A DNA stretch of 50,753 bases from an uncultured Planctomycetales bacterium (lineage in GTDB: Bacteria > Omnitrophota > Gorgyraeia > Gygaellales > JAHJCI01). How positions within the stretch are numbered: position 1 is the stretch's first letter; each line of letters starts with the position of its first letter. Below the pieces are notes generated by a model. The model worked only from the letters and a program-made list of their open reading frames with translations, did not search any database and was not told the DNA's origin. A program made the translations under genes and the position numbers. Positions 1-50,753 of this stretch are shown in pieces. The DNA is taken from the NCBI GenBank assembly GCA_964592485.1, contig CAZQEY010000010.1, forward strand, positions 1-50,753. Reading direction: 5' to 3'.

Positions 1-194
1 CTCGCCGCCTTCGCGTTCTCACCCGTAGGGTATTCCTTTAGATAGGCCTCCCAGGCTTCGATTGTGTTTTGGTTTCTCGCTGCCTGGTAATCCTCTTGTT
101 CGCCAGCTTGGAGCGACGATGAAAGCGCAAGCAATAGCAGGACCGAGAGGACCGCTGTGAGTGCCTTGCCGATGATGCACCTATCTGAATTCAT
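1..194 (-). CDS. Partial CDS (N-terminus only) of a secreted protein with a signal peptide; runs off the window edge
   Basis: ATG at complement 192-194 preceded by a GGAGGTG SD. N-terminus MNSDRCIIGKALTAVLSVLLLLALSSSLQAGE is a signal peptide. Locally higher GC than the neighbouring island. Confidence 0.45.
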   Translation of the reverse strand, partial: MNSDRCIIGKALTAVLSVLLLLALSSSLQAGEQEDYQAARNQNTIEAWEAYLKEYPTGENAKAA

Positions 195-386
195 GATTGC
201 ACCTCCTGACGTTTTCTTTTGGAAACATAACAATTAATAGACGAACTTCTCTTTTGTGTTACTTCATAAATTTAACCTCTTTTTGACCTCATTTAACCAC
301 TCCTTTGTGGTTTATGAGTAAATGGTACTCTCTTTGGTAGAAAAAGTTAATTTCAAATTCTTTTACATCAGATCGCATGTTGTATA

Positions 387-1643
387 CTATCTTAAACAAT
401 ATGGATCCATTCCATTAATTTTTCCTGTTTTAACCCAAGCAACCACCCAGCATCCACCCCAACATCCTTTACCATAATCTTTGCATGAATTACACTCATC
501 GGATTTACCAGCATATTTTACGTTCTTTAAGACTTCACTGTGAAGCCAAATGTCTAATAAACTATTTCCATGTGTTATAGTTCCAGCCAAGAATGTTTTT
601 TCTTTATCAGCTTCCTGGACAAAACCACAAGGATAAACCTCTCCTGTATGGGTAACATGCACCCCCCATAACGGTGCACCACATGAAACAGGTCTATGGA
701 GATCGTAAATTGGAACTTGTCGCCCTTCTTCAAATATATCAAAATTGAATGTAATTGGTACACCTGTTTTTTGCCTTAATCTTGTTGCATGTATAGTATA
801 CTCCCTAAGTTGTTCCTTTGAAGGAACTTCTTCCCAAAACTCTGATGCTTTCCCAATTGGCCTCAGTGGAATAGGTTGAAAACCAGCGGAATATTCTTGA
901 GCAAGACCTACTAAATGTTCGAGCTCTTTTGTATTGCACGAAGACCTGAATATGGTAGTACTTATCCTCGGGTTTAATCCATACTCAGATAGTTTAGCTA
1001 ATGTATCTACTGTTTCCTTATAAGTTTCCTTACCCCTAACAGATTCATGAAATTCAGGTGTTCCCTCTATGCTAATCTTTGTTTGTATAATATTATCATA
1101 ATTTGCTAACTCTTTTAGGAATTGTTCTTTTCTATCGATACAATGCCATACACCATTGGTGGAAAGTATAACTGCTAAACCAAGCTTCTTAGTTTTCTCA
1201 ATTACACCTAAAAGATCATAGCCCCTTATTCCTATCTCGCCACCAGTTAATTGTATTTGAAATGACCCAGCGTCAGCAATTTCTTGAAGTAAAAAATCTT
1301 CTGTTTCTTCTGGAGCAGGTTTAAATTCATCATGGAAATCTCGTGGGCCACAAAATTTACATGCTAAATTACATCTTGGTTCAATACCATAATAAATTCT
1401 TAAAGGTCTATTAAGGCAATTGGCTTCTTCATCAATTATATCAACTTTGGCACCTAAGGCGTTTCCCTTAAAAAATATATTTAATTCATTATACTTTCGA
1501 GATAGGCTTCTTAAGCCAGTTTTATAGTTGGCCTTAACAAAATCAATCTCTTCCCTAGATAGTAAGATTCTTCTCATTCTTCCTTTTTGATCTTGAGTTA
1601 TTAAACCATCAGGGTCTAGTCTGATTCTTTTTAAATTAGTCAT
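387..1643 (-). CDS. Radical SAM enzyme with a C-terminal SPASM domain and a ~85 aa N-terminal extension (possible RRE-like peptide-recognition domain)
   Basis: CNLACKFCG (CxxxCxxC) and a GGE motif. C-terminal Cys cluster C..C...GN..W...CNSCKDYGKGCWGGC is typical of SPASM. A 9 bp gap to the upstream rSAM implies an operon. Confidence 0.85.
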   Translation of the reverse strand: MTNLKRIRLDPDGLITQDQKGRMRRILLSREEIDFVKANYKTGLRSLSRKYNELNIFFKGNALGAKVDIIDEEANCLNRPLRIYYGIEPRCNLACKFCGPRDFHDEFKPAPEETEDFLLQEIADAGSFQIQLTGGEIGIRGYDLLGVIEKTKKLGLAVILSTNGVWHCIDRKEQFLKELANYDNIIQTKISIEGTPEFHESVRGKETYKETVDTLAKLSEYGLNPRISTTIFRSSCNTKELEHLVGLAQEYSAGFQPIPLRPIGKASEFWEEVPSKEQLREYTIHATRLRQKTGVPITFNFDIFEEGRQVPIYDLHRPVSCGAPLWGVHVTHTGEVYPCGFVQEADKEKTFLAGTITHGNSLLDIWLHSEVLKNVKYAGKSDECNSCKDYGKGCWGGCWVVAWVKTGKINGMDPYCLR

Positions 1644-1652
1644 TTCTTAACC

Positions 1653-2723
1653 CTATATAAATTGAAATCTATACCAATCGCTTTTGATAAAATCTATCAC
1701 TGGATTGTATCTTAACATTGGGCAATTTGGAACGCATGTTGCAGGATCAACAGCATCAAAAACCTCCTTATGACGTGGGGAATCCCAATGTCTAAAAAAG
1801 CCACCCTCATGTATATTTCCTAAAGAATGCTGTTTTTTTCTGTGTTCAAAAAAGGCGCAAACATATATTTCTCCATCCCAATCAACCACAGGATGCAAGA
1901 AAGTCATAAGACACTTCTGATATGTCCGCTTCCCTTTATATGTAGGAACAAGTTCAGCAACTAAAGGTTGATCTTTAACAGAATCGATTTGTTCCTGTAT
2001 CTTTTCTGTCAATTGATTGATTTCCTGATTTGGTAATATCAAGTTCATAGGATACCCTAAAAATTTAAATTGAAGGTAATCTGCCCTTAATTCAAGAGCT
2101 TCATTAATTGCTAATAGAGAATCTTCAGCATTTAACTTGGATATCAATGTCTTAAGACCAATTTTAGGTGTCTCATCAGCCATATCTACAAATTCGGAAA
2201 TGGATTGCTTTAAATTCTTATAACTAATCTCTTTTCTTCCATGGACTCTTTTATAAGTTTCATTAGTAAAAGCATCAACTGAGAATCTAATCCAATTACA
2301 ACATTGTATAGCTTTCTCTTTTAGCGTACTTGAATCAGTAAATCTGTAGCCATTTGTGATTAGACCGACACGAAATCCTCTTTGAATGAAATAATCAAAA
2401 ATTTGTTCAATTTGAGGATGCATTAATGGTTCTCCTCCGCCCGACAATTCAATAGCATGAATATTTCTCTGATAAAGTTCATCCAAAAGGTTCTCCAAAG
2501 CAGCTATATCCATATATGTTGAATTATCCCCACGATACTCTCTGGACCTGCAGTGGGGACATTCAAAATTACAAAAATTAGTGGGGAATATCTCAACAAC
2601 TTCAGGATCAGGAATTTCGTTCCTTAAGACCTGTAATACCTTCGGCCATGCTGAAATTAGTTGAATTACTGAACTATCATATTTACGATAAATTCCCTTT
2701 TCATCTTTCTTTTCATTCTTCAT
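1653..2723 (-). CDS. Radical SAM enzyme with a SPASM/twitch-like C-terminal Cys region
   Basis: FPTNFCNFECPHC (CxxxCxxC) and ELSGGGEPLMHP. C-terminal C...YVC...LGNIHEGGFFRHW...CVPNC. Confidence 0.8.
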   Translation of the reverse strand: MKNEKKDEKGIYRKYDSSVIQLISAWPKVLQVLRNEIPDPEVVEIFPTNFCNFECPHCRSREYRGDNSTYMDIAALENLLDELYQRNIHAIELSGGGEPLMHPQIEQIFDYFIQRGFRVGLITNGYRFTDSSTLKEKAIQCCNWIRFSVDAFTNETYKRVHGRKEISYKNLKQSISEFVDMADETPKIGLKTLISKLNAEDSLLAINEALELRADYLQFKFLGYPMNLILPNQEINQLTEKIQEQIDSVKDQPLVAELVPTYKGKRTYQKCLMTFLHPVVDWDGEIYVCAFFEHRKKQHSLGNIHEGGFFRHWDSPRHKEVFDAVDPATCVPNCPMLRYNPVIDFIKSDWYRFQFI

Positions 2724-2850
2724 AGTATCATCTATTGAGTTAAGATTTATAACAAAAAATGGCGTCAGCTTTTATTTCTTATTATGCTTATTTTCTCAAA
2801 ACCAGCCACTGATGGCTGATATCCCTTAATTTTAGGGTACGGTATTGCGT

Positions 2851-2905
2851 ATAACTTAAAATAACTGAATTGCTTCGTAATCCTCCTTCTAAAACAAAAA
2901 AGCAG
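2851..2905. repeat. Copy A of an intergenic repeat (ATAACTTAAAATA...TCCTCCTTCTAAAACAAAAAAGCAG), upstream of rSAM gene 2
   Basis: Near-identical to 3553-3646 but lacks the inner 10 bp inverted repeat and loop. On the minus strand it reads CTGCTTTTTTGTTTTAGAAGGAGGA. Confidence 0.7.
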
Positions 2906-3047
2906 AACCCTCTTTCATTATTATTGAGGAAATTAGCTAACGGGTTTAGGGATTTAAATAGAGATGGTGCTTAACGATGTACATGTTTATGAAGCCCGAA
3001 GGCACGAAGTCAGATACGCTCTGTTATGTGAAGTTGTCCATTCTCTC

Positions 3048-3506
3048 TTAGGTTGAACGACCAACCGAACAAAACGCCTTAACTCTCTTACTGTGAAAAT
3101 AAAAGAAGAATAATACAATTATCAGTGTTTGTACTGCTGTGTGAAACAACATTTCCGGGTTAATCGCCAAGGCTTGTATAGCCGAGGACAATATATTGAT
3201 TACCCATACGACGTGGATGGCTACCCATGCCCAGTACCGTCCATAACGTAGTCCAATGAGAATTGCGATTCCTGCCGTGTTGATCAAAAATGCCAAAATC
3301 GCGGCGGGATTTTGCCCGATTTGACCCAATGACGCTATAGCTAACAGAACCAATATAATGGGACCCAGCAATGTCACTACAGCAAGAAGCGTTGGGCGCA
3401 AACTCGCATTACACTTCGTACAGCGGAAAACACCGGGCTTGTTTGCCTCACCACACTTTGGGCACTTTACAATTATACTGTGCAAATCCACCTTCTCTTG
3501 TACCAT
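3048..3506 (-). CDS. Membrane protein with an N-terminal zinc-ribbon (CPKCG...CTKC) and ~4 TM helices
   Basis: Strong SD AAGGAGGTACAAAA before the ATG. CxxC...CxxC followed by hydrophobic segments. Confidence 0.6.
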   Translation of the reverse strand: MVQEKVDLHSIIVKCPKCGEANKPGVFRCTKCNASLRPTLLAVVTLLGPIILVLLAIASLGQIGQNPAAILAFLINTAGIAILIGLRYGRYWAWVAIHVVWVINILSSAIQALAINPEMLFHTAVQTLIIVLFFFYFHSKRVKAFCSVGRST

Positions 3507-3552
3507 TTTTGTACCTCCTTTCCTCGCTCCTCCAAGAAAAGAGCAATTTCAT

Positions 3553-3646
3553 ATAACTTAAAATATCCGAATTACTTCGTTTATGCCTCTACATTAGCAC
3601 ATTTTCCGAAGTAATTAATAATTCTCCTTCTAAAACAAAAAAGCAG
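3553..3646. repeat. Copy B of the intergenic repeat; contains a 10 bp perfect inverted repeat (AATTACTTCG/CGAAGTAATT, ~27 nt loop)
   Basis: The same 5' (ATAACTTAAAATA) and 3' (TCTCCTTCTAAAACAAAAAAGCAG) blocks as copy A. Lies between the stop of the 122-aa gene and the Zn-ribbon gene. Confidence 0.7.
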
Positions 3647-3654
3647 CCCCCGAC

Positions 3655-4023
3655 TTAGAGCGTTGCTTCTTTCACATTGCTATTTTTGTCTTTCAATAGC
3701 GTTAAAACTCTTAATGTAGTAATTAATACTGTAGTAAATATCAACATAGAACTCCAGAATAAATTTTTTAAATACATAAAGAATAAACCCCAGGAAGAAA
3801 AATAATGTAATAACATTTGGAAACCATTTAATTTTGTTGAGTGTGCTTGCATATATCTTATTGCTTCCCCATAAGGCATAGTTTCTATTTTAGCCCAATC
3901 TTCAGGAGTCATACCTTCTATGCTCGACCCATGGCCGAAAATAATGATAGATAAGATTGAATAAAAGAATGTTATAACTATGCTTATTAGTAGAATATTT
4001 AATAAAACCTTTCTTGGTATCAT
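3655..4023 (-). CDS. Small integral membrane protein (3-4 TM)
   Basis: SD AAAAAGGAGTGAGA before the ATG; hydrophobic composition. Confidence 0.5.
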   Translation of the reverse strand: MIPRKVLLNILLISIVITFFYSILSIIIFGHGSSIEGMTPEDWAKIETMPYGEAIRYMQAHSTKLNGFQMLLHYFSSWGLFFMYLKNLFWSSMLIFTTVLITTLRVLTLLKDKNSNVKEATL

Positions 4024-4076
4024 CTCTCACTCCTTTTTCTTAATTATATCACCGTAATCTCAAAATGGTAAGGAAT

Positions 4077-4175
4077 TTAAGGAAGAGAAGCCACCAACTC
4101 AAACTCAATGCCCTCAGGCGTATTGTGTACACATTGTAAGAGTATTATAGACGAAGGAGGCGATTTAATAGGCAT
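4077..4175 (-). CDS. Candidate 32-aa small ORF (MPIKSPPSSIILLQCVHNTPEGIEFELVASLP); possible small peptide or precursor, speculative
   Basis: AAAGGAGGG SD 7 nt upstream of the ATG. Same orientation as the island operon. The SD can pair with codons 5-7 (CCTCCTT) in a hairpin. Not in the ORF track (<60 aa). Confidence 0.25.
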   Translation of the reverse strand: MPIKSPPSSIILLQCVHNTPEGIEFELVASLP

Positions 4176-4287
4176 AAAAAATCCCTCCTTTCTACTTATG
4201 ATAGACGAGAAAGAAGGGTAAATCTAACTTAAGAAGTTATAGTTTATTTAGTAACAACTGGTTATAATACCACAGGGTGGCACCTTG

Positions 4288-4299
4288 AGGGACGTCCCT
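4288..4299. promoter_or_regulatory. Perfect 12 bp palindrome AGGGACGTCCCT in the leader region between the island genes
   Basis: Seen directly in the sequence. Sits ~110 nt upstream of the small ORF and downstream of the SPFH gene stop. Confidence 0.3.
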
Positions 4300-4340
4300 A
4301 GATTTAGGATTTAGATATAATTATTGTACTGGTCAGGTCG

Positions 4341-5369
4341 CTATCTCTTTATTCTTTCTATCTTAATTATTTCAAGACTAAGAAGATCGATACCAACCGT
4401 AGATAAATGTTGTTTAACTCGGCGTATTATTTCTTTCTTAAACTCATCAGATCGAGAATTTATCATTTCTTCATAAAGATAATTTTTTGCAACTGTCCTC
4501 TTTATAGCATCGGAAATCTGAAAATTCATCTCTGGTTCATAATTCCCATCAAGATCTTTAAATTTTTTATACATTTCCTGCAATCTGTCAACAATTAGTT
4601 GAAATTGAACTCTAACATAAATATTTACAGATTTTCCTTCTTTATCTATGCATCTTATAGGATCAGGGTCGCCCTGTAAAGGATTCATATTATAAGTAAG
4701 TATCTTTCCATTAGAAAATTTAACGTTATAAGGATAAGGTTTAACTTTTGCAGTTTCTTGGTTAACTTTTTGCCAAGCAGATATAACCTCTGGAATTCCT
4801 CCAATAAGATAGCATAAAATAGCCACTATGAATATGGTCATAATGACAATAATACCTGATTTAATCTTAGAAAATTCTGACAACACCCTAATTGCTAAAA
4901 TTAAAATTAATAACTGCCATATAATAAAAGTAATCATTGTATAAAAATAAACAGACTTATTTAATAAATGAGAAATGCCCAATATAAAAATAACAACATA
5001 AGCAAGTATACTAATAAGATAAGTAGAAAAATAGGCAACAAAAATACTTCGTAATGTACACCTATTTGAACTCCTTCTTAGAAAAAACCAAAATAAAAGA
5101 GGAATAAATAATAAGTTACCTACTCCCTGAATAATTATATCGGAATTAGTTTGCGTAAAAACATAAGGTATAAAAACTCTATATTTATGATTTATTAACA
5201 ACGTGAGTATGTAGCTTGCAAAAACACAAAAAACTCCAAATATGAATGGTATCTTATTATTTTTTACCGATTCAAAAAAATGCTTCGGCCTGAAGAATAA
5301 ATTTAATATATTTTCCACTGGCATCAACTCCTTAATAATTCGTGGAGAAGCCTTAATGAGATTAATCAT
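4341..5369 (-). CDS. Polytopic membrane protein (~6 TM) with a C-terminal SPFH/band-7-like domain
   Basis: C-terminal ...AIKRTVAKNYLYEEMINSRSDEFKKEIIRRVKQHLSTVGIDLLSLEIIKIE matches the SPFH consensus pattern. N-terminal two thirds are hydrophobic. Confidence 0.55.
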   Translation of the reverse strand: MINLIKASPRIIKELMPVENILNLFFRPKHFFESVKNNKIPFIFGVFCVFASYILTLLINHKYRVFIPYVFTQTNSDIIIQGVGNLLFIPLLFWFFLRRSSNRCTLRSIFVAYFSTYLISILAYVVIFILGISHLLNKSVYFYTMITFIIWQLLILILAIRVLSEFSKIKSGIIVIMTIFIVAILCYLIGGIPEVISAWQKVNQETAKVKPYPYNVKFSNGKILTYNMNPLQGDPDPIRCIDKEGKSVNIYVRVQFQLIVDRLQEMYKKFKDLDGNYEPEMNFQISDAIKRTVAKNYLYEEMINSRSDEFKKEIIRRVKQHLSTVGIDLLSLEIIKIERIKR

Positions 5370-5501
5370 CGCTTAACCAGACGTTTTAGTTAATTATAAC
5401 TCAATCAATAGGTGGCGCAACAAATATTCTACTTGGGCTTCTTGGACAATATTGACTCTTACAGGATTTCTTTTGGAAGGGATTTAATTAGAAAGGGTTA
5501 G

Positions 5502-6722
5502 CTAAAGCGTCTGGGAGTCCTGTTTGTTATGTTGGTTCTTCTGTATAAAATGGGGTAGAGTAAAGTAGAATTTACTGCCTACTCCTAATTCAGACTCGGC
5601 CCAAATTTCACCACCATGTTTTTCTATCAACCCCTTTGCAATAAAAAGCCCCAGACCCACTCCTTTTCTCACTCTGCCTGGTATTTTAGAAACATGGACA
5701 AACCTGTTAAACAATTTAGGTAAATCTTGTTTGGCTATTCCGATGCCTGTATCCATTACTCCTATTCTAATCTTGGTTTCCAAAACTTTGAGTTCTATCT
5801 TAATTCTCCCGTTCTCTTCAGTAAATTTTATAGCGTTGTTAATAAGAATTGAAAGAACTTGTTTTATTCTGGCGGCATCTATAGAAATATTGATTTGCTC
5901 TTTAGGCGGCCGATAGTCTAAAGCAAGACTTTTATCATGTGCCATTTTTTTAAAAAAGTCTGATGAATTTTGTACTAAATCATTAAGATTAACCCGAGAA
6001 TAATGCAATTTAAGCCTGTCACTTTCAATCCGGGATGTATCAAGCAGCTCCTCGACCACATCCTTCAGGCGCTCTATGTTATCCTCCGCTTTTATAAGGA
6101 GCTTTTTTTGTTTGTCATTAATCGCCCCGGGGATTTCATCAGAAATGAGCATAACTGCCTCTTTAATGATTGCCAGAGGAGTTCTCAGCTCATGCGAAAC
6201 AACCGAGATAAATTCGGTCTTCATCCTATTTACCTCTTCCAGCCCTTCTAACTTTTTCGCAATGCGTTCCTTTTCTTCTCTCAAACGCTCGAGTTGCATA
6301 CGGTGGGTGATATCTCTGGTGATACCCATTAAGCCTATAATCTTTCCTTCTTTATCATATCTAGGTATTTTAGTAGTAGTTACATAATTATCCACCCCAT
6401 CTGGCCGTGTAGCTCTTTCAATTTTGTCAATTATAGGTTTACCAGTCTTTAGCACATACATATCATCCTTAGCCATTATTTCAGCCCGTTTTTTTGGGAA
6501 AATATCAAAATCTGTTTTCCCCACAACCTCTTCGGGCTTAAGGCCTAAACCCCTTGCGTGGGCCTGATTTACCATAATGAGTCTTCCCTTTTTATCCTTG
6601 AAATAAATAACATCGGTAATATAGTTCATAAAATCGGATAAAAGCTTGTATTTATATGCCAAATCTTTGTAGTTAATTAACCTTTTTGCTTTCCTCTGGT
6701 TAATTTTTGTTTTCTTTTTCAT
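5502..6722 (-). CDS. Cytoplasmic PAS-domain sensor histidine kinase (HisKA + HATPase_c); no cognate response regulator in the window
   Basis: H-box SHELRTPL, N-box LINNAIKFT, G-boxes DTGIGI and GLGLFIAK. GAGGA SD. Confidence 0.85.
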   Translation of the reverse strand: MKKKTKINQRKAKRLINYKDLAYKYKLLSDFMNYITDVIYFKDKKGRLIMVNQAHARGLGLKPEEVVGKTDFDIFPKKRAEIMAKDDMYVLKTGKPIIDKIERATRPDGVDNYVTTTKIPRYDKEGKIIGLMGITRDITHRMQLERLREEKERIAKKLEGLEEVNRMKTEFISVVSHELRTPLAIIKEAVMLISDEIPGAINDKQKKLLIKAEDNIERLKDVVEELLDTSRIESDRLKLHYSRVNLNDLVQNSSDFFKKMAHDKSLALDYRPPKEQINISIDAARIKQVLSILINNAIKFTEENGRIKIELKVLETKIRIGVMDTGIGIAKQDLPKLFNRFVHVSKIPGRVRKGVGLGLFIAKGLIEKHGGEIWAESELGVGSKFYFTLPHFIQKNQHNKQDSQTL

Positions 6723-6764
6723 TTTTTCCTCTGTTTAGCCTGGGGCTACTATATTATTTAATCA

Positions 6765-7181
6765 TCATCTTTTTATAGCTAAGACCCATGAGCAACCTGT
6801 TTTAAAATAACCAAAGGGCAACAAGTCAATATAATCTACATAAATGCATGCCTCCAGCGCATTAACAATTTCTGCAGGCCCGGGCTTCTGATAAACTCGC
6901 GAACGCGGCTTGCCTATATGAAACGCAATAAATTTAGATACTGAGCCGGACCGAACAATCATCCATCCTATCCAATATTTTTGCCCATCAATCTGGACTT
7001 CTTTATATTCGTATCCCTTGCCCATTTTTTGCAATAAAGTACTGAAACCAGCATAGCCAAGCTCTTCAACCTCTTTTTCTAAAAGCGCATTTGCTGTTTC
7101 TGATTTGGTAAAATATTGGTAACCAATCCAAATTCCCCATACTAACAGAATTACCAAAATAATCCTATTTATAATTTTCAT
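6765..7181 (-). CDS. Hypothetical membrane-anchored protein (N-terminal TM)
   Basis: GGAGGAGACAT-ATG SD; N-terminal hydrophobic helix. Confidence 0.5.
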   Translation of the reverse strand: MKIINRIILVILLVWGIWIGYQYFTKSETANALLEKEVEELGYAGFSTLLQKMGKGYEYKEVQIDGQKYWIGWMIVRSGSVSKFIAFHIGKPRSRVYQKPGPAEIVNALEACIYVDYIDLLPFGYFKTGCSWVLAIKR

Positions 7182-7415
7182 ATGTCTCCTCCATGCTGAT
7201 ACTTATAATAATATCTTATCGTTAAAACCCCAGATAACTATAAATAAGCGCTATTGAATCTATGCCGCAAGATGTATACATTATTCGTTAGGAAAATTCT
7301 ACCGCTTCCAAACGATTTTTCAAGAAAAATAATGTAGGCTGAATAGTGCGGGACAATCTTCAATAGCCTTAAAAAATATAGACAGGAGGAACTAATTAAT
7401 ATAATATATTTAACT

Positions 7416-9035
7416 ATGGAAGATAAGGAAATGGAATTGATTAAATTAGCTGAAGATTATTTTGGATTTATGGCTTGCACCTATCCAGTGATGAGCCTGT
7501 CTGACGAATTCTATTTCTTCCCTCGCGCCAAGAAGGCAATTCAATATCTGGAGCGCCTAGACAGTCTGGATGAGGAAAAGATAAAACAGGATATCTCCTA
7601 CATTAAAACCCTTAAGCGAAGTTTAGAAAGATTGAATACAAAACATATGAGTCTAGAAGCGCAGATTGACCAACAGCTTCTTAAGGCGAGTATGGCCGGA
7701 TTCTTGCGAGAGTTTGAACAAATAAAAATCTGGCAAAGCGACCCTATTCTTTATCTTAAAATAACTGCCTTGGGGATAGAACAGATTGTGAACAAATTAT
7801 CGATGATAAAAACAGATATCCGGGAAGAACTCGCTTCCCGAATCAAGCAGATTCCCTCCCTTTTAAAAGAGGCAAGACAAAACTTAAAGAAAATCCCTCT
7901 TCTTTATCAAGAGACAGCAATTCAGATGGCTAAAGCAGGAACGGAGTATCTTGGAGGCTACTTCCCTTTATTTTTAAAAGCGAAATCCCTGGATACAAAA
8001 GGACTTAGAGTTTTGGCCAAAAGGGCTATTCAATCATTAGAAGATTTTAAAAAATTCTTAAAGCTAAAGCACGGCCATGATAAATTTATCAAGGATAGGA
8101 GTATCCTTGAAGATATAATCATCAACAGCTTCTCTTATAAGCGCGGGCTCTCGGAAATATTTGAAATCGCCTCGGATGAATACCAAAGAATAATAATCAA
8201 ATTAAAAAAGGTAGCCAAGCCTATCTCTCCTTCTAAAAGTTGGCAGGATATCCTATTGGGTTATAAATTAAAAGCACAAAATACACGGGAATTGCTAAAA
8301 ATCTATTCTGCGCAGATTATTAATCTAAAAGATTTTCTTGTAAAGAGTCAGCTCATCAGTATTCCAAGGATGCAGAATATCAAGGTCCTGCAGACCCCTG
8401 TTTATTTAGCGCCGATTAGGGCCTCAGCCTCCTACGCCTGCCCCTTGACCAGAAATCAGAAAGAATCAGCATTTTTTTATGTGAGCATTGATAGGGCTGG
8501 GGAGAATATCCATCAGGAATATATCTTTGTTACTGCCCATGAGACCTATCCCGGGCATCATTTACTTGATTCATTCAGGCGCAATATTAAAAGTCCCATC
8601 CGCCAACAGATTGAATCACCGCTCTTTTATGAAGGCTGGGCCTCCTATGCGGAAAGGTTAGTTGATGAATTTGGGTATCTAAATGAACCGGAGCAAAAGC
8701 TGGTTGGCTTAAGGAGACAGGCCTGGAGAGCAATAAGGGCAAAACTGGACGTGGGTATAAGGATAAATAAAATAAAAATCTCTGAGGCAGCAAGAGAATT
8801 ACGCCGACTGGGTTATGACTCATCCAGAGTCAAGGCAATGCTTAAACATTATGTGCTTACCTATGGGTATCAGTTATGTTATACTATTGGCAAATTTGAG
8901 ATTGAAAGATTAAAGAAAGAATTTGCTCCCCAAATGGGGATAAAAAATTTCCATAACTTCCTGCTTACCGGGGGGCAACTTCCCTTTGATTTAATTAAAA
9001 AGAGGATGGAGAAATTATGCCGGAAGAATTCTTAG
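7416..9035 (+). CDS. Putative zinc metallopeptidase, DUF885-like (HExxxxHH motif). The true start may be the ATG at 7431, which is SD-preceded.
   Basis: The HETYPGHH motif matches my recollection of the DUF885 HE[ST]xPGHH signature. No search was done. Confidence 0.5.
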   Translation: MEDKEMELIKLAEDYFGFMACTYPVMSLSDEFYFFPRAKKAIQYLERLDSLDEEKIKQDISYIKTLKRSLERLNTKHMSLEAQIDQQLLKASMAGFLREFEQIKIWQSDPILYLKITALGIEQIVNKLSMIKTDIREELASRIKQIPSLLKEARQNLKKIPLLYQETAIQMAKAGTEYLGGYFPLFLKAKSLDTKGLRVLAKRAIQSLEDFKKFLKLKHGHDKFIKDRSILEDIIINSFSYKRGLSEIFEIASDEYQRIIIKLKKVAKPISPSKSWQDILLGYKLKAQNTRELLKIYSAQIINLKDFLVKSQLISIPRMQNIKVLQTPVYLAPIRASASYACPLTRNQKESAFFYVSIDRAGENIHQEYIFVTAHETYPGHHLLDSFRRNIKSPIRQQIESPLFYEGWASYAERLVDEFGYLNEPEQKLVGLRRQAWRAIRAKLDVGIRINKIKISEAARELRRLGYDSSRVKAMLKHYVLTYGYQLCYTIGKFEIERLKKEFAPQMGIKNFHNFLLTGGQLPFDLIKKRMEKLCRKNS

Positions 9036-10396
9036 GATATCATTCGGAATGGAATATGGGTAGTCCCGGCGGGTGGGATTATCAAAGGATGGCGCAAGAA
9101 ATAGCCAGATTCTCCTGGGGCAAGATTAAAGAGCAATCTGGTATTGATATAGATTTAGATATTGACCATCCGATTCTTAATCCTCTGCCTGCATTCGCTG
9201 ATATGCTCCTTGAAGCACATAAGAGGGATTTCGGCAGGCAGAAGCCGTTTATTGCCCTGGTGGCTGAGGAAGAAACCCTCAAGAAGGTAGGCGAGAATAT
9301 CCACTTTATCCAATATCTAAATAACCTGCCTAATGTCTCTGCCTGTCTGGTCAGCCCGGACAAACTGGAGTTAAAAAATAAACGGGTTTTTGTGGGCAGA
9401 AACAGAATCACCTTAATCTTTCTGGATTTCAACAACAATGTGATTGTAAAATTAAAAAAGAAATACAATCTTCGCCCGCTCATTGAGGCAATAAAACAAG
9501 GAGCAGTCGTAAATCCGCGAGGAATGGAACCGGTTGGCGCAAAGGGGATATTTGAGGCAATAACCTCAGAATATAGAAACCTAATCAGCCAAACCACGCT
9601 TAAGAGAACTCCCTGGACAAGGCAGTTCTTCTCCCGCACAACCACCGGCCCGGAAGAAGAAAAAATCCCTGATTTAATTAAATGGGTAAAGGAAAACTGG
9701 GATAGAATTATCCTAAAACCAGTACATGGCTATTCCGGCAAAGGGATTATCATCGGCCATAAAGAACCTGATAGTGATAAATGCATACAACAGGCATTAA
9801 AAAGCGGCGATTATATCATCCAGCCCCTTATTCCGATGAACCTCTGGGCCGAAGAGTTTCCCTGGATTGATAAAGAAAATAAAAAGATATTCCTGAAATC
9901 CTGGCAAACTGACTTTCGCTGCTTCATTACTCCCCGAGGCCTGATTGGCTTTGTCACCCGATTTGGCGGCATACCTACCAATGTTGGCTCAGGCGGAGGA
10001 GTACAGAGCACAGCAATCTTACACTCTAAGATTTCGGTCAATGAGGCAATTGAAAGAATTAACGAAGCCATATTGAATTTGGGATTTGATTTTATTGCCC
10101 AACTCCAAGCAGAGATTGATAAAAAGTCTATCCGGATGGGAAATGTATATCTATTAGGCCCGATTATGTCCACGCTAAGGCCGAGGATAATTACCCCTAA
10201 GCATATCTTAGAGTTACAAACTTATGCCAAAAATCTCTGGGATGATGCAAGGAAATTAGAGAGGCTGTGGCAGGAGGGAAAGTTGACAAGATATGTTCAA
10301 ATAAGCAAAGAGGAAGAGGAAATTGCCCGCCTTGCTCCCTGGCAAGGAAATCCTGCCTTAATTGCCTCCGATGGTCTTTTCGGTTTCGAGAAATAA
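9017..10396 (+). CDS. ATP-grasp family ligase (nucleotide-binding ILKPVHGYSGKGIIIG mid-protein; possibly the circularly-permuted type)
   Basis: ATP-grasp K-P...G-S-G-K-G motif. Overlaps the upstream gene by 19 nt, implying an operon. Confidence 0.55.
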   Translation: MPEEFLGYHSEWNMGSPGGWDYQRMAQEIARFSWGKIKEQSGIDIDLDIDHPILNPLPAFADMLLEAHKRDFGRQKPFIALVAEEETLKKVGENIHFIQYLNNLPNVSACLVSPDKLELKNKRVFVGRNRITLIFLDFNNNVIVKLKKKYNLRPLIEAIKQGAVVNPRGMEPVGAKGIFEAITSEYRNLISQTTLKRTPWTRQFFSRTTTGPEEEKIPDLIKWVKENWDRIILKPVHGYSGKGIIIGHKEPDSDKCIQQALKSGDYIIQPLIPMNLWAEEFPWIDKENKKIFLKSWQTDFRCFITPRGLIGFVTRFGGIPTNVGSGGGVQSTAILHSKISVNEAIERINEAILNLGFDFIAQLQAEIDKKSIRMGNVYLLGPIMSTLRPRIITPKHILELQTYAKNLWDDARKLERLWQEGKLTRYVQISKEEEEIARLAPWQGNPALIASDGLFGFEK

Positions 10397-10436
10397 GGTA
10401 ACAGCAGGTAAAAGGGACCTCCCCATTTAGTATTCC

Positions 10437-11210
10437 ATGATTAGGGTAAAAAAGAACTGGTGGAAAGACTTTTTCAATAATATTTATTTAATTACTGATG
10501 CCCGCAGCGTAGGCGATGTTCATCTTACCTGCCGCGAGGTTGATTTATTAGAGAAGGTTTTGCGCTTGGATAAAACTGACCGCATCCTTGATTTATTTGG
10601 CGGGCAGGGGAGGCACTCAATAGAGCTGGCAAAACGCGGCTATCGAGATTTAACCGTGCTTGATTATTCTGATTATTTGATTAATTTAGGAAGGTGCTCA
10701 GCTAAAAAAGAGAATCTCAAGATAAATTTTTATCAGGGCGATGCACGTTCTACTAAACTTGCAAATAGTAATTATTCTGTTATTATCATAATGGCTAATT
10801 CCTTCGGTTATTTCACCAATGAAAGAGAAAATGAAAAAGTATTAAGAGAAGCACACCGGTTACTTAAAACCGGAGGCAGGTTGCTTCTGGATTTGATAAA
10901 TTCTGAACATGTTAAAAATACCCTCAAGCCCACTTCCTGGCATAGAATTGACAATGATATTGATGTGTTTCGAAAAAGAGAAATTAAAAATAACCTGGTT
11001 AAAACCAAGGAGACTGTAATCTCTCAGCGGAAGGGACTGATTAGGGATGGTAGTTATTGCGAGCGCATTTACACCAAAGCAAGAATCTGCCGATTACTTA
11101 AGAAGGTGGGTTTTAAAAATATTAACATAAAAAATAATCTTTCCCTCCATAAAGAAAATCAAGATTATGGTTTGCTTACCTCAAGGATGATTGTTACCGC
11201 AAATAAATGA
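10437..11210 (+). CDS. Class I SAM-dependent methyltransferase
   Basis: Motif I LDLFGGQGRHS; post-I D; motif LLKTGGRLLLD. Confidence 0.8.
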   Translation: MIRVKKNWWKDFFNNIYLITDARSVGDVHLTCREVDLLEKVLRLDKTDRILDLFGGQGRHSIELAKRGYRDLTVLDYSDYLINLGRCSAKKENLKINFYQGDARSTKLANSNYSVIIIMANSFGYFTNERENEKVLREAHRLLKTGGRLLLDLINSEHVKNTLKPTSWHRIDNDIDVFRKREIKNNLVKTKETVISQRKGLIRDGSYCERIYTKARICRLLKKVGFKNINIKNNLSLHKENQDYGLLTSRMIVTANK

Positions 11211-11287
11211 CCCCCCTATCCTTAATAAAGAAAACTAAAATTATGGTTTACTTACCTCAAGGATGATTGTTACCGCGAACAAATAAA
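11161..11287. repeat. Tandem duplication (~48 bp unit, 75 bp period) of the 3' end of the methyltransferase gene, including the stop codon
   Basis: AAGATTATGGTTTGCTTACCTCAAGGATGATTGTTACCGCAAATAAATGA and AAAATTATGGTTTACTTACCTCAAGGATGATTGTTACCGCGAACAAATAA. Confidence 0.9.
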
Positions 11288-11314
11288 AACTCCTATCTTA
11301 ACCTGAGATTTGTC

Positions 11315-12340
11315 TTAAGGACAGCTGATTTGAGCTAACTCTTCAACTGCTTTTTTAATCCGCAACATTCGTTCAGGGGAGGAAGGATGGGTAGAAAGGT
11401 AATTTCTAATCATTGACTGGGGAATCTCAATGGCAAACCTTTCCTGAAAATTTGCGCATACACAGGGGTCAAAACCAGCAAAATAGGTGAATCTCATGCC
11501 AAAATAATCTGCTTCCCTTTCCAGGTCTCGAGAATAACGTGCTTTAAATAAATCAGCGGTACGCATCACTAAATTACCGGTTCCTGGCGCAGCCTCATCG
11601 GCAATCAAGCCCAAGGGTATCCCGAATAAAAGTGATAAAAACGAGCTCAGCTGCGCCTTACTTACGTGGCCACGCACAAAATGCGCCAACTCATGACCCA
11701 GAACCGCAGCAATCTCATCATCTGATTTAGCAAAATTCAACAGGCCATAGGTAACATAAATCGCATTGCTACCAGCTGCCGCGTTAACCTCCTGGATATC
11801 AACCGTTATAATCGGCACATTTACGGGGATTGAACCGACAGTTAGAACAATCTCATCAGACACGCCTCGCCTTTGAATATGTAGTCTGATTGAATCTCCG
11901 ATATTTAATCTGCGGCGATATTGATTAAAATCACTGGTAGAAAAAAACCTATTGCCATCAATAGAAACCAAAATATCTCCTGGTACTATCCCCGCTGCCT
12001 TTGCCGGCGAACCATCAACCACAGCAATAACCGCCAGGCCCTTATCTACCTGAAGGTTATATAACTGCTTAAGATATTTATCCACTTCTGATACATATAT
12101 ACCCAAATAGGACTGAGGCTCTTTTGTGATTTTAACTTCTTCTTGGGGGATATGGGCAATCAGCTGATAGCCGATGTTATTAACCTTGGTTAATTGATTA
12201 AGCCGAAACCCCAAGGATTTGACCTTCAACTCCTCCTGCGCCCTTAAGATTTCCCCCTCTTCAACCGAGGGTCCGGTAATCGTAGCACAGCCGCTTAGGA
12301 AAAATAGGGCTAGAGTCAATAAAATTACATACCGCATCAT
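11315..12340 (-). CDS. Lipoprotein with a PDZ domain and an M48-family Zn-metallopeptidase domain
   Basis: Lipobox LSGC; PDZ GDILVSIDG; HELAHFVRGH (HExxH). The start is placed at MMRYVIL; the ORF-track start is a TTG. Confidence 0.75.
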   Translation of the reverse strand: MMRYVILLTLALFFLSGCATITGPSVEEGEILRAQEELKVKSLGFRLNQLTKVNNIGYQLIAHIPQEEVKITKEPQSYLGIYVSEVDKYLKQLYNLQVDKGLAVIAVVDGSPAKAAGIVPGDILVSIDGNRFFSTSDFNQYRRRLNIGDSIRLHIQRRGVSDEIVLTVGSIPVNVPIITVDIQEVNAAAGSNAIYVTYGLLNFAKSDDEIAAVLGHELAHFVRGHVSKAQLSSFLSLLFGIPLGLIADEAAPGTGNLVMRTADLFKARYSRDLEREADYFGMRFTYFAGFDPCVCANFQERFAIEIPQSMIRNYLSTHPSSPERMLRIKKAVEELAQISCP

Positions 12341-12582
12341 TGTTTTTGTTTTCTCTTTTCGTAATAGCAAAGTAGAATGGCCAATAATATCGAAGGAGGT
12401 AATATAACAGTCAAGGCAAACCCCTTCCCCATCCTCATACTAAATATAACCAAGCCGAGAAATACCATAAACCAGAGAAGTTTTCTTAAGATATGTAATT
12501 TAAACCCGTCACAAAAACAAAATCCCACGAATGAAGCAAATAAGCTCAGGGTTAACCACTGCCAGAAGATTGTATTACCCAT
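12337..12582 (-). CDS. Possible small membrane protein (81 aa, 3 hydrophobic segments)
   Basis: ORF fills the gap between folE and the M48 gene. ATGA-type overlap with the downstream start. No functional motif. Confidence 0.35.
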   Translation of the reverse strand: MGNTIFWQWLTLSLFASFVGFCFCDGFKLHILRKLLWFMVFLGLVIFSMRMGKGFALTVILPPSILLAILLCYYEKRKQKQ

Positions 12583-12583
12583 T

Positions 12584-13144
12584 TTATTTGCCCCCTATTA
12601 GCGCTAAGGTCTCGGCACGCGTCTTCTCGTTCTCTTTAAAAATCCCGCGCACAGCTGAGGTTACTGTCATAATGCCAGGTTTTTTTATCCCCCTGAAAGA
12701 CATACACAAATGTTCTGCCTCGATTACTACCATAACCCCCCGTGGTTTAAGTTTTTTCATAATAATCTCGGCAACCTGAGTGGTGAGCCTCTCTTGAACC
12801 TGAGGTCTCCTAGATAGCGTGTCAACAACGCGTGCTAATTTGCTCAAGCCAGTAACCCTTCCTCCCTTAGGAACATAAGCAATATGGGCACGGCCGACAA
12901 AAGGGATAAGATGATGCTCACAGACCGAGTAGAGTGGTATTCCTCTAAGCAGAATTATCTCATCATGTTTCTGCTCAAGGATTACGTCGAGTTCCTTTTC
13001 CGGATCCCGACTGACTCCCCCGAATATCTCTTCATACATTTCAGCAACTCGCCGCGGCGTGTCCCTCAAGTCTCTCTTCGTGGGGTCCTCGCCAATTGCA
13101 ACCAAGATATCTCTTATTGCCTTTTCTATTTTTTTCTTATCCAT
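12584..13144 (-). CDS. folE: GTP cyclohydrolase I
   Basis: [21 protein letters not shown] signature; 186 aa; AAAGGAG SD. Confidence 0.95.
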
Positions 13145-13213
13145 CCCCCCTCGCTCCTTTCAGTCGCTCAGGAGAAACCAGAGAACAAAATACAGATTTT
13201 CTGGTTTCTTTAA

Positions 13214-14656
13214 TTATTTACCTATACAAAATTCACTGAAGATTCTATCCAACAGTCCATCGGAAAAACGCCCACCCAAAATCTCATCTAAAAAACCAAT
13301 TGCCTCTTGGAGGTCCTGGGCGATGAACTCAAAAGGTAAATTCGCATTAGCTGATTTTCTCGCCCGCATAATTGATTTCTTTACCTTTCTAAGTTGCTGA
13401 ATATGCCTTAGATTAGTCACCCATACCGGAGTGTCTGATTTAATTTTACCACTAAATACAAATTGGGCAATTGCTTCTTCCAGCAGGTCGATATTTTTTT
13501 GTTTTTTTGCCGAGACCTGAACAACCTGCGGGAAGCGTTGAGCAATTTTATCGTACTCGATATTCTGCTTCAGGTCTATCTTGTTAATTAAAGCGATAGT
13601 CGGTTTGGAGTTAATCTTGCGCATTAAGACCCTATCTTCATACGATAAATCCCTGCTGCCGTCAAAAACAAGTAAGACCAAATTCGCCTCTCGGATATAG
13701 CGCTGGCTGCGGGAAACTGCCTTTTGTTCGATTAAATCGCCTGGTTCGATTATTCCGGCAGTATCAACAATCCTTATCGGAATGCCCCTAATATCTAAAA
13801 TGTCCTCAATTGTATCGCGGGTGGTCCCCGCAATCGGAGTAACGATTGAACGTTCACATTTTAATAATGCATTTAAAAGCGAGGATTTTCCGACATTGGG
13901 CCTGCCGCAAATAACCACCTTTATGCCTTCACGAAAAACCCTGCCCCTTTTTGAATTCTCCAAGAGAAATTCTAATTGATGATTTATTCGGTCTATACTT
14001 ATAGTGATATTCTTGATATCCACTGCTTCCAAGCCCTCATCGGGAAAATCAATATTTGCCTCCAAGATGGTAAGTAGTTCTAATAATTTATCTCTTAACT
14101 GATTCAACCTTTTTGAGAAATCCCCCTTCAATTGCTCAACGCTTGCCCTTAAGGCAGTATCCGTTTTTGCCCTAATAATATCTAATACTGCCTCAGCCTG
14201 GGTAAGGTCAATCCGACCATTTAAAAAGGCGCGCTTAGTAAATTCTCCCGGATTACTCAAGCGGGCGCCTAAACTTAAAACTAATTCCAGAGTTTTTCTT
14301 AAAGGGATAATCCCCCCGTGACAGTTAATCTCCACAATATCTTCGCGTGTATAACTTTTAGGCCTACGCATCACTGTCAGTATAACCTCATCAACAATAT
14401 CTGATTTTTGTCCGCCTTCATTTAATTTCGGCGAACAACCCGCCGAAGTCTTGACGAAGGCGGGTTGATTTTTCACAATCCATCCGTAATGAGTCGTATA
14501 GGTTTTAAAATTGGAAGGCTTTTGACCATCCTTGGAAACAAAGATCTTATCCGCAATAGTTATTGCCTTACTCCCGCTAATTCTCACAATACCAATGCCT
14601 GACTCACCAACCGGAGTGGAAATTGCCGCAATCGTATCATTTAGATTAAAATTCAT
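13214..14656 (-). CDS. mnmE: tRNA modification GTPase MnmE (TrmE) carrying a ~20 aa in-frame insertion
   Basis: GRPNVGKSSLLNAL, DTAG and C-terminal CIGK. The insertion PAFVKTSAGCSPKLNEGGQKS is encoded by a palindromic element. Confidence 0.95.
   Translation of the reverse strand: MNFNLNDTIAAISTPVGESGIGIVRISGSKAITIADKIFVSKDGQKPSNFKTYTTHYGWIVKNQPAFVKTSAGCSPKLNEGGQKSDIVDEVILTVMRRPKSYTREDIVEINCHGGIIPLRKTLELVLSLGARLSNPGEFTKRAFLNGRIDLTQAEAVLDIIRAKTDTALRASVEQLKGDFSKRLNQLRDKLLELLTILEANIDFPDEGLEAVDIKNITISIDRINHQLEFLLENSKRGRVFREGIKVVICGRPNVGKSSLLNALLKCERSIVTPIAGTTRDTIEDILDIRGIPIRIVDTAGIIEPGDLIEQKAVSRSQRYIREANLVLLVFDGSRDLSYEDRVLMRKINSKPTIALINKIDLKQNIEYDKIAQRFPQVVQVSAKKQKNIDLLEEAIAQFVFSGKIKSDTPVWVTNLRHIQQLRKVKKSIMRARKSANANLPFEFIAQDLQEAIGFLDEILGGRFSDGLLDRIFSEFCIGK
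14412..14464. repeat. GC-rich nested palindromic element inserted in-frame in mnmE
   Basis: Outer arms CCGCCTTC/GAAGGCGG. Inner hairpin TTCGGCG-aacaacc-CGCCGAA. No counterpart in E. coli MnmE. Confidence 0.7.
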
Positions 14657-14662
14657 CCTCTT

Positions 14663-16120
14663 TTAAGGGACACTCTTTGAGCCAATCGGGAAGGTGTCCC
14701 TACTCCTCAAGAGAAAATCCCTTGCCTCACCTACCAGAAATAAAGAACCGGTAACTAAAATTAAATCCTCGGGATTTGCTTTTTTGACGGCTAATTCTAT
14801 GGCCTCCTTTACCTTTCTAGTCTTATTTATGTGGGAACTGTTAACTGCGAGTTGTAAACTAACAGCCTGTTCAATCATATCCACGCCCCCTGCCCGGGGA
14901 TTATCTGCCTGAGTCAAGATAAGTTCATTACTCATCGGGACAAGCACCCGACAGATTCCCTTTATATCCTTATCCTGAGAAATGCCCAGAACCAAGATTA
15001 TGCGCTTATCAGGGAAGTTCGTAACAACTGTCTGCTGAAGCGCCTGGGCAGAAGCAACATTCTGCGCCCCGTCGAGAACTATCGAGGGCCTCTCTGAAAT
15101 AATCTCGAATCTACCCGGCCAAATAGTATTATATAACCCGGCTCTTATGAGTTCAAGATTCGCCCTTAATTGATAAAATCTGATTAAAACTAAAATGACC
15201 GCTACTGCCAGAGTAGCATTGACTACTTGATGCCTTCCTAACAATCTTATCCTTAAATCCACCCATTTACCTAAGGCTCCATTTATATTAAAACATTGCT
15301 GATTTCGTCCGCAATCCTTTGTCTGGAAAATTATATCCTTCCCAAGTTCATATAAAATTGCATTCTGCTTTCTGCATCTATCTCTGATTATTTCCATAAC
15401 TTCTTCATTCTGTGGCGCACTGATAACTACCAACGGCAGGTTGTCAACCGCCAACTGCGAACTATTCTTTATAATTCCTGCTTTCTCTCGAGCAATCTCA
15501 CTCAGGGTCTCACCCAACAGTCTTGTATGCTCATAACTTATTGGGGTTATTGCTGCAATTAAGGGATTAACTATATTGGTTGCATCCAGTCTTCCGCCCA
15601 GGCCTGTCTCTAATATAGCAAAATCTATCCTTTCCTGTCTAAAATATTTAAAAGCCAAGGTAGTATATACCTCAAAGAAGGAAAGTGCACCATATCTTGA
15701 CTGAGAATTATATTCCTCAATGTAGGGTCTTAGCTCCTCTACCAAATCTATTAATTCTCTTTCGGAGATCAAGCCTTCAAACTCAATTCTTGATTCTTGA
15801 TTCCTGTTTCCTGTTTCTCGCTGTCCTTGGCGAGGATTTAATATACGAATCCTCTCTCTAAAATCCGATAAATGCGGTGAAGTGTAGAGACCAACTTTGG
15901 AGCCAGCCTCACGCAATATATAGGCAATAAATGCCGAGGTCGAACCTTTACCTTTGGTCCCGGCAATATGAATGAATCTTAAATCGTCCTGGGGATTATT
16001 TAGTATCTTAAGGAATGCCTCTATCCGTTCTAATTTAAAGGATTGCCCATAAGGGTATTGGGAAATTTTTTCATAGTCAATAAATGAATTAAGATATTTA
16101 ATTGCTTCCGGGTAGGTCAT
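14663..16120 (-). CDS. folC: Folylpolyglutamate synthase / dihydrofolate synthase (Mur ligase family)
   Basis: HIAGTKGKGST P-loop. Start taken at MTYPEAIKYL, because the ORF-track start is a TTG inside a hairpin. Contains an in-frame low-complexity insertion (RQGQRETGNRNQES). Confidence 0.9.
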   Translation of the reverse strand: MTYPEAIKYLNSFIDYEKISQYPYGQSFKLERIEAFLKILNNPQDDLRFIHIAGTKGKGSTSAFIAYILREAGSKVGLYTSPHLSDFRERIRILNPRQGQRETGNRNQESRIEFEGLISERELIDLVEELRPYIEEYNSQSRYGALSFFEVYTTLAFKYFRQERIDFAILETGLGGRLDATNIVNPLIAAITPISYEHTRLLGETLSEIAREKAGIIKNSSQLAVDNLPLVVISAPQNEEVMEIIRDRCRKQNAILYELGKDIIFQTKDCGRNQQCFNINGALGKWVDLRIRLLGRHQVVNATLAVAVILVLIRFYQLRANLELIRAGLYNTIWPGRFEIISERPSIVLDGAQNVASAQALQQTVVTNFPDKRIILVLGISQDKDIKGICRVLVPMSNELILTQADNPRAGGVDMIEQAVSLQLAVNSSHINKTRKVKEAIELAVKKANPEDLILVTGSLFLVGEARDFLLRSRDTFPIGSKSVP

Positions 16121-16160
16121 ATTCGTTATTGCGTTCTTGCGTCCTTCGATAAACTCAGGA

Positions 16161-16192
16161 CGCAATCCTGAACTTGTTGAAGGATTGCGTTA
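16161..16192 (-). promoter_or_regulatory. 10 bp perfect inverted repeat hairpin between purH and folC (ACGCAATCCT...AGGATTGCGT), followed by a direct repeat AACGCTATAAC x2
   Basis: Seen in the sequence. No U-run follows, so it is not a classical terminator. Confidence 0.4.
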
Positions 16193-16228
16193 TTGCGTCA
16201 AACGCTATAACCCAATAACGCTATAACG

Positions 16229-17788
16229 TTAATGTTTGAAGTGTCTCCTGCCGGTGGTAACCATAGCAATATTATATTTATTGCAGGCCTTGATGATTTC
16301 CTCGTCGGAGATTGAGCCGCCGGGTTGGATTATTGCCTTCACACCTGCGCGCGCCGCCTGAATAACCGCATCGGCTTTGGGGAAAAAGGCATCTGAGGCA
16401 AGACAGGAGTTAGAGCTAAGCTTTCCTGCTTTTCTTTTGGCAATAATGACTGAATCTACGCGGGACATCTGGCCTGCTCCGATGCCTACGGTTTTAGTCC
16501 CCCGGACAAGAACGATGGCATTGGATTTGACGTGCTTGACTACCTTCCAGGCAAAGATAAGGCTATCCAGCTGATTACGGGTTGGCTTTTTCTTGGTTAC
16601 AACCTTAAGATTATTTATCTCATCCAATTCTATATCTTTATCCTGAATTAATAACCCTCCGCTTATCCTCTTGAGGTCAAATTCATTAAGCTTTTCTAAA
16701 TCCATTAATTCCAATAAACGCAGATTCTTCTTTTGCTTAAGTAGATTTAACGCATCCTGTTGGAATCCGGGGGCGATGATACACTCTATAAACCCGCTGC
16801 GCAGGATTAGGCTCGCTGTTTTTGAATTTACCTTTCTATTTAAACCTACAATACTACCAAAGGCAGAGAGGCTATCGCACTTCCAGGCATTCAGGAAAGC
16901 TTGTTCCAAGGATTTATCCTCGGCTGCGCCGCAGGGATTATTGTGTTTGGTAACTACTGCTGCAGGCTGTTTAAACTCAATTACCAATTCCCAAGTGCTG
17001 TTCAGGTCTAGGATATTATTAAAAGAAAGCTCCTTACCGTGAAGCTGTCTTAGATTAATCAAGCCTTGCCTTGCCTGCTTTTGTTTATAAAAAGCTGCCC
17101 CCTGATGGGAGTTTTCTCCATAACGCAATTCTTGAAGTTTACTAAATGCCAGATTTAATTCCTGAGGAAATTCCGCCCTTTGCCCCTTGATTTCTTGTTT
17201 TTTGCTGCTCAAATAATCATAAATCGCTGCGTCATAATGCGCAGTTAAGTTGAATACCTCAACCGCTAAACGCTTGGCTGTCTGAGTGCTTATTGCTCCT
17301 TTATTCTGACTGAGTTCTTCCAATATCGATTTATACTGATTGGAGCTGGATACAACTACCACTGACTGGTGGTTTTTGGCTGCCGAACGCAACATTGACG
17401 GTCCGCCAATATCAATATTCTCAATTGCCTCTTCTTCGGCTACGCCCGGTTTGGCAACTGTCTTCTCAAACGGATAGAGGTTTACTACTACCATATCAAT
17501 CAGGCCAATTCCGTGTCTTTCTAATGTCTGCATATGTCCGGGATTATCTCGCAAGGCAAGAAGCCCTGCATGAATCTTGGGATGCAAGGTTTTTACTCTC
17601 CCATCCAGCATCTCAGGGAAACCGGTATAATTAGAAACATCAATTACCGGGATATTATTTTCTTTTAATAATTTCGCTGTGCCGCCAGTAGAAAGAATCT
17701 CTACACCAAATTTAGACAAACTGCTGGCAAAATCAACAATCCCTGTCTTATCAGATACACTAATTAAAGCACGCTTAATTACAATCAT
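16229..17788 (-). CDS. purH: Bifunctional AICAR transformylase / IMP cyclohydrolase
   Basis: N-terminal [10 protein letters not shown]; 519 aa; AGGAGG SD. Confidence 0.95.
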
Positions 17789-17865
17789 TCTAAAGCCTCC
17801 TATTTTTTATGAATTAATATATGTCTGAGGACACCCTCCCGATTGGTTCAAAGGATGTCCCTTGA

Positions 17866-17896
17866 TTGGCAAAAAGTCTGCCTGCCGGCAGGCAGG
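17866..17896 (-). terminator. Rho-independent terminator after the ychF-like gene (palindrome CTGCCTGCCGGCAGGCAG, then ACUUUUUGCC on the minus strand)
   Basis: GC-rich perfect palindrome followed by a U-run on the transcribed strand. Flanked by a direct repeat GGATGTCCCT x2. Confidence 0.6.
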
Positions 17897-17907
17897 GATG
17901 TCCCTAT

Positions 17908-18612
17908 TTATTTATTAAAGCGGAATTTGATTAAATCACCGTCCTGGACAATATAATCCTTACCCTCTATGCGCTGATGGTTATTTGCCCGCGCCTGATT
18001 TATGCCCCCGTCATTAGTCAAATCATTAAAGCTGATTACCTCGGCACGGATAAAGCCCTTTTGGATATCGGAATGGACTAAACCAGAGGCCTGCCAACAA
18101 CTCATCCCCTGTTTAATCGGCCAAGCACGGGCATCCTTCTCATTAGCAGTAAAAAATGAAATGTAGCCGAATAAGGTATAGGCTGGATGTAAAATCTTAT
18201 GCCTATCCTCCAAATCAGCCGGCTCAGCCAAGAAGACCGGCCGGAAAGTCAATAAGGAATATCCTGAGGCAATCCTATTTTCTTCCTCGGACAGTTGTAA
18301 CTCAAAGATAAAACCCTCCTTCTCTAATTGCTCCTTTAATTTCTTCAACAAACTTCTCTCATCATCCTCCTGGACATTAGTCAGCCTCTTCTCAATAAAT
18401 TCCATATCAGTAAGAATTAAATCAATGCGTTTTTCCTTCAGCGTGATTATGCCGTCGCATTCCCTAAGCCTCTGACGGTCAGTAATAATTTCTACCTCGA
18501 TATAGGTCTTCTTGGCGGAATTAGCCATCTGTTTTACTGTATCCAGACGCTTATCAATGATGTTTTCCTTGCCGGAAGAAAAATTATTACATTCAAAAAT
18601 GCCGATTTTCAT
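17908..18612 (-). CDS. YchF-like protein retaining only the C-terminal YchF/TGS region; G domain degenerate or deleted
   Basis: C-terminus aligns with the E. coli YchF C-terminus (KGFIRAEVISFNDL..., EGKDYIVQDGDLIKFRFN). P-loop position reads ECNNFSSGKEN. 234 aa versus ~363 aa. Confidence 0.7.
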   Translation of the reverse strand: MKIGIFECNNFSSGKENIIDKRLDTVKQMANSAKKTYIEVEIITDRQRLRECDGIITLKEKRIDLILTDMEFIEKRLTNVQEDDERSLLKKLKEQLEKEGFIFELQLSEEENRIASGYSLLTFRPVFLAEPADLEDRHKILHPAYTLFGYISFFTANEKDARAWPIKQGMSCWQASGLVHSDIQKGFIRAEVISFNDLTNDGGINQARANNHQRIEGKDYIVQDGDLIKFRFNK

Positions 18613-18669
18613 ACTACAACGCCTTTCTCTATAAAGGTGCTCAATTGAAAACTAAGATTTATAACCGGA

Positions 18670-20619
18670 TTAGGTCTGTTCTGCTTTTTTTTGTGCCTGG
18701 TACCTGCTGATAATCTCATTGGCTATTTTGGCAGGAACCTGTTCATAGTGGGAAAATTTCATTGTGTAGCTACCGCGACCACCGGTAATTGAACGCAGGT
18801 CATTGGCGTAGGTAAATATCTGAGCAAGGGGAACCTGGGCTTTTACTACCTGGTTTTTTCCTTTTACCTCCATTCCCATTACTCGTCCGCGGCGGGAATT
18901 AAGGTCGCCGGAGATTTGGCCTAAATATTCCTCAGGAATGAATACCTCTACATCCATTATTGGCTCAAGAAGGACCGGGCCGGCCTCCAGCACCGCCTTT
19001 CTTAAAGCCATCGAGCCGGCAATCTGAAAAGCCATATCTGAAGAATCTACCTCGTGGTAAGAGCCGTCATAAAGCTTAACCTGTATATCAACTAACTGGC
19101 ATCCGGCTAAAACCCCTTCAGACATTGCCTGCCTTACTCCCTTTTCTACAGAGGGAATAAAGTTGCGCGGTATAGCTCCGCCGACAATCTTATCCACAAA
19201 CTCAAATTCCTTACCTCGCTCAAGAGGACTTACCTCAATCCAGCAGTCACCGTATTGACCACGGCCACCTGATTGACGCTTGTATTTACCCTGGACACTA
19301 GCGGTCTTGGTGATTGTTTCTTTATAGGCAACCTTGGGTGTGCCTAAATCAACCTGAACATTAAATCTTTTTTTTAACCGATTAATCATTACATCTAAAT
19401 GCTGGTCTCCCATCCCGGAAATAATCAGTTCCCTGGTCTGCTGGTCGCGCGATACCTTAAAGGTAAGATCCTCAGCCACGAGCTTAGCCAATGCCTGGGA
19501 AATCTTTTCCTCGTCCTGGCGCGAATGTGGCTTTACTGAAGCAGAGATCATTGTCTCGGGGAAATCTATGGATTTAAAGATTACCGGATGTTTCGCTTCA
19601 GCCAACGAGTCTTGTGTCTTGGTCTGTTTTAACTTCGGTATTGCCACTATATCTCCGCAAACAGCTTGCTCTACAGGCCTTTGCTCCTTTCCCTGAACTA
19701 TATAAATCTGCGTAAAACGCTCTGTTATTTTCTGAGTAGCATTATAGAAGCTGCTACCAGTTGAGAGTTTACCAGAAAAAACACGCAATAAACTTAATTG
19801 ACCGACATAAGGGTCAAAGATGCTCTTAAAGACAAAGGCAGAAAATGGCGCATCGGCACTGAACTTAATCTCCCCCTCAACCTCTAAAGGTGTCCTTTGC
19901 TCAGGCGAAGCCAAACAGTCCTTAATAGCCTTTAGCAACTCCTTGATGCCTGCGTCTTGAGCGGCCGAGCCTGAGATTATAGGAAAGATTTTTGCCTCAA
20001 CTACTGCCCGGCCCAAACCAGAAGCCACCTCCTGAGGGTTTAGTTTTCCTTCGGCAAGATATTTCTCCAGGAGCTTATCATCGGCCTCAGCGACTAATTC
20101 GATTAATTCCTCAGAATTCTGCTGGCCCAAAAGAACTGCCTTTTTGGACAGTGCTGATTTTATGTCCGCAACTGCTTTATCAACATCGGCCCCCTCTTTA
20201 TCGGTCTTATTGATAAAGATAATCCGCGGGAGTCTTAATTCTTCTAAAAGGGCCCAGGCTTTTTCTGTGCCCACTTCAACCCCAGCTGTTGCATCAACCA
20301 CAAGAATAGCATTATCAACTGCACGGATTCCCGAGACGACCTCACCAAAGAAATCGGCATAGCCAGGGGTATCGATTATCTGGATATTTATACCCTCATA
20401 ATCGCAATAAAGCAAACTGGAATTGATTGAGTGCCTCTTTTCAATCTCATCCCAGCTATAATCACTTACAGTATTGCCCTCCGTAATGCTGCCCTTGCGG
20501 CTAGTGGCACCGCAGGTAAAAAGCAAACACTCGGAAAGCAAGGTCTTTCCCGACTGGGCATGACCAAGGAGAATAATTGTTCGTTTATCCTGAACAGGCA
20601 TTTTAACCGTTTGTCCCAT
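18670..20619 (-). CDS. EF-G-like translational GTPase paralog; G3 motif is DTPGY (catalytic His replaced by Tyr)
   Basis: G1 GHAQSGKT, G3 DTPGYADF (canonical DTPGHVDF), G4 NKTD. EF-G domains II-V are recognisable. 649 aa. Confidence 0.85.
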   Translation of the reverse strand: MGQTVKMPVQDKRTIILLGHAQSGKTLLSECLLFTCGATSRKGSITEGNTVSDYSWDEIEKRHSINSSLLYCDYEGINIQIIDTPGYADFFGEVVSGIRAVDNAILVVDATAGVEVGTEKAWALLEELRLPRIIFINKTDKEGADVDKAVADIKSALSKKAVLLGQQNSEELIELVAEADDKLLEKYLAEGKLNPQEVASGLGRAVVEAKIFPIISGSAAQDAGIKELLKAIKDCLASPEQRTPLEVEGEIKFSADAPFSAFVFKSIFDPYVGQLSLLRVFSGKLSTGSSFYNATQKITERFTQIYIVQGKEQRPVEQAVCGDIVAIPKLKQTKTQDSLAEAKHPVIFKSIDFPETMISASVKPHSRQDEEKISQALAKLVAEDLTFKVSRDQQTRELIISGMGDQHLDVMINRLKKRFNVQVDLGTPKVAYKETITKTASVQGKYKRQSGGRGQYGDCWIEVSPLERGKEFEFVDKIVGGAIPRNFIPSVEKGVRQAMSEGVLAGCQLVDIQVKLYDGSYHEVDSSDMAFQIAGSMALRKAVLEAGPVLLEPIMDVEVFIPEEYLGQISGDLNSRRGRVMGMEVKGKNQVVKAQVPLAQIFTYANDLRSITGGRGSYTMKFSHYEQVPAKIANEIISRYQAQKKAEQT

Positions 20620-20817
20620 TAGAAATATTTATTCTGTCTTTTGGCAGAATGGTTTTTTTAAACAGCATTTATTCTGGGAACAAAATACTCTAGAGATAAA
20701 GGATAGATTATTATGGTATGAAATATTATACGAAGGAAGGTGGGGTGCGTCAAGAAAAATTCATCTCAAGCTTATATTATTTGTAACCAACCGTTGTAGT
20801 ATTTTTACAATTGATAA

Positions 20818-21840
20818 CTAAAATCTATATTTCACAACTGCGGAAGCTATCCAAAAGCAGGAAGTTATTCTATCGTCTACATCAGAAGTTACGCCGACAT
20901 AGGGGCCTGCGTAATAGGATTGGTGCTGGGTGCCGTCCGTATCAATATCCGTGAATTCGCCGCTTATTTGCAGTACCCAGTTAGGCAGGAATTGCCAATT
21001 AGCATCTACATTGACAATATAGGCATCTCCATCGCAGTCTCCCTCAGAAAGTTTATATCTTAAAATATGGTCGTCTCTATCTTCGGCATTAGCCGAAGGA
21101 CTATAGCCAAATCTCAAATTCAACTGAAATTTATCCCCGAATAAGACATTGGTATTGAAACCAAAATAGGGAATCTTGTATTCTACCTCATAATCAAGTG
21201 TATTGCCCGTAACATATGTGGTGTAATCGCCGGCATACGGACCATAACCGACCTGATTCGTATCGCTAATCTCGTATTCAAATTTTTGATACCTGTATCC
21301 TACCATCGGGCCGATACTTATATTCTCGGCAGGATAAAAACTAAACACATAGTTTATGTCAATTATATCAACATCCGCATCTGCTTCTGATTCCGAATAA
21401 ATATCCAACCCGGGGTGAGTGGTGCCGTAATAGTAAATGTCATAAGCATCATTCAACCAGTCAGAATCTTTCATTTCTCCTGCGTCATTAGTAATATCGG
21501 TAAACCACCCTAAAGTTAATCTGGCCCTGTCTTGCTTTTCATTATAGGGATTTTTATAAGCTAAGGCTGCCTCAACGCCTAATAAAAAATTATCTAAAGG
21601 AAACTCTAACTCGCTCTCTCCTTCATAAATGACAGCTTCAGTAAAATTTATATGGTAGGTTGTATCTCCTCTGATATACCCTGTCTGCAATCCCAAGGTA
21701 GCGCGCATATTCCCCATCCAGTCTAATTCTTCTTCGGTGAAGATATTTCGCAAATCTGCAAAAAGAGAACTCTCTTGAGCAAATAAAAGAGTAGGAAAAA
21801 TTAGAAACAAACCAAGAATACAGATTACTTTAGACCTCAT
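20818..21840 (-). CDS. Outer-membrane beta-barrel protein
   Basis: Signal peptide MRSKVICILGLFLIFPTLLFAQ. Rich in alternating Y/G/T/D. C-terminal ...VKYRF with a terminal Phe. Confidence 0.6.
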   Translation of the reverse strand: MRSKVICILGLFLIFPTLLFAQESSLFADLRNIFTEEELDWMGNMRATLGLQTGYIRGDTTYHINFTEAVIYEGESELEFPLDNFLLGVEAALAYKNPYNEKQDRARLTLGWFTDITNDAGEMKDSDWLNDAYDIYYYGTTHPGLDIYSESEADADVDIIDINYVFSFYPAENISIGPMVGYRYQKFEYEISDTNQVGYGPYAGDYTTYVTGNTLDYEVEYKIPYFGFNTNVLFGDKFQLNLRFGYSPSANAEDRDDHILRYKLSEGDCDGDAYIVNVDANWQFLPNWVLQISGEFTDIDTDGTQHQSYYAGPYVGVTSDVDDRITSCFWIASAVVKYRF

Positions 21841-21854
21841 TTTATTCTCTCTAC

Positions 21855-23036
21855 CTATTCTAAATATGTATAGATTTTGCCGCGGAAATTTCGCAGGACG
21901 TATTTGCCCTTTGCCTGAGACAGGAGGTAATTCGGCCCAACGGGAATCTTTCCCCCTCCACCCGGGCCATCAATCACATAGATAGGGACTGCGTATCCTG
22001 AGGTATGTCCGCGCAGTTTCTCAATAATATTTATCCCTGCGGCAACTGGTGTACGGAAGTGCTGGGTTCCTTTCACCGGGTCACACTGATAGATATAGTA
22101 GGGACGAACGCGTATCTTTAAGAGTTCGTGCATAAGTTTTTTCATAATAAAAGGCCGGTCATTTATCCCTTTTAGAAGTACAGTCTGACTTCCTAAAGGA
22201 AAACCATTATCAGTAAACATATCGCAGGCAATCCGGCAACGCTTGGTAATCTCTTTGGGATGGTTAAAATGAATGCTTATCCAGATTGGGCTATACTTCT
22301 TCAGCATCAAAATTAAGCCTTCGGTTATCCGCTGAGGCAGGGTTACTGGAAGGCGGGTGCCAATCCTTAAAAACTCCACATGAGAAATGCTACGGATCTT
22401 CTTGATTAATTCCTCTAAAACATTATCCTTAAGCATTAAAGGGTCCCCGCCGGAAATTAGCACATCGCGAATCTTACGATTAGCTTTTATGTATTCAATA
22501 GCCTCATTACAGTTATTATTAGCATTTGTTCTTTTATTCTCACCTACCAGCCTTCTTCTTGTGCAGTGACGACAATACATTGCGCACTGCTCAGTAGCCA
22601 GAAGAAGTACACGGTCAGGATAGCGGTGAACAAGATGAGGCGCAGGAGAATCACGGTCTTCTGCGCAAGGGTCGACCATCTCATGCGGACCAATCTGTGA
22701 CTCGTAGATAGTAGGAACGGACTGGCGCCTAATTGGACAGCGAGCATCTTCAGGGTCGATAAGGGTGAGCCAGTAAGGAGTAATTGCCATGCACATCCTG
22801 CCACGAGCCTTCTTTATCCCTTCTGTCTCTTCGGGGGTAAGTTTTATAATCTGACTTAGTTGTTCAATGGTTGTAATTCGATTCTTTGCCTGCCAATGCC
22901 AATCCTCCCAATCTAAGGGATTGACATCCTTAAACAATCCTATCTGCTGATAATCTAACTGCGCCCTTCTTCTTATTGAAACTACTGGCGCAGTAAGCAC
23001 ACTCCCCGGCATCTTTTGAGTCTGGACTTCCATCAT
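21855..23036 (-). CDS. kamA: Lysine 2,3-aminomutase family radical SAM enzyme (KamA/AblA-like; EpmB not excluded)
   Basis: CAMYCRHCTRRR cluster typical of the KamA family; 393 aa. Confidence 0.8.
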   Translation of the reverse strand: MMEVQTQKMPGSVLTAPVVSIRRRAQLDYQQIGLFKDVNPLDWEDWHWQAKNRITTIEQLSQIIKLTPEETEGIKKARGRMCMAITPYWLTLIDPEDARCPIRRQSVPTIYESQIGPHEMVDPCAEDRDSPAPHLVHRYPDRVLLLATEQCAMYCRHCTRRRLVGENKRTNANNNCNEAIEYIKANRKIRDVLISGGDPLMLKDNVLEELIKKIRSISHVEFLRIGTRLPVTLPQRITEGLILMLKKYSPIWISIHFNHPKEITKRCRIACDMFTDNGFPLGSQTVLLKGINDRPFIMKKLMHELLKIRVRPYYIYQCDPVKGTQHFRTPVAAGINIIEKLRGHTSGYAVPIYVIDGPGGGGKIPVGPNYLLSQAKGKYVLRNFRGKIYTYLE

Positions 23037-23119
23037 AGATATAGCCTGCTATTTTTAAAACACCTCACAGTAAATTATCCAACTTCTCAAGCTAAATGAA
23101 CTCTTGAGAAAATCACAAA

Positions 23120-24109
23120 TTACAGGTTATAACGCTTAAATGCGCTCTGTAATATCTTATCAAGCATCTGGGGATAACTGATGCCTAAAACCTTAGGAAT
23201 CAGCATAAATACATCCTCAGTAGCCAAACAAGGCAAAGGGTTAAGCTCTAAGACATAAGGGTTATCCTGTTCGTCCACGCGAAAATCCACCCTGCCAAAA
23301 TCAAGACAGTCAACTGCCTGGTAAGCACGAAGCGCTATCTGTTTAAGTTTATCCTCCAATTCTTTGCTGATTGGAGCAGGGCAAATGTATTCTAATGCGG
23401 GTGAGGTAATATGTGCAAAGGTATAAAATTTCTCTCCCAAATCCAACTGGCCTTCAATTTTTACCTGCACGGGAGGAAACGCCTCAGGGGCATCATTTCC
23501 CACAATTGCCACAGTAAATTCCTTCCCCTTGACAAACTCCTCTACTAATGCGGGCTGTCGATAGGTAGTGATTATATAATCGACCCTCTTAATTAAATCT
23601 CGGTGATTATGTATCCGCGCATTTTCATCAATACCCTTGGAAGAGCCTTCAAAGCGAGGCTTCACCATAAGGGGAAATTTAAAATGATTGGTATTAATTA
23701 AAGAATCTGTCCGCTTAACCTCAATAAATTTAGGCGTAGGAATCCCCTCAGCAAGAAATACCTTTTTAGCCATTAGTTTATCCAGTGTAAGCGCCTGAGT
23801 TAAGCCGTCTGAACCAACAAAAGGAATACCCTTCATCTCCAGAATAACCGGAACCTGTGATTCACGATTTCTCCCACTTAAGCCTTCTGAGATATTAAAG
23901 ACGATATCCACACCTAGATTCACCAGATTGTCAAGGAGTAAAGAGACATTGCCAATTCTTTTCACCCGATACCCCAGGGATTCGATTGCCTGGGTAATCA
24001 GGTCTATCGTAGCCGGGTGGTCAAACTCAGCATTAGCATCGTCTGGATCGTCTTCTTTTAACTGATAATCGGTCTTTAAATCGTAGGTTAATCCAATAGT
24101 CTTGCTCAT
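23120..24109 (-). CDS. D-alanine--D-alanine ligase-like ATP-grasp ligase
   Basis: ATP-grasp fold motifs: ...MVKPRFEGSSKGI..., ...ELNPLP.... Immediately downstream of kamA. Confidence 0.6.
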   Translation of the reverse strand: MSKTIGLTYDLKTDYQLKEDDPDDANAEFDHPATIDLITQAIESLGYRVKRIGNVSLLLDNLVNLGVDIVFNISEGLSGRNRESQVPVILEMKGIPFVGSDGLTQALTLDKLMAKKVFLAEGIPTPKFIEVKRTDSLINTNHFKFPLMVKPRFEGSSKGIDENARIHNHRDLIKRVDYIITTYRQPALVEEFVKGKEFTVAIVGNDAPEAFPPVQVKIEGQLDLGEKFYTFAHITSPALEYICPAPISKELEDKLKQIALRAYQAVDCLDFGRVDFRVDEQDNPYVLELNPLPCLATEDVFMLIPKVLGISYPQMLDKILQSAFKRYNL

Positions 24110-24366
24110 ATAGAAAAAAAGGGATAGTCGCTCTATCCCTTAACTTTAATTCTCCTGGTTTTTCTCAATTTTATTTTCCTTTTCTCAAGAAGATTTATTT
24201 CGCCAAGGTTTTTTAAAAAACCTCGTCGATATCTTCGAGAGTTTTATTCCTCCTTAAAAATTTTTAGAATTTTTTATTCTTATTTAATTTTTATCACAAA
24301 AAAATATATTGTCAAGAAAAATTTATAAAATTTTTCAAAATCTGCAATAAAAATAAAAAGATTTGA

Positions 24367-25116
24367 TTAAAAAATATCCTCAACCAGTTCAATCTCACCC
24401 CAACTTGCGAGATTATTGCCCAAGATTATTACTACGCCTGATACTCCCATAATATTTCTGGCAAACTCAATTGCTTTATTAAAATCATTTTTTGATTTAA
24501 CTAAATTGCAGGTTGCCGTAGCCACAGCATCAGCTAAGGCAGCATCTTTAGCTATAATTACCACGCTATCCGCATTGCCAAAGCTTAACGAATGCCCAAA
24601 GGTAGCCGAAGAGGTGCAAATCCCACAAGGAGTCTGGGATGGCCTAATCAATAAGGTTAGCTTGTCAGAGAATTTTGAATCTCCTGCAAAGATTAAAACC
24701 TTGCGATTCTTTCTCTGTCTGGTTAGAAAAATGTCACCACCATTTTCAATGATTAGTTCGTTATATCCTTTGTTTAATAAATCCTCGGCGAGCAGCTGGG
24801 CGATACTTCCGGCGACTGCCGCCATTGGACCAACATTGGTGAGCTTGCCGGCCTGTGACATTCGTTTAATTATCAAAGGAGAATCTAACTCTACATTTAT
24901 TGGTTTAAGAGATGCGAGAAAAGACCTATCCTTTGCAATATAGTTCTTGATATCCTGACGGTAATTTAAAATCTGCTGTTTCAGCCATGTTTTATTCGGG
25001 GTTTTATCGCTGAGAATCTCCAAGTCTGTTTCCTCAACAGAGATATGAGTTCTAATGAGATCGCCTGCTTTTATTCCTCGACGATAAAAGCGTTTTTGAT
25101 AACTATCTTGTTTCAT
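24367..25116 (-). CDS. Hypothetical protein (possibly UPF0280/ApbE-like)
   Basis: No diagnostic motif recognised. GPMAAVAGSIA and CGIC segments. Downstream of hypE. Confidence 0.4.
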   Translation of the reverse strand: MKQDSYQKRFYRRGIKAGDLIRTHISVEETDLEILSDKTPNKTWLKQQILNYRQDIKNYIAKDRSFLASLKPINVELDSPLIIKRMSQAGKLTNVGPMAAVAGSIAQLLAEDLLNKGYNELIIENGGDIFLTRQRKNRKVLIFAGDSKFSDKLTLLIRPSQTPCGICTSSATFGHSLSFGNADSVVIIAKDAALADAVATATCNLVKSKNDFNKAIEFARNIMGVSGVVIILGNNLASWGEIELVEDIF

Positions 25117-25227
25117 TGTTTAAACCTAAACCAGAACCGGTGTCCCACCGCGCAGGTGGGGCGGGAATGTAGCATCGTAGACGGGATGGGAAAGGGATAG
25201 ATTTGAGCAATATGATAATATAATAAT

Positions 25228-26346
25228 TTAACAAATACGAGGCAAGGGTTCAGAGGTCAACATATCAAGGATGCGGTCTGTACCCAATGTGGTTTTAAGC
25301 AACACCATACCCCGAGGCTTAGAGACTATCCTGCCTATAATTCGGGCAAATCTTCCGAGCTTCTGCCGCTTAAGATATTTTAAGACACTGTCCGCCGAAT
25401 CAGATTTAACTACCAGAACTGCCTTTCCTTCATTAGCAATGTATAAAGGGTCAATCCCCAATAATTCACTCGCTGCCTTTATCCGACTGGCAATGGGAAT
25501 CTTTGCCTCGTGGACAACAATGCCCAAATTAGCGGCCCGGGCAATTTCATTCAAGGTTGTCGCCAATCCTCCGCGGGTAGGGTCGCGCATAAATTTTATC
25601 CCGCACCTTCTTGCCTTACTGCTATTTTTCCCTCGAGAAGGTGCGGGATTTATTGCCTCATCTTTTAATAAGGGAATCAACAGCTTATCCAGGCTAGCGC
25701 AATCGCTCTTAATATTTAGACCAAAATCCATTCCCTTGCGCTGGGTTAATATGCTTAATCCGTGTTCAGCAATCCTTCCTGTGATGATAATCTTGTCGCC
25801 GACTTCGATATTTTTTATTTTAAAATCCCTGATAACCCTGCCTATACCTGTAGTATTGATAAACAACTTATCGCAGGCTCCCCTCTCTACCACCTTTATA
25901 TCGCCGGTAATAACCTTAACCTGAGAACTCTTAGAGGCAGAAGAGATGGCATTAACCACGCGCTCTAATAATGAATAATCCAGCCCCTCCTCAATAATTA
26001 AGGCCAGGGACAGATAAAGGGGCAAGGCGCCAGAAACTACCAGATCATTTATCGTGCCAGAAACAGCAAGTTTACCAATATCCCCACCGAGGAAAAATAG
26101 GGGATGGACTACAAAGGAATCGGTAGTAAATGCTATTGCCTTATCCCAAACCTTTGGATATCTATAGAGGACTCCGCCACGTGGAAGGGTGAGAGAATTA
26201 TCTTTAAAGTCAATAACTGCGCTATCAGTTAATTTATTTAGCAGCGAATTACTGAATTTGGGCAGGATTAGATCTCTGATTAAATTATGCGTTAACTGAC
26301 CACCGCTTCCATGAGCTAATAGAATCTTCGAATTTTGTTTTATCAT
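25228..26346 (-). CDS. hypE: Hydrogenase maturation protein HypE (carbamoyl dehydratase), with a 17-codon in-frame insertion
   Basis: N-terminal LAHGSGGQL and C-terminal LPRIC. 372 aa versus ~336 aa. The insertion SAPSRGKNSSKARRCG sits where E. coli HypE has no counterpart. Confidence 0.9.
   Translation of the reverse strand: MIKQNSKILLAHGSGGQLTHNLIRDLILPKFSNSLLNKLTDSAVIDFKDNSLTLPRGGVLYRYPKVWDKAIAFTTDSFVVHPLFFLGGDIGKLAVSGTINDLVVSGALPLYLSLALIIEEGLDYSLLERVVNAISSASKSSQVKVITGDIKVVERGACDKLFINTTGIGRVIRDFKIKNIEVGDKIIITGRIAEHGLSILTQRKGMDFGLNIKSDCASLDKLLIPLLKDEAINPAPSRGKNSSKARRCGIKFMRDPTRGGLATTLNEIARAANLGIVVHEAKIPIASRIKAASELLGIDPLYIANEGKAVLVVKSDSADSVLKYLKRQKLGRFARIIGRIVSKPRGMVLLKTTLGTDRILDMLTSEPLPRIC
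25599..25649. repeat. 51 bp palindromic element (ATCCCGCACCTTCT...AGAAGGTGCGGGAT) inserted in-frame within hypE
   Basis: 14 bp perfect arms with a 23 nt loop. Length is divisible by 3. Same core as the elements at 32420, 35554 and 49829. Confidence 0.8.
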
Positions 26347-26372
26347 TTTTAATGTCGCACTTTCAATTACGA

Positions 26373-26410
26373 GTATCTAGTTATCTAGTATCGAGTATCC
26401 AGTATCAATT
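26373..26410. repeat. Tandem heptamers (TATCNAG x5) in the leader immediately upstream of hypE
   Basis: GAGTATCTAG TTATCTAG TATCGAG TATCCAG TATCAAT. Confidence 0.6.
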
Positions 26411-26444
26411 ATAAAACTTTGTGTCCTTAACTTAGCCAGAATAA

Positions 26445-27452
26445 TCAATTACCTTTGTCCTTCGGCTTCTTAAAAAGGTCTAAGAATCTATCTTCGTATT
26501 CCTTATAAATACTCCACTTATCCAATTCTTGCTTTAATTCATTTGCTTTGCTGATATCCTTTTTGGCTAACTCAAAGAACTTCTCAATCTTTTCTTTTAC
26601 TGAACGGGGCAGGCGGGTTAATTGGGTTAAGGACTTCTTTATCTTTTCAATTTCTATATCACTAATCGGACCCAATCCGCCCGCGCCAGGCAGACCGATA
26701 CCTTCCTTAAGATAATCGACGAGTTTATTAATCTCCCCTTCAATAAACTGGGCCTGGTTTTTTAAATCATTTAAATCCAGGGATAGATTTAAAATCTTTT
26801 TTAATCTTTCTAATATTGCGAATACTGCTTTGGGATTCTCAATTTGAATCGTATATATGGGAATCTCACCCAGAAGGCAGAACCCAGAAAAGCCCTTTTT
26901 TTTGGCCAATCCCAAGAATAAACCATTCATCCCGCTAATCTCTCCTTCACTCATCATCTTAAGATCATAACTCTGCAGAAGCTTAAACAATTCTTTATTG
27001 GTAGCGGTAAGCCAAACACCTGGTTGCTGGATATGGTCGATTGGTACAGGCATTGCCGCAAAACTGACAACCAATTTAACCTTATATAAACGCGCTACCT
27101 CCAAAATATCATCTACATAATCAGCTGCTCTGGATAAATCAGGCTGAGTATTGCTAAGGAAGATTATTAAATCATTGACCATTGTTCTTGGGCCGATTTT
27201 TGTATCGGGATTCCTCCAATAATAAAAATAATTTTGCGGTAATTCTTTGCTACTTAATATTCCGTTCTTTATAATACTTGATGTCGGATAGAAGTAATCA
27301 GTGCTAGTCAAATAAGCAAATTTCTCTGATTTTAATTTCTCTACCAGATAACTTGCGCTTCTTAAAGCGACCTCGCCCATCCCCGGCCAGGCAACAATAA
27401 GAATTGGATTTAAAAGATGCGGCTTTTTAAAATACTTAATACTTTTCTGCAT
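26445..27452 (-). CDS. PAC2-family (proteasome assembly chaperone-like) protein with a C-terminal coiled coil
   Basis: N-terminal ILIVAWPGMGEVALRSASYLVEKL resembles the PAC2 G-rich motif. GGGAGGA SD. Confidence 0.55.
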   Translation of the reverse strand: MQKSIKYFKKPHLLNPILIVAWPGMGEVALRSASYLVEKLKSEKFAYLTSTDYFYPTSSIIKNGILSSKELPQNYFYYWRNPDTKIGPRTMVNDLIIFLSNTQPDLSRAADYVDDILEVARLYKVKLVVSFAAMPVPIDHIQQPGVWLTATNKELFKLLQSYDLKMMSEGEISGMNGLFLGLAKKKGFSGFCLLGEIPIYTIQIENPKAVFAILERLKKILNLSLDLNDLKNQAQFIEGEINKLVDYLKEGIGLPGAGGLGPISDIEIEKIKKSLTQLTRLPRSVKEKIEKFFELAKKDISKANELKQELDKWSIYKEYEDRFLDLFKKPKDKGN

Positions 27453-27478
27453 AGGTTCCTCCCATTAATTGAACTCCG

Positions 27479-28627
27479 TTAAAGAGAATTCTCTAACGGC
27501 CTGAATCTAAAGTTTTTAAGAAACCCCTCCAGCACCTTAGCGCCCTTATAAAGATAATCGATCTTGATATACTCATTGCTGCTATGCGCACAACCTGAAC
27601 AGCTAAATCCGGTAGCAACTGCAGGAATATTCTTGTTTTGGAAAAAGGTAATTACCGTTGCCCCCTCACAGCCGGCTATCCTTGGCTTTGCTTTTAAAAA
27701 ACTATGCATTGCCTTTTTTAAATACTCCACCAAGGGATGACGGCAATCAATCTGCGTTGGTGGCTGGACTGCTTCAATCTCGATTTTAAATCTCCTGGCA
27801 TAACCCTTGATAATCTTTCTTATATCCTGAATAATCTTGGAAGCAGACATCCCGGGCAAGAATCTTAAATCTAACTCAAACTCACACCAATCAGCAACAA
27901 CATTAACCTTATCTCCGCCGGATATCTTGCCAATATTTATTGTCGGCGGGCGAAGATAGGGATTCTTTTTATAAATAAACTTGTGCGACTTTATTTCTGA
28001 TAAAGCTTTTAACGCCGCATCAATGGCATTTATTCCCTGCCAGGGATAGGCTCCGTGGGCAGACTTTCCTTTAATCTTTACCTTAAGATGAATTAAGCCT
28101 TTTTGCACAACTACAATCTTAAATTCATCTGCATCTAGAATCAGGCCAGCCTGCGGTTTTAATATTCCCTTATCAAGCAGAGGAATAAGGCCGAGGCTTG
28201 AACCGGTCTCTTCATCAGCCGTAGCAGCAAGAATTAAATTATAATCCAAGATGTGTCTTTGTTCAACAAGGCTCTTGATTACCTCTAAGAGCAGTGCCAG
28301 ATTTCCTTTATCATCTGAAGCGCCCCGGCCATAGATACGACCATGCTGCAGCACTGCCCTGAAAGGCGGAAACCTCCAATTATTGCCTGCCGGAACAGTA
28401 TCCAGATGGGGACTTACCAAGAGATTACAATGCCTATTCCTTCCCTTTAAGGTCGCTACCACATTGCTGCGATTCTTTTTAAACTCATAGATTTTTGGCT
28501 TAAGCCCTAGATTCTCTAAATACCTTTTTACAAAACAGGCAATTCGGTATTCATTTCCTGGCGGATTCTCCGAAGGGATACGGATTAACTGCTGTGTTAA
28601 TTTAATCAAATGCTTTTTATCAATCAT
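27479..28627 (-). CDS. M20-family metallohydrolase (ArgE/DapE-like)
   Basis: HLDTVP and GASDDKG motifs. Start overlaps the upstream stop (ATGA). Confidence 0.85.
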   Translation of the reverse strand: MIDKKHLIKLTQQLIRIPSENPPGNEYRIACFVKRYLENLGLKPKIYEFKKNRSNVVATLKGRNRHCNLLVSPHLDTVPAGNNWRFPPFRAVLQHGRIYGRGASDDKGNLALLLEVIKSLVEQRHILDYNLILAATADEETGSSLGLIPLLDKGILKPQAGLILDADEFKIVVVQKGLIHLKVKIKGKSAHGAYPWQGINAIDAALKALSEIKSHKFIYKKNPYLRPPTINIGKISGGDKVNVVADWCEFELDLRFLPGMSASKIIQDIRKIIKGYARRFKIEIEAVQPPTQIDCRHPLVEYLKKAMHSFLKAKPRIAGCEGATVITFFQNKNIPAVATGFSCSGCAHSSNEYIKIDYLYKGAKVLEGFLKNFRFRPLENSL

Positions 28628-31044
28628 TTCTGCTGAAAAATCATCCTTTCCTTAATCTGAGTTGATATGCCCTCAATAAAGGTTTTAAATTTTAAATATT
28701 CCGAAAGCGCAACATATCTTTTTTTTATCTGGGTTCTCTGTTTAAAGCGAAGATGACCATCTTCAAAGTGGTATTCAACACTTAAATCTAACCAAGGATT
28801 GCTTTCCTGAAAATCAGCCGGTAAATACTTTAACTTAACCCCTCGCGGTAAAACCACATCCAACTCAGCCTCCCGAATACTTGGCATTCCTAAATCAATA
28901 GGATATCGCCGCGATTGTTTTGCAATCACTGAAGTATCCAAAAGCGCCAATTGAGGAAATATCCTTAGATTACCGGCCTTAGTCCAATATTCTCGACCAG
29001 AGAAAGAATAATTCAAGATTACATTCTTATTGAGGTCATCTAAATTCTGGATATCATATTTTATTAACCGGGCAGCGGTGGATACCCCTTGGATTGCCTG
29101 CTTGAGGCTTTCGGAGATTGCCTCTTCGGTAGAGTACTTAAGCCAGAGACGCTGACCCGCATCATATAACCCTGTGGTAGCAACCATCTTTTCTGCCTCG
29201 ATTGTTCCATCAGGACTAATCTCCATTTTAAGAATCTGCCTTAGACTATTATGCTGAGCAGAATAGACAGGCGTTGTTTCAATTTGATAACCAGTATCGG
29301 TAAGGATAAAAATCCTTCTTTGCTGGTCATCGGCCGGCAAATTTCCAAAAGAACAGGTTGAGCAGGTAGGGTCAAGAAAGACCAAATCCTCATCTAACTT
29401 GACTACGGCAATACAATGATTAAAATTAACCGAAGGGAAATCTTCTTCTAAGTCAAGATAATCATCCGTGCCGATTAATACCGGGTAGCTCTCAAGGCCA
29501 ATTTCGCGTAACATTGCAACCAGAAGTATCGCCTGGTCCTTGCAATCGCCATATTTATTAAAAAAGATATCAATTGCTTTATGCGGCTCATACCCCGCCT
29601 GACCATATTCTACGGCAACATAGCGGATATCCTCGGCGCTGAAGTTATAGATTGCTCGCGCCTTATCCAGAATTGTTTCCTTATCCTGGGTTAAATCCTT
29701 GACCTTCTGTTTTATTGCTTGATTTACCTGAATTTTATCTTTGGCTAAATTCCACCACCAGTCATAAATCTCCTGCCAGGAATCAAAGGTAGAAATAAGA
29801 ATAATCGGATTAATCTTTGAATTCGAAGGCATATTTGCCTCAGGAATGATTGCCGGGATATCCTTAAATTCCCAAAGATATTCCTTGTATTCTGAATATT
29901 CTTTTACCACCGGCTCTAACTCTGCCTGGAATTTATTGTAATCTGAATTAAAGATTTTGTAGTGCAGTGGTTTTTCTGCCGGAATAACAAACTTAAAGTT
30001 AGCCTGAATAACCGGCTCGAGTTCCTGCAAATGATAAGAAATAACAAGATCGTCTTCATTAATCAATTGATTGCGATAAATTTTGTATTTATATTCGATA
30101 ATACAACCATGGGTAATCTCAGGGAACGAGATTATCCGTGCCCTGGCATTGCTATAAAGGGGAAAATTTAAATATTTAGAAACATCGCGTATATGGCGGC
30201 TACCCACAGGAACAACCACACCATCCGGCAGAATAGTACGCGCATATTCTAACTCTACCTTTTCATAGGTAGAATCATAACTAATCACAATTTCAGAGAA
30301 ATCCTGTTTACCCCGTTCATTTAAAATCTTAATAAGGAGATGTTCGGAAAAGACAGCCGAATTTTGCAGACTGAGTTCGACCTCTTCATCACAAAACAAG
30401 ATTAACGCTCCGGCATTAGGGTATTTTTCCGGCAGAGGAGCAGCTTTAATTATCTCCTGCAGGCTGGGTGATAAATCCTCTAAACGTAAATTCTCCCCTA
30501 ATCGGGTAATTAACTGGATTCGGTTCTGGGCGCGAGTTCTAAATAGCCCCTCATTAATCTGGCGATAAATATCCAAGGCCTGGTCATAGAGATTGAGCTT
30601 TTCGCAAACCTCTCCGTGATAATACAGAGCTTCACTGTCCGGATTATCTATCTTCTTGAATGCATCCCTTGCCTCGGTAAAATTATTAGTCTTATATAAA
30701 GCAAGGGCACGGTATTTTTTTGCCTCGGGGAGAGTTGTCTCTGATAGGTATTGGCTGGCTAATTCATATTCGGCCTGCTGATAATAAAGCAGGCCCAATT
30801 CGAAATAAGCTTGGTCTAAATCCTTGCCTTGGGCAATCAAGTCCTCGTATTTAGCAATGGCACGTTGGTAATAAGCCCGTGATTGCTTAGTATAATCCCG
30901 CGCTTCATCAAGTTTGCTCTTTTGAGTACAACCAGTTGAAAAATTCAAAATACAAAAAGCAAATATTAAAATGATAGACTGGAATTCAAAATTCTTTAAA
31001 AGATTTTTGATTTTTGATTTTCTATTTATATTTATAATACGCAT
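28624..31044 (-). CDS. Secreted or lipoprotein with N-terminal TPR repeats, a DUF3857-like region and a transglutaminase-like cysteine protease core
   Basis: YGDCKDQAILLVAMLREIGL is a TGase-like Cys motif. Start placed at MRIININ (AAGGAG SD); the ORF-track start lies inside hypD. Signal peptide ILIFAFCILNFSTGC. Confidence 0.7.
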   Translation of the reverse strand: MRIININRKSKIKNLLKNFEFQSIILIFAFCILNFSTGCTQKSKLDEARDYTKQSRAYYQRAIAKYEDLIAQGKDLDQAYFELGLLYYQQAEYELASQYLSETTLPEAKKYRALALYKTNNFTEARDAFKKIDNPDSEALYYHGEVCEKLNLYDQALDIYRQINEGLFRTRAQNRIQLITRLGENLRLEDLSPSLQEIIKAAPLPEKYPNAGALILFCDEEVELSLQNSAVFSEHLLIKILNERGKQDFSEIVISYDSTYEKVELEYARTILPDGVVVPVGSRHIRDVSKYLNFPLYSNARARIISFPEITHGCIIEYKYKIYRNQLINEDDLVISYHLQELEPVIQANFKFVIPAEKPLHYKIFNSDYNKFQAELEPVVKEYSEYKEYLWEFKDIPAIIPEANMPSNSKINPIILISTFDSWQEIYDWWWNLAKDKIQVNQAIKQKVKDLTQDKETILDKARAIYNFSAEDIRYVAVEYGQAGYEPHKAIDIFFNKYGDCKDQAILLVAMLREIGLESYPVLIGTDDYLDLEEDFPSVNFNHCIAVVKLDEDLVFLDPTCSTCSFGNLPADDQQRRIFILTDTGYQIETTPVYSAQHNSLRQILKMEISPDGTIEAEKMVATTGLYDAGQRLWLKYSTEEAISESLKQAIQGVSTAARLIKYDIQNLDDLNKNVILNYSFSGREYWTKAGNLRIFPQLALLDTSVIAKQSRRYPIDLGMPSIREAELDVVLPRGVKLKYLPADFQESNPWLDLSVEYHFEDGHLRFKQRTQIKKRYVALSEYLKFKTFIEGISTQIKERMIFQQK

Positions 31045-32161
31045 TACAGGCTCCTTCGCTAGAAACCATGCAGGGACCATAAGGATTTGCAGGGGAACAA
31101 ATCTTGCGAAATAAGGAGCACTCGGGAGGCTGAATTATTCCCTTCAGCACTTCCTTGCAGCGGCATTTCTCAAGTTTTTTGTTTGGTATTTCATATTTTC
31201 CCGTCTTTACATTTCTTGCTATAGCGGGATTCCGCTTGAAACGGGAAATATTAGGAAACACTATTCTTTTGGTCTCGAAACTTGAGAATGCATCCTTTAA
31301 CTCCAATCCACTTTGAGGAATTTCACCGAGTCCCCGCCAGGTAGCATTATCAGTCTTAAAAACCTTGAATATTTCTGCCTTTGCCTTTAGATTTCCCTCC
31401 TTTTTTACCACCCGTATATACTGATTTTCCACGCACGGTTTGTTCTGAATAACTTGACGAAGCAGGAAATAAATCCCCTCCAAGATATCCAAGGGTTCAA
31501 ATCCAGCCACACAGCAGGCAATCTTGTATTTTTTAGGAATAAACTCATATGCCTGGCTGCCGATGATTGTTGAGACATGTCCGGGACAGAGAAATCCGTC
31601 AATCTTAACTTGTCGGTCAAAAACCAATGCCTCCATTGCTGGAGGGATAAGTTTTAAGGCAGAAAAAAAAGAGAGATTGTTTAATCTTTCTTTTTTAGCT
31701 GCCTGCAGCGTAAGAGCTAAGGTCGAGGCAGTAGTCTCAAAGCCTACCGCCAGAAAGATTATCAACTTTTTTGGATTTTTTCTTGCTATACTCAGACTAT
31801 CCCAAGCAGAATAAACAACACGGACATCGCTACCCTCGGCCCTTTTCCTCTCAAGACTCGTGTTTGTCCCTGGTACCCGTAACATATCTCCAAAACTTAA
31901 GATGATTATATCCTTAAACTCGCTTAATTGGATTGCTTTATCAATATAATCCTGGTCAGACACACAAACCGGACACCCGGGCCCGGCAATCAAGTGTAGA
32001 TTCTTGGGAATTAACCTGTCTAAGCCAAAGCGGTGAAAACACTGAGTATGGGTACCGCAAACCTCCATCAGACGAATTGTGGTCTTCGGTATAATCTCAA
32101 ATATTTTCTGAGAAATCCGCTTGATAAGCTCTTTGTTGCGGAACTCATCAATAAATTTCAT
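31022..32161 (-). CDS. hypD: Hydrogenase maturation protein HypD
   Basis: MKFIDEFR N-terminus, MEVCGTHT, GPGCPVCV. Start placed at the ATG; the ORF track uses a TTG. Confidence 0.9.
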   Translation of the reverse strand: MKFIDEFRNKELIKRISQKIFEIIPKTTIRLMEVCGTHTQCFHRFGLDRLIPKNLHLIAGPGCPVCVSDQDYIDKAIQLSEFKDIIILSFGDMLRVPGTNTSLERKRAEGSDVRVVYSAWDSLSIARKNPKKLIIFLAVGFETTASTLALTLQAAKKERLNNLSFFSALKLIPPAMEALVFDRQVKIDGFLCPGHVSTIIGSQAYEFIPKKYKIACCVAGFEPLDILEGIYFLLRQVIQNKPCVENQYIRVVKKEGNLKAKAEIFKVFKTDNATWRGLGEIPQSGLELKDAFSSFETKRIVFPNISRFKRNPAIARNVKTGKYEIPNKKLEKCRCKEVLKGIIQPPECSLFRKICSPANPYGPCMVSSEGACNAYYKYK

Positions 32162-32366
32162 CTTCCCCTTCAAGCAATTGCAATGTCTGACGAGCAGCCT
32201 CCGGATTAACTATCTCTATGGCAAAACCTGCATGAACAATAACATAATCGCCCGGCTTTACCAAAGGCACCATTTGAACATTTACCTGACGCCTTAGCCC
32301 GCCGGTCTTAACCCAGGCAAATTGACCTTCTATCCTAGTAACCCTCATCGGTATTCCTAAACACAC
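32148..32366 (-). CDS. hypC: Hydrogenase maturation chaperone HypC, GTG start giving (M)CLGIPMRV
   Basis: Obligatory Met-Cys N-terminus found only with a GTG start, which is preceded by GGAAG. 72 aa. Overlaps hypD. Confidence 0.75.
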   Translation of the reverse strand: MCLGIPMRVTRIEGQFAWVKTGGLRRQVNVQMVPLVKPGDYVIVHAGFAIEIVNPEAARQTLQLLEGEDEIY

Positions 32367-32381
32367 CTGATATCTTCCTTC

Positions 32382-32522
32382 TTCAATTCGCCCGCCAAAG
32401 TTCTGTGGCGGGCGAATTGAACCCCGCACCTTTTTCCTACGAAGCAACTCTGCACAGTAGAAAGGTGCGGGGTTAATTCCGACTTACAACTTATGTCCTT
32501 TGAATAAACTCAGGACATAAGT
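32382..32522 (-). promoter_or_regulatory. Three consecutive strong hairpins in the hypC leader: a 15 bp TTCAATTCGCCCGCC hairpin, a 14 bp AACCCCGCACCTTT hairpin and an 11 bp ACTTATGTCCT hairpin
   Basis: Perfect inverted repeats at 32382-32421, 32420-32474 and 32489-32522. Confidence 0.7.
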
Positions 32523-32603
32523 TGTGTCGTCATTAAAATTCTATCATATCTGTCTTAAATTATCCAGAAAAGATTGCTTTTGCTTTGCTTGGCTTGAATC
32601 TGG

Positions 32604-33794
32604 TTAATGGGTCCAAGAGGCAACCGCTGCCTGCCCTAGACTGATGCTTATATCCGAGCAAGGCAGCATCTTATGAGTTAAAATATGAAATCCCGCTTTT
32701 TCTAATAAACCCAAACTTAACTTAAGTAGAATCTTATTCTGGAATACTCCGCCGGTTAAAATAACAGTATTAATCCGGGTGCCGCCTCTTATTCTCAGGC
32801 AGGTCTTTCTAATCATATCGGCAACAGTCAGATGAAAACAAGCAGCAATCTCTTCCTTACTGCAGTCATTTTTCAAATCAGCAATAATCTCCCTAAGGGT
32901 CAAAACCGGATCGATGACAAAAACCTGCCCAATCTTTTTAATCGCAAACTGATAACTTCTCGGCTGAGATTTATAACCAGAAGCGAGCCTTTCTAAATTT
33001 ATCGCTGCCTCAGCCTCGAATCCAACCCGGTAAATCTCTAAGACCAGGCAAGCAATAGCATCAAAGAGCCGACCAATGCTTGAGGCGGGAGGTGAATTAA
33101 AATTCTGCCTCCACATCTTTTCTAGGATAATCCAATTTTTTTTATTTATCCGTTTGAGAAAATCCAAATCTAAATCTAAAAAATTATTTCCAAAAGCCAG
33201 ACAAAGCCAAGCCGAAGCTACTCTCCAAGGTTCATAAATCGCTTTCTTGCCTCCTAAGAGAGGGATATATCTTAAGTGGGCTGCCCGTTTGAAATCCCGA
33301 TAATCAGCAACTAAGAATTCTGCGCCCCAGAGTGTTGAATCACTTCCAAAACCAGTGCCATCAAAGGCAACACCAATAACCCTTTGATTGCTAAGTTTAT
33401 TCTCAAGCATACAAGAAGCAATGTGGGCATGGTGATGTTGAACAGGAATAAGTCTTGGCCCATCAGAAATTTTTGCTCTGCATTTTGCTAAAGCACTATT
33501 TCTAGCGGAATTTATATTTTTTACTTTTTGCAAGTCGAGGATATATTTCGTCGAGAAATATCCCGGATGTTTGTCATAGGCAATAATCCTGGGTGACAGA
33601 CCAAAGCGTTGGGGAATTAAACTTATTCTCCTTTGAAATTTTTTAAAATTATCCGGTATCTCTAAATCGTTGATTACTTCGTTGATAAAAGCAGATCTAC
33701 GGTAAGCAAAGCAAAGGCTATTCTTTATATCTGCTCCCACTGCCAGTATTGGCTTCTTAATTTTAAAGGGTAAATCTATTTCTGACCAAGACAC
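32604..33794 (-). CDS. hypF: HypF-like carbamoyltransferase, Kae1/YgjD-like C-terminal domain only. No acylphosphatase, Zn-finger or YrdC domains in this ORF.
   Basis: PILAVGADIKNSLCF and QHHHAHIASC match HypF C-domain motifs. GTG start. 396 aa versus ~750 aa for full HypF. Confidence 0.65.
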   Translation of the reverse strand: MSWSEIDLPFKIKKPILAVGADIKNSLCFAYRRSAFINEVINDLEIPDNFKKFQRRISLIPQRFGLSPRIIAYDKHPGYFSTKYILDLQKVKNINSARNSALAKCRAKISDGPRLIPVQHHHAHIASCMLENKLSNQRVIGVAFDGTGFGSDSTLWGAEFLVADYRDFKRAAHLRYIPLLGGKKAIYEPWRVASAWLCLAFGNNFLDLDLDFLKRINKKNWIILEKMWRQNFNSPPASSIGRLFDAIACLVLEIYRVGFEAEAAINLERLASGYKSQPRSYQFAIKKIGQVFVIDPVLTLREIIADLKNDCSKEEIAACFHLTVADMIRKTCLRIRGGTRINTVILTGGVFQNKILLKLSLGLLEKAGFHILTHKMLPCSDISISLGQAAVASWTH

Positions 33795-34690
33795 TTGTCT
33801 TCTCCTATTTCTAAATTTAATATATTGTCAATCCTAAAGGTTCTTTCCTGCCTTCTCAAATTACAAAACCCTACGAGGTAAACCCCTTTAGAGACATCAT
33901 ACTCTTTTTCTGTTGCCCTATAGTCTCTAATGGCGCCCCCTTTCTGAATTATTGCCTTAGGTATAACCTCCCGTTCGGTAAGCTTGGCGCCAGCTCCGGA
34001 GAGATACCTTATCTTAAGACTTACTCCTAAATCCAAAGCTCGTTGAATTTGGGCAATCTTAGCGCTATTTATATTATCTAACAATTGTGAGTTTAAACCA
34101 AAAAGGCTAACAAATTGCTCAAAATCAACGACTCCTTTCCCAATAAGGGTGGAATTCAGACGATTAAAAACCTCCGCAGCTAACTGGGCGTCAGAAAGCG
34201 CACGATGCTTCTGGAGACTGTCTATGCCGAGTGTCTTGGCTACAAATCCGAGCGAATAGCTCCCTAAACCGGGCAACATCCTCTTTGCCATAATCAAAAT
34301 ATCCACTATCTGTAATCGCTCAGGAAGCCGGCAGTTGATTAAGTTTGACTCTGAAGATAAAAAGGCAAAATCAAATGGGGCGTTATAAGCAGCGAGGCAG
34401 GATTCAGAGATAAAATCCAAGAATGAAGGCATTACCTCGGAAATATCAGGAGCATCTTTAAGCATCTCCGGAGTAATCTGATTGACTACGAACGCAGCGG
34501 GAGAAATTCTTCTTTCTCCCGGATTTACCAGAGACTGAAATACCTCTAATCTCTGCTTATGCTTGTGCTTGTGCTTGTGCCTTAATCTAACTGCAGCAAT
34601 CTCAACAATACGGTCACCCGATTCTGGAGTAAGACCAGTGGTTTCCAAATCAAAGACACTGAATTCTATCTCGTTGATATTTTTAAGCAT
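33776..34690 (-). CDS. DnaQ-like DEDDh 3'-5' exonuclease fused to a C-terminal WYL-like domain; contains an (HK)4 repeat
   Basis: Exo I FDLETTGL and Exo III H...D. C-terminal YLVGFCNLRRQERTFRIDNI is WYL-like. Start taken at MLKNINEI. Confidence 0.65.
   Translation of the reverse strand: MLKNINEIEFSVFDLETTGLTPESGDRIVEIAAVRLRHKHKHKHKQRLEVFQSLVNPGERRISPAAFVVNQITPEMLKDAPDISEVMPSFLDFISESCLAAYNAPFDFAFLSSESNLINCRLPERLQIVDILIMAKRMLPGLGSYSLGFVAKTLGIDSLQKHRALSDAQLAAEVFNRLNSTLIGKGVVDFEQFVSLFGLNSQLLDNINSAKIAQIQRALDLGVSLKIRYLSGAGAKLTEREVIPKAIIQKGGAIRDYRATEKEYDVSKGVYLVGFCNLRRQERTFRIDNILNLEIGEDKCLGQK
34555..34578. repeat. Hexanucleotide microsatellite (GCTTGT)4 encoding HKHKHKHK inside the exonuclease-WYL gene
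   Basis: gcttatgcttgtgcttgtgcttgt. Confidence 0.8.
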
Positions 34691-34808
34691 AGGCACAATT
34701 TTGTCTCTTAATAATATAATCCAGATAATTACATGTAGAATTGGGAGAAATTTACCCCATTAGAAAGAAAGCATAATTCCAGAGATAGATGCAACTTTCT
34801 AACGGCGT

Positions 34809-35537
34809 TTACCTTCCTACAGAAAGGCGAGCTGCCAAAAATGAAGGCAAGCCACAAGCCAAAATCTTTTCCTGAGCAGATTTGATATCATAGCCTACCC
34901 TCTTAATCAATACCTCTTTTCTTTCAATATCGTAGATACAGAAGCTGGCCTTATTGTCGCCGTCCCGGGGCTGACCGACACTGCCTACATTAACAATATA
35001 TCGGTAGCCTTCTTGGAGTTTGAATCTTGTCTCTCTTTGAAAATCAATTCTTCCATCCTTATCTTGGATAAAAACGCCGCCTACGTGGGTGTGCCCAACA
35101 AAACAGATTGATTTATTCATCAATCTAAAAGTTTGTGCGGCTTCAGAAATATCGGTTATATAATGAAACTCCTGTGGTGAATTTAAACTACCGTGCACCA
35201 AGGTGAAATCCTCATTTTCATAAATAAACCTCAATGATGCCAAAAAATTATGATTGGTCAAATCCATTTTCCTCTGCGTCCAGATAACCGCCTGTTTTGC
35301 CCAATCATTGAAATACTCTAAAGAAAATAAACCAGCCACTGCCCAATCGTGATTTCCTGCGATAATCATCTGGGCAATATCCTTGACTATCTGGATACAC
35401 TCAACAGGGTTAGCCCCATAGCCGACTAAATCCCCAAGGCACAAATACATATCAATCTTTTCGGATTCATATGCCTTGATTACTGCCTCCAATGCCTCTA
35501 AATTGGAATGTATATCCGAGAAAATCCCGTAACGCAT
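34809..35537 (-). CDS. Calcineurin-like metallophosphoesterase
   Basis: GIFSDIHSN, LCLGDLVGYG, GNHD. Confidence 0.8.
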   Translation of the reverse strand: MRYGIFSDIHSNLEALEAVIKAYESEKIDMYLCLGDLVGYGANPVECIQIVKDIAQMIIAGNHDWAVAGLFSLEYFNDWAKQAVIWTQRKMDLTNHNFLASLRFIYENEDFTLVHGSLNSPQEFHYITDISEAAQTFRLMNKSICFVGHTHVGGVFIQDKDGRIDFQRETRFKLQEGYRYIVNVGSVGQPRDGDNKASFCIYDIERKEVLIKRVGYDIKSAQEKILACGLPSFLAARLSVGR

Positions 35538-35553
35538 AAGACAACAGACAATT

Positions 35554-35632
35554 CGCCCCGCACCTTTTCTTTATTCTTCTGGTTTTTATTTACAAATTTA
35601 ACTATATTTGAACATCAAGAAGGTGCGGGGCG
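35554..35632. repeat. Palindromic element copy (CGCCCCGCACCTT...AAGGTGCGGGGCG, ~53 nt loop) between acyP and the phosphoesterase gene
   Basis: 13 bp arms with compensatory flanking CG. Starts 2 nt after the acyP stop. Confidence 0.75.
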
Positions 35633-35633
35633 A

Positions 35634-35906
35634 TTAAAATCTTATTCCAAAATCTCTAAATTCTCCAGTTGGCTCCTGCCATTGAATATCTGCAGCCTGA
35701 ATGTAACTGCGAAAATATTGCTCAATGCGAGAAAGAAAATCCTTTAATACCGACTCCTCTGCCTCGGCAACCAACTCAACTTGACCACCGCGCAGGTTCC
35801 TTACCCAACCAGTAACTCTTGAATCCCGGGCCAAATCTTCAGTAGTAAAGCGAAAACCAACTCCCTGAACCCTACCTGAATAAAATACATGAATGCGTCT
35901 TAACAT
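35634..35906 (-). CDS. acyP: Acylphosphatase (stand-alone)
   Basis: GRVQGVGFR and GWVRNLRGGQVE signatures; 90 aa. Confidence 0.85.
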   Translation of the reverse strand: MLRRIHVFYSGRVQGVGFRFTTEDLARDSRVTGWVRNLRGGQVELVAEAEESVLKDFLSRIEQYFRSYIQAADIQWQEPTGEFRDFGIRF

Positions 35907-35914
35907 AATTAAAA

Positions 35915-35999
35915 TGGTGCGCGGGAGGAGATTTGAACTCCTACGGGTTGCCCCACTACCCCCTCAAAGTAGCGTGTCTGCCAGTTCCACCACCCGCGC
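35915..35999 (-). tRNA. tRNA-Leu (anticodon GAG), class II with a long variable arm, CCA encoded
   Basis: Hand-folded. 7 bp acceptor GCGCGGG/CCCGCGC. Anticodon loop UUGAGGG with U33. T-loop TTCAAAT. D-arm GGAACUGGCAGAC is Leu-like. Confidence 0.8.
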
Positions 36000-36008
36000 A
36001 AATTATCA

Positions 36009-36080
36009 CTGCCCCGTCTGGACTCGAACCAGAATACCAAGATCCAGAGTCTTGTGTCCTACCGATTAGACGACAGGGCA
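36009..36080 (-). tRNA. tRNA-Gln (anticodon CUG), U1-A72, G73 discriminator, CCA not encoded
   Basis: Hand-folded. Acceptor UGCCCUG/CGGGGCA. U8. Anticodon loop CUCUGGA. T-arm UCUGG-UUCGAGU-CCAGA. Confidence 0.7.
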
Positions 36081-36085
36081 AATCT

Positions 36086-36259
36086 TACCAGAGATTTTCG
36101 CGTATCCACTCATCTATCTTCTGAGCGCTTTGCCAATCCTTAGCAAATCCCTCTGCCCCACCCCTCGCTGCCCCCTTAAGCGTCTCACAGCCGCTAATAA
36201 TCATCACCAGGAGACACAATCCGCAGATTGTTAAAGCCAAAGTCGAGCGGAAATGCATG
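36086..36259 (-). CDS. Unannotated 57-aa small lipoprotein ORF (MHFRSTLALTICGLCLLVMIISGC...)
   Basis: AAGGGGGG SD 5 nt before the ATG. Lipobox IISGC. Fills the gap between the gltX stop and tRNA-Gln. Not in the ORF track (<60 aa). Confidence 0.45.
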
Positions 36260-36260
36260 G

Positions 36261-37574
36261 CTACCCCCCTTTTTTAATCCATCTGCTTAACCTTGCCTTG
36301 GTTATCTGTTTGCCTAGACAGAATATTACGTCAAACAGACCCGGCCCAATAGTCTTGCCGGTTAAGGCAACCCTTAAGGGATGAATTAATTGTCGCGAAT
36401 TCATGTTAAGCTCCTTTACCAAATCCCTGAATGTTTTCTCGATACCAACTACCGTAAACGACTCTAATCTTTGCAATCTCTCTATAAATAGACTAAATTC
36501 CCTTGATAAGTCCTGGCTTAAAAATTTGTCTTTTAGACTTTCCCCTATCTCAATCTCATCCAGGAAGAAAAAGTCCGCCCAATCTAAAAAATCCTCCAAT
36601 GTATTAATCCGGCCCTGATATAATTTCACCACTCCCGCTAACCTCTGCTTAGATAAACAGTAACTTTCTGCCTGAGGAAATCTCTTCTTAATCATGGGAA
36701 TGAGCAAATCAATAAGCCTCTCCGCAGAAGTGTTTTTGATATATTGATTGTTAATCCAATTAAGTTTATCCCGATCAAAAATTGCTGCAGTCTTATTTAT
36801 ATTGCTGATATCAAAAATTTTTATTGCTTCCTGAATATCAACAATCTCACGATTCTCTCCGGGTGACCAACTAAGAAGTAAAAGATAATTGACTAACGCC
36901 TCCGGTAAAAAACCGAGTTGGTGATATTCGCTAATCGCGGTTGCGCCGGTTCGCTTGGAAAGCCTGGAGCCGTTTTTGCCTAAGATTAAGGGAAGATGAG
37001 CAAATATAGGTATATTGTATCCCAGTGCTTGATATAAAAGAACCTGTTTGGGCGTATTGGAAATATGGTCATCCCCCCTGATTACATGAGAAACCTCCAT
37101 TGTAGCATCATCTACCACGCAGGCAAAATTATAGGTAGGCATACCATCGGATTTAATCAGCACCTGGTCTTTAATTGTGCTTGCGTCAAACTCAATCTCT
37201 CCGTGGATTAAATCATTTATCTTAACCTCACCCGGGTTAATTTTAAAGATAATTGCCTCTTGCTTATGGTTTTTGTCTTGGGTCTTATCAAAATATGCCT
37301 TCCCCTGATTTAGCAGTTTCTGGGCATGCTCTCTATAAATATCCAAACGCTTGCTTTGGTAATATATCTGGTCCCAATTAAATCCCAGCCAAGTAAGGCT
37401 CTGTAAAATCTCATCCAGGTATTCCTTCTTTGAGCGCTCCTGGTCAGTATCCTCAATCCTCAATACGAGCTGGCCCTTGTTTGCTTTAGCATAAAGCCAG
37501 TTAAACAAAGCGGTGCGCGCTCCGCCGATATGTAAATTCCCTGTTGGTGAAGGCGCGAATCTGACCTTTATCAT
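36261..37574 (-). CDS. gltX: Glutamyl-tRNA synthetase
   Basis: RFAPSPTGNLHIGGARTAL (HIGH) and KLSKR (KMSKS). Confidence 0.9.
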   Translation of the reverse strand: MIKVRFAPSPTGNLHIGGARTALFNWLYAKANKGQLVLRIEDTDQERSKKEYLDEILQSLTWLGFNWDQIYYQSKRLDIYREHAQKLLNQGKAYFDKTQDKNHKQEAIIFKINPGEVKINDLIHGEIEFDASTIKDQVLIKSDGMPTYNFACVVDDATMEVSHVIRGDDHISNTPKQVLLYQALGYNIPIFAHLPLILGKNGSRLSKRTGATAISEYHQLGFLPEALVNYLLLLSWSPGENREIVDIQEAIKIFDISNINKTAAIFDRDKLNWINNQYIKNTSAERLIDLLIPMIKKRFPQAESYCLSKQRLAGVVKLYQGRINTLEDFLDWADFFFLDEIEIGESLKDKFLSQDLSREFSLFIERLQRLESFTVVGIEKTFRDLVKELNMNSRQLIHPLRVALTGKTIGPGLFDVIFCLGKQITKARLSRWIKKGG

Positions 37575-38116
37575 CTTGCCAGCTTTATTCCCTTCTCTAT
37601 TGCTCGTTTATTAATTTCAATCAAGCCCTTTTTATCTGCCGGAGCAATATCCTCTATTGCAGAAAAAACAATTTGTTTATTAAGAATCTTCCGTTTTGCG
37701 ATATAGCCACCCAGAGCAACCATATTCGCAACCCTTATATTGCCCAACTCTACAGCAGCTTCAGTAAAAGGCAAAAATACTTGTTTGTTGCTCGACGCCC
37801 TATGTCCTGTCTTATCAGTATTTACCAAAGAACTATTAACCAATAACAAGCCTTTTTTGTTTATTCTCTGATTGAATTTAGAAAAAGACAAATCATTCAT
37901 AATTATTATTGTATCTGCTTTATCAATATAAGGAGAGGGAATATCGCCGGACGAAAGTTTTACCATACAATAAGCAGCCCCGCCCCTTACCTCCGCACCA
38001 TAGGTGGGAAACCAGGTTACATTCATCCCCTTGCCTAAAGCAGCTGCGGCAATCACCTTGCCTAGTAGCATTATCCCCTGACCGCCACTGCCCGCAACTA
38101 TAATCTGCTCAAGCAT
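37571..38116 (-). CDS. 2-oxoacid:ferredoxin oxidoreductase gamma subunit
   Basis: VAGSGGQG motif. ATGA overlap with gltX. Confidence 0.85.
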   Translation of the reverse strand: MLEQIIVAGSGGQGIMLLGKVIAAAALGKGMNVTWFPTYGAEVRGGAAYCMVKLSSGDIPSPYIDKADTIIIMNDLSFSKFNQRINKKGLLLVNSSLVNTDKTGHRASSNKQVFLPFTEAAVELGNIRVANMVALGGYIAKRKILNKQIVFSAIEDIAPADKKGLIEINKRAIEKGIKLAR

Positions 38117-38844
38117 TATTTAATTCTCCCAAGGGGAAACTCTTTGCTCATTACATCGCGAATCCAATCCATTGCCTTCTTTGGCGGCATCTGCCAGTAT
38201 GTGGGGCAAGGAGAAAGTACCTCAACCAAAGAAAAACCCAGATTATCAACCTGATTAACCAATGCCTGTCTTATTGATTTTTTTGCCCGGATTACTTCCT
38301 GGGGGGAATAGACCGAAACCCGCTCCACATACTTTACTGCCGGCAATTGAGCCAGTAATTCAGAAATCTTCAAAGGATAACCGCTAATCTTTACATCGCG
38401 ACCCCAAGGGGTAGTGGCTGTTTTCTGGCCCAATAGTGTGGTAGGCGCCATCTGCCCGCCAGTCATTCCGTAAACAGCATTATTGATAAATATTGCGGTT
38501 AAATTCTCTCCCCGGTTTGCAGTATGAATTGTCTCTGCTGTTCCGATTGCCGCTAAATCTCCATCTCCTTGATAGGTAAAAACGACATTTTCTGGCCTCA
38601 CCCTCTTTATTCCCGTTGCTACTGCCAGGGCCCGGCCATGAGCTGCTTCACAACAATCAAAATCCCAATAATCGTAAGCAATTACCGCGCAGCCTACGGG
38701 TGCCACCGCTATTGTCTTCTCCCTTATCTCTAACTCATCAATAACCTCGGCAACCAGACGATGAACAATACCATGACCGCAACCTGCGCAATAGTGTGTT
38801 GCTACCTTACGCAAAGATTCAGGATGACTAAATATTTTCTTCAT
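38116..38844 (-). CDS. 2-oxoacid:ferredoxin oxidoreductase beta subunit (TPP-binding)
   Basis: CAGCGHG and GDGD motifs. Confidence 0.9.
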   Translation of the reverse strand: MKKIFSHPESLRKVATHYCAGCGHGIVHRLVAEVIDELEIREKTIAVAPVGCAVIAYDYWDFDCCEAAHGRALAVATGIKRVRPENVVFTYQGDGDLAAIGTAETIHTANRGENLTAIFINNAVYGMTGGQMAPTTLLGQKTATTPWGRDVKISGYPLKISELLAQLPAVKYVERVSVYSPQEVIRAKKSIRQALVNQVDNLGFSLVEVLSPCPTYWQMPPKKAMDWIRDVMSKEFPLGRIK

Positions 38845-38914
38845 ATTATTGTTATGTCCGTTTGGTCTGTTATGTCTGTTTAGTCCGTTAACAGAGCTAA
38901 CGGAATTAACGGAC
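38845..38914 (-). promoter_or_regulatory. Intercistronic hairpin/repeat region between the alpha and beta subunit genes (GTCCGTTAA...TTAACGGAC; repeated YTAACGG motifs)
   Basis: 9 bp inverted repeat abutting the alpha-subunit stop. Direct repeats TTATGTCCGTTT/TTATGTCTGTTT. Confidence 0.5.
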
Positions 38915-39997
38915 CTAACGGGCTAAATGATTTATCTTACTTATTATCTCTTGTTCCGACGGTATTCCTCCGCCAGCACGGCCAAAGAATTCCACTGGAG
39001 CTTTTCCTCCCACAGCTAACTTTACATCTTCAAGCATCTGACCATAAGACATCTCAGTCACTACATAACGGATTTTTTTTGAGGGATTATGATCAAATGC
39101 CTTCTGAGGGAACGGCCAGAGGCTGATTGGTTGAATAAGCCCGATTCTCATATTCTGTTTTCTCAATCTGTTTACCACATTTTGGGCAATTCTTGCCATC
39201 GTTCCATAAGCAACCAAGACAATCCGGGCATCATCCAGAAATAAACTCCTCCAGCGCTGCTGCTGACTTTGCATCTTTTGATATTTCTTCTGCAAACCCT
39301 TATTAGCCTCTTCCAGTGCCCCCTCGGGTAAATAGAGCGACTTTATAACATTGGGCTTGCGATTCCTGCAGCCAGTCAACGCCCATTTCTTAATTGAGAG
39401 TTCACGGTCGACGGTTGACGGATTTTTTCTGTGAACTGTGGAGTGTGAACTGTGAACTAAAAGGGGTTCCATCATCTGTCCAAGCATCCCATCACCTAGA
39501 ACGATCACTGGATTCCTGTATTGCCAAGCCAGCTTGAATGCCAATAGCATCAAATCAAATGCCTCCTGAACCGAAGAAGGAGCAAGAACAATACAGCGAT
39601 AATCTCCATGCCCTCCGCCTTTGGTTGCCTGAAAATAATCTGATTGCGATGGAGCGATATTGCCCAGGCCTGGACCGCCGCGCATAATATTAACAATTAC
39701 GGCAGGAAGCTCGCATCCAGCTAGATAAGAAATCCCCTCCTGCTTGAGGCTGATTCCCGGGCTGGAAGAAGAGGTCATTGCCAGCGCGCCGGCAGCGGCG
39801 GCGCCAAAAACCATATTTATTGCGGCTAATTCTGATTCTGCCTGAATAAAGATACGATTCTCCTCAATCATTCTTTTTGCCATATAAGCAGTGAGTTCAT
39901 TCTGAGGAGTAATTGGATATCCAGCATAGAAGGCGCAATCTGCCTGAATCGCTCCTTCACCAATTGCCTCATTACCCGTCATTAATATTTTTTTCAT
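38915..39997 (-). CDS. 2-oxoacid:ferredoxin oxidoreductase alpha subunit, with a repeat-encoded in-frame insertion
   Basis: Alpha-subunit N-terminus MTGNEAIGEGAIQA. Insertion HSSHSTVHRKNPSTVDR is encoded by TGTGAACT repeats at 39398-39459. Confidence 0.9.
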   Translation of the reverse strand: MKKILMTGNEAIGEGAIQADCAFYAGYPITPQNELTAYMAKRMIEENRIFIQAESELAAINMVFGAAAAGALAMTSSSSPGISLKQEGISYLAGCELPAVIVNIMRGGPGLGNIAPSQSDYFQATKGGGHGDYRCIVLAPSSVQEAFDLMLLAFKLAWQYRNPVIVLGDGMLGQMMEPLLVHSSHSTVHRKNPSTVDRELSIKKWALTGCRNRKPNVIKSLYLPEGALEEANKGLQKKYQKMQSQQQRWRSLFLDDARIVLVAYGTMARIAQNVVNRLRKQNMRIGLIQPISLWPFPQKAFDHNPSKKIRYVVTEMSYGQMLEDVKLAVGGKAPVEFFGRAGGGIPSEQEIISKINHLAR

Positions 39998-40200
39998 TTA
40001 AAGACCTCAATACAACAATCCGGACAAATTAGCGCACATTGCAAACAACCCAGGCATTCTTGATTATTATCAATAAATTTAACCGGCTTTACCCCGCGGG
40101 AATTCAAGCTGTTATCCAATTTTATCAAACCGCGGGGACAAAAACTAATACAGAGCAAACACCCCTTGCATTTTTCTCGGTCAATAGTTATTCTGGGCAT
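39994..40200 (-). CDS. 2-oxoacid:ferredoxin oxidoreductase delta subunit (2x[4Fe-4S] ferredoxin)
   Basis: Two CxxCxxCxxxCP motifs. Confidence 0.85.
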   Translation of the reverse strand: MPRITIDREKCKGCLLCISFCPRGLIKLDNSLNSRGVKPVKFIDNNQECLGCLQCALICPDCCIEVFK

Positions 40201-42017
40201 GCCTTTATCCTTTCGGCAATACCCTTAGACGTTAATCCGTAATTCTCTAATAATATATCTCGACTACCATGAGGAATAAACTCATCAGGCAATCCCAGCC
40301 GATAAACCGGCCTACCCAAAACCTCCTGCACTGCTGAACCGAATCCGCCACTGGCTATTCCTTCCTCAACAGTAAAAATAATCTTTGTTTTTATGTTATT
40401 TAATAAATCTGCATCCAAAGGCTTAAGAAAGCGGGAATTAATCACTGAGCAAGAAACCCCTTCCTTTTCTAATAAATCCGCTGCCTCCAGGCTGGACAGA
40501 ACCATAGAACCTAAAGCAACTAAACTCACGTCCTTGCCCTCTTTTAAAACCTCTGCCTTACCTAATTGTAAGGGGCTGGCAGCCGGGCCGGCAGACAACA
40601 GGCAATCGGATTTTGGATACCTTATTGCCACCGGCTTATTCAGATTCAAAGCAAACTCAAGCATCTCTTCTAATTCCCGACCATCCTTCGGAGCCATTGT
40701 CACCAAATTAGGGACACTCCTTAGATAAACAAGGTCAAATACGCCTTGATGGGTTACTCCGTCTGCACCGACAATCCCCGCGCGGTCAATTGCTAAAACC
40801 AGACCTAAATTCTGCAGAGCCACCCCTTCAATAATCTGGTCATAAGCCCGCTGGAGAAATGTAGAATAGATTGCTACTACTGGTTTAAGCCCGCCGTGGG
40901 CAAGTCCTATAGCAAAACAGACTGCATGCGACTCTGCGATACCCACATCAAAAAATCTGTCAGGATAAGCATCGCGGAATTTGTCTAAACCTGTGCCTTC
41001 GGGCATAGCGGCAGTAATTGCTACAACACGGGGATTATCCTTGGCTAACTCAACTAATTTATCACTGAAAATCCCTGTATAGGTTTTGACACCAGAATCT
41101 TTCCTGCGGGCTTGACCAGTAGGAATATCAAAAGGAACCGCGCTGTGAAATCTTATTGGCTGCTCCTCTGCTGGAGAATATCCTTTGCCTTTAACAGTTA
41201 CCAGGTGTAACAGGCGCGGGCCAGAAAGTTTAAGGATATTCTTTAAGGCCGGGATAAGTGTCTCAAGGTTATGGCCATCTAAGGGCCCAAAATAACGGAA
41301 TCCTAGTTCCTCAAAGAACATGCCCGGCACAAATAAACCCTTAATTGCCTCTTCAAACTTATCCACTATCTTTAAAATGCGCTGACCCCGAGGAATGCGT
41401 GTCTTTAGTAGATTATCTACTGCATTACGAAAACGGTTATATATCGGCAGCGAAATAATCTTATTAAGATACTTACTCAACGCCCCGGCGTTGGGGGCGA
41501 TGCTCAGTTCGTTTGTATTTAAAATCACCAACAGATTGCATTTCAGCTGTCCGACATTATTCAGACCCTCAAAACAAAGTCCGTTGCTTAAAGAGCCGTC
41601 GCCAATTACGGCAACTGTTTCAACCTGGGGATTGCCTACTGCTAACCCCAGGGCAAGAGATATCGCTGTACCGCTATGCCCGGTAACAAAGACATCGTAG
41701 GCTGACTCTTCAGGATTAGGAAATCCGCTTAAACCCCCGTATTGGCGCAGCGAGGAAAATTGTTTATTTCTGCCGGTTAAGATTTTATGAGTATAAGATT
41801 GGTGACCCACATCCCAAACAATCTTATCTTCAGGCATATTCAAACAATAATGCAAAGCCAGGGTTAATTCTACTACGCCGAGGCTGGAAGCAAGATGTCC
41901 TCCGGTTGAAGCCACCACTTCAATAATGCGTAGACGAACCTCCTCAGCGAGTCTAGAAAGCTGACTGACCTTTAACCTTTTTAGATCCTGGGGCGAATCA
42001 ATCTTTTCCAAATACAT
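40188..42017 (-). CDS. dxs: 1-deoxy-D-xylulose-5-phosphate synthase
   Basis: GHSGTAIS and GDGSLSNG TPP motifs; 609 aa. Confidence 0.95.
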   Translation of the reverse strand: MYLEKIDSPQDLKRLKVSQLSRLAEEVRLRIIEVVASTGGHLASSLGVVELTLALHYCLNMPEDKIVWDVGHQSYTHKILTGRNKQFSSLRQYGGLSGFPNPEESAYDVFVTGHSGTAISLALGLAVGNPQVETVAVIGDGSLSNGLCFEGLNNVGQLKCNLLVILNTNELSIAPNAGALSKYLNKIISLPIYNRFRNAVDNLLKTRIPRGQRILKIVDKFEEAIKGLFVPGMFFEELGFRYFGPLDGHNLETLIPALKNILKLSGPRLLHLVTVKGKGYSPAEEQPIRFHSAVPFDIPTGQARRKDSGVKTYTGIFSDKLVELAKDNPRVVAITAAMPEGTGLDKFRDAYPDRFFDVGIAESHAVCFAIGLAHGGLKPVVAIYSTFLQRAYDQIIEGVALQNLGLVLAIDRAGIVGADGVTHQGVFDLVYLRSVPNLVTMAPKDGRELEEMLEFALNLNKPVAIRYPKSDCLLSAGPAASPLQLGKAEVLKEGKDVSLVALGSMVLSSLEAADLLEKEGVSCSVINSRFLKPLDADLLNNIKTKIIFTVEEGIASGGFGSAVQEVLGRPVYRLGLPDEFIPHGSRDILLENYGLTSKGIAERIKACPE

Positions 42018-42189
42018 AATCTTGATGTTTTACTTTCACCTTTAGTCGCTTTTGAACGAGACTTGCTAAGTGAAGTTCATCTTTAATTCGTCAACTTGAG
42101 AAGTAGTATAGTATAACTTGAGATTATTTTTAACATGACTGCCACTATTAATTTTCTGACTTTCTTCAACTTAACGGATTCAATACAAA

Positions 42190-42380
42190 GTTCACTTAGT
42201 AAGCTAAGCTTATATCCAGCTGAAGGCTGGAGTAAAACATTAATCTCTACTAAATCTTTGGGAGAATCAATCTTTTCCAGATACATAATTTTGTAAGCTA
42301 AGCTTTTATCCAGCGGAAGGCTGGAGCAAAACATTAATCTCTACTAAATTCTTGGGAGAATTAATCTTTTCCGGATATAT
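42190..42380. repeat. Tandem ~93 bp duplication that includes the dxs translation start (MYLEKIDSP) and an upstream CCAGC-TGAAG-GCTGG hairpin
   Basis: Units at 42200-42290 and 42293-42380 plus the native copy at 41990-42020. Creates the artefactual 83-aa ORF 42083-42334. Confidence 0.85.
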
Positions 42381-42615
42381 CTTGATTTTCCTCTTCGGGC
42401 TGGAATTCCTCAGTAATCTCGATTCCTTGTTTTTTTACCAATTTCTCTACTCTTGCCTTTGCCTCTCTTAACATTTTGGAGCAATTCCTGGATAATTCAA
42501 TGCCCTCCTCATATTTCTTAAGTGCTTCATCGAGTGAAAGATTGCCTTCCTCTAAATCCTTAACTATCCTTTCCAATTTTTTTAAAGATTTCTCAAAATC
42601 TATTGTCTTTGACAT
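42361..42615 (-). CDS. xseB: Exodeoxyribonuclease VII small subunit
   Basis: LSLDEALKKYEEGIELSRNC; GGAGGT SD. Confidence 0.9.
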   Translation of the reverse strand: MSKTIDFEKSLKKLERIVKDLEEGNLSLDEALKKYEEGIELSRNCSKMLREAKARVEKLVKKQGIEITEEFQPEEENQDISGKD

Positions 42616-42674
42616 AGGATTTTACCTCCAGTTTATTTTTTACCATAAAGGCTCAAAGTCACAGAGTTTTTTAA

Positions 42675-42790
42675 GAAAACTTTGTAACCACAGATAAACA
42701 CAGGTAAACACTGTTAAATTTTCATAATAAAAATACGAAAGTCTTTTTCTTTCTTCTGTGTTCATCTGTGGTTTATGCTTTCTTATGCTT
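42675..42790. mobile_element. MITE-like element copy 1 with terminal inverted repeats (AACCACAGATAAACAC...GTGTTCATCTGTGGTT), between xseA and xseB
   Basis: Ends are conserved with copy 2 (46289-46405); the internal sequence differs. An extra partial end CCTCTGTGGTT lies at 42827-42842. Confidence 0.7.
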
Positions 42791-42847
42791 TAAGATTTTC
42801 TTTTTCTCTGTGTCCCCTACGTCTCCGTACCTCTGTGGTTTTTTCTT

Positions 42848-44152
42848 CTAAGAATCTATCTGAGTCACTTCAGATTGAAAACTGCCTTTGGCTAATTTTG
42901 TATTTACTCGATCACCCTTTTTAAGGGAACTGGCCTTTAGAATAATCTTGCCATCTATGCTCGTAGTTAAACTGAAGCCGCGAGATAAAATCGCCAGCGG
43001 ATTAAGTGCCTGATATTTTCCGATGACCGCAGCCAGCCTCTGCTCAGTTAAATGAATAAGATGCTGAATTACTAGAGACGCGGAGTGCGTCAAGCTATCG
43101 GTATCCTGCTGAAATTCCTCAATCTTCTGTAATGGATGCTTAAACGCGGGGCTGGTAGAAAGCAGATTGAATCTTTGTTTTAAATCATTGCTTTTTTCTC
43201 TGATTAAGTTAACCAGCAATAACTGGCTCTGCTCCAATAGCTTTAGTATCTCGTTCTTCTTGTTCACAAATAATTTGGCTGCCGCTGTGGGAGTCTCCAC
43301 ACGCAAATCAGCAACTAAATCAGCGATGGTAGTATCGACCTCATGACCTACCGCAGATATAACTGGAATCTTAGAATTAAATATTGCCCGGGCAACAATC
43401 TCTTCATTAAACGCCCAGAGGTCTTCAAGACTGCCGCCCCCTCGGCCAATAATCAAAACATCAACCTGAGAATATTCGTTAAATTCGGCGATGCCTAAAG
43501 CAATATCATATTTCGCCTGTTCACCTTGCACAACCGTTGGCCGCACAACAATGCGTAAGAATTTCACCTCCCTATTTAGGATTTTAAGAATATCCTCGAC
43601 TGCCGCACCGGTTGCTGAGGTAATGATGCCTACGGAAAATGGCATCAGGGGTATGGGTTTTTTACGGGCCACATCGAATAATCCCTCTTTGAATAATTTA
43701 TCTTTGAGTTGCTCAAATGCCAATTGCAAAGAACCAATTCCCTTAGGCTCAATCTTCTCAATGACTACCTGATACTGCCCGCGTTTTCCGTATACAGTAA
43801 TGCGTCCAAAACAAATTACCTTTAACCCATCTTCTAATTTAAATTTTAAAGTCTGATTCACATTCTTAAATAAACAAGCATTAATTATCGCATTTTCATC
43901 TTTGAGGGAAAAATACATATGGCCGGACAAATGATGGGTAAAGTTGGAAATCTCCGCCTCCAGCCAAATTGAAGAAAGGTTATTCTCCAGGATTAATTTT
44001 ATATCCTGGGTTAACTCACTTACCGTATAGATATGTTGAGTCGAATATTTATCTCGCACCTTCCCTTGTAACGGGGCCGCCCGGGAAGATAGAGAAATGC
44101 GGGATTTATCATCTAATTGGGATTGTTTATTTAAATTGATTCGCGTAGGCAT
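42848..44152 (-). CDS. xseA: Exodeoxyribonuclease VII large subunit
   Basis: OB-fold N-terminus IYTVSELT...; length and architecture typical. Confidence 0.9.
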   Translation of the reverse strand: MPTRINLNKQSQLDDKSRISLSSRAAPLQGKVRDKYSTQHIYTVSELTQDIKLILENNLSSIWLEAEISNFTHHLSGHMYFSLKDENAIINACLFKNVNQTLKFKLEDGLKVICFGRITVYGKRGQYQVVIEKIEPKGIGSLQLAFEQLKDKLFKEGLFDVARKKPIPLMPFSVGIITSATGAAVEDILKILNREVKFLRIVVRPTVVQGEQAKYDIALGIAEFNEYSQVDVLIIGRGGGSLEDLWAFNEEIVARAIFNSKIPVISAVGHEVDTTIADLVADLRVETPTAAAKLFVNKKNEILKLLEQSQLLLVNLIREKSNDLKQRFNLLSTSPAFKHPLQKIEEFQQDTDSLTHSASLVIQHLIHLTEQRLAAVIGKYQALNPLAILSRGFSLTTSIDGKIILKASSLKKGDRVNTKLAKGSFQSEVTQIDS

Positions 44153-44478
44153 TCCTGAACAACATTCTCAATTCTTGAGCGGTCGGGTTCTTGGATATCG
44201 ATAAATTCGATTCCCGTATCAAAATTACCCCCTCTTCGAAGCGCCCAAGCAATCCTCCCATTACACTCTATAGGAACTCCTCCATCCTTTAAATAAAGAA
44301 GAATCTCCACAGGACAAGACTGAGGCAATGCCTTGGATAGAACTACGCAAATTCCTCCTGCACCTATATTTTCGGTATGAGTAGAGAAAACATGTTTTAA
44401 ATCACTTCTTAAAACAACAACCTTGCATGGATAATCTGCGCGCGGAAACCGGCGCCTATTAATGCTATTCCGCCTCAT
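44131..44478 (-). CDS. PilZ-domain (c-di-GMP binding) protein
   Basis: RRFPRADYP (RxxxR) and NIGAGGICV (D/NxSxGG-like). Start at MRRNSI, which has an AAGGAG SD. Confidence 0.65.
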   Translation of the reverse strand: MRRNSINRRRFPRADYPCKVVVLRSDLKHVFSTHTENIGAGGICVVLSKALPQSCPVEILLYLKDGGVPIECNGRIAWALRRGGNFDTGIEFIDIQEPDRSRIENVVQECLRESI

Positions 44479-46390
44479 CTTGCCCTGCTCCTTTCTTCTG
44501 GCCTTCATTAGGTTTTTCCCCTATCGGCTCTTCAGGCTTAATCGGGGTTACTTGCTCCGCCTCTTCAACCTCCACAGAGACTTCTGGTTTTTTATCCATC
44601 ACAATCAAGACCACTGAATACGGCTCCAAAATTAAGGTCTCCTTATAGGTAGTAACATCCTTAATCTCTTTTTCTTCTCGCGGCATAAATGCGCAATCCA
44701 ATCGGCAGGATTTATCTACGATATATTTTTTATAGATATAATCATCCTTAAGATTGGTCAAATTTAAATTTATATTCTGAGACTGGGTAATCAAGGATTT
44801 CGCCATTTTATTTAAAGTAATTGCCTCTTCAATCTTTGCCTTTATCCTTTTGTCTAAGCGCAAGGTTTTTAGAGGAATCTCTGAATTTTTAATCCTCTCC
44901 CATTTATCGGAATGTATTAAATTTACCAATATTCTTGCCAATCTGGGGTGCAATTCAGCCAGATGTCGAGAAAGATAATCCCTGGCAAGCCTGGGGTCAA
45001 TATATTTGAACAAAAATAAGGCGAGGCCTGTTTCTGTCTTGGTGGCAATTATGCCGACAAATTCATCATCCAGGCGCGAGGCAATAAACATCTCGCTACC
45101 CAGCATATTGAGCATACTAATTACATTAAACATCGATTTTGCTCCGCCGGTGTATTTGACATGCTCCGACTCAAACCAGAATAAGCCGACATTTCGATTT
45201 ACCCCTTGTTTATTATTTTTAAAATCCTCCAGGCAAAAGAATATTTGATAATCAATGCCTGACTTTAGCATATTCCTTATCCGGCTGGGGATAAAGCTGG
45301 CAGCGACATAAGACTCCCAGCCTCGCTTGGGTTCAAAGTTTAACCCCGTATCGTAGTTCCATTCACTAATAATTAGAGGTATAGTTGAGTCTAGGCCAAA
45401 ATACGAAAGCCATTCGCGAATAAGTTTTGGAACTATATTTTTATAACAGGTAATTTCACTTTCGGCCAATGGGTCGCTGGTATAGGCATGCCAGCTAATA
45501 AAGTCCAGAGGAAGTCCCTGTTGAGAACAGAAGCGAATAAATTCGTAGATAAGGCTTTCTTCGGGATAGAAAACGGTATTGCCTTCCAAATTCTGGAACC
45601 ACCATGTTACTGCCGGGCCGCCGATGCGAATGTCACGGTTAGTCTCTTTTTCTAATTCCTTTACGCTCTGGGCTACTGCTTGATAAATATTGAGATATTC
45701 TTTTTTCTGCCCTAAAAAGAAATCGTCCGAATCCGGAGCGTTCCATATCTCGTACCAGATATCATAACCCTTCTCGCAACTCAAATAGCGGATAATATGC
45801 TTAACCAGCTCCTTGAACGCGCCGATATCCCAGGGGGAACTTTTCTTATCCAAGACCTTACCTAAGCCCGGAGGCATACCATACAAATTCAAAAGAATGA
45901 TTCCTCCAGCCGAATTTATATTTTTAATCACTGTCGAATAGTTTTCCAGAAATTCGGCCTGCATCTCTTTATCCTTAGCCAGTTGGATAAACTCCCAAAG
46001 GTCAAACTGTAAATGAAAAATACCTCCGCTCAAATCAAGACGTTCGTTGAGTTGGGCTAATACTTCGGGCGCAGCCAAGTTCTGCGGCCAGGTCGGCTGA
46101 TAATGAAACCCCCGGCCGCTTAAATCTATGCCTGGCTTTCTAAGAAGATTCGGCGTTGGTTTTGTCTTACCGGTTATATCCAAGTTGAAATCGATATCGT
46201 TACCTTGAGCGAAAGTAAAATCGCCTATAAAATTCAAAATGCAAAATGCAAATATAAGAATAAAAAAACAAAATCCAGATATTTTTAAAAAATCTTTGCA
46301 ACCACAGATAAACACGGGTAAACACTGCTTAGCATAGAGAATGCTATAAATACCGACCGCTTTTCTCCTCTTGTGTTTATCTGTGTTCAT
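44465..46390 (-). CDS. Secreted TIM-barrel glycoside-hydrolase-like protein with an acidic low-complexity C-terminal tail. The N-terminal ~35 codons, including the ATG, are supplied by MITE-like copy 2.
   Basis: IWYEIWNAPD resembles the GH5/GH39 NEP motif region. Signal peptide ILIFAFCILNFIGDFTFAQ. Start uncertain. Confidence 0.55.
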   Translation of the reverse strand: MNTDKHKRRKAVGIYSILYAKQCLPVFICGCKDFLKISGFCFFILIFAFCILNFIGDFTFAQGNDIDFNLDITGKTKPTPNLLRKPGIDLSGRGFHYQPTWPQNLAAPEVLAQLNERLDLSGGIFHLQFDLWEFIQLAKDKEMQAEFLENYSTVIKNINSAGGIILLNLYGMPPGLGKVLDKKSSPWDIGAFKELVKHIIRYLSCEKGYDIWYEIWNAPDSDDFFLGQKKEYLNIYQAVAQSVKELEKETNRDIRIGGPAVTWWFQNLEGNTVFYPEESLIYEFIRFCSQQGLPLDFISWHAYTSDPLAESEITCYKNIVPKLIREWLSYFGLDSTIPLIISEWNYDTGLNFEPKRGWESYVAASFIPSRIRNMLKSGIDYQIFFCLEDFKNNKQGVNRNVGLFWFESEHVKYTGGAKSMFNVISMLNMLGSEMFIASRLDDEFVGIIATKTETGLALFLFKYIDPRLARDYLSRHLAELHPRLARILVNLIHSDKWERIKNSEIPLKTLRLDKRIKAKIEEAITLNKMAKSLITQSQNINLNLTNLKDDYIYKKYIVDKSCRLDCAFMPREEKEIKDVTTYKETLILEPYSVVLIVMDKKPEVSVEVEEAEQVTPIKPEEPIGEKPNEGQKKGAGQDEAE

Positions 46391-46405
46391 CTGTGGTTTA
46401 TGCTT
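46289..46405. mobile_element. MITE-like element copy 2 (same termini as copy 1), overlapping the 5' end of the GH-like ORF
   Basis: AACCACAGATAAACACGGGTAAACACTG...GTGTTTATCTGTGTTCATCTGTGGTTTATGC. Confidence 0.7.
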
Positions 46406-46429
46406 TTAATTGGAACCTTGATATACGAA

Positions 46430-47203
46430 TTAAATCTTCCTCTGAAGTCTCGTAATCGACCTTGCCTTTCCCGTATTCTCATCAATATCCAAAACTACGC
46501 CTTGTAACTGCGAGTCTTCGGAAGCCACCTCAAAACGATGGTCAACCTGCGTGATAAACCTTGTCAAAACATCTTCGATATTGCGACCGATAACTGAACG
46601 CTGAGGCCCAGTCATGCCCACATCAGTGATGTAGGCGGTGCCTTGGGGAAGAATCTTTTCATCAGCAGTCTGGATATGCGTATGCGTACCTAACACTGCA
46701 CTGACTAATCCGTCTAAATACCAACCCATTGCTACCTTTTCAGAGGTTGCCTCGGCATGAAAATCAACAATGATGACTTTACATCCGGCTTTATCGATTT
46801 CTTCCTTAACCACGCGAAAGGGGCATTCCCTTGCTTCCATAAAAACACGGCCTAAGATATTGATTAGAACAAGGGGGCTTTTAGTCTTGGTAATAAATTG
46901 CCCCGAACCTCTGCCTGGACTGGCCAAGGGAAAATTTGCGGGCCTAAGAAGCCTTGGCTCTTCATTAATTGTTGAGAGTATCTCTCTTTTTTTAAAAATA
47001 TGGTCTCCCGAGGTAAATGCATCTATTCCGAAACTTGCGAGTTCATAAGCTACCGGGGGAGTAACACCTGAACCTCCGGCAGCATTCTCTACGTTAGCAA
47101 TAACAAAATCAAGCGCAAATTCCTTTTTTAAGTCTGGCAGCAGAACTTTGACTGTTTCTCTGCCTGGCCTGCCGACGATATCACCTATAAATAATATATT
47201 CAT
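46430..47203 (-). CDS. ymdB: YmdB-like metallophosphoesterase
   Basis: MNILFIGDIVGRPGR N-terminus; 257 aa. Confidence 0.85.
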   Translation of the reverse strand: MNILFIGDIVGRPGRETVKVLLPDLKKEFALDFVIANVENAAGGSGVTPPVAYELASFGIDAFTSGDHIFKKREILSTINEEPRLLRPANFPLASPGRGSGQFITKTKSPLVLINILGRVFMEARECPFRVVKEEIDKAGCKVIIVDFHAEATSEKVAMGWYLDGLVSAVLGTHTHIQTADEKILPQGTAYITDVGMTGPQRSVIGRNIEDVLTRFITQVDHRFEVASEDSQLQGVVLDIDENTGKARSITRLQRKI

Positions 47204-47331
47204 CTTTTCGTAACTCGTAATTAAAAACTCTAATCAGTAAATTGTAAATAGTAATTTTTAAAAATGGGTTGTGAATTGCGAATCAATTACTAGTTACGAG
47301 TTACTAACGTACTAGTTACTATTCTTTATTA

Positions 47332-48885
47332 TTATTTTGCGTATTCAATCGCTCTAATTTCGCGAATTACAGTAACTTTAATTTGTCCAGGATATTCTAA
47401 GCCTTCTTCAATCTTCTTTTTTATATCTCGTGCCAGATTCACTGCTTCGTTATCGGAGATCCTTTGTGGTTCGACAATAACACGGATTTCGCGGCCGGCT
47501 TGAATCGCATAGGTCTTCTCCACTCCTTTAAAAGGGTTAGCAATCGCTTCTAATTTTTCCAATCTTTTTATATACGCCTCTAAGGTTTCTTTTCTTGCTC
47601 CTGGCCGAGCTGCACTTATTGCATCGGCAGCAACTGCCAGAATCGCATAAACTGTTAAGGGAGTTTGTTCCTCGTGATGTGACTCAATGGCATGAATAAC
47701 CTCAGCGGACTCTCCGTATTTCTTTGCCAAGCTCGCTCCGATACGGGCGTGGGTCCCTTCCTGTTGCTGATCAACTGCTTTGCCGATATCATGCAATAGC
47801 CCGATGCGCCGGGCTAAACGCCAATCAGCACCTAATTCCGAAGCCATCATCCCTAAAAAATAGGCTACTTCTATGGAGTGCTGGAGTGCATTCTGGCCAA
47901 AACTGGTACGGAAATTCAGCCGACCCAGGAGCCTGATCAATTCCGGACGTAATCCTTCAACGCCCAATTCGAAACAGGCAGCTTCGCCCTTTTGTTGAAT
48001 CTGCTCCTCCAAATCCTTGCGTGTCTTTGTTACCACCTCTTCTATGCGGGCGGGATGGATACGGCCGTCGCTAATCAGTTTTTCTAAGGATATACGCGCC
48101 ACCTCTCGTCTTATCGGATCAAAACTAGAGAGGATAACGCTTTCGGGAGTATCGTCAATAATCACATCAACACCGGTAACCATCTCCAAGGCGCGGATGT
48201 TCCTGCCCTCACGACCTATAACTCTACCCTTCATCTCATCATTAGGCAGATTAACCACGCTAACCGTTGTCTCCGCAGCATATTCTGCCGCATACCTTTG
48301 AATAGCCAAACTTATAATATCAGTAGCCATCTTATTAGACTGAGCGCGCAGTTCTTCTTCCTGTTTTCTAATCAAATTAGCCTTCTCCGCATTAAGTTCA
48401 TCGCTTATTCGCGCCAGAAGAATCTTTTTTGCCTCATCAGGAGACAAAGAGGATATTTTCTGAAGGCGTTCCTTCTCTTCAGCAATAAGATTAAAGAGTT
48501 GATTCTCTTTGACTTTTAGACTTTCCTCTTGACGACTAAAAGCTGTTGCCTTTGATTCAAGGTCCTTTTCCTTTTTCTCCAGTAATTCCAGACGTCGGTC
48601 AAGATTTATCTCTCTCTGGGCGAATTTCTTCTCTAACTCAGTCAATTCCTGACCGCGCTGCTTTGTCTCATTCTCAAAATCCTGGCGCAGGCGAAACATC
48701 AAATCCTTCGCCTCCAGCTCTATTTCTCGACGCCGGTCTTGAATCTCCTTATCTGCCTTCTCCAAAATAAACTGTGCTTTAGCTTCAGCGTCCTGAATCT
48801 TTCTCTCGGCAAGGTATCTTCTTAATAAGTAACCTCCGCTTAAGCCGACAGCCGCCGTAATAATCAATAGGATTGTAGTCAACAT
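47332..48885 (-). CDS. rny: Ribonuclease Y (N-terminal TM, coiled coil, KH, HD)
   Basis: [17 protein letters not shown]; HD LLHDIGK. Start placed at MLTTILLII with an AGGAGG SD; the ORF-track start is a TTG. Confidence 0.9.
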
Positions 48886-49057
48886 TTTATCAAAACCTCC
48901 TTTCCTTATTATAAACTGAGATTGAATTTTAAGCAAGCCCCGTTAGGAATTTTTATTTGACGTATTAGCAAGCAGTATTTCTAACGGGAGTCTAGTTATA
49001 ACTTTTTATTAACCTTTGGAATTCAGTTGAAACAATAAAGAGGAGATCTTTGTCCAA

Positions 49058-49285
49058 GCTTTAGCCTCAGCTAAAGTCAGGTATTGTTTCGGGCTGAACT
49101 TCGATTGAGACTAAACTTTGATCAAAGGCTTTGCTCAAACTCCAGCCTCAGCTAAAGCGCTGCTTTAAGCTTAAACTTCAGTCAAGACTAAACTTTGATC
49201 AAAGGCTTTGCTCAAACTTTAACCTCAGCTAAAGTAAAATATTGTTTTAGGCTGAACTTTGGTTGAGGCTAAACTTTGATCAAAG
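49058..49285. repeat. About 3 tandem copies of a 68-83 bp unit, each containing palindromes CTTTAGCCTCAGCTAAAG and CTTTGATCAAAG, in the long rny leader
   Basis: CTTTGATCAAAG at 49116, 49193 and 49274. CCTCAGCTAAAG occurs three times. Confidence 0.8.
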
Positions 49286-49287
49286 AA

Positions 49288-49854
49288 TTAAGCGGAGAGG
49301 ACTTTATCTACTGGCATATCAATTTGCTCGACGGGTAAGTGCGGCAAGATTTGGAAGTCAAAGGCCAAACCAATGGAATGCGTACGTTGGGGTAACCCTT
49401 TTAGGAAGCGGTCATAATACCCTTTACCTCGCCCCAGGCGATTCCCTTTCTTATCAAACGCAAGGGCGGGCACAATCACCAAATCCAATTCATCAACAGA
49501 CAAATCAATCTTAGTTTGGGGTTCCAATGTTTGGTATGGCCCTTTATCTAATTTGCTATCTTCCATCAAAATACATGGCTTCAAGGCCTTCTGTTTAGTA
49601 TCGCATACAGGAACAAAAATCTCTTTACTAAGGCCCCTTGCCTTATTAATCATGCTTTCTGTGTTTACCTCTCCGTCAAAAGCTAGATAAAACATTATCC
49701 TCTCTGCTTTAATAAATTCCTCCTGTTTTAAAAGTTTCTCTTCAATCAGCTTGCTTTTTTGCTTACGCTCCTGCTCCGTTTGTTGTTTTAATCTATTTAT
49801 CAATATATTACGTAATTGCCTCTTTGTCAACCCCGCACCTTTTTGAAAATTCAT
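49288..49854 (-). CDS. 5-formyltetrahydrofolate cyclo-ligase
   Basis: GRGKGYYDR motif; 188 aa. Confidence 0.85.
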   Translation of the reverse strand: MNFQKGAGLTKRQLRNILINRLKQQTEQERKQKSKLIEEKLLKQEEFIKAERIMFYLAFDGEVNTESMINKARGLSKEIFVPVCDTKQKALKPCILMEDSKLDKGPYQTLEPQTKIDLSVDELDLVIVPALAFDKKGNRLGRGKGYYDRFLKGLPQRTHSIGLAFDFQILPHLPVEQIDMPVDKVLSA

Positions 49855-49952
49855 TTTTTAATTATTGTCTTGAACCCGCCCTCTTAAAAGGTACGGAATG
49901 AATATTACCCAAAATCCACCAATAATATTTTAATACGTAAAAGGTGCGGGGT
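49829..49952. repeat. Palindromic element copy (AACCCCGCACCTTTT...AAAAGGTGCGGGGT, ~95 nt loop) spanning the 5-FCL start codon
   Basis: Left arm lies within codons 5-9 (KGAGL). Right arm is 15 nt after the upstream gene stop. Confidence 0.75.
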
Positions 49953-49966
49953 CAAGTTTTCGCTCA

Positions 49967-50620
49967 TTACTTTACTAAAATCTTGCTACGCGGCCGGGTA
50001 GTCTTCTTAAAATCTCTCGGTGCTTTTATCTTCTTAAACTCAGCGAGCTGTTTTTGCTTTTCCAGTTCCTGATAAATCAAAACCCAGGCACAGTCCTTAT
50101 CCTTATCCACCTCACATTTGCCCTTATCCATTCCGCCGCAGGGACCATTCAGCAGCCCTTTGGCGCAGAGGGTAAGGGGGCAGATACCGGCAGTTACTCC
50201 TAAAACACACTCCCCACAGGCAGAGCATTTCTCGTATAGATTTCCCTTGGCATCAACAACTCCTAAAAACTCCGTATTGCAAGCCGGTAAAACCACCAAC
50301 CCTAAGCGGTCATTTGCCTTGACTGATTGTACCCCCAGTCCACAGGCAAGAATCAAAATCGCCTGGCTTTCTCTTAATGCCTTCATATTCTTGGCTAATT
50401 CTGTCTTTACCTGAGCAGCAATACAGGGCGCCTGAGGAATAGTAAAGCCGGTAACTACCTTACCATTTTCCTCTAAGGCCTTTTTCATCGTGGCGACCTC
50501 GGCCTCTCCTCCGGTCTTACAAACTGTAGCGCACTCCCCACAGCCAACCAGAAAGACCTTATCGTATCCTTTTAAGCTATCAATTATCTCCTGAATCGGT
50601 TTTTGCTCTGTAATAATCAT
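49967..50620 (-). CDS. MetV-like Cys-rich Fe-S protein (methylene-THF reductase C-terminal-like domain)
   Basis: Multiple Cys clusters (GCGECA, CSACGEC, NGPCGG). AAGGAGA SD. Confidence 0.6.
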   Translation of the reverse strand: MIITEQKPIQEIIDSLKGYDKVFLVGCGECATVCKTGGEAEVATMKKALEENGKVVTGFTIPQAPCIAAQVKTELAKNMKALRESQAILILACGLGVQSVKANDRLGLVVLPACNTEFLGVVDAKGNLYEKCSACGECVLGVTAGICPLTLCAKGLLNGPCGGMDKGKCEVDKDKDCAWVLIYQELEKQKQLAEFKKIKAPRDFKKTTRPRSKILVK

Positions 50621-50753
50621 CTTATTCTCCTTAATTTATTATTTTACTACTAAATGGAGAGTTGGACAATGAGAATTTAGCCTATAAATGAACCTGGTGC
50701 TTTTTGAGCGAATGTCGATTTTAGCCAAAGCAGCTTGAGCAACGAGGGAATCC

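What the first reader, a model, noticed from the sequence alone, without database searches (positions are those of the whole stretch)
4077..4175. Unannotated 32-codon ORF with a near-consensus SD inside the island; its SD can be sequestered by its own codons 5-7
AAAGGAGGG lies 7 nt upstream of ATG CCT ATT AAA TCG CCT CCT TCG..., giving MPIKSPPSSIILLQCVHNTPEGIEFELVASLP. The SD (GAAGGAGG) is complementary to CCUCCUUC inside the ORF, making a 7-8 bp hairpin with a ~23 nt loop. This could gate translation. The peptide has a single Cys and a Glu/Phe-rich C-terminus. It is the only strongly SD-preceded small ORF I found in the island, so it is the best candidate substrate or leader peptide. It could equally be a structured RNA.
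Basis: seen in the sequence. Interest (0 to 1): 0.5.

Follow-up and report, generated by a model that had tools for sequence, protein, structure and literature searches.

The report
Orphan small ORF with locked ribosome site
A 32-codon reading frame with a textbook ribosome-binding site really exists between two membrane-protein genes, and that site is predicted to be locked in RNA hairpins from both sides. It has no relative anywhere, and nothing ties it to the nearby radical-SAM enzymes, so it is at best an untested, lineage-specific small gene or leader.

Summary
On the minus strand, GAAAGGAGGG lies 7 nt before an ATG (4175) that opens a 32-codon ORF. The SD pairs with codons 5-7 in a 17-bp hairpin of -18 kcal/mol.

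I also found a second, upstream anti-SD, CCCUUCUUUCU (4218-4208), which forms a hairpin of -15.3 kcal/mol. Of 366 GGAG sites in the window, only this one has such strong complements on both flanks. Its start region is the most structured of 38 gene starts.

The reading as an rSAM substrate or leader peptide is not supported:
- The two rSAM/SPASM genes form a conserved two-gene cassette found in many unrelated contexts.
- Relatives at 84% and 76% identity lack this ORF and lack any shared small ORF.
- The ORF lies 1.35 kb upstream of the rSAMs, behind two other genes.
- The peptide is a singleton among 1.84 billion representative proteins and was absent from the metagenome, viral, plasmid and phage searches.

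Codon usage is uninformative.

Best guess, at about 0.4: a real but translationally locked, lineage-specific small ORF or leader. A non-coding structure or chance remain serious rivals. Interest is low.

The parts
4077..4175 (-). 32-codon ORF (ATG 4175-4173, TAA 4079-4077), product MPIKSPPSSIILLQCVHNTPEGIEFELVASLP
   Evidence: Called as protein P0117 on the NCBI copy but not called on the Logan copy L001. Singleton in 1.84e9 representatives.
4183..4193 (-). Shine-Dalgarno tract AGAAAGGAGGG, 7 nt before the ATG. The same GAAAGGAGG form precedes the 152-aa gene and the RNase Y gene.
4208..4218 (-). Upstream anti-SD (aSD1) CCCUUCUUUCU. It pairs with the SD tract in 11 bp with one G-U; hairpin dG -15.3.
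   Evidence: z -2.8; upstream duplex -15.9, the best of 366 GGAG sites
4147..4195 (-). Main SD-sequestering hairpin: 17 bp, AUG in the loop, dG -18. It contains the downstream anti-SD (aSD2) CCUCCUU at 4160-4154, which is codons 5-7 (Ser-Pro-Pro).
   Evidence: z -3.2 to -4.2; top 2% of windows; most structured of 38 start regions
4043..4071 (-). Promoter-like site TTACCA-17-TGaTATAAT, starting 5 nt after the ORF's stop codon and ahead of the 122-aa gene. If it is used, the downstream gene does not need the ORF's transcript.
   Evidence: 10/12 matches plus TG; such matches are not enriched over shuffles: 5 found, 6.3 expected
3655..4023 (-). Downstream 122-aa membrane protein gene (SD AAGGAG), 54 nt after the ORF's stop. 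It is a near-orphan.
   Evidence: one homologue, 58% identity; that homologue has no such ORF upstream
4341..5369 (-). Upstream Yip1/Band_7 (SPFH) membrane protein gene. No terminator-like site was found between it and the ORF.
   Evidence: one homologue, 38% identity, with different DNA downstream

Best explanation
A lineage-specific small ORF or leader that is really set up for translation, but whose ribosome-binding site is kept shut by two mutually exclusive anti-SD hairpins.

During transcription the pyrimidine tract aSD1 (4218-4208) would pair with the SD first. Once codons 5-7 are made, the more stable SD:aSD2 hairpin (4195-4147) takes over. Either way the SD is masked and the AUG sits in a loop. 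Translation would therefore need an opening event, such as a trans-acting RNA or protein, processing, or rare breathing.

It sits between the Yip1/Band_7 gene and the 122-aa and 152-aa membrane-protein genes. It belongs, if to anything, to that little gene group and not to the radical-SAM cassette.

Shown: the sequence features, the predicted energies, their rarity within this window, and the absence of any link to the rSAM family. Inferred: that the ORF is transcribed and translated, and the order of folding. The peptide's function is unknown.
For: - The SD is a 9-nt match to the form used by clear genes of this genome (GAAAGGAGG before the 152-aa gene and RNase Y), with ideal 7-8 nt spacing to an ATG.
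- Four of the other five AGGAGG+ATG sites in the window are plausible real gene starts.
- It lies in a 317-nt intergenic gap, on the same strand as all its neighbours.
- One gene caller predicted it.
- The SD is flanked by strong complements on both sides. It is unique among 366 GGAG sites, with duplex energies of -15.9 and -12.3 kcal/mol.
- The hairpin z-scores are -2.8 to -4.2.
- The combination of a perfect SD, an ATG, an open frame and a double lock is hard to get by accident. It is the architecture described for tightly repressed small genes (PMC6733600).
Against: - There is no homologue of the peptide or the DNA anywhere, so no purifying selection can be shown.
- Codon usage does not discriminate. 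The log-likelihood of 4.8 sits at the 20th percentile of real in-frame windows and the 76th percentile of stop-free off-frame windows.
- The start region is more structured than that of any real gene here. The SD is predicted paired at all temperatures, which is equally what a non-translated structure would look like.
- A second gene caller skipped it.
- No promoter-like site was found upstream of it.
- An SD+ATG+32-codon ORF has a 0.39 chance of appearing somewhere in a 50-kb window.
Confidence: 0.4

Rival explanations
1. A non-coding structured element with an incidental ORF. The purine tract and its two pyrimidine complements form alternative hairpins. They lie in the 3' UTR of the Yip1/Band_7 gene or the 5' leader of the 122-aa gene. 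The element could be an RNA stability or processing element, or an SD-like 5' stabiliser of the STAB-SD kind (GAAAGGAGG in the cryIIIA leader; from my own knowledge, not checked here). The 32 codons would then be an accident.
For: - The SD is predicted never to be accessible.
- The structure is the statistically unusual part, not the ORF.
- The peptide has no recognisable features or family.
- There is no terminator-like site after the upstream gene, so the region is probably its 3' UTR or an operon spacer.
Against: - Rfam gives nothing, even at E<=10.
- The hairpin is not followed by a U-run on either strand, so it is not a canonical terminator.
- An ATG at ideal spacing followed by 32 open codons in 34%-GC DNA is a roughly 1-3% coincidence given the purine tract (my estimate from base composition; compare).
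Confidence: 0.3
2. Pure chance: neither the ORF nor the hairpins do anything.
For: - There is a 0.39 probability of at least one such SD+ATG+ORF per window.
- AAGGAGG is not enriched in the window (11 found, 9.7 expected).
- There is no conservation data at all.
- The upstream anti-SD was found post hoc.
Against: - The expected number of GGAG sites with both flanks this complementary is about 0.03 per window.
- The position is intergenic and on the coding strand.
- The SD is identical to the genome's preferred form.
Confidence: 0.17
3. A RiPP precursor, or leader peptide, modified by the two rSAM/SPASM enzymes.
For: - It is on the same strand, 1.35 kb upstream of two rSAM/SPASM genes that resemble peptide maturases only generically (MftC-, WgkB- and AlbA-like hits far below cut-off).
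- It is about 30 aa long, with one Cys.
Against: - The rSAM pair travels alone. Its neighbours differ in every locus examined (DUF4238, HEPN/NTase, integrase/FRG and others).
- The ORF is absent from loci with 84% and 76% identical rSAMs.
- No shared small ORF flanks the pair in any locus.
- Two genes with their own SDs, a terminator-like site and a repeated terminator/SD-like module intervene.
- No RRE/PqqD domain was detected.
- There is a single Cys and no known core motif.
Confidence: 0.05
4. A type I toxin gene whose mRNA is kept untranslatable by SD/anti-SD hairpins.
For: The architecture matches that described for aapA3 and other type I toxins: an SD trapped by an upstream and a downstream anti-SD, the latter inside the ORF (PMC6733600). 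The ORF size of about 30 aa also fits.
Against: - The peptide is not hydrophobic. The maximum 19-residue Kyte-Doolittle mean is 0.8, against 2.8-2.9 for the neighbouring membrane proteins, and the net charge is -2.
- No promoter-like site for an antisense RNA was found on the plus strand.
- It is a single copy with no family.
Confidence: 0.03

Closest known systems
SD/anti-SD hairpins of type I toxin mRNAs (H. pylori aapA3/IsoA3; hok/Sok)
   Same: A small ORF of about 30 codons whose SD is trapped in local hairpins by partly or fully complementary anti-SD sequences. One lies upstream and one is embedded in the first codons of the ORF, and the two are mutually exclusive (PMC6733600; here).
   Different: The peptide is not a hydrophobic helix. 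No antisense promoter or RNA is evident. There is no 5'-3' long-distance interaction, and no family or repeats of the locus.
Translational attenuation leaders (ermC/ermK-type leader peptides; own knowledge)
   Same: A short leader ORF lies upstream of a regulated gene, with alternative pairings of three or four RNA segments that include SD sequences. A Pro-Pro pair (codons 6-7) could pause ribosomes on the anti-SD.
   Different: Here the masked SD is the leader's own. Pairing of the ORF's 3' end (4088-4079) with the SD of the 122-aa gene exists but is not unusual: -10.3 kcal/mol, and 17% of GGAG sites do as well. A promoter-like site lies between the ORF and the downstream gene.
RNA thermometers (ROSE, fourU; own knowledge)
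   Same: The SD is occluded by pairing with a pyrimidine-rich strand in a hairpin.
   Different: The structure is far too stable and redundant. The SD core is predicted >98% paired up to 75 C. One anti-SD lies in the coding region.
Precursor peptides of rSAM/SPASM RiPP maturases (MftA, PqqA, SCIFF, sactipeptide and ranthipeptide precursors)
   Same: A small ORF of about 30 aa on the same strand as two rSAM/SPASM genes.
   Different: It is not adjacent to the rSAMs and is not co-conserved with them. It has one Cys only and no C-terminal GVY, E-x3-Y or Cys-rich motif. No RRE was found. The rSAMs score far below the cut-off of every named maturase family.

Membership tests
rSAM/SPASM RiPP precursor peptide | Encoded next to (usually directly upstream of) its maturase, in one operon | tested here: not met
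   1354 nt and two genes lie between the ORF's stop (4077) and the first rSAM start (2723). There is a terminator-like site at 3661-3646 and a repeated terminator/SD-like module in between.
rSAM/SPASM RiPP precursor peptide | Co-occurs with the maturase in homologous clusters | tested here: not met
   No tblastn or blastn match in loci L010-L015, whose rSAMs are 84% and 76% identical. No small ORF outside the rSAM genes is shared between representative loci (L010, L013, L016, L017, L019, L020, L021).
rSAM/SPASM RiPP precursor peptide | The maturase carries, or is accompanied by, a peptide-recognition (RRE/PqqD-like) domain | tested here: inconclusive
   Pfam finds only Radical_SAM, SPASM and Fer4_12. 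The 418-aa enzyme has about 75 unassigned N-terminal residues, and divergent RREs can escape Pfam.
rSAM/SPASM RiPP precursor peptide | Recognisable core motif (Cys-rich, C-terminal GVY, E-x3-Y, etc.) | tested here: not met
   The sequence has a single Cys and none of these motifs. There are no NCBIfam or Pfam hits.
Type I toxin-antitoxin toxin | SD sequestered by anti-SD sequence(s) in the toxin mRNA | tested here: met
   Two anti-SDs with hairpins of -15.3 and -18 kcal/mol. This is a prediction only.
Type I toxin-antitoxin toxin | Small hydrophobic, membrane-inserting peptide | tested here: not met
   The maximum 19-residue hydropathy is 0.8, GRAVY is 0.43 and net charge is -2.
Type I toxin-antitoxin toxin | Overlapping or adjacent antisense RNA gene with its own promoter | tested here: inconclusive
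   No sigma-70-like site on the plus strand within 4000-4300. A consensus scan cannot exclude one.
Leader ORF / translational or transcriptional attenuator of the downstream gene | Same transcript as the regulated gene, with a terminator or a masked downstream SD that leader translation relieves | tested here: inconclusive
   There is no terminator between the ORF and the 122-aa gene, and a promoter-like site lies between them. The ORF's 3' end can pair with the 122-aa SD, but no better than background.
Known structured RNA family (Rfam) | Match to a covariance model | tested here: not met
   Only two tRNAs reach gathering score in the window. Nothing credible appears at E<=10 in 2600-4500.
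Conserved small protein | Homologues with the frame preserved (dN/dS < 1) | not testable with these tools
   No homologous sequence exists in any collection searched. The only other copy, L001, is 100% identical.

The most novel reading that the evidence does not exclude
The ORF is a translated leader whose double-locked SD acts as a switch for the adjacent membrane-protein genes. aSD1:SD and SD:aSD2 are alternative states. A ribosome pausing on the Pro-Pro codons, which are the anti-SD itself, keeps its own SD open. A ribosome terminating over the CU-rich 3' end (4090-4079) unmasks the SD of the 122-aa gene. That would be a self-contained translational relay in front of a Yip1/SPFH-associated membrane module. 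The pairing with the 122-aa SD is not statistically unusual, so this rests on geometry only.
Probability: 0.08. Interest if true: 0.45.

Novelty: new member of a known kind. Interest (0 to 1): 0.2.

Why it matters
If real, it would be one more small gene or leader controlled by SD sequestration, in an uncultured bacterium. The double anti-SD layout is tidy and is otherwise described mainly for type I toxins. Its practical value here is negative. It should not be taken as the substrate of the two radical-SAM/SPASM enzymes. Their family moves as a bare two-gene cassette with no conserved peptide partner, so their substrate remains open.

Tried and rejected
1. Conservation of the ORF.
- The 122-aa neighbour has only one homologue, and its locus L002 has a 71-nt gap and no such ORF.
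- The 342-aa neighbour has only one homologue, and its locus L022 has unrelated DNA downstream.
- The genome-contig scan with the rSAM found only distant generic rSAMs.
- Degenerate-codon DNA patterns found nothing in metagenome contigs or viral contigs.
- blastn and tblastn against phages and plasmids found nothing.
- The exact-product contig look-up found no record.

2. HMMER against 1.84e9 representatives. The apparent hits P0123 (E 2.5e-17) and P0125 are translated tandem repeats that accumulate score over many copies. They are not homologues.

3. Family libraries (Pfam, NCBIfam, PHROGs, PADLOC) gave nothing for the ORF or for the antisense and alternative-frame ORFs.

4. Codon-usage log-likelihood is uninformative.

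5. Terminator reading of the hairpin is rejected, because there is no U-run on either strand.

6. Thermometer reading is rejected, because the SD stays paired to 75 C.

7. The repeat family shared by the other two intergenic regions (D1/D2) does not include this region.

8. Coupling of the ORF's 3' end to the 122-aa SD: the pairing exists but is not unusual.

9. Pseudogene or N-terminal-extension reading is rejected. The ends of both flanking proteins match those of their homologues.

10. My first sliding-window fold timed out and was repeated with a coarser step.

Full report
**What is there**

The finding lies on the minus strand. Reading 4200->4070 gives ...cataagtaGAAAGGAGGGattttttATGcctattaaatcgCCTCCTTcgtctataat... 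The ATG at 4175 opens a 32-codon frame that ends at TAA 4079-4077. The product is MPIKSPPSSIILLQCVHNTPEGIEFELVASLP.

The layout on that strand, in order, is as follows:
- a 342-aa Yip1/Band_7 membrane protein (5369-4341)
- a 165-nt spacer
- the small ORF
- 54 nt that contain a promoter-like site (TTACCA-17-TGaTATAAT, 4071-4043)
- a 122-aa membrane protein (4023-3655)
- a 152-aa zinc-ribbon membrane protein (3506-3048)
- a 324-nt gap
- two radical-SAM/SPASM genes (2723-1653 and 1643-387)

The host is a bacterium: MnmE, FolC, PurH, EF-G, Dxs, RNase Y and bacterial GltX are all present.

**Checking the observation**

The SD, spacing, start codon and peptide are as stated. Two details need correction.
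- The SD reads GAAAGGAGG. The string GAAGGAGG is the plus-strand complement of the anti-SD, so the contiguous core is 7 bp.
- The hairpin is much larger than 7-8 bp with a 23-nt loop. RNAfold pairs GUAGA-AAGGAGG-GAUUU (4195-4179) with AAAUC-g-CCUCCUU-cg-UCUAU (4166-4147). That is 17 bp, with the AUG in the apical loop and dG -18.0 kcal/mol. The z-score is -3.2 (71 nt) to -4.2 (61 nt) against dinucleotide shuffles.

The hairpin persists in the MFE and centroid structures of 86-, 146- and 317-nt contexts. It ranks in the top 2% of all 71-nt windows of the contig after G+C correction.

**A second lock**

Upstream of the SD there is a pyrimidine tract, CCCUUCUUUCU (4218-4208). It is complementary to AGAAAGGAGGG (4193-4183) in 11 bp with one G-U. 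On its own it gives a hairpin of -15.3 kcal/mol, z -2.8. The SD therefore has an anti-SD on each side, and the two pairings exclude each other.

I compared every GGAG-containing 11-mer of the window (366 sites, both strands) for its best duplex with the 40 nt upstream and the 40 nt downstream.
- This site is the only one with both flanks this strong (-15.9 and -12.3 kcal/mol).
- It is the best of all 366 on the upstream side.
- Among 25,318 sampled 11-mers of any composition, 8e-5 reach both values.

In a partition-function fold of 4245-4100, the SD core is unpaired with probability 0.001 at 37 C and 0.013 at 75 C. This is a lock, not a thermometer.

Against 37 clear gene starts of the window, folded from -30 to +40, this start is the most structured. 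Its dG is -18.0 against -8.3 +/- 3.4, and its SD-to-AUG accessibility is 0.26 against 0.54 +/- 0.16.

**Is the ORF more than chance?**

By itself, barely.
- In first-order Markov simulations, AGGAGG + 4-10 nt + ATG + >=32 codons occurs 0.5 times per 50-kb window (P>=1 = 0.39) and 0.036 times per 7.2 kb of island-like sequence.
- AAGGAGG is not enriched in the window (11 found, 9.7 expected).

In its favour:
- The window has six AGGAGG+ATG sites. Three are starts of long genes (RNase Y, PurH and the 152-aa gene). One opens a signal-peptide ORF that runs off the contig end. One is an internal false positive.
- GAAAGGAGG is the exact form used before RNase Y and the 152-aa gene.

Codon usage cannot decide. 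The log-likelihood is 4.8. Real in-frame 31-codon windows score 7.5 +/- 3.5, windows of the island genes 4.9 +/- 4.0, and stop-free off-frame windows 2.0 +/- 3.9.

Gene callers disagree. The exact product is in the protein collection as P0117 from the NCBI copy of this contig. The calls on the identical Logan contig L001 skip it.

**Conservation: the requested test cannot be run**

The peptide is a singleton.
- HMMER against 1.84 billion representatives returns only itself plus translated tandem-repeat artefacts.
- Degenerate-codon DNA patterns for HNTPEGIEFE and for SD+MPIKSPP find nothing in the metagenome contigs or the viral contigs.
- blastn and tblastn against phage and plasmid records find nothing.
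- Rfam finds nothing credible.
- Pfam, NCBIfam, PHROGs and PADLOC find nothing.

The neighbours are near-orphans as well.
- The 122-aa protein has one homologue (58% identity). Its locus has a 71-nt upstream gap with an ordinary terminator-like hairpin and no such ORF.
- The 342-aa protein has one homologue (38% identity), with unrelated DNA downstream.

Absence of conservation here means absence of data. It is not evidence of a decayed frame.

**Link to the radical-SAM enzymes**

The 356-aa rSAM has 114 relatives at E<=1e-20. Among the few relatives that carry a source name, labels include Nanoarchaeota, Woesearchaeota, Patescibacteria, Bacillota and Chitinophagales. In every locus retrieved it is followed directly by a homologue of the second rSAM. 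Everything else differs between loci:
- L010-L012 (84% identity): DUF4238 upstream, with a 62-nt gap
- L013-L015 (76% identity): HEAT-repeat and unknown genes
- L016-L018: HEPN/nucleotidyltransferase pairs
- L020 and L021: an FRG-domain gene, an integrase and DUF3854

None of these loci has a tblastn or blastn match to the ORF or its region.

An all-against-all comparison of every 12-120-codon ORF across the loci finds matches only inside the rSAM genes themselves. The family therefore has no conserved flanking peptide at all.

In the window, the ORF is 1.35 kb from the first rSAM. It sits behind two genes with their own strong SDs, a terminator-like site (3661-3646) and a repeated terminator/SD-like module. 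Neither rSAM reaches the cut-off of any named maturase family, and no RRE/PqqD domain is detected. The peptide has one Cys and no known core motif.

**Most likely mechanism**

Three things need explaining together: a perfect, genome-typical SD; a correctly spaced ATG with an open frame; and a statistically unusual double anti-SD. I think the most economical reading is a real but tightly repressed small ORF or leader (confidence 0.4).
- aSD1 masks the SD as it emerges.
- The more stable SD:aSD2 hairpin replaces it once codons 5-7 are transcribed.
- Initiation needs something to open the structure.

This is the architecture described for type I toxin mRNAs. There, anti-SD sequences a few nucleotides upstream or downstream trap the SD in a hairpin, and aapA3 carries one inside the ORF at codon 9 (PMC6733600). 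Membership of that family fails, though. The peptide is not hydrophobic: its maximum 19-residue hydropathy is 0.8, against 2.8-2.9 for the neighbouring membrane proteins. No antisense promoter is seen either.

**Rivals**

- A non-coding structure with an incidental ORF (0.3). This could be a 3'-UTR or 5'-leader stability or processing element, possibly an SD-like stabiliser. The stabiliser idea comes from my own knowledge and was not tested.
- Pure chance (0.17).
- An rSAM substrate (0.05).
- A type I toxin (0.03).

I also looked at whether the CU-rich 3' end of the ORF (4088-4079) masks the SD of the 122-aa gene, which would give translational coupling. The pairing exists (10 bp, -10.3 kcal/mol). 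However, 17% of GGAG sites do as well, so I give it no weight.

**Verdict**

The gating idea is plausible in silico. The substrate or leader idea for the rSAMs is not supported. This is an orphan candidate small gene of a known regulatory style, with no way to test selection at present. Interest is low (0.2).

Noticed in passing
window 387-2723 (-); loci L010-L021: The two rSAM/SPASM genes form a conserved, self-contained two-gene cassette with about 114 relatives; the few that carry a source name include DPANN archaea, Patescibacteria and Bacillota. It sits in unrelated, often mobile or defence-like neighbourhoods (HEPN/NTase pairs, integrase, DUF3854, FRG, DUF4238). No conserved peptide partner was found. 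PADLOC gives only generic pVip-level rSAM similarity. Its substrate is unknown.
   Followed up: partly
window 3546-3651 and 2844-2910: The intergenic region after the 122-aa gene is partly duplicated after the 152-aa gene, at 82-86% identity. The copy has a 39-nt deletion. The repeat includes the T-run, the string TTTTAGAAGGAG(G/A)A and ACGAAGyAATTCrGwTATTTTAAGTTATAyG. It looks like a repeated terminator/SD-like (perhaps promoter) module. The copy before the rSAM has an SD-like AGAAGGAGGA with no start codon behind it.
   Followed up: partly
window 1-194 (-): A gene with a strong SD (GTCAGGAGGTG, 7 nt, ATG at 194) starts here and runs off the contig end. Its first 64 residues look like a signal or lipoprotein-type N-terminus (MNSDRCIIGKALTAVLSVLLLLALSSSLQAGEQ...). 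G+C rises again here, so the low-GC island probably ends between 200 and 390.
   Followed up: no
window 4289-4298: A perfect 10-bp palindrome, GGGACGTCCC (it contains GACGTC), lies in the spacer between the Yip1/Band_7 gene and the small ORF. It is followed by GGTGCCACCCTGTGG, which can form a small hairpin.
   Followed up: no
window 38861-38931, 39381-39471, 32363-32553, 31641-31711, 16121-16211, 14401-14473, 49103-49173: These are the strongest local hairpins of the contig after G+C correction (-24 to -35 kcal/mol per 71 nt). All are far stronger than the one in the finding. Several lie at gene ends and may be terminators. The cluster at 32.4-32.55 kb sits upstream of the hypF-like gene.
   Followed up: no
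window 7416-11210 (+): This is the only plus-strand gene block of the contig: DUF885 (539 aa), a 459-aa protein with faint ATP-grasp similarity, and a SAM-dependent methyltransferase. It abuts the low-GC region.
   Followed up: no
window, all gene starts: SD usage looks weak. About half of the longest-ORF starts have no >=4-nt SD match. However, 37 of 40 genes are on one strand. Some longest-ORF starts are clearly too long; RNase Y, for example, more likely starts at 48885 behind GAAAGGAGG than at the TTG at 48936.
   Followed up: partly
L022 1738-1893: Downstream of the only homologue of the Yip1/Band_7 protein lies a 51-codon ORF (MPGQARIVMPNIAHHITQRGNYRQ...). From memory it resembles the N-terminus of REP-associated/IS200-like tyrosine transposases. 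This was not tested.
   Followed up: no

What the first reader, a model, noticed from the sequence alone, without database searches (positions are those of the whole stretch)
14412..14464. Second in-frame palindromic insertion, in mnmE
A nested palindrome (CCGCCTTC...GAAGGCGG with inner TTCGGCG/CGCCGAA) encodes PAFVKTSAGCSPKLNEGGQKS between the conserved N-terminal domain segments of MnmE. It is absent from E. coli MnmE. The GC-rich core is related to the hypE element. Two essential or near-essential genes carrying tolerated element insertions strengthens the RPE-like interpretation.
Basis: partly seen in the sequence, partly recalled or inferred. Interest (0 to 1): 0.6.

Follow-up and report, generated by a model that had tools for sequence, protein, structure and literature searches.

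The report
In-frame palindromic repeat element in mnmE
A 57-base GC-rich nested palindrome sits in frame in a surface loop of the tRNA-modification GTPase MnmE of an Omnitrophota bacterium; it belongs to a dispersed repeat family that another Omnitrophota species carries, nearly identical, inside at least four unrelated housekeeping genes, so it is most likely tolerated selfish DNA like the Rickettsia palindromic elements.

Summary
At 14410-14466, inside mnmE (13214..14656, minus strand), lies a 57-nt nested palindrome with 8-bp and 7-bp perfect stems. It folds far better than shuffles and adds about 19 residues to a loop of the MnmE N-terminal domain. It is absent from the closest syntenic orthologue (85% aa identity) and from solved MnmE structures.

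A six-frame peptide search found the same element in Ca. Aquitaenariimonas noxiae-type genomes. There, copies 97-98% identical lie in frame in mnmE, hemB, leuS and a gltD-like gene.

The window copy is 80% identical to these. All or nearly all differences fall in loops, and the reading frame differs inside the element. Conservation is therefore at nucleotide level, not protein level.

The claimed relation to the hypE element is not supported: alignment is no better than shuffles and a profile search finds nothing.

This MnmE loop is an insertion hot spot across Omnitrophota (0-51 extra residues, several hairpin families).

The mobility mechanism is unknown. The element lacks REP GTAG/CGTC tags and a frame-compatible target duplication, and it sits between AAAAATC heptamers. 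I rate it a new variant of a known kind, of moderate interest.

The parts
13214..14656 (-). mnmE coding sequence (480 aa), host gene of the insertion; part of the conserved purH-folC-mnmE-folE gene order
   Evidence: ORF. Pfam TrmE_N, MnmE_helical and MMR_HSR1. Homologues named MnmE of Candidatus Omnitrophota. Synteny.
14410..14466 (-). 57-nt core of the palindromic element (sense strand AACCCGCCTTCGTCAAGACTTCGGCGGGTTGTTCGCCGAAATTAAATGAAGGCGGAC). It equals 19 codons, roughly residues Q64-Q83 of MnmE. Its architecture is two inverted copies of a ~26-nt TCCGCC...GGCGGA palindrome.
   Evidence: Alignment with the four Ca. A. noxiae-type copies. 47 of 59 aligned columns are identical to the L086 copy. 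Differences are concentrated outside the stems. It folds as a nested hairpin.
14412..14419 (.). outer stem, first arm on the + strand (CCGCCTTC)
   Evidence: pair I2, 100% complementary to 14456-14463
14456..14463 (.). outer stem, second arm on the + strand (GAAGGCGG)
14427..14433 (.). inner stem, first arm on the + strand (TTCGGCG)
14441..14447 (.). inner stem, second arm on the + strand (CGCCGAA)
14403..14409 (-). flanking heptamer AAAAATC (sense strand), downstream of the core in the mRNA
   Evidence: Sequence. The two heptamers are 64 nt apart. Relatives L083/L085 and L100 carry (AAAAATC)n tracts at this site.
14467..14473 (-). flanking heptamer AAAAATC (sense strand), upstream of the core in the mRNA

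Best explanation
The insert is a copy of a small, non-autonomous palindromic repeat element. It is a compact 57-nt doublet of two inverted ~26-nt TCCGCC...GGCGGA palindromes, and the family is dispersed in Omnitrophota genomes. It landed in, or was inherited within, a heptamer tract (AAAAATC)n that encodes the tip of a beta-hairpin loop in the MnmE N-terminal domain. It persists for three reasons: its length is a multiple of three, the frame in use has no stop codon, and the loop tolerates extra residues. It most likely has no function for MnmE or the cell; it is tolerated selfish or neutral DNA that works like the Rickettsia palindromic elements and intragenic REPs. Shown here: the palindrome; the in-frame position; absence from close and distant orthologues; near-identical copies in frame in four unrelated genes of another Omnitrophota species; conservation at nucleotide rather than protein level; and conservation of stems but not loops. 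Inferred, not shown: how it moves. My best guess is a hairpin-recognising single-strand DNA transposase acting in trans (IS200/IS605- or RAYT-like) that inserts without a target duplication next to an (A/T)ATC motif in heptamer-like A-rich tracts. No such enzyme was looked for beyond the Pfam tables of the fetched loci.
For: 1. Copies elsewhere. A six-frame peptide query recovered HemB (P0124), a GltD-like protein (P0125), LeuRS (P0123, P0247) and MnmE (P0121), plus an assembly chimera joined at the element (P0122).
2. Their DNA copies are 97-98% identical over 65-70 nt (alignment). The MnmE and GltD copies are both annotated as Ca. Aquitaenariimonas noxiae, which is in phylum Omnitrophota.
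3. In HemB the element corresponds to a 20-residue gap against PDB 5LZL. In MnmE it corresponds to a 19-residue gap against 3GEH.
4. Window versus L086 mnmE: 52% aa identity, 58% nt identity and 35% third-position identity across the gene, but 80% identity in the element. The reading frame differs inside the element: PAFVKTSAGCSPKL versus PPSPKASADVRRSF.
5. Of 12 differences between the two copies, 11-12 lie outside the 30 stem columns. P is about 5e-5 for none in the stems and about 1e-3 for at most one (my own hand calculation, not run).
6. The closest syntenic orthologue L081 (85% aa identity) has no insert. Removing the 57 nt from the window restores a loop of the same length as L081: IVKNQKSDIV versus IIDPKRGLKV.
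7. The same loop holds 0-51 extra residues in 83 distinct Omnitrophota sequences. 22 of the 58 inserts fold with z <= -3, and they come from several unrelated hairpin families.
8. TCCGCC-N(3-20)-GGCGGA hairpins occur 26 times in 1.14 Mb of Omnitrophota loci against 0-2 in shuffles, many of them in frame.
Against: No second copy of the window's own variant was found in the 50.7-kb window, in the relatives' contigs, or among proteins. Multi-copy status in this genome itself is therefore not shown, and the copy may be an old relic.

The window and L086 carry the element at exactly the same nucleotide position although their MnmE proteins are distant in the tree. This needs either strong target specificity or long retention with many losses.

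No transposase was identified.

The flanking direct repeats are 64 nt apart, which a simple target-site duplication cannot reconcile with in-frame insertion. The insertion chemistry is therefore unclear.

Hairpins of different sequence recur at this one site across the phylum. That could also mean a structure is selected there.
Confidence: 0.72

Rival explanations
1. A site-specific functional nucleic-acid structure. On this view a stable hairpin in the mnmE mRNA (or DNA) at this position is selected for itself, for example to pause ribosomes between folding units, to modulate folC-mnmE mRNA stability, or to bind a protein. Different lineages would then have solved this with different sequences.
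For: Strong hairpins of unrelated sequence occupy the same loop-coding position in many lineages: 22 of 58 inserts have z <= -3, and 15 have exactly 69 nt. Stems are conserved while loops diverge between the window and L086.
Against: The same 57-mer sits in hemB, leuS and gltD-like genes at 97-98% identity, so it is not specific to mnmE. 25 of 83 distinct loop sequences have no insert, including the closest relative L081. Other inserts are plain tandem heptamers with no fold. Point changes in individual A. noxiae-type copies break pairs without compensation. Both strands fold equally well. There is no Rfam match, and no U-tract follows the hairpin.
Confidence: 0.1
2. Local, non-mobile origin. 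On this view the insert arose in place by replication slippage and template switching within the (AAAAATC)n heptamer tract, as an expansion of a coding microsatellite, and was never transposed.
For: Relatives show a graded series at this site: no insert (L096, L121); heptamer tracts only (L100, L093, L109, L113); heptamers plus a 30-nt double mini-hairpin (L083); and the 57-mer between two heptamers (window, L086). Short tandem arrays of period 6-10 are very common in these genomes: 285 in 938 kb.
Against: Slippage cannot produce 97-98% identical 57-mers in four unrelated genes. The GC-rich core (about 58% GC) has no sequence relation to the AAAAATC unit.
Confidence: 0.1
3. An adaptive, lineage-specific extension of the MnmE loop selected at protein level.
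For: The insert is kept in frame and free of stop codons in the frame used, while the other two forward frames of the window copy carry stops.
Against: The peptide is not conserved: the window and L086 read the element in different frames. The loop varies from 0 to 51 extra residues with no shared motif. The closest orthologue lacks the insert. In the AlphaFold model the insert is unstructured, although the whole N-terminal domain of that model is of low confidence.
Confidence: 0.03
4. An assembly or sequencing artefact, such as a chimeric join or a hairpin-induced error.
For: Repeats of this family do cause assembly breaks and one chimera (P0122; contigs L168 and L169 start at the element).
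Against: The identical 480-aa protein is on record from two sources, NCBI and Logan. The reading frame is intact. The L086-type mnmE copy is identical in 16 contigs from many samples.
Confidence: 0.01

Closest known systems
Rickettsia palindromic elements (RPE; Ogata et al. 2000, as summarised in PMC10969869)
   Same: Both are palindromic repeat families whose copies are inserted in frame in unrelated housekeeping genes. Both add a peptide at positions compatible with the protein fold. Both are absent from orthologues. Both occur in small-genome bacteria.
   Different: RPEs are about 100-150 bp, belong to ten Rickettsia families and end with a CGTC tag (PMC3733652). This element is 57 nt, has no such tag and has no known sequence relation to RPEs. 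RPE peptides are conserved within a family, whereas here the same DNA is read in at least two frames.
REP / REPIN elements and intragenic REPs (Bertels and Rainey 2011, PMC3116915; PMC3337134; Di Nocera et al. 2013, PMC3733652)
   Same: A GC-rich imperfect palindrome of about 26 nt, present as a doublet of two inverted units that fold into one longer hairpin. This is the definition of a REPIN. REPs inside ORFs have been reported in several species, including the PVC superphylum.
   Different: There is no GTAG or CGTC tetranucleotide at either end. The spacer is 2 nt, so the unit is much more compact than REPINs of 71-110 bp. All copies found so far are intragenic. No RAYT gene is known for these genomes.
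Small dispersed repeats (SDR) of Nostoc (Elhai et al. 2008, Genome Research; recalled from memory, the paper is not in the library)
   Same: Very small hairpin-forming mobile repeats, often embedded within tandem heptamer repeats and nested within one another. Here the core sits between AAAAATC heptamers, and a 30-nt relative lies inside (AAAAATC)n in L083.
   Different: SDRs are 21-27 nt, cyanobacterial and mostly non-coding. This comparison rests on my recollection and was not tested.
Bacterial MITEs with in-frame insertions (for example Coxiella QMITE, enterobacterial ERIC/RU; PMC10969869, PMC5896051, PMC2759123)
   Same: Non-autonomous small repeats with inverted termini that sometimes fuse in frame with host ORFs.
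   Different: MITEs are usually over 100 bp with terminal inverted repeats matching an IS and a clear target-site duplication. Here the direct repeats are 64 nt apart, which is incompatible with in-frame insertion by simple duplication.
Coding palindromes in Nematomorpha mitochondrial genes (PMC6649704)
   Same: Inverted repeats embedded in frame in conserved protein-coding genes.
   Different: Those are long (up to 284 bp), perfect, mitochondrial and not a dispersed family of one sequence.

Membership tests
Rickettsia palindromic elements (RPE) | Copies of one palindromic family inserted in frame in several unrelated protein-coding genes | tested here: met
   The 57-mer lies in frame in mnmE, hemB, leuS and gltD-like at 97-98% identity in Ca. 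A. noxiae-type genomes. In the window genome only the mnmE copy was seen.
Rickettsia palindromic elements (RPE) | Length of about 100-150 bp and membership of one of the ten Rickettsia RPE sequence families | tested here: not met
   The core is 57 nt and the host is Omnitrophota.
Rickettsia palindromic elements (RPE) | CGTC tetranucleotide at one end (PMC3733652) | tested here: not met
   There is no CGTC or GACG at either end of the A. noxiae-type consensus. The window copy has a CGTC only inside a loop, and it is not conserved.
REP / REPIN | Imperfect GC-rich palindromic unit of 20-60 nt, with two units in inverted orientation forming a larger hairpin | tested here: met
   Unit 1 (TCCGCCTTCGCCAAAGGCTTCGGCGGA) aligns with the reverse complement of unit 2 at 22 of 27 positions. 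The whole element folds as one nested hairpin: -39.0 kcal/mol as RNA for the L086 copy and -28.6 for the window copy; DNA z-scores are -6.2 and -4.4.
REP / REPIN | Terminal GTAG (or CGTC) tag not involved in pairing | tested here: not met
   Neither motif is at the ends of any of the five copies.
REP / REPIN | Predominantly extragenic location and high copy number (tens to hundreds per genome) | tested here: inconclusive
   All copies found are intragenic, but they were found through a protein search, which can only see coding copies. No extra copy lies in about 57 kb of flanking DNA. Whole genomes could not be scanned.
REP / REPIN | Cognate RAYT (IS200/IS605-like Y1 transposase) in the genome, flanked by the repeats | not tested
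   No Y1_Tnp family appears in the Pfam tables of the fetched loci or among the ten window proteins scanned. The genomes as a whole were not searched.
MITE | Terminal inverted repeats | tested here: met
   The ends are (A)TCCGCCTTCG ... CGAAGGCGGA(C).
MITE | Target-site duplication of fixed length flanking each copy | tested here: inconclusive
   Heptamer-like direct repeats flank each copy: AAAAATC/AAAAATC, AAAAATC/AAAAATA, ACAAATC/ACAAATT and AAATATC/AAAAACG. Their 64-nt spacing would shift the frame. A 57-nt insertion between pre-existing tandem heptamers fits the coding frame and the relatives' heptamer tracts. No close empty site was available for hemB, leuS or gltD; the best GltD homologue is 77% identical.
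CCCGCACCTT hairpin family of this window (the 'hypE element') | Shared stem sequence CCCGCACCTT / AAGGTGCGGG | tested here: not met
   The four window copies are at 25600, 32423, 35557 and 49832. The mnmE element has CCGCCTTC instead. Its local alignment scores are reached by 8-79% of shuffles, and there is no nhmmer hit.
Known RNA families (Rfam 15) | Match at or above a family's gathering score | tested here: not met
   The only hit is a chance-level match (P9, 15.9 bits against a gathering score of 43, E = 0.43).

The most novel reading that the evidence does not exclude
The mnmE insert may be one visible instance of a phylum-wide, undescribed system. In this reading, Omnitrophota genomes carry several families of tiny hairpin elements that repeatedly colonise the same few permissive loops and linkers of housekeeping proteins. 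The families seen here are TCCGCC/GGCGGA mini-hairpins of 15 nt encoding SAxGG, their 30- and 57-nt compounds, and 69-nt 'hairpins of tandem heptamers' built as 4 units + A-rich loop + 4 complementary units. The sites seen here are the MnmE beta-hairpin, FolC at NF|..|KYKK, the GltD linker and the PorA linker. The mechanism would be an insertion process that targets heptamer tracts or earlier copies (self-nesting), possibly distinct from any described transposition chemistry.
Probability: 0.2. Interest if true: 0.8.

Novelty: new variant of a known kind. Interest (0 to 1): 0.58.

Why it matters
In-frame selfish palindromes in essential genes were long regarded as a peculiarity of Rickettsia. 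Finding an unrelated, much smaller family doing the same in an uncultivated phylum of small-celled, possibly host-dependent bacteria suggests the phenomenon is a recurrent outcome of compact genomes with little intergenic space.

There are practical consequences. These elements break and chimerise metagenome assemblies (P0122; contigs ending at the element). They inflate apparent protein divergence in marker genes such as mnmE, leuS and folC. They also mark permissive insertion sites in conserved enzymes.

If the heptamer-associated insertion mechanism is new, it would add a class of very small mobile DNA.

Tried and rejected
- Relation to the hypE element. Tested by local alignment against shuffles and by an nhmmer profile. 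Rejected.
- Rfam search of 14300-14600. Nothing found.
- Scan of viral contigs for the nested-stem pattern. No match.
- Genome-contig scan with the full MnmE alignment. The generic patterns returned mostly Bacillota and no close relatives, so it was of little use. The metagenome scan with a loop-flanking sub-alignment worked.
- Fuzzy-regex search of all loci. Timed out and was replaced by blastn-short and nhmmer.
- Search for an empty site of the gltD-like copy. The closest homologue is only 77% identical and the linker is itself hypervariable, so the exact insertion boundaries remain undefined.
- Cluster look-up for insert-free variants. None found.
- Simple 7-bp target-site-duplication model. 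Rejected as sufficient because the 64-nt repeat spacing would shift the frame.
- Strand asymmetry of folding, as a clue to RNA versus DNA function. Both strands fold equally well, so it is uninformative.
- AlphaFold model of MnmE from 34 sequences. Mean pLDDT is 62 and the N-terminal domain is below 50. This is too poor for a fold search, so it was used only as weak support that the insert is unstructured.
- Second HypE insertion (residues about 48-67). No hairpin.
Full report
**Observation**

The window is a low-GC (about 41%) contig with nearly all genes on the minus strand. ORF 13214..14656 (-) encodes a 480-aa MnmE with TrmE_N, MnmE_helical and MMR_HSR1 domains. Its best homologues are annotated as MnmE of Candidatus Omnitrophota.

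- Outer arms are CCGCCTTC 14412-14419 and GAAGGCGG 14456-14463. Inner arms are TTCGGCG 14427-14433 and CGCCGAA 14441-14447. All are perfectly complementary.
- The inner pattern is unique in the window and absent from 100 shuffles.
- The sense-strand RNA folds into one nested hairpin of -28.6 kcal/mol (z = -4.3; 0 of 200 shuffles as stable). As DNA, z = -3.9.
- In a GC-corrected scan of 80-nt windows, the site is among the most stable structures of the contig.

**Is it an insertion?**

Against Nostoc MnmE (PDB 3GEH), the segment QPAFVKTSAGCSPKLNEGGQ falls in a 19-residue gap between two conserved strands of the N-terminal domain. The two closest homologues, P0002 and P0003 (81% and 80% identity in the search; P0002 is 85% identical over aligned residues; both 462 aa), lack it. 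P0002 lies on a contig, L081, with the same purH-folC-mnmE-folE gene order. So this is a true orthologous site without the insert.

Removing the 57 nt between the two flanking AAAAATC heptamers leaves IVKNQKSDIV. That is the same length as the L081 loop IIDPKRGLKV.

An AlphaFold model built from 34 sequences places the insert between two strands as unstructured chain. However, the model is poor in this domain (pLDDT below 50), so I rely on the PDB alignment.

**The site across the phylum**

I fetched 80 metagenomic loci using the motifs that flank the loop (F[KR]TYT[TI]HY and DEVILTVM), plus further loci by exact protein look-ups. This gave 83 distinct sequences of the loop:
- 25 have no insert and 58 have inserts, up to 51 extra residues, with no shared peptide.
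- 22 of the 58 fold with z <= -3.
- Fifteen carry an insert of exactly 69 nt, built as about four tandem 7-8-nt units, an A-rich loop, and about four roughly complementary units. The unit sequence differs between lineages.
- Others are plain tandem heptamers, for example (AAAAATC)4-5 in L100.

The MnmE loop is therefore a hot spot occupied by several kinds of short repeats. In an NJ tree of the masked proteins, the window is sister to insert-free L081. Next comes L083/L085, which carry a 30-nt pair of mini-hairpins (TCCGCCAGAGGCGGA TTCGCCTTCGGCGAA) inside (AAAAATC)n. Then comes L087, with an unrelated hairpin.

**The same element elsewhere**

One distant locus, L086, carries a clearly homologous nested palindrome at the same nucleotide position. 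The window reads GTGAAAAATC A ACCCGCCTTCG...GAAGGCGGA C AAAAATC. L086 reads GTGAAAAATC A TCCGCCTTCG...CGAAGGCGGA C AAAAATC.

The two mnmE genes are only 52% identical in protein and 58% in DNA, with 35% identity at third positions, which is essentially saturated. Yet the 57-mers share 47 of 59 aligned columns. Small indels make the two genes read most of the element in different frames: PAFVKTSAGCSPKL versus PPSPKASADVRRSF, converging on NEGGQKS. So what is conserved is DNA, not peptide.

Of the 12 differences, 11-12 fall outside the 30 columns of the four stem segments. P is about 5e-5 for none in the stems and about 1e-3 for at most one (my own hand calculation, not run). The stems are what the family keeps.

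To test mobility, I queried the protein database with all stop-free six-frame translations of both copies. Besides the two MnmE proteins it returned:
- HemB (P0124, ...KKSSAFANGFGGCPPKFQRRRTKIQ...);
- a GltD-like NADPH-dependent glutamate synthase (P0125, ...YHPPSPKASADVRRSFNESGQK...);
- LeuRS (P0123 and the longer P0247, ...NHPPSPKASADVRRSFNKGGHK...);
- a chimeric ORF joining the MnmE N-terminus to the LeuRS C-terminus exactly at the element (P0122).

The DNA copies are 97-98% identical to the L086 mnmE copy over 65-70 nt (alignment). HemB reads the element in a different frame from the other three. In HemB it corresponds to a 20-residue gap against PDB 5LZL. In LeuRS it lies in the variable stretch between the RFLxRxW motif and the anticodon-binding domain. 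In GltD it lies in the variable inter-domain linker.

The MnmE and GltD proteins are both deposited as Ca. Aquitaenariimonas noxiae (accessions PIU41919.1 and PIU41427.1), a species of phylum Omnitrophota. The corresponding contigs co-occur in the same metagenomes. Contigs that carry the leuS copy begin at the element, as expected for a repeat that breaks assemblies. This is the signature of a recently active dispersed repeat tolerated in frame, which is the behaviour that defines the Rickettsia palindromic elements (PMC10969869).

**Anatomy**

The A. noxiae-type consensus is A TCCGCC TTCGCCAAAGGCTTC GGCGGA TG TCCGCC GAAGTTTCAACGAA GGCGGA C.
- Unit 1 aligns with the reverse complement of unit 2 at 22 of 27 positions. 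The element is thus a doublet of two inverted ~26-nt palindromes separated by 2 nt.
- It can fold as one long nested hairpin (-39.0 kcal/mol as RNA; DNA z = -6.2) or as two adjacent hairpins.
- That is the architecture of a REPIN (PMC3116915, PMC3337134) in miniature.
- All three forward frames and two of the three reverse frames of the consensus are open. In the window copy, only the frame in use is open among the forward frames.
- Every copy is preceded by (A/T)ATC and followed by A(A/C)AAA.

The flanks read as heptamer-like direct repeats, and in the leuS copy both flanks carry the same A-to-C variant (ACAAATC / ACAAATT). This looks like a target duplication. However, the repeats are 64 nt apart, and such a duplication would shift the frame in all four genes. 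The alternative is a 57-nt insertion without duplication between tandem heptamers that already existed. This fits the frame and also the heptamer tracts seen at this mnmE site without the element (L100, L083). Without close empty sites for the other genes, I leave this open.

The short stem motif is widespread. TCCGCC-N(3-20)-GGCGGA occurs 26 times in 1.14 Mb of Omnitrophota loci against 0-2 in shuffles. Many instances are in frame. For example, in FolC of five lineages a 15-nt unit encodes SAxGG at NF|SAxGGSAxGE|KYKKLILVLG.

**Relation to the hypE element**

HypE (25228..26346) does carry a 17-residue in-frame insert that coincides with a 14-bp-stem hairpin, ATCCCGCACCTTCT...AGAAGGTGCGGGAT. 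Stems of this sequence occur four times in the window and upstream of mnmE in L099 and L124.

The two elements are not demonstrably related, however. Local alignment scores are matched by 8-79% of shuffles, and the family profile finds no further copy in the window.

**Mechanism and rivals**

I consider a tolerated selfish or neutral repeat the best explanation (0.72). The rivals fare as follows:
- A site-specific functional hairpin is disfavoured. The same sequence occurs in unrelated genes, many lineages lack any insert, changes in individual copies are uncompensated, and folding is symmetric between the strands.
- Purely local origin by slippage explains the heptamer tracts but not near-identical 57-mers in four genes.
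- A protein-level adaptation is contradicted by the frame differences.
- An artefact is unlikely because independent sources hold the same sequence.

How the element moves is inferred only. The hairpin doublet, the fixed 5' flank and the apparent lack of a usable target duplication recall IS200/IS605 or RAYT-type single-strand transposition. But the element lacks the GTAG/CGTC tags of the two REP superfamilies (PMC3733652), and no such transposase was seen in the loci examined. The association with heptamer repeats recalls the Nostoc SDR elements; that comparison is from my memory and was not tested.

**Limits**

- Only one copy of the window's own variant was found, so activity in this particular genome is not shown.
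- The copies in other genes were found through proteins, which biases discovery toward coding copies.
- The NJ tree is approximate.

**Verdict**

The RPE-like interpretation is supported by new evidence, while the link to the hypE element is not. The element fails the defining features of RPE (size, tag), REP/REPIN (tag, extragenic location) and MITE (target duplication) while behaving like all three. I therefore rate it a new variant of a known kind, of moderate interest. It points to a broader and possibly new phenomenon of in-frame hairpin repeats across Omnitrophota.

Noticed in passing
window 25598-25649 (in hypE 25228..26346, minus strand); also window 32413-32481, 35553-35633, 49829-49950; L099 and L124 5880-5904: A second hairpin family has the conserved stem CCCGCACCTT / AAGGTGCGGG with variable loops of 5 to about 100 nt. 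It has four copies in 50 kb. One is an in-frame 17-residue insert in HypE relative to PDB 2Z1T. The others are intergenic. The same stem sits just upstream of mnmE in two other Omnitrophota loci.
   Followed up: partly
window 39400-39458 (in the PorA-like gene 38915..39997, minus strand): An in-frame 'hairpin of tandem heptamers' (GTTCACA x4, A-rich loop, CGTCRAC x3) lies in the linker between the POR_N and PFOR_II domains. The same unit family (GTCCACA / CGTCGAC) forms the GltD linker insert in L178 (8367-8439) and the mnmE loop inserts of L090 and L103.
   Followed up: partly
window 38850-38921, 47237-47321, 42684-42791, 16124-16228; 25 cases in 938 kb of Omnitrophota loci: Intergenic hairpins built from about 4 tandem 7-10-nt units plus about 4 roughly complementary units are common in this phylum, alongside 285 short tandem arrays of period 6-10. 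Arm copy numbers are matched (about 4-5 each) and mismatches recur periodically. This suggests the unit pair is amplified as a pair, for example by nested self-insertion. No mechanism was established.
   Followed up: partly
window 15786-15818 (in folC 14663..16165, minus strand): A tandem heptamer tract (ATTCTTG on the + strand, 4.7 copies) lies in frame inside FolC and encodes the low-complexity stretch ...RETGNRNQESR.... It is probably another repeat-derived insertion. It was not compared with orthologues.
   Followed up: no
L118 5610, L131 730, L139 5123, L149 5610, L103 5331 (folC upstream of mnmE): In five lineages FolC carries, at one conserved position (NF|...|KYKKLILVLG), tandem 15-nt mini-hairpins TCCGCC-NNN-GGCGGA that encode SAxGG repeats. 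The window's FolC lacks them. The 30-nt version is the same element as the mnmE insert of L083.
   Followed up: partly
P0122 (Logan contig); L168 and L169 position 1: An ORF joins the MnmE N-terminus to the LeuRS C-terminus exactly at the 57-mer, and the leuS contigs begin at the element. The repeat causes chimeric joins and contig breaks in metagenome assemblies. The leuS contig is binned as Desantisbacteria in GenBank, which may be a binning error.
   Followed up: no
window 26145-26202 (hypE residues about 48-67): A second insertion of about 15 residues in HypE relative to PDB 2Z1T has no unusual fold (z = -0.5). Its origin is unknown.
   Followed up: partly
window 27915-27949 and 32382-32421: Two further CCGCC...GGCGG palindromes bring the window total to 3 against 0.33 expected. 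One lies inside ORF 27479..28627. The other is a 19-bp-stem intergenic hairpin next to a CCCGCACCTT copy and a terminator-like hairpin at 32486-32525.
   Followed up: no
window 11149-11301, 42199-42377, 49111-49233: Tandem Repeats Finder reports longer direct repeats: 76 nt x2, 94 nt x1.9 and 41 nt x3. They were not examined.
   Followed up: no
L144 6079-6291 (mnmE loop): This is the largest insert seen, with 51 extra residues. It is a compound of several GC-rich hairpins, including TCCGCC-AAAAATATT-GGCGGA, and matches the 57-mer profile weakly (E = 0.03). It may be a nested relative of the family.
   Followed up: no

What the first reader, a model, noticed from the sequence alone, without database searches (positions are those of the whole stretch)
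15790..15850. Repeat-encoded in-frame insertions in folC and in the oxidoreductase alpha subunit (39398-39459)
folC carries short tandem direct repeats (CTTGATTC x2, CCTGTTTC x2) plus a CTCGC...GCGAG hairpin. They encode RQGQRETGNRNQES, which is not found in typical FolC. The alpha-subunit gene carries AGTTCACGG...TGTGAACT TG...TGTGAACTGTGAACT (inverted plus three direct TGTGAACT copies) encoding HSSHSTVHRKNPSTVDR. Together with the hypE and mnmE insertions, several core genes in this window carry tolerated repeat-derived loops.
Basis: partly seen in the sequence, partly recalled or inferred. Interest (0 to 1): 0.5.

Follow-up and report, generated by a model that had tools for sequence, protein, structure and literature searches.

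The report
Translated 7-base repeat arrays in enzymes
The odd extra loops in two housekeeping enzymes of this uncultured Omnitrophota bacterium are translated arrays of 7-base tandem repeats, which sit at the same spots in its relatives but with different sequences, and in one enzyme form a conserved hairpin inside the gene.

Summary
The folC site is one array of about 7.7 heptamers. The vorB site is two inverted arrays of about 4 units around an A-rich spacer. Both are in frame and encode loops that AlphaFold2 models as disordered. Thermotoga FolC and non-Omnitrophota VorB lack them.

They are not private insertions. Omnitrophota homologues carry heptamer arrays at the same positions in VorB (14 of the 17 loci read as DNA), FolC and MnmE, each lineage with its own unit. 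Loop peptides show a dominant 7-residue period. In the Omnitrophota DNA I collected, period-7 arrays occur at 16.6 per 100 kb, against at most 2.5 for any other period and 1.6 in outgroups.

The window's folC array is exactly 3 units (21 nt, 7 aa) longer than its nearest relative's. The two vorB arms co-vary: 87.9% of cells pair, 14 pairs show compensatory changes, and 0 of 500 shuffles match this. They fold as interrupted hairpins in all 9 lineages.

Best reading: vertically inherited heptanucleotide repeats kept uniform by slippage and hairpin-mediated correction, tolerated in permissive loops. A selected hairpin function is not excluded.

The hypE and mnmE insertions are a different class, GC-rich hairpins. 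This is a new variant of known heptamer repeats.

The parts
14663..16165 (-). folC (folylpolyglutamate/dihydrofolate synthase). The real start is probably the ATG at about 16120 (M16), where the homologues begin.
   Evidence: TIGR01499 362 bits, matched in 2 stretches broken near residue 131. Homologues are named FolC, Candidatus Omnitrophota.
15782..15835 (-). folC heptanucleotide array of about 7.7 units. The coding strand reads CCTCGCC AAGGACA GCGAGAA ACAGGAA ACAGGAA TCAAGAA TCAAGAA TTGAG. It encodes PRQGQRETGNRNQESRIE.
   Evidence: TRF period 7. Lag-7 score 19 of 21. It is 3 units (21 nt, 7 aa) longer than the orthologous array in L100, which reads CCGAGAA CCGAGAG TCAAGAA TCGAGAA TCGAG. 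pLDDT is below 50 at residues 116-125 in an otherwise confident model.
15419..15460 (-). Second folC variable loop (NSSQLAVDNLPLVV), a degenerate site probably derived from heptamers.
   Evidence: It is 7 aa longer than 1O5Z. The lag-7 score is only 0.57 in the window, but L101 scores 0.76 at this site. L086 carries GTCACAC x2.9 in this loop, and L088 carries GGCCCCA x3.7 at a comparable distance into folC.
38915..39997 (-). VorB-type alpha subunit of a 2-oxoacid:ferredoxin oxidoreductase. The beta subunit is at 38116..38844 and the gamma subunit at 37571..38116.
   Evidence: NF005507 513 bits; Pfam POR_N plus PFOR_II.
39430..39458 (-). 5' (left) arm of the vorB module. The coding strand reads A GTTCACA GTTCACA CTCCACA GTTCACA, encoding VHSSHSTVH.
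   Evidence: TRF period 7 x4.3. It aligns in register with the left arms of 8 other lineages.
39422..39429 (-). A-rich spacer forming the hairpin loop (coding strand GAAAAAAT).
   Evidence: An A-rich or purine-rich spacer lies between the arms in all 9 loci.
39398..39421 (-). 3' (right) arm of the vorB module. The coding strand reads CC GTCAACC GTCGACC GTGAACT C, encoding PSTVDREL. It is a partial reverse complement of the left arm.
   Evidence: TRF period 7 x3.1. Hairpin dG is -12.6 kcal/mol, z = -3.0. Pairing and covariation with the left arm are shown.
14411..14467 (-). mnmE in-frame insertion, a different class. It is a nested GC-rich hairpin (CCGCCTTC..TTCGGCG..CGCCGAA..GAAGGCGG) flanked by AAAAATCA direct repeats.
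   Evidence: RNA dG -28.6 kcal/mol, z = -4.9. The site is a hypervariable loop of 0-36 aa that carries two-arm heptamer arrays in relatives.
25598..25649 (-). hypE in-frame insertion, a different class. It is one copy of a dispersed hairpin with the stem ATCCCGCACCTTCT / AGAAGGTGCGGGAT.
   Evidence: 14-bp perfect inverted repeat. The same stem occurs at 32413-81, 35553-633 and 49833-949. It adds 17 aa relative to 24 HypE homologues. dG -24.4 kcal/mol, z = -4.5.

Best explanation
Both sites are translated heptanucleotide (7-nt) tandem arrays, a repeat class strongly over-represented in Omnitrophota DNA.

The vorB element is an old, vertically inherited module. Two arrays of about 4 units lie in inverted orientation around an A-rich spacer, in the linker between the POR_N and PFOR_II domains. 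The unit sequence has turned over between lineages while each array stays nearly uniform (concerted evolution). The two arms have stayed complementary at about 5 of 7 positions per unit, so the module can fold as an interrupted 'ladder' hairpin.

The folC element is a single array at a turn just after the conserved SPHL..ERIRI strand. In this genome it has grown by exactly three units (21 nt, 7 aa).

Shown: the anatomy, the excess of period-7 arrays, positional conservation with unit turnover, arm covariation, and the disordered-loop location.

Inferred: the arrays are kept uniform and resized by slipped-strand mispairing, with only frame-preserving outcomes surviving in genes. The arms are kept complementary by hairpin-mediated template switching, by selection for pairing, or by both. 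The encoded peptides are passengers tolerated in permissive loops.
For: Period and excess:
- TRF in the window reports period 7 at both sites.
- Census of 283.6 kb of Omnitrophota DNA: 47 period-7 arrays (16.6 per 100 kb), against 0-7 arrays for every other period from 4 to 15, and 1.6 per 100 kb in 1.11 Mb of outgroup DNA.
- Perfect period-7 tracts show a distinct hump at 26-36 nt.

Same sites, different units:
- DNA of the VorB loop was read in 17 Omnitrophota loci. Fourteen carry arrays, each with its own unit. Three (L003, L007 and L102) have none.
- FolC: WIN, L100 and L086 all carry arrays at the same site.
- MnmE: L088 and L100 carry arrays at the loop where the window has a hairpin.
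- Loop peptides have a dominant 7-residue period. Identical residues at lag 7 number 170 for VorB (41-52 at other lags), 104 for FolC (30-52) and 128 for MnmE (32-100).

Dynamics:
- The window's folC array is exactly 3 units longer than L100's.
- The vorB arrays have collapsed in the closest relative, L102.
- 15 of 55 ortholog insertion instances of 4 aa or more are heptamer-periodic.

Hairpin:
- Complementarity between a locus's own arms averages 0.73, against 0.55 across loci; 1 of 100000 permutations reaches this.
- RNAalifold predicts 25 pairs, 14 of them with compensatory changes.
- 87.9% of cells pair against 74.6% in shuffles (0 of 500). The covariation score is 0.414 against 0.168 (0 of 500). 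Slid controls give at most 47% paired.
- All 9 modules fold, with dG from -12.6 to -33.5 kcal/mol and z from -2.4 to -7.2.

Tolerance:
- VorB residues 183-223 and FolC residues 116-125 have pLDDT below 50.
- Outgroups lack the extra residues.

Literature context:
- Heptamers are the most abundant long simple-sequence-repeat (SSR) class in bacteria, and a polymerase-slippage idea has been proposed for them (Mrazek 2007, as summarised in PMC4679880).
- Xanthomonas heptamer arrays prefer four units, often occur as inverted pairs, and keep their position between species (PMC4692102).
Against: - A single-unit slip (7 nt) frameshifts an essential gene, so simple slippage should be strongly counter-selected. 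How arrays stay uniform without passing through dead intermediates is unexplained.
- Array length is peaked at about 4-5 units rather than declining monotonically as a neutral microsatellite would.
- An invariant G in every left unit and an invariant C in every right unit across 9 lineages, together with compensatory changes, fit selection on a structure as well as they fit a mutational mechanism.
- Stop-codon avoidance explains the arm mismatches in only 6 of 9 loci.
- The loci were chosen because they contain vorB or folC, so the coding fraction and the density are biased.
- Units within an array are copies of each other, so covariation counts are not independent events.
Confidence: 0.55

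Rival explanations
1. The inverted heptamer module is a selected nucleic-acid structure. It would be an interrupted RNA or DNA hairpin, or an array of heptamer binding sites for a protein, acting for example on mRNA stability, translational pausing at a domain boundary, or transcription or replication. The peptide would be a by-product.
For: - Pairing is maintained through compensatory changes in 9 lineages.
- G and C are invariant at 7-nt spacing.
- Folding is strong and significant, with z down to -7.2.
- The same two-arm architecture occurs in intergenic DNA: window 47236-47305 and L082 11070-11143.
- Array size is narrow, at about 4 units.
- CspB-type OB folds are reported to bind one heptamer each (reviewed in PMC4679880).
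Against: - The window's own copy is decayed (dG -12.6 kcal/mol, z = -3.0), and the closest relative L102 has lost the arrays without losing the gene.
- The folC array has no significant fold.
- No Rfam family matches.
- Sites lie in unrelated genes with no common position relative to the start or stop codon.
Confidence: 0.2
2. The segments are footprints of a small mobile palindromic element (MITE-like or RPE-like) that inserted independently into permissive loops in different lineages.
For: - These are in-frame insertions in core genes, as with Rickettsia palindromic elements.
- Units at different sites of one genome neighbourhood are more alike than units between genomes. Distance of 1 or less occurs in 8 of 65 within-locus pairs against 21 of 832 between-locus pairs, Fisher p = 6e-4. 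For example, the L085 arrays at 7750, 9877 and 10567 share one unit family.
- A genuinely dispersed hairpin family does exist in this genome and has entered hypE.
Against: - Units at orthologous vorB sites align in register and share the AG(T)/(A)C core across 9 lineages, which indicates common descent rather than repeated insertion.
- Within the window the vorB and folC units occur nowhere else.
- There are no terminal inverted repeats or target duplications around the arrays.
- In several lineages the arrays replace rather than extend the ancestral linker (27-29 aa against 26).
Confidence: 0.1
3. The repeat-encoded peptides themselves are selected, for example as flexible linkers or interaction loops.
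For: Loops are retained in most Omnitrophota homologues, and the VorB linker is expanded from 26 to 37-44 aa.
Against: - Peptide sequence is not conserved at all between lineages.
- All three reading frames of the unit are read in turn, which gives arbitrary residues.
- Some close relatives lack the loops: L102 for VorB, and P0242 and P0339 for MnmE.
- The loops are modelled as disordered.
Confidence: 0.05
4. The arrays are contingency loci that switch the genes on and off by frameshifting (phase variation).
For: The unit length is not a multiple of 3 and the arrays lie inside ORFs, which is the classical anatomy of phase-variable genes.
Against: - Every allele whose DNA I read at these sites (about 25 across vorB, folC and mnmE) is in frame.
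- The length difference observed between relatives is 21 nt.
- The genes are housekeeping enzymes, not surface structures.
Confidence: 0.03

Closest known systems
Heptanucleotide long simple sequence repeats of bacteria (Mrazek et al. 2007, as summarised in PMC4679880 and PMC4692102); cyanobacterial STRR heptamers (Mazel et al. 1990, cited in PMC4692102)
   Same: Head-to-tail 7-nt units. Period 7 is far more common than neighbouring periods. A few units per array. Function unknown, with polymerase slippage proposed.
   Different: The known cases are mainly intergenic, and in STRR a few unit sequences are reused genome-wide. Here nearly every site has its own unit, and many arrays are translated inside conserved enzymes.
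GGGNATC heptamer repeats of Xanthomonas and Nostoc (Rehm et al. 2015, PMC4692102)
   Same: Preference for about four units. Frequent inverted pairs close together (70-75 cases per Xanthomonas genome). 83% are kept in the same gene context between species, with differing lengths and the single or paired type preserved.
   Different: [quoted passage not shown] The Omnitrophota units are diverse and mostly not G-rich. The four-unit preference therefore cannot be explained by G-quadruplexes here, and the arrays lie within ORFs.
TAACTGA direct repeats of Beggiatoaceae, Cyanobacteria and Bacteroidetes (MacGregor 2015, PMC4679880)
   Same: Heptamer arrays of 2-6 copies. Arrays sometimes lie just upstream of start codons (compare window 26370-26406, upstream of hypE). 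When read in the reverse orientation they give a 7-residue periodic peptide (LSVISYQ). L083 VorB encodes QLSVVSC from the one-base variant TCAGTTG.
   Different: A single unit is shared across genomes. Copies inside ORFs are reported only at protein termini or in hypothetical proteins, not in the middle of conserved enzymes at orthologous positions.
Rickettsia palindromic elements (Ogata et al. 2000, from my own knowledge)
   Same: Palindromic DNA lies in frame within conserved protein-coding genes, encoding an extra surface segment that does not destroy function.
   Different: RPEs are dispersed copies of 100-150 nt sharing one family sequence, and are inferred to be mobile. The arrays here are locus-specific tandem repeats inherited at orthologous sites. 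The hypE hairpin in this window is the closer analogue of an RPE.
REP/REPIN hairpins (PMC3116915)
   Same: Imperfect hairpins whose two arms co-evolve, present in many copies per genome.
   Different: REPINs are extragenic, share a family sequence and are linked to RAYT transposases. No RAYT was seen, the arms here are tandem heptamers, and the copies studied are intragenic.

Membership tests
Heptanucleotide tandem repeat (long SSR / STRR-like) | At least 3 head-to-tail copies of a 7-nt unit | tested here: met
   TRF reports period 7 x4.7 in folC, and x4.3 and x3.1 in vorB. Orthologous arrays reach 4-5 perfect units.
Heptanucleotide tandem repeat (long SSR / STRR-like) | Period 7 over-represented relative to other periods and to shuffled sequence | tested here: met
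   47 period-7 arrays against 0-7 for each period from 4 to 15 in 283.6 kb. In the window, 3 against 0.0 in shuffles.
Heptanucleotide tandem repeat (long SSR / STRR-like) | A small set of unit sequences reused across the genome (STRR, GGGNATC, TAACTGA types) | tested here: not met
   The 43 arrays compared carry many different units, and the window's vorB and folC units occur nowhere else in the window. There is only a weak within-locus excess of similar units: 8 of 65 pairs against 21 of 832, p = 6e-4. I had no whole genome.
Heptanucleotide tandem repeat (long SSR / STRR-like) | Predominantly intergenic location | tested here: inconclusive
   About two thirds of the detected arrays lie inside ORFs of at least 90 aa. 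The loci were selected for genes that contain arrays, so the fraction is biased.
In-frame palindromic selfish DNA (RPE-like) | In-frame insertion in a conserved gene at a structurally permissive site | tested here: met
   The ORFs are intact. The loops have pLDDT below 50. They are absent in outgroups.
In-frame palindromic selfish DNA (RPE-like) | Member of a dispersed family of sequence-similar copies | tested here: not met
   The vorB and folC units are unique within the window. By contrast, the hypE hairpin stem has 4 copies in the window.
Phase-variable contingency locus | Repeat-number changes that shift the reading frame among alleles | tested here: not met
   All orthologous alleles examined are in frame, and the WIN-to-L100 difference is 21 nt. 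Variation within populations was not testable.
REP/REPIN | Extragenic hairpin family associated with a RAYT transposase | tested here: not met
   The elements studied are intragenic. No transposase domain was found among the 38 window ORFs I scanned against Pfam. Only 50 kb of the genome was available.
Structured RNA family (Rfam) | Match to a curated covariance model | tested here: not met
   Only two tRNAs reach the gathering score in the window.

The most novel reading that the evidence does not exclude
Inverted pairs of four-unit heptamer arrays may be a distinct, actively maintained genetic element of Omnitrophota, and perhaps of other heptamer-rich bacteria. They would be a 'ladder' hairpin made or recognised by dedicated machinery, such as a heptad-stepping polymerase or primase, a hairpin-templated repair or conversion pathway, or a protein that binds one heptamer per subunit. 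This machinery would seed the element in any permissive sequence, including enzyme loops, keep it complementary through unit turnover, and so drive loop-length evolution of core proteins. If so, the four-unit preference seen earlier in Xanthomonas would reflect this machinery rather than G-quadruplexes.
Probability: 0.15. Interest if true: 0.8.

Novelty: new variant of a known kind. Interest (0 to 1): 0.6.

Why it matters
Heptanucleotide repeats have been known since 1990 and are the commonest long simple repeats in bacteria, yet their origin and function remain unexplained.

Here they sit inside essential genes at orthologous positions. That gives a natural experiment with a built-in alignment frame. 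The unit can be seen to turn over while the array form, the size of about four units and the inter-arm pairing persist. The reading frame reveals which length changes survive: 21-nt steps. This makes the questions 'why seven?', 'why four units?' and 'slippage or structure?' testable by comparative and read-level analysis.

There are also two practical points. These arrays account for a noticeable share of the indels in conserved Omnitrophota proteins (15 of 55 instances). Annotators and phylogeneticists should also expect 7-residue periodic, non-homologous loop sequence in alignments of this phylum.

Tried and rejected
- Reading the repeats as 8-mers: rejected, because the copies overlap by one base and the period is 7.
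- The folC CTCGC/GCGAG stem as a meaningful hairpin: not better than shuffles.
- Rfam scan of the window: only two tRNAs.
- Assembly artefact: rejected. An independent assembly is identical, and arrays recur in frame in NCBI, ENA, JGI and Logan contigs.
- Phase variation: no out-of-frame allele was seen.
- Private recent insertion: rejected by the homologue alignments.
- Treating all four insertions as one class: rejected, because hypE and mnmE carry GC-rich inverted repeats without period 7.
These were useful as outgroups only.
- The metagenome scan with FolC gave only 14 loci.
- Literature searches found nothing on Omnitrophota repeats.
- Elhai et al. 2008, on small dispersed repeats in heptamer arrays of Nostoc, could not be read. 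I use it only as a recalled lead.
Full report
**What is there**

The window is a contig of a Candidatus Omnitrophota MAG. It has about 41% GC and nearly all genes lie on the minus strand.

folC is at 14663..16165 (minus strand). The alpha subunit of a VorB-type 2-oxoacid:ferredoxin oxidoreductase is at 38915..39997 (minus strand), followed by the beta and gamma subunits.

The quoted 8-mers overlap by one base, so the repeats have period 7. Tandem Repeats Finder reports 15786-15818 (x4.7), 39400-39421 (x3.1) and 39429-39458 (x4.3), all with period 7.

On the coding strand, folC reads CCTCGCC AAGGACA GCGAGAA ACAGGAA ACAGGAA TCAAGAA TCAAGAA TTGAG. vorB reads (GTTCACA)2 CTCCACA GTTCACA, then an A-rich spacer, then GTCAACC GTCGACC GTGAACT. 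That is two arrays in inverted orientation.

The signal is well above chance. The small CTCGC/GCGAG stem in folC is not. An independent assembly of the vorB region is base-for-base identical.

**The segments are extras, but not private ones**

- In the 28 non-Omnitrophota VorB loci matched by the anchor motifs, the span GQMMEP...W.L.G is 25-29 residues, and 26 in all but three. The window has 37, and Omnitrophota homologues have up to 44.
- T. maritima FolC (1O5Z) goes straight from ERIRL to NE-EYIS where the window has about 20 more residues. It also lacks 7 residues at a second folC site.
- Among 45 VorB, 51 FolC and 50 MnmE homologues from Omnitrophota, the same loop positions are length-variable. 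They are filled with peptides of 7-residue period, such as QLSVVSCQLS, ANSKWQIANGK, GARRKAQGARR and PSSVVRRPSSV.
- Summed identities at lag 7 are 170 for VorB (41-52 at other lags), 104 for FolC (30-52) and 128 for MnmE (32-100). A 7-residue period is what a heptanucleotide repeat gives when all three frames are read in turn.

**DNA of the homologues confirms this**

I read the VorB loop as DNA in 17 Omnitrophota loci. Fourteen carry near-perfect heptamer arrays, usually of four units, each with its own unit. Examples are (GTTCCTC)4 with (CGAACCA)4, (CAGTTGT)4 with (CTGAAAA)n, (GTCAATG)4 with (CTATCGA)4, (GCAAATR)4 with (CATWAGC)4, (GTTCAGA)4 with (CTACGAA)4, and (GTCAGGA)4 with (CTCCAAR)4. 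Single arrays occur in others. L003 and L007 have no array.

The closest relative (L102, 84% identical protein) has collapsed arrays.

In folC, the nearest relative L100 has CCGAGAA CCGAGAG TCAAGAA TCGAGAA TCGAG. The window's array is homologous to it and exactly three units (21 nt, 7 aa) longer.

**A genome-wide habit**

In 283.6 kb of Omnitrophota DNA gathered here there are 47 period-7 arrays (16.6 per 100 kb). Every other period from 4 to 15 has 0-7 arrays. The 1.11 Mb of outgroup loci have 1.6 per 100 kb, and a third of those come from one Elusimicrobiota-labelled MAG.

Perfect period-7 tracts show a background up to about 22 nt plus a separate hump at 26-36 nt, with 32 nt the most common length in the hump.

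About two thirds of the arrays lie within long ORFs, though my sample is biased towards such genes. In alignments of syntenic orthologues, 15 of 55 insertion instances of 4 aa or more are heptamer-periodic. The sites are the GH39 N-terminus, VorB, GltX, two sites in FolC, and MnmE.

**The vorB module is a conserved hairpin**

- The nine two-arm modules align in register, with an invariant G in each left unit and an invariant C in each right unit.
- Complementarity between a locus's own arms averages 0.73 against 0.55 across loci. The own partner is the best match in 7 of 9 loci, and 1 of 100000 permutations reaches the observed sum.
- RNAalifold predicts 25 pairs in a 3 bp, mismatch, 2 bp, mismatch pattern per heptamer. 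Fourteen pairs have compensatory changes.
- On that structure 87.9% of cells pair, against 74.6% in shuffles (0 of 500). The covariation score is 0.414 against 0.168 (0 of 500). Slid controls give 22-47% paired.
- All modules fold, with dG from -19 to -33.5 kcal/mol and z from -2.4 to -7.2. The window's copy is the weakest, at -12.6 kcal/mol and z = -3.0.
- A perfectly complementary right arm would create an in-frame stop codon in 6 of 9 loci, which explains part of the imperfection.

Two caveats apply. Units within an array are copies of each other, so the counts are not independent. There are only nine sequences.

**Tolerance**

AlphaFold2 models put the inserts in unstructured, low-confidence segments. 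These are VorB residues 183-223 and FolC residues 116-125, the latter in an otherwise confident model with mean pLDDT 87.

**Mechanism**

The best-supported reading is that these are vertically inherited heptanucleotide arrays. They are kept uniform and resized by slipped-strand mispairing, and in genes only frame-preserving outcomes survive. The two arms are kept complementary by hairpin-mediated template switching, by selection for pairing, or by both. The peptides are passengers.

The anatomy, excess, positional conservation, turnover and covariation are shown. The slippage and template-switch steps are inferred.

Four things this reading does not explain:
- How uniformity is achieved without lethal 7-nt intermediates.
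- Why arrays prefer about four units.
- Why G and C are invariant at heptad spacing.
- Why mismatches persist where stop codons do not force them.

These points keep a selected-structure reading alive (0.2). Independent mobile insertion is less likely because the units align in register across lineages. However, units at nearby sites of one genome are more alike than units between genomes (p = 6e-4), which I cannot explain.

**Comparison with what is known**

- Heptamers are reported as the most abundant long simple repeats in bacteria, and a polymerase-footprint slippage idea has been proposed (Mrazek 2007, as summarised in PMC4679880).
- Xanthomonas and Nostoc GGGNATC repeats prefer four units, often form inverted pairs and keep their positions between species. 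They share one G-rich unit, are interpreted as G-quadruplexes, and are depleted in coding regions (PMC4692102).
- TAACTGA repeats are intergenic, or at protein termini when inside ORFs (PMC4679880).

The Omnitrophota arrays share the period, the size, the pairing and the positional stability. They differ in having site-specific units, in lying in the middle of conserved enzymes, and in showing compensatory unit turnover. I found no paper on this in Omnitrophota. I therefore rate it a new variant of a known kind.

**The hypE and mnmE insertions are a different class**

hypE carries a 14-bp perfect inverted repeat (ATCCCGCACCTTCT...AGAAGGTGCGGGAT). It adds 17 aa that are absent from 24 homologues. 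The same stem flanks variable loops at three intergenic sites in the window and recurs in two other Omnitrophota genomes.

mnmE carries a nested GC-rich hairpin (dG -28.6 kcal/mol, z = -4.9) at a loop where relatives carry two-arm heptamer arrays.

Noticed in passing
window 25598-25649, 32413-32481, 35553-35633, 49833-49949; L082 19888-19967; L085 1-20: A dispersed hairpin family with the conserved stem (C)CCCGCACCTT(T/C)T / A(A/G)AAGGTGCGGG(G) and loops of very different length and sequence. All 8 exact CCGCACCTT hits in the window fall in these four pairs. One copy lies in frame in hypE. The same stem occurs in two other Omnitrophota genomes. The L082 copy is flanked by ATTCAT direct repeats and the hypE copy by ATAAA(A)T. 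It could be a MITE/REPIN-like element or a conserved protein-binding or terminator motif. The core resembles the Haemophilus uptake sequence AAGTGCGGT, probably by chance.
   Followed up: partly
window 14411-14467 (mnmE): A nested GC-rich hairpin insertion flanked by AAAAATCA direct repeats. Its arms (CCCGCCTTCG) resemble the CCCGCACCTTC family. Among close relatives the same site has no loop (L101), a heptamer array (L100) or a two-arm array (L088). The hairpin may therefore have landed in, or replaced, a heptamer array.
   Followed up: partly
window about 26150-26205 (hypE residues 48-66): A second private hypE insertion of 19 aa (KDNSLTLPRGGVLYRYPKV) with a central CCACGTGG palindrome. It is absent from nearly all of 24 homologues. 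Its nature is not resolved.
   Followed up: partly
window 26370-26406: A heptamer array (coding strand GATACTG GATACTC GATACTA GATAACTA GATACTC) ending about 23 nt upstream of the hypE start codon. This recalls the placement of TAACTGA repeats just upstream of start codons.
   Followed up: no
window 47236-47321: An intergenic two-arm heptamer module between ymdB and rny: GTAAATT x3.7, and TTACTAG x4.9 in inverted orientation, with arms 86% complementary.
   Followed up: no
window 46229-46252; L082 4064-4099; L089 3590-3613: T-rich heptamer arrays encode part of a hydrophobic segment (for example FAFCILNF). In the window and L082 this lies at the N-terminus of the GH39-family protein. In L089 it lies in an unannotated ORF. 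Repeat DNA may therefore be supplying a signal or transmembrane segment.
   Followed up: no
window 38850-38921: Period-9 and period-18 tandem repeats (TGTTATGTC x3.4; TAACGGAAC x3.7) fill the vorB-to-beta intergenic spacer. In L082 and L084 the same spacer holds heptamer arrays (AAGTTAT x5.4).
   Followed up: no
window 11149-11301, 42199-42377, 49111-49233: Longer tandem duplications: period 76 x2.0, period 94 x1.9, and period 41 x3.1.
   Followed up: no
window 32604-33794 and 33776-34696: The hypF ORF matches only the C-terminal Kae1-like domains (396 aa). No acylphosphatase, zinc-finger or YrdC part is adjacent. The upstream ORF is an RNase T-like exonuclease with a WYL fragment.
   Followed up: no
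L020 (MAG labelled Elusimicrobiota), 11052-17564: Six period-7 arrays in 21 kb. Heptamer richness is therefore not confined to Omnitrophota, or the bin is mislabelled.
   Followed up: no
L082 14180-14992, L083 14125-14862 and 18616-19251, L104 6753-7095: LAGLIDADG-type ORFs lie just downstream of gltX in several relatives, where the window has tRNA-Gln and tRNA-Leu (35915-36081).
   Followed up: no
window 16120-16165: The listed folC ORF starts at a TTG 15 codons upstream of the M at which all homologues begin. The real start is probably the ATG near 16120.
   Followed up: partly

What the first reader, a model, noticed from the sequence alone, without database searches (positions are those of the whole stretch)
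17908..18612. Pseudo-GTPase YchF homologue immediately downstream of the EF-G-like gene
The C-terminal ~160 residues align convincingly with YchF (KGFIRAEV..., GKDYIVQDGDLIKFRFN). The N-terminal G domain is reduced to ~70 aa with the P-loop degenerated to ECNNFSSGKEN. Two adjacent translation-factor paralogs that have both lost catalytic features suggest a dedicated ribosome-associated module. Its function is unknown.
Basis: partly seen in the sequence, partly recalled or inferred. Interest (0 to 1): 0.55.

Follow-up and report, generated by a model that had tools for sequence, protein, structure and literature searches.

The report
YchF ortholog without a nucleotide pocket
This gene is a conserved, shrunken version of the near-universal ribosome-associated ATPase YchF that keeps the protein's scaffold but has lost every part needed to bind ATP, which suggests that at least one YchF function does not need ATP.

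Summary

It is not a pseudogene. Lengths stay at 225-235 aa across hundreds of sequence clusters. The family occurs in 36 GTDB species, mostly Omnitrophota, with some MAGs labelled Verrucomicrobiota or other phyla. None of 288 short forms has a Walker A motif.

A 338-aa Omnitrophota YchF that keeps its P-loop occupies the same slot upstream of purH-folC-mnmE-folE. The short form is therefore most likely the lineage's own ychF ortholog, reached by stepwise decay, and not an extra paralog.

The EF-G neighbour has Tyr or Phe at the catalytic His in 19 of 19 orthologs. It is adjacent in only 20 of 25 Omnitrophota loci and in none of the Verrucomicrobiota-labelled ones, so an obligate two-gene module is only partly supported.

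The likely function, which is inferred, is nucleotide-independent binding to the ribosome. This is a new variant of a known kind, of moderate interest.

The parts
17908..18612 (-). CDS of the 234-aa P-loop-less YchF ('mini-YchF'), stop codon included
18439..18612 (-). aa 1-58: remnant of the G-domain sheet (beta1, beta2, the 'DxRLD' helix, beta3, beta4). Walker A, alpha1, switch I, the G3 glycine, switch II and the His114 loop are absent.
   Evidence: Alignment with E. coli YchF: residues 13-38, 75-91 and 103-124 have no counterpart. AF2 strands at 2-6, 14-18, 34-43 and 54-58. Invariant K2 G4 G14 D20 R22 K34 G54.
18268..18438 (-). aa 59-115: helical hairpin (the YchF helical domain), shortened at its tip and acidic (net charge -5)
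   Evidence: AF2 helices 59-79 and 83-97. E. coli 149-157 (lysine-rich tip, K149/K152/K156) is deleted. Charge count. The 50S contacts of this domain in E. coli are described in PMC11814078.
18199..18267 (-). aa 116-138: beta5 strand 'LLTFRPVFLA' (the strand that precedes G4 in YchF) plus an acidic linker. G4 NxxE through G5 is deleted.
   Evidence: E. coli 206-242 and 250-265 have no counterpart. A weak phmmer stretch links aa 82-128 to 1JAL 158-204.
17911..18198 (-). aa 139-234: connecting helix and the intact TGS-like C-terminal domain, the most conserved part (mean column identity 0.79)
18622..18629 (-). Shine-Dalgarno-like GAGAAAGG, 9 nt upstream of the ATG
   Evidence: Read directly from the sequence.
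18670..20619 (-). Upstream neighbour: EF-G2-type elongation factor G paralog, 649 aa, with DTPGY in place of DTPGH
   Evidence: Pfam EF-G domains and NF009381 at 851 bits (cutoff 583). DxPG[Y/F] in 19/19 orthologs, with G1 GHAQSGKT and G4 NKxD intact.
20725..20753 (-). Promoter-like site TTGACG-17-TATAAT (11 of 12) ahead of the EF-G gene
   Evidence: Consensus scan. This is a pattern match only.
17868..17895 (-). Terminator-like hairpin CTGCCTGCCGGCAGGCAG followed by ACTTTTTGCC, starting 13 nt after the mini-YchF stop codon
   Evidence: Consensus scan. The MFE fold of the spacer does not use this exact hairpin, so this is suggestive only.
12584..17788 (-). Downstream syntenic anchor purH-folC-mnmE-folE, shared with the loci of the P-loop-bearing 338-aa YchF
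   Evidence: Pfam. tblastn synteny in L001-L031 and L082. The same genes follow the 338-aa YchF in L083, L084, L088 and L089.

Best explanation
Shown: the gene encodes the lineage's own YchF, reduced in place to a 234-aa scaffold. The scaffold consists of a remnant of the G-domain beta-sheet, a shortened acidic helical hairpin and an intact TGS domain. All five nucleotide-binding motifs and the catalytic His114 loop are deleted, so the protein cannot act as an ATPase or GTPase switch. It is an expressed-type gene under purifying selection, not a decaying remnant. The deletions appear to have come in steps: canonical YchF, then a 338-aa Omnitrophota form that has already lost switch II and the His114 loop, then this form.

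Inferred: it keeps the binding half of YchF's job and has dropped the ATP-driven release half. That would make it a nucleotide-independent binder of the large-subunit interface (uL14/bL19 region) or of rRNA, through the helical hairpin and the TGS cleft. It would then work like a passive anti-association or ribosome-parking factor controlled by its abundance.

In this window it is probably co-transcribed with an EF-G2-type factor whose catalytic His is Tyr. That pairing is frequent but not obligatory.
For: Identity and anatomy:
- hhalign against canonical YchF: probability 100, E 1.4e-67, end to end.
- MAFFT against E. coli YchF shows six deletions totalling 129 aa. They cover Walker A, switch I, switch II, H114, the K-rich tip, and G4 to G5.
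- AF2 pLDDT 92.7, pTM 0.83.
- Foldseek TMq 0.72 to 50S-bound E. coli YchF 8kie_y.

Selection:
- More than 120 clusters of 234 aa, down to 51% identity.
- 36 GTDB species, and further 225-233 aa lineages.
- The N-terminal remnant is nearly as conserved as the rest (0.68 against 0.79) and has 13 invariant residues.

Orthology:
- The 338-aa P-loop YchF lies directly upstream of purH, or of folC-mnmE(-folE), in L083, L084, L088 and L089.
- The short form is closer to that form (35% profile identity) than to generic YchF (26%).
- None of the 36 assemblies that carry the short form returned a second YchF locus in the same scan.
- The window itself holds no second copy.

Mechanistic basis from the literature (PMC11814078):
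- E. coli YchF binds the 50S subunit mainly through its helical domain, at uL14/bL19/H62.
- Hydrolysis-dead H114A stays bound.
- The authors conclude that the ATPase is needed for release and not for subunit dissociation.
- The acidic alpha4/alpha5 surface and L181, which face uL14/bL19, have counterparts in the short form.
Against: - The lysine-rich hairpin tip that contacts H62 (K149/K152/K156) and the alpha7 region of the ATPase domain, both part of the E. coli 50S interface, are deleted. The E. coli binding mode therefore cannot simply be carried over.
- Position N20, which cross-links to the 30S subunit and IF3 in E. coli (PMC8138138), is also deleted.
- Wild-type YchF binds ribosomes only in the triphosphate state, so a form without a pocket might not reach the binding conformation.
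- No whole genome could be searched, so a canonical ychF elsewhere in these genomes is not excluded.
- No binding or expression data exist.
Confidence: 0.5

Rival explanations
1. Dedicated partner of the neighbouring EF-G2-type factor. The short YchF would bind to or act with the hydrolysis-impaired EF-G on the ribosome, and the two would work only as a pair.
For: - The two genes are adjacent, on the same strand, 10-180 nt apart, in 20 of 25 informative Omnitrophota loci.
- In the window, a promoter-like site lies before the EF-G gene and a terminator-like hairpin lies right after the YchF gene.
- Both proteins have lost catalytic residues, in 19/19 EF-G orthologs and in all short YchFs.
Against: - The EF-G gene is absent between kamA and the YchF gene in L003, L005, L006, L012 and L020, and from all Verrucomicrobiota-labelled loci.
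- The YchF slot upstream of purH exists without any EF-G in the loci of the 338-aa form. The adjacency could therefore come from insertion of an EF-G gene next to an older ychF-purH array.
- No interaction test was possible.
Confidence: 0.2
2. Extra paralog acting as a decoy or regulator of a canonical YchF encoded elsewhere in the same genome.
For: - Whole genomes could not be searched.
- The pattern scan would miss canonical YchFs that lack the HSDIQ[KR]GF motif.
- The Verrucomicrobiota-labelled copies sit in unrelated contexts and could be acquired additions.
Against: - Positional orthology with the P-loop 338-aa form.
- No shared assembly among 8 named 338-aa proteins and about 18 named short proteins. 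The one close pair of accessions lies in different assemblies.
- No second YchF locus was returned for any of the 36 assemblies that carry the short form.
Confidence: 0.12
3. The scaffold has been re-used for a job away from the ribosome, for example a TGS-mediated protein or small-molecule adaptor tied to the folate, purine and tRNA-modification genes that follow it.
For: - Linkage to purH-folC-mnmE-folE is tight and near-universal in Omnitrophota, sometimes with overlapping stop and start codons.
- The known ribosome-contact elements are partly deleted.
- Residues specific to the short form are conserved in the TGS domain: W173, N211, H212 and K234.
Against: - The same linkage holds for the P-loop-bearing form, so it predates the reduction and may be plain operon history.
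- The Verrucomicrobiota-labelled copies lack the linkage.
- No domain has been gained.
Confidence: 0.15
4. Pseudogene, frameshifted ychF or mis-called start codon.
For: It is 129 residues shorter than E. coli YchF and scores 112.7 bits against a TIGR00092 cutoff of 279.2.
Against: - The ORF is maximal, and only 57 nt separate it from the upstream gene.
- The length stays between 225 and 235 aa across hundreds of clusters and 36 species.
- There is strong conservation and a confident compact fold.
Confidence: 0.01

Closest known systems
Canonical YchF/OLA1 (TIGR00092; Obg-family P-loop ATPase; PDB 1JAL, 2DBY, 2OHF, 5EE0, 8KIE)
   Different: It lacks Walker A, switch I, the DxxG glycine with switch II, catalytic His114, NxxE and G5. 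It also lacks the lysine-rich hairpin tip and Cys35. It has 234 residues against about 363, and it fails the TIGR00092 cutoff.
Omnitrophota 337-343 aa YchF (annotated 'redox-regulated ATPase YchF' or 'DUF933 domain-containing protein'; P0270-P0317)
   Same: It occupies the same genomic slot upstream of purH/folC/mnmE/folE. It is the closest profile match (35% identity), shares HSDIQKGF, and shares the switch II deletion.
   Different: It keeps Walker A (GxxGxGKS/T), D.PG, NxxE and G5. It has lost only switch II (E. coli 78-90) and the His114 loop (109-116). It looks like the intermediate step.
RsfS and eIF6 (nucleotide-independent anti-association factors that bind uL14 and its eukaryotic counterpart)
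   Same: This is only a proposed functional analogy: passive binding at the subunit interface near uL14/bL19, where E. coli YchF also binds (PMC11814078).
   Different: The folds are unrelated. Binding of the short YchF to this site has not been tested.
Bacteroides EF-G2, an EF-G paralog reported to lack GTPase activity (Han et al. 2023, cited in PMC12172202; that paper was not readable here)
   Same: It is a conceptual precedent for a translation factor that works without NTP hydrolysis. The neighbouring gene here has the EF-G2-type G1 motif 'GH...GKT'.
   Different: This precedent concerns the neighbour, not the YchF gene. NF058620 EFG2_Bacteroid scores 532 bits against a cutoff of 1000, so the neighbour is not a member of that family.

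Membership tests
YchF/OLA1 ATPase (TIGR00092) | Walker A / G1 GxxxxGK[ST] | tested here: not met
   0 of 288 short forms have it, against 210 of 223 long forms. E. coli residues 13-38 have no counterpart.
YchF/OLA1 ATPase (TIGR00092) | G3 DxxG with switch II, and catalytic His114 | tested here: not met
   E. coli 75-91 and 103-124 are deleted. The role of H114 comes from PMC11814078, reference 34.
YchF/OLA1 ATPase (TIGR00092) | G4 NxxE (the YchF-specific base-specificity motif) and G5 | tested here: not met
   E. coli 206-242 is deleted. The strand 'LLT.KPVFLA' runs straight into an acidic linker.
YchF/OLA1 ATPase (TIGR00092) | Helical (coiled-coil) domain inserted into the G domain | tested here: met
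   AF2 helices 59-79 and 83-97, aligned to YchF alpha4/alpha5. The tip is 9 residues shorter.
YchF/OLA1 ATPase (TIGR00092) | C-terminal TGS-like domain (PF06071) | tested here: met
   E 2.8e-31 at aa 151-233, found in 34 of 34 members.
YchF/OLA1 ATPase (TIGR00092) | Whole-protein score above the curated equivalog cutoff | tested here: not met
   112.7 bits against a cutoff of 279.2.
YchF/OLA1 ATPase (TIGR00092) | Orthology by descent (same locus as a bona fide ychF in related genomes) | tested here: met
   The 338-aa P-loop YchF lies upstream of purH/folC/mnmE/folE in L083, L084, L088 and L089.
YchF/OLA1 ATPase (TIGR00092) | ATP hydrolysis and nucleotide-dependent ribosome binding | not testable with these tools
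   This needs purified protein. The sequence predicts no nucleotide binding.
Pseudo-NTPases (a G-domain fold that neither binds nor hydrolyses nucleotide) | Recognisable G-domain ancestry with loss of the nucleotide-binding motifs, kept under selection | tested here: met
   Ancestry. Motif loss. Conservation. Only about half of the G-domain sheet survives, so this goes further than the usual point-mutated pseudo-GTPases (own knowledge).
EF-G2 / EFG II (neighbouring gene) | G1 beginning with Gly (GHxxxGKT) rather than Ala, with an EF-G five-domain architecture | tested here: met
   GHAQSGKT in 19/19. Criterion taken from PMC12172202. Pfam domains.

The most novel reading that the evidence does not exclude
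A whole bacterial phylum of ultra-small cells (most Omnitrophota, with related copies in other PVC-type lineages) has replaced the 'universal ATPase' YchF with a version that has no nucleotide pocket. It often co-transcribes this with an EF-G2-type translocase whose catalytic His is Tyr. Together the two would form a hydrolysis-free pair of translation factors, one for ribosome parking and one for slow translocation, that saves NTP. It would also show that the universally conserved core function of YchF lies in the helical-TGS scaffold and not in the ATPase.
Probability: 0.15. Interest if true: 0.75.

Novelty: new variant of a known kind. Interest (0 to 1): 0.5.

Why it matters
YchF is one of the most widely conserved bacterial genes. 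It is found in 99.4% of non-CPR and 97% of CPR genomes and is a BAC120 marker (PMC12641178 supplement). Its core function is still debated.

A natural series of forms, from canonical to hydrolysis-loop-less (338 aa) to pocket-less (234 aa), all at the same locus, is a ready-made dissection of which parts of YchF are indispensable. It argues that the helical hairpin, the TGS domain and the 'DxRLD' core carry a function that does not need ATP.

There is also a practical point. These genomes fail the TIGR00092 marker model (112.7 bits against a cutoff of 279.2). This can bias completeness estimates and marker-based phylogenies for Omnitrophota. The current annotation, 'DUF933 domain-containing protein', hides the relationship to YchF.

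Tried and rejected
- Looking for a canonical ychF in the same genomes. The single genome-contig scan was pattern-limited and capped at 80 loci. Comparing NCBI accession blocks of 8 long and about 18 short proteins showed no shared assembly. The one close pair (MFC1590704 and MFC1592528) lies in different assemblies. This is suggestive, not decisive.
- The NJ tree of short, 338-aa and canonical forms. The short forms are monophyletic but sit on a long branch, so the tree does not resolve their sister group. I relied on synteny and profile identity instead.
- The afdb50 fold library was not available.
- The Bacteroides EF-G2 paper (PMC9841332) is not held. Margus 2011 does not discuss the catalytic His.
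- Literature searches for a P-loop-less YchF, for DUF933 with Omnitrophica, and for pseudoGTPase with YchF found nothing. Seymour 2023 on Omnitrophota does not mention YchF or EF-G.
- A fused EF-G plus YchF structure prediction to test an interaction was considered and dropped.
- dN/dS was not computed, because the nearest DNA orthologs are only 66-68% identical in protein and synonymous sites are saturated.
- The intrinsic terminator after the gene is only a consensus match. The MFE fold of the spacer prefers another pairing.

Full report
**1. What is at the coordinates**

Positions 17908-18612 hold a 234-aa ORF on the minus strand. It begins at the first ATG after an in-frame stop, so it cannot be extended upstream. 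GAGAAAGG lies 9 nt before the ATG. The gene upstream on the same strand (18670-20619, 649 aa) has all five EF-G domains and passes the NCBIfam EF-G subfamily model NF009381 (851 bits, cutoff 583). Only 57 nt separate the two genes. Downstream come purH, folC, mnmE and folE. The window contains no other YchF-like sequence; tblastn with E. coli YchF and with the 338-aa form finds only this gene.

**2. Homology to YchF runs the full length**

- Pfam finds only YchF-GTPase_C (PF06071, aa 151-233, E 2.8e-31).
- The YchF equivalog TIGR00092 scores 112.7 bits against a cutoff of 279.2.
- phmmer against PDB sequences finds only YchF/OLA1 chains (1JAL, E 1.6e-26).
- A profile of 34 family members aligns end to end with a profile of canonical YchFs (hhalign probability 100, E 1.4e-67, columns 1-235 to 9-373).
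- The AlphaFold2 model is confident (pLDDT 92.7, pTM 0.83).
- The 15 best Foldseek PDB hits are all YchF/OLA1 structures (query-normalised TM 0.68-0.76). They include E. coli YchF bound to the 50S subunit, 8kie_y.

**3. What has been lost**

I aligned the protein to E. coli YchF, fetched from NC_000913.3. The following E. coli residues have no counterpart, 129 residues in all when the first two residues are included:

| E. coli residues | What they contain |
|---|---|
| 13-38 | Walker A GKS, alpha1, switch I, Cys35 |
| 75-91 | G3 glycine and switch II |
| 103-124 | catalytic His114 loop |
| 149-157 | lysine-rich tip of the helical hairpin |
| 206-242 | G4 NxxE through G5 |
| 250-265 | segment before the helix that leads into the TGS domain |

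What survives is:
- beta1;
- beta2 with the conserved 'DxRLD' helix;
- beta3 and beta4;
- the hairpin helices;
- the 'LLT.KP' strand;
- the TGS domain.

The G-to-D spacing is the same (6 residues), and the segment lies in a predicted strand. Walker A is therefore deleted, not mutated.

No family member matches MMR_HSR1 or any other P-loop Pfam model, even at E<=1 (0 of 34). None of 288 fetched proteins of 220-241 aa has GxxxxGK[ST], against 210 of 223 long YchFs.

**4. It is a conserved family, not a pseudogene**

- The 90%-cluster database returns more than 120 clusters, nearly all of exactly 234 aa, down to 51% identity. Where named, they are 'DUF933 domain-containing protein [Candidatus Omnitrophota bacterium]'.
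- The scan of GTDB species representatives finds full-length short forms in 36 species. Most are Omnitrophota. Others are labelled Verrucomicrobiota (including the RefSeq record Limisphaera sp. 4302-co), Planctomycetales and others.
- The exhaustive search of 50% representatives finds roughly 30 representatives of 225-235 aa ahead of, and interleaved with, the canonical forms of 340-370 aa.
- A profile of the more divergent short forms retrieves further Omnitrophota. It also retrieves MAGs labelled Elusimicrobiota, PVC group and Victivallales.
- The N-terminal remnant is almost as conserved as the TGS domain (mean column identity 0.68 against 0.79). It has 13 invariant residues.

**5. Ortholog or paralog?**

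A second YchF type exists in Omnitrophota-labelled genomes. It has 337-343 aa and is often named 'redox-regulated ATPase YchF'. It keeps Walker A, D.PG, NxxE and G5. It has already lost switch II (E. coli 78-90) and the His114 loop (109-116).

This form lies in the same slot as the short form:

| Locus | Gene order |
|---|---|
| L088 | RNR, YchF337, purH, folC, mnmE, folE |
| L083 | RNR, YchF337, purH |
| L084 (CP070780.1, 1.43 Mb) | YchF339, one small ORF, folC, mnmE |
| L089 | YchF338, one small ORF, folC, mnmE |

L053 and L087 differ. Short-form loci read (ATP-grasp x2)-kamA-(OMP)-(EF-G)-short YchF-purH-folC-mnmE-folE.

The short form is also closer to the 338-aa profile (35% identity) than to generic YchF (26%). 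I therefore read the three forms as a stepwise in-place reduction, and the short form as the positional ortholog.

Direct proof that no canonical ychF sits elsewhere in these genomes could not be obtained. The indirect checks found no co-occurrence.

**6. The EF-G neighbour and the 'module' idea**

All 19 EF-G orthologs next to a short YchF have DxPGY (one has F) in place of the catalytic His. Their G1 (GHAQSGKT) and G4 (NKxD) motifs are intact. A G1 that starts with Gly is the EF-G2 signature described in PMC12172202.

In the window, a strong sigma-70-like match (TTGACG-17-TATAAT) precedes the EF-G gene. A GC-rich palindrome with a T-tract follows the YchF stop codon. This fits a two-gene transcription unit, but these are pattern matches only, and the MFE fold does not favour that hairpin.

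Across loci, the EF-G gene is directly upstream in 20 of 25 informative Omnitrophota loci. It is absent in L003, L005, L006, L012 and L020, in all Verrucomicrobiota-labelled loci, and in the loci of the 338-aa form. The pairing is common but not obligatory.

**7. Likely mechanism (inferred)**

In E. coli, YchF binds the 50S subunit at uL14/bL19/H62, on the subunit interface, mainly through its helical domain. The hydrolysis-dead H114A mutant stays bound. The authors conclude that the ATPase is probably needed for release and not for subunit dissociation, and they compare the site with those of RsfS and eIF6 (PMC11814078).

The short form keeps an acidic hairpin (net charge -5) and the hydrophobic counterpart of L181, both of which face uL14/bL19 in E. 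coli. It lacks the lysine tip that touches H62 and the alpha7 region. It also lacks position N20, which cross-links to the 30S subunit and IF3 (PMC8138138).

The best-supported reading is a nucleotide-independent ribosome or rRNA binder that keeps the 'bind' half of YchF and has dropped the ATP-driven 'release' half, so that it is controlled by its abundance. I am highly confident of the anatomy and ancestry (about 0.95). I am much less confident of this function (about 0.35).

**8. Novelty**

I found no paper that describes a P-loop-less YchF. Databases label it only as DUF933, or mislabel it as a ribosome-binding ATPase. YchF is present in 99.4% of non-CPR genomes and is a BAC120 marker (PMC12641178 supplement). 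A phylum-scale pocket-less ortholog is therefore a notable variant, though not a new kind of system.

Noticed in passing
window 18670-20619 (-), and orthologs in L001-L031 and L082: The EF-G-type neighbour has Tyr (Phe in L031) at the catalytic His of the DxPGH motif in 19 of 19 orthologs, with G1 (GHAQSGKT) and G4 (NKxD) intact. The Gly-first G1 motif is the EF-G2/EFG II signature. This suggests a translocase that binds GTP but hydrolyses it poorly.
   Followed up: partly
L053:4163-5179, L083:2204-3217, L084:6001-7020, L088:8001-9014, L089:4209-5225: A 337-343 aa Omnitrophota YchF keeps Walker A, NxxE and G5 but lacks switch II and the catalytic His114 loop. It looks like an intermediate in the decay series and may itself be unable to hydrolyse.
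   Followed up: partly
window 21855-24109, and the same block in L003-L031 and L082: A conserved upstream block holds a KamA-like radical-SAM lysine 2,3-aminomutase, preceded by D-Ala-D-Ala-ligase-like ATP-grasp genes (two in most loci). This could be a beta-lysine ligation pathway. Any link to translation, such as an EF-P-type modification, is unknown.
   Followed up: no
window 20818-21840 (-): An Omptin/Pom-like outer-membrane protein gene lies between kamA and the EF-G gene. It is present in the window, and a similar ORF is present in L006, but it is absent from many orthologous loci.
   Followed up: no
L081:145-348, L084:2015-2209, L087:5270-5461, L088:5136-5339, L089:218-409: A small (63-67 aa) ORF with a MamI (PF26391) hit lies just upstream of the ribonucleotide reductase gene in loci of the 338-aa YchF. 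In L089 the reductase also carries an intein.
   Followed up: no
L003:4673-6074: Where the EF-G gene is missing between kamA and the short YchF, two unrelated ORFs (203 and 267 aa) fill the gap. This suggests local replacement and not simple deletion.
   Followed up: no
window 17868-17895 (-): The perfect palindrome CTGCCTGCCGGCAGGCAG followed by ACTTTTTGCC starts 13 nt after the stop codon of the short YchF gene. It may be a partial terminator between this gene and purH.
   Followed up: partly
P0137 and P0138 (representatives): Two 'canonical' YchF representatives contain internally repeated segments. These are probably assembly or gene-calling chimeras, so P0138 was left out of the tree.
   Followed up: no

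Follow-up and report, generated by a model that had tools for sequence, protein, structure and literature searches.

The gene considered here raises the question of what to make of an elongation factor G that has lost its catalytic histidine. The window, meaning the whole stretch of DNA that was analysed (50,753 nucleotides), carries on its minus strand at 18670..20619 an EF-G-like open reading frame of five domains, with 649 residues when counted from the first ATG (20619). In homologs and in the public gene call, the start is the second methionine (M7), which is probably the true start of the protein:

18670..20601, minus strand: coding sequence of EF-G2 (EFG II subfamily), 643 residues from the conserved start

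The public annotation of the protein is simply 'elongation factor G'. The initial annotation described an EF-G paralog with a His to Tyr replacement, and this is confirmed throughout: in the reading frame, in the five Pfam domains (GTP_EFTU, EF-G_D2, EFG_III, EFG_IV and EFG_C), and in the motifs GHAQSGKT and DTPGYADF. The gene is found close to a KamA-like gene, an omptin-like gene, a gene for a small YchF homologue (here mini-YchF) and purH, and the context of the str operon is absent.

The guanine nucleotide-binding motifs are as follows. Subfamily positions are numbered as in Thermus thermophilus EF-G-2 (PDB 1WDT/2DY1), the founding structure of EFG II.

20542..20565, minus strand: G1, the P-loop GHAQSGKT, followed by L-L (canonical AHIDAGKT-T), with the EFG II states Gly16 and Leu25 (1WDT numbering)
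20422..20448, minus strand: Switch I / G2 region EIEKRHSIN, in which the translational GTPase motif RGITI is lost and Ser58-Ile59 is invariant in the family
20350..20373, minus strand: G3 / switch II DTPGYADF, with Tyr81 at the catalytic His position
20359..20361, minus strand: codon of Tyr81
20200..20211, minus strand: G4 NKTD, the guanine-specificity motif
19963..19971, minus strand: G5 GSA

A phmmer alignment with T. thermophilus EF-G places 'iidtpgyadf' of the window protein opposite 'IIDTPGHVDF', and Tyr81 therefore occupies the catalytic His position, as had been claimed from the sequence at the outset. In the 120 closest homologs, all from Candidatus Omnitrophota, this position is Tyr in 91 and Phe in 29 (76% and 24%), and His in none. 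The other nucleotide-binding residues are invariant, also across a set of 77 orthologs. In the 77-sequence alignment Lys132 and Asp134 of G4 are invariant and Asn131 is at least 90% conserved, while Leu22, after the P-loop, is 97% conserved in the family. Since Tyr or Phe is present in 120/120 homologs, and the other nucleotide-binding residues do not vary, the replacement of His is not a matter of chance. The interchange of Tyr and Phe shows that the hydroxyl group is dispensable.

Loss of this His would be startling if seen on its own, yet it is usual across the large EF-G2 radiation, of which the window protein is the Omnitrophota branch. Only 6 of the 150 nearest cluster representatives (50% identity) retain His, and the three EF-G2 proteins with solved structures all lack it, having Tyr (T. 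thermophilus and Mycobacterium smegmatis) or Ser (Bacteroides thetaiotaomicron). The rarity implied by the initial annotation is thus not upheld. It had also named, as the finding that would count against its reading, membership of a known EF-G subclass carrying the substitution, and this is what was found, because the protein belongs to EFG II / EF-G2 (Margus et al., 2011, PMC3150367), a named subclass in which loss of His is the rule.

By sequence criteria, the window protein is a member of an Omnitrophota ortholog group of EFG II / EF-G2, an ancient EF-G paralog and a known class. It carries the signature positions defined for EFG II in PMC3150367, namely G16, L25, L264, G333, K352 and K471 (1WDT numbering). 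Of the type I positions, 16 holds Gly both here and in 12/12 Omnitrophota orthologs, and Ala in 5/5 canonical sequences; position 25, mapped onto 1WDT, is Leu, against Thr in EFG I; and Gly333 and Lys352 in domain II correspond to A and G of canonical sequences. At the type II positions Leu264 and Lys471/472 the window protein has L and K/R. Position 291 is Ser; EF-G2-like representatives mostly have Thr there, and canonical EF-G has Val/Ile. RGITI is relaxed to EKRHSIN with its single conserved Ser (Ser58-Ile59 being invariant in the 120 homologs), and G3 is kept only as DxPG, in the form DTPGY.

Other methods agree with this placement. Phylogeny, a check proposed in the initial annotation, was approached by neighbour-joining, a distance method, on 161 and 170 sequences without spdEFG or Tet outgroups, and groups the window protein with T. 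thermophilus EF-G-2 (1WDT), split from the canonical clade in 100/100 bootstraps. The best NCBIfam model is NF009381 (PRK12740.1-5, an 'elongation factor G' subfamily), with 851 bits against a cut-off of 583, and this is also the best model for 1WDT (809.6). On TIGR00484, the canonical fusA equivalog, the window protein scores 644.8, below the cut-off of 659.4, while canonical Omnitrophota EF-Gs score 966-1023. It also falls below the cut-offs of NF009377 'EF-G-like protein EF-G2' (591.7; cut-off 890) and NF058620 'EFG2_Bacteroid' (532.5; cut-off 1000). These two models are narrower than the subfamily, because 1WDT itself fails NF009377 (533). Membership of the Tet-like, RF3, BipA and LepA families was rejected on NCBIfam scores.

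When the G domain alone was searched against the PDB, 1WDT was the first match, and the EF-G2 structures 9K0Z and 7UVP also outranked every canonical bacterial EF-G. The best TM-score of the predicted model is 0.74, to 1WDT. The whole-protein Foldseek ranking is driven by inter-domain conformation and does not tell the subfamilies apart.

The claim that this is not the housekeeping fusA also stands, on the basis of the non-str context, the tree, and a canonical fusA beside an ortholog on one chromosome. The 50.7-kb window, which is the whole contig, contains no second EF-G gene and no canonical fusA, and no canonical fusA was found in 1.3 Mb of related loci. The search for a canonical gene elsewhere, which the initial annotation had advised, succeeded when a canonical-type representative (P0221) was used as query. 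Omnitrophota-labelled canonical fusA genes are abundant, have AHIDAGKT, RGITI and DTPGH, and lie in rpoBC-rpsL-rpsG-fusA-tuf operons. The complete chromosome CP070807.1 holds both an EF-G2 ortholog (L061) and a canonical fusA (P0477, L086). A second EF-G in the same genome, another mark of EFG II, is therefore documented for the ortholog on CP070807.1, the window itself being a 50.7-kb contig only. Two further apparent cases were set aside. The contigs of P0100, an EF-G2, and P0503, a canonical EF-G, have the same length of 13,598 bp, which suggested a single contig with both genes, but that contig is an rpoC-S12-S7-EF-G-EF-Tu-S10 operon; and P0458 and locus L038 seemed to come from one MAG, but their WGS prefixes differ (PCRL and PCRK).

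Beyond the G motifs, the window protein resembles canonical EF-G (fusA; TIGR00484) in fold, domain order and domain IV loops, and domains III-V are highly similar; it differs in having no AHIDAGKT, RGITI, DTPGH or str-operon context. The following features are relevant to its function:

19987..20139, minus strand: reduced G' subdomain, in which only helices are left, including an acidic stretch
19246..19275, minus strand: domain IV loop I, QSGGRGQYGD, canonical-like, with almost no variation within the family
19036..19068, minus strand: domain IV loop II, DGSYHEVDSSD, whose tip residue His516 is conserved

The initial annotation noted that the protein is shorter. This is correct, and is explained by the absence of about 44 residues of G', equivalent to about 158-201 of 1WDT and about 166-213 of E. 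coli EF-G, so that G4 and G5 are 77 residues apart, compared to 118-121 in most relatives. This deletion is specific to the Omnitrophota EF-G2 clade. Across the 77 orthologs loop II is invariant and loop I nearly so. Just before loop I stands KYKR, a Lys/Arg-rich stretch of the kind typical of EFG II. The conservation of the tip loops points towards a translocase. The clade thus adds a compact variant to EF-G2, with a truncated G' and domains II-V close to canonical EF-G.

The second distinctive feature of the clade is genetic. The gene downstream, in the same orientation, encodes mini-YchF, and the pair is flanked by putative signals:

17908..18612, minus strand: mini-YchF, 234 residues, adjacency to the EF-G2 gene conserved
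20725..20753, minus strand: promoter-like site upstream of the EF-G2 gene, TTGACG-17-TATAAT (11/12), a consensus match only
17878..17895, minus strand: terminator-like GC hairpin and T-run directly 3' of the mini-YchF stop, a consensus match

Mini-YchF keeps the YchF fold, but the P-loop Ser/Thr is absent, the G2/G3 segment is deleted and the NTPase motifs are absent, and it is apparently catalytically dead. The EF-G2/mini-YchF pair is present in 59/59 loci, and this invariant linkage is specific to the Omnitrophota clade. The spacer between the two genes is 57 nt and contains no terminator-like site. Promoter and terminator are both putative, each recognised by its match to a consensus; the two genes are probably co-transcribed. 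Near the EF-G2 gene, an Rfam scan detected neither a known leader nor a riboswitch. Expression values for EF-G or YchF are absent from the supplements to the Velamenicoccus enrichment paper, and a search of the literature turned up no account of DUF933/EF-G2 pairing. Mini-YchF, apparently dead and strictly linked, is a candidate functional partner for EF-G2.

The explanation that we favour, to which we give about even chances, is that the protein is an alternative translocase of the EFG II type, which would bind GTP, hydrolyse it slowly or not at all when stimulated by the ribosome, and have mini-YchF as its operon partner. It builds on what the sequences show: the protein belongs to this family and is a paralog of canonical EF-G, its Tyr stands at the catalytic His position, and the neighbouring partner gene is conserved. 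Guanine nucleotide should still be bound, because the P-loop GxxxxGKT, DxPG, NKxD and GSA are strictly conserved. EF-G2 would dock at the ribosomal factor-binding site, with its canonical domain IV tip entering the decoding centre, and would thereby act as an alternative translocase. What triggers hydrolysis in canonical EF-G appears to have been dismantled, with Tyr or Phe in place of the His, RGITI of Switch I lost, and Ala-Gln instead of Ile-Asp in the P-loop. G' contacts L7/L12, and deletion of its β part would remove a further part of the trigger. Ribosome-stimulated hydrolysis would then be slow or absent.

Translocation might accordingly be slow and sparing of GTP. The functional model that we propose is EF-G2 of B. 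thetaiotaomicron (fusA2; PDB 7UVP/8DMF), which, going by papers that cite Han et al. (2023, PMC9841332) and by the PDB sequence, is a His-less, ribosome-binding EF-G paralog, induced by carbon starvation, that translocates without GTP hydrolysis. It differs from the window protein in having Ser rather than Tyr, GSSGSGKT, NQLD at G4 and a full G', in 718 residues. E. coli EF-G H92A likewise remains capable of multi-turnover translocation, its release being slowed to about 20 s. Natural His-less EF-Gs bear on the debate about what GTP hydrolysis contributes to translocation. Sparing GTP could be useful to the energy-limited, ultra-small cells of Omnitrophota, and co-transcription would supply a second ribosome-binding protein, the apparently inactive mini-YchF.

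A more specific version of this idea, which we offer tentatively and think improbable as it stands, is that EF-G2 and the NTPase-dead mini-YchF form a dedicated two-gene module in most Omnitrophota and act jointly on the ribosome, with mini-YchF for example stabilising or releasing a non-hydrolysing EF-G2. If true, the module would give such cells hydrolysis-independent elongation or ribosome preservation, undescribed for any EF-G2. A role in hibernation or rescue, as suggested in the initial annotation, is speculation.

Loss of GTPase activity is plausible, and we go no further than this because T. thermophilus EF-G-2 also bears Tyr, and for it GTPase activity, both ribosome-dependent and intrinsic, has been reported, as have translocation and poly(Phe) activities. 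Hydrolysis by another route is therefore possible, and the window protein might be a regular alternative translocase, fully GTPase-competent on and off the ribosome without His. This is somewhat unlikely but is the alternative to be taken most seriously. 1WDT shares the Tyr, has a near-identical P-loop (GHAGSGKT) and is the best G-domain match in the PDB. The two proteins share five domains, the G1 pattern Gly-His-x-x-x-GKT-x-Leu, loss of RGITI with a conserved Ser, G3 as DxPG with Tyr, Gly333, Lys352, Lys471, a conserved domain IV, the pattern of NCBIfam scores and, for the subfamily, coexistence with a canonical EF-G. The P-loop His14 is kept here and is lost in the GTPase-poor EF-G2s, being Pro in M. 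smegmatis and Ser in B. thetaiotaomicron. However, a quarter of the orthologs have Phe, which is incapable of polar catalysis; the clade has also lost the β part of G'; and in a canonical background, that of M. smegmatis EF-G1, H88Y alone is enough to abolish GTPase activity. The window protein also differs from T. thermophilus EF-G-2 in the deletion of roughly 44 residues of the G' β region and in its link to a mini-YchF gene, and it is unusually close to canonical EF-G, scoring 563 bits with T. thermophilus EF-G against 451 with 1WDT, a closeness that lies in domains II-V.

We consider it doubtful that the protein is a non-translocating stress regulator, keeping the factor site occupied on non-rotated ribosomes and dampening or protecting translation. 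The precedent is M. smegmatis EF-G2 (PDB 9K0Z/9K10), which has the identical DTPGYADF with Tyr98 for the catalytic His, has no RGITI, shows minimal ribosome-dependent GTPase, and is reported to be a stress factor, regulatory under stress and neither a translocase nor a recycling factor. The link to a dead YchF fits as well, YchF being a stress-related ribosome binder. On the other hand, M. smegmatis EF-G2 lacks both the P-loop His (GPSGGGKT) and the Asn of NKxD, has 709 residues with a full G', and is much more diverged overall; domains II-V of the window protein are far nearer canonical EF-G (474 bits over 470 residues) than that protein is, and the invariance and canonical form of both tip loops of domain IV would be difficult to account for if the protein had no function in the decoding centre.

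A factor for recycling only (like spdEFG2 or RRF2mt) or a Tet-type ribosomal protection protein is very improbable: RRF2mt is the second-best match in the G-domain search and Tet models give significant E-values, but RRF2mt keeps AHIDAGKT, RGITI and DTPGH, the score on the tetracycline ribosomal protection model NF012153 (tet_protect) is 334.6, far under the cut-off of 775, and the EFG II signature positions are present.

That the protein is the sole housekeeping EF-G of its organism, translating without a catalytic His, is scarcely credible, for although the window has no other EF-G gene and the public label says only 'elongation factor G', canonical fusA is abundant in Omnitrophota in its usual operons, complete chromosomes from the phylum carry S12-S7-EF-G-EF-Tu-S10 operons according to a preprint, a published survey found EFG II always accompanied by another EF-G (PMC3150367), and CP070807.1 carries both genes.

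The EF-G-like ORF of the window, its motifs and the genes around it are as follows.

18670..20619 (-), EF-G2 ORF, 649 aa counted from the first ATG
20542..20565 (-), G1 motif, GHAQSGKT
20350..20373 (-), G3 motif, DTPGYADF
17908..18612 (-), YchF-like gene (mini-YchF), 234 aa, directly downstream of the EF-G2 gene
20818..21840 (-), omptin/Protochlamydia-Pom-like outer-membrane protein gene, inserted between kamA and EF-G2
21855..24109 (-), KamA-family radical SAM gene, upstream of the EF-G2 gene

The second Met (MPVQDKR...) is the start in the public gene call (P0001, 643 aa) and also in the family alignment, so that the coding sequence is likely to be 18670..20601 (-), 643 aa. Pfam finds a complete EF-G architecture (GTP_EFTU, EF-G_D2, EFG_III, EFG_IV, EFG_C). 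phmmer aligns 'iidtpgyadf' with 'IIDTPGHVDF' of T. thermophilus EF-G, and the Tyr of DTPGY is therefore at the position of the catalytic His. The initial annotation was thus right about this position and about EF-G-like domains II-V, which score 474 bits against canonical EF-G.

The best 120 homologs share 67-85% identity with the window protein, most have 640-652 aa, and those with taxon-specific names are all Candidatus Omnitrophota or Omnitrophica. The catalytic position holds Tyr in 91 of them and Phe in the other 29; judged from this alignment, the replacement of His is a family trait. The nucleotide-binding residues G13, G18-K19-T20, D77-x-P79-G80, K132, D134 and G211 are invariant, as is Ser58-Ile59 of switch I, which stands in place of RGITI. 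To assess the breadth of the pattern, 1.84 billion representatives of 50%-identity clusters were searched exhaustively with HMMER. Among the closest 150, only six have His, four of them plainly canonical (AHIDAGKT/RGITI/DTPGH); Tyr occurs in 75, Phe in 29, and Asp, Ser, Ala, Leu, Asn, Thr, Gly or Glu in the remainder.

The proposal that this is not the housekeeping fusA is well supported. The gene's neighbours in the window are the KamA-family and omptin/Pom-like genes, the YchF remnant and purH, with no ribosomal gene among them. With a canonical-type representative (P0221) as query, the best 120 proteins were sequences of about 685-750 aa (most 690-710), every one with AHIDAGKT, RGITI and DTPGH[VI]DF, and all but one of those with a taxon-specific name from Omnitrophota. 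Three of these canonical EF-G genes were looked up, and each belongs to an rpoB/C-rpsL-rpsG-fusA-tuf(-S10...) operon; S12-S7-EF-G-EF-Tu-S10-L3 operons are likewise described in a preprint on complete genomes from Omnitrophota (10.64898/2026.06.07.730766). One of the three, P0477, maps to ~1.75 Mb of the complete chromosome CP070807.1, which also carries an EF-G2 ortholog (locus L061, ~0.70-0.72 Mb; 666 aa, GHAQSGKTSL, DTPGYFDF) that shares 57% identity with the window protein and only 36% with P0477. It is on this chromosome that the two genes were seen together, the window being an entire contig of its own MAG.

On CP070807.1 the gene following canonical fusA (L086, 8227..8689) is annotated as a GTP_EFTU fragment of 154 aa, not a full tuf, with unrelated genes next. 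An interruption or rearrangement of the str operon is possible at this site, which would fit the preprint's placing of ribosomal and elongation factor genes within hypervariable regions.

The protein was also described initially as short, and this is explained by the G' insertion. In the phmmer alignment with T. thermophilus EF-G the query passes from 164 to 166 while the target passes from 164 to 210, so that about 44 residues of G' are absent. The G4-G5 distance is 77 residues; most EF-G2-like and canonical sequences have 118-121 there. The AlphaFold model (pLDDT 79.6) has the EF-G fold, with a best TM-score of 0.74 to T. thermophilus EF-G-2 (1WDT); together with the alignment, it indicates that the beta part of G' is lost, leaving three helices with an acidic stretch. 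The truncated G' is a trait particular to the Omnitrophota EF-G2 clade.

The initial annotation set the Tyr against the DTPGH of all canonical translational GTPases; the protein belongs to a named subclass, EFG II (Margus et al. 2011, PMC3150367). As defined there, EFG II has G1 as GhxxxGKT with Gly16 and Leu25 (1WDT numbering), has lost RGITI, conserves G3 solely as DxPG, has Gly333 and Lys352 in domain II and a Lys-rich stretch ahead of domain IV loop I, and always occurs in genomes holding another EF-G. When these positions were mapped onto the 1WDT sequence, verified against the PDB, the window protein was found to have G16, L25, L264, G333, K352 and K471; at the type I sites, canonical EF-G sequences carry A, T, A and G instead. 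A PDB search with the G domain alone has 1WDT as its top match (113 bits), and the EF-G2s of M. smegmatis (9K0Z) and B. thetaiotaomicron (7UVP) outrank every canonical bacterial EF-G. In the G-domain alignments none of these three, the structurally characterised EF-G2s, has the catalytic His: 1WDT has GHAGSGKTTL and DAPGYGDF, 9K0Z has GPSGGGKTTL and DTPGYADF, both thus with Tyr, and 7UVP has GSSGSGKTTL and DCPGSDDF. Among NCBIfam models, NF009381 gives the window protein its highest score (851 bits), and on canonical TIGR00484 the protein stays under the cut-off (644.8 against 659.4); 1WDT behaves alike (809.6 and 489.7), while canonical Omnitrophota EF-Gs reach 966-1023 on TIGR00484. In a neighbour-joining tree of 170 sequences, 13 canonical EF-Gs (including E. 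coli, Dictyoglomus and five labelled Omnitrophota) split from all EF-G2-like sequences, the window protein and 1WDT included, in 100/100 bootstraps, and the Omnitrophota EF-G2 clade is recovered in 98/100. The class, substitution included, is already described, and the Omnitrophota clade is a new member of it with a truncated G'.

The protein would be expected to bind nucleotide, because the P-loop, DxPG, NKxD and GSA are conserved, and to act at the decoding centre, in translocation, because the domain IV loops QSGGRGQYGD and DGSYHEVDSSD are invariant and canonical and domains II-V closely resemble those of canonical EF-G. The canonical GTPase trigger would be inoperable as such: Tyr or Phe stands in place of His, Ala-Gln in place of the P-loop Ile-Asp (a reported contact of the sarcin-ricin loop), and both RGITI and part of G' are lost. 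Impaired hydrolysis with retained translocation has support from published results. The H88Y change leaves M. smegmatis EF-G1 without GTPase activity, and M. smegmatis EF-G2 has minimal ribosome-dependent GTPase; the starvation-induced B. thetaiotaomicron EF-G2 reportedly translocates without hydrolysis, and E. coli EF-G H92A retains translocation with slow release. We therefore lean, at roughly an even chance, to an alternative translocase whose ribosome-triggered hydrolysis would be slow or absent. T. thermophilus EF-G-2, which shares the Tyr of the window protein and comes closest to it in the P-loop, is reportedly GTPase-active. This argues against a simple dead GTPase. A GTPase-competent translocase of that kind is nevertheless rather unlikely. 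A non-translocating stress factor resembling that of M. smegmatis is more doubtful still, given the domain IV loops.

A YchF-like 234-aa gene follows EF-G2 on the same strand, 6-244 nt away, in all 59 related loci that reach at least 58% identity and extend far enough downstream, among them Ca. Velamenicoccus archaeovorus LiM; the pair is mostly absent from more distant Omnitrophota and other phyla. The product matches only the C-terminal part of YchF in sequence; whole YchF structures can be superposed with its confidently predicted model (pLDDT 92.9; TMq 0.72-0.79). Read directly, the sequence has a degenerate P-loop (..SSGKE..) and lacks the G2/G3 segment. Nearly all of the product's best 120 homologs are 234 aa long and from Omnitrophota. 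On the basis of the model, the partner is a miniaturised YchF. No description of an EF-G2 paired with a dead mini-YchF was found in the searchable literature.

A TTGACG-17-TATAAT site upstream of EF-G2 and a GC hairpin with T-run after mini-YchF are consensus matches only; the 57-nt spacer between the genes holds no terminator-like site, and a bicistronic unit is possible. Between the promoter-like site and the start of EF-G2, the leader of ~100 nt contains a 10-bp hairpin (20629..20652; ATTCTGCC...GGCAGAAT-like), which is scored as an opposite-strand terminator and matches no Rfam family.

The order kamA - EF-G2 - mini-YchF - purH is kept across Omnitrophota (the window, L001, L003 and most loci compared), with one or two D-Ala-D-Ala-ligase-like ATP-grasp genes alongside kamA. 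At loci L001, L003 and L006 kamA directly adjoins EF-G2, and L008 has a gap similar in size to the omptin-like insert. The KamA-family product is close to lysine 2,3-aminomutase AblA (522.4 bits, cut-off 525.4) and is not EpmB. We know of no functional link of kamA to the EF-G2 locus.

Further features of the window are these.

31022..32173, hypD, downstream of the HypF-like ORF
32604..33794 (-), HypF-like ORF, 396 aa, Kae1-like C-terminal domains only; Pfam found no acylphosphatase, zinc-finger or YrdC domain
33776..34696 (-), RNase T/WYL-domain ORF, overlapping the start of the HypF-like ORF
35918..36080 (-), two adjacent tRNA genes (Rfam RF00005, 46 and 58 bits), upstream of gltX

The typical Omnitrophota EF-G2 - mini-YchF - purH locus also occurs in several MAGs labelled 'uncultured Planctomycetales bacterium' or 'Deltaproteobacteria bacterium' (L006, L009, L018, L035, L046), and these labels are probably taxonomic mislabels.
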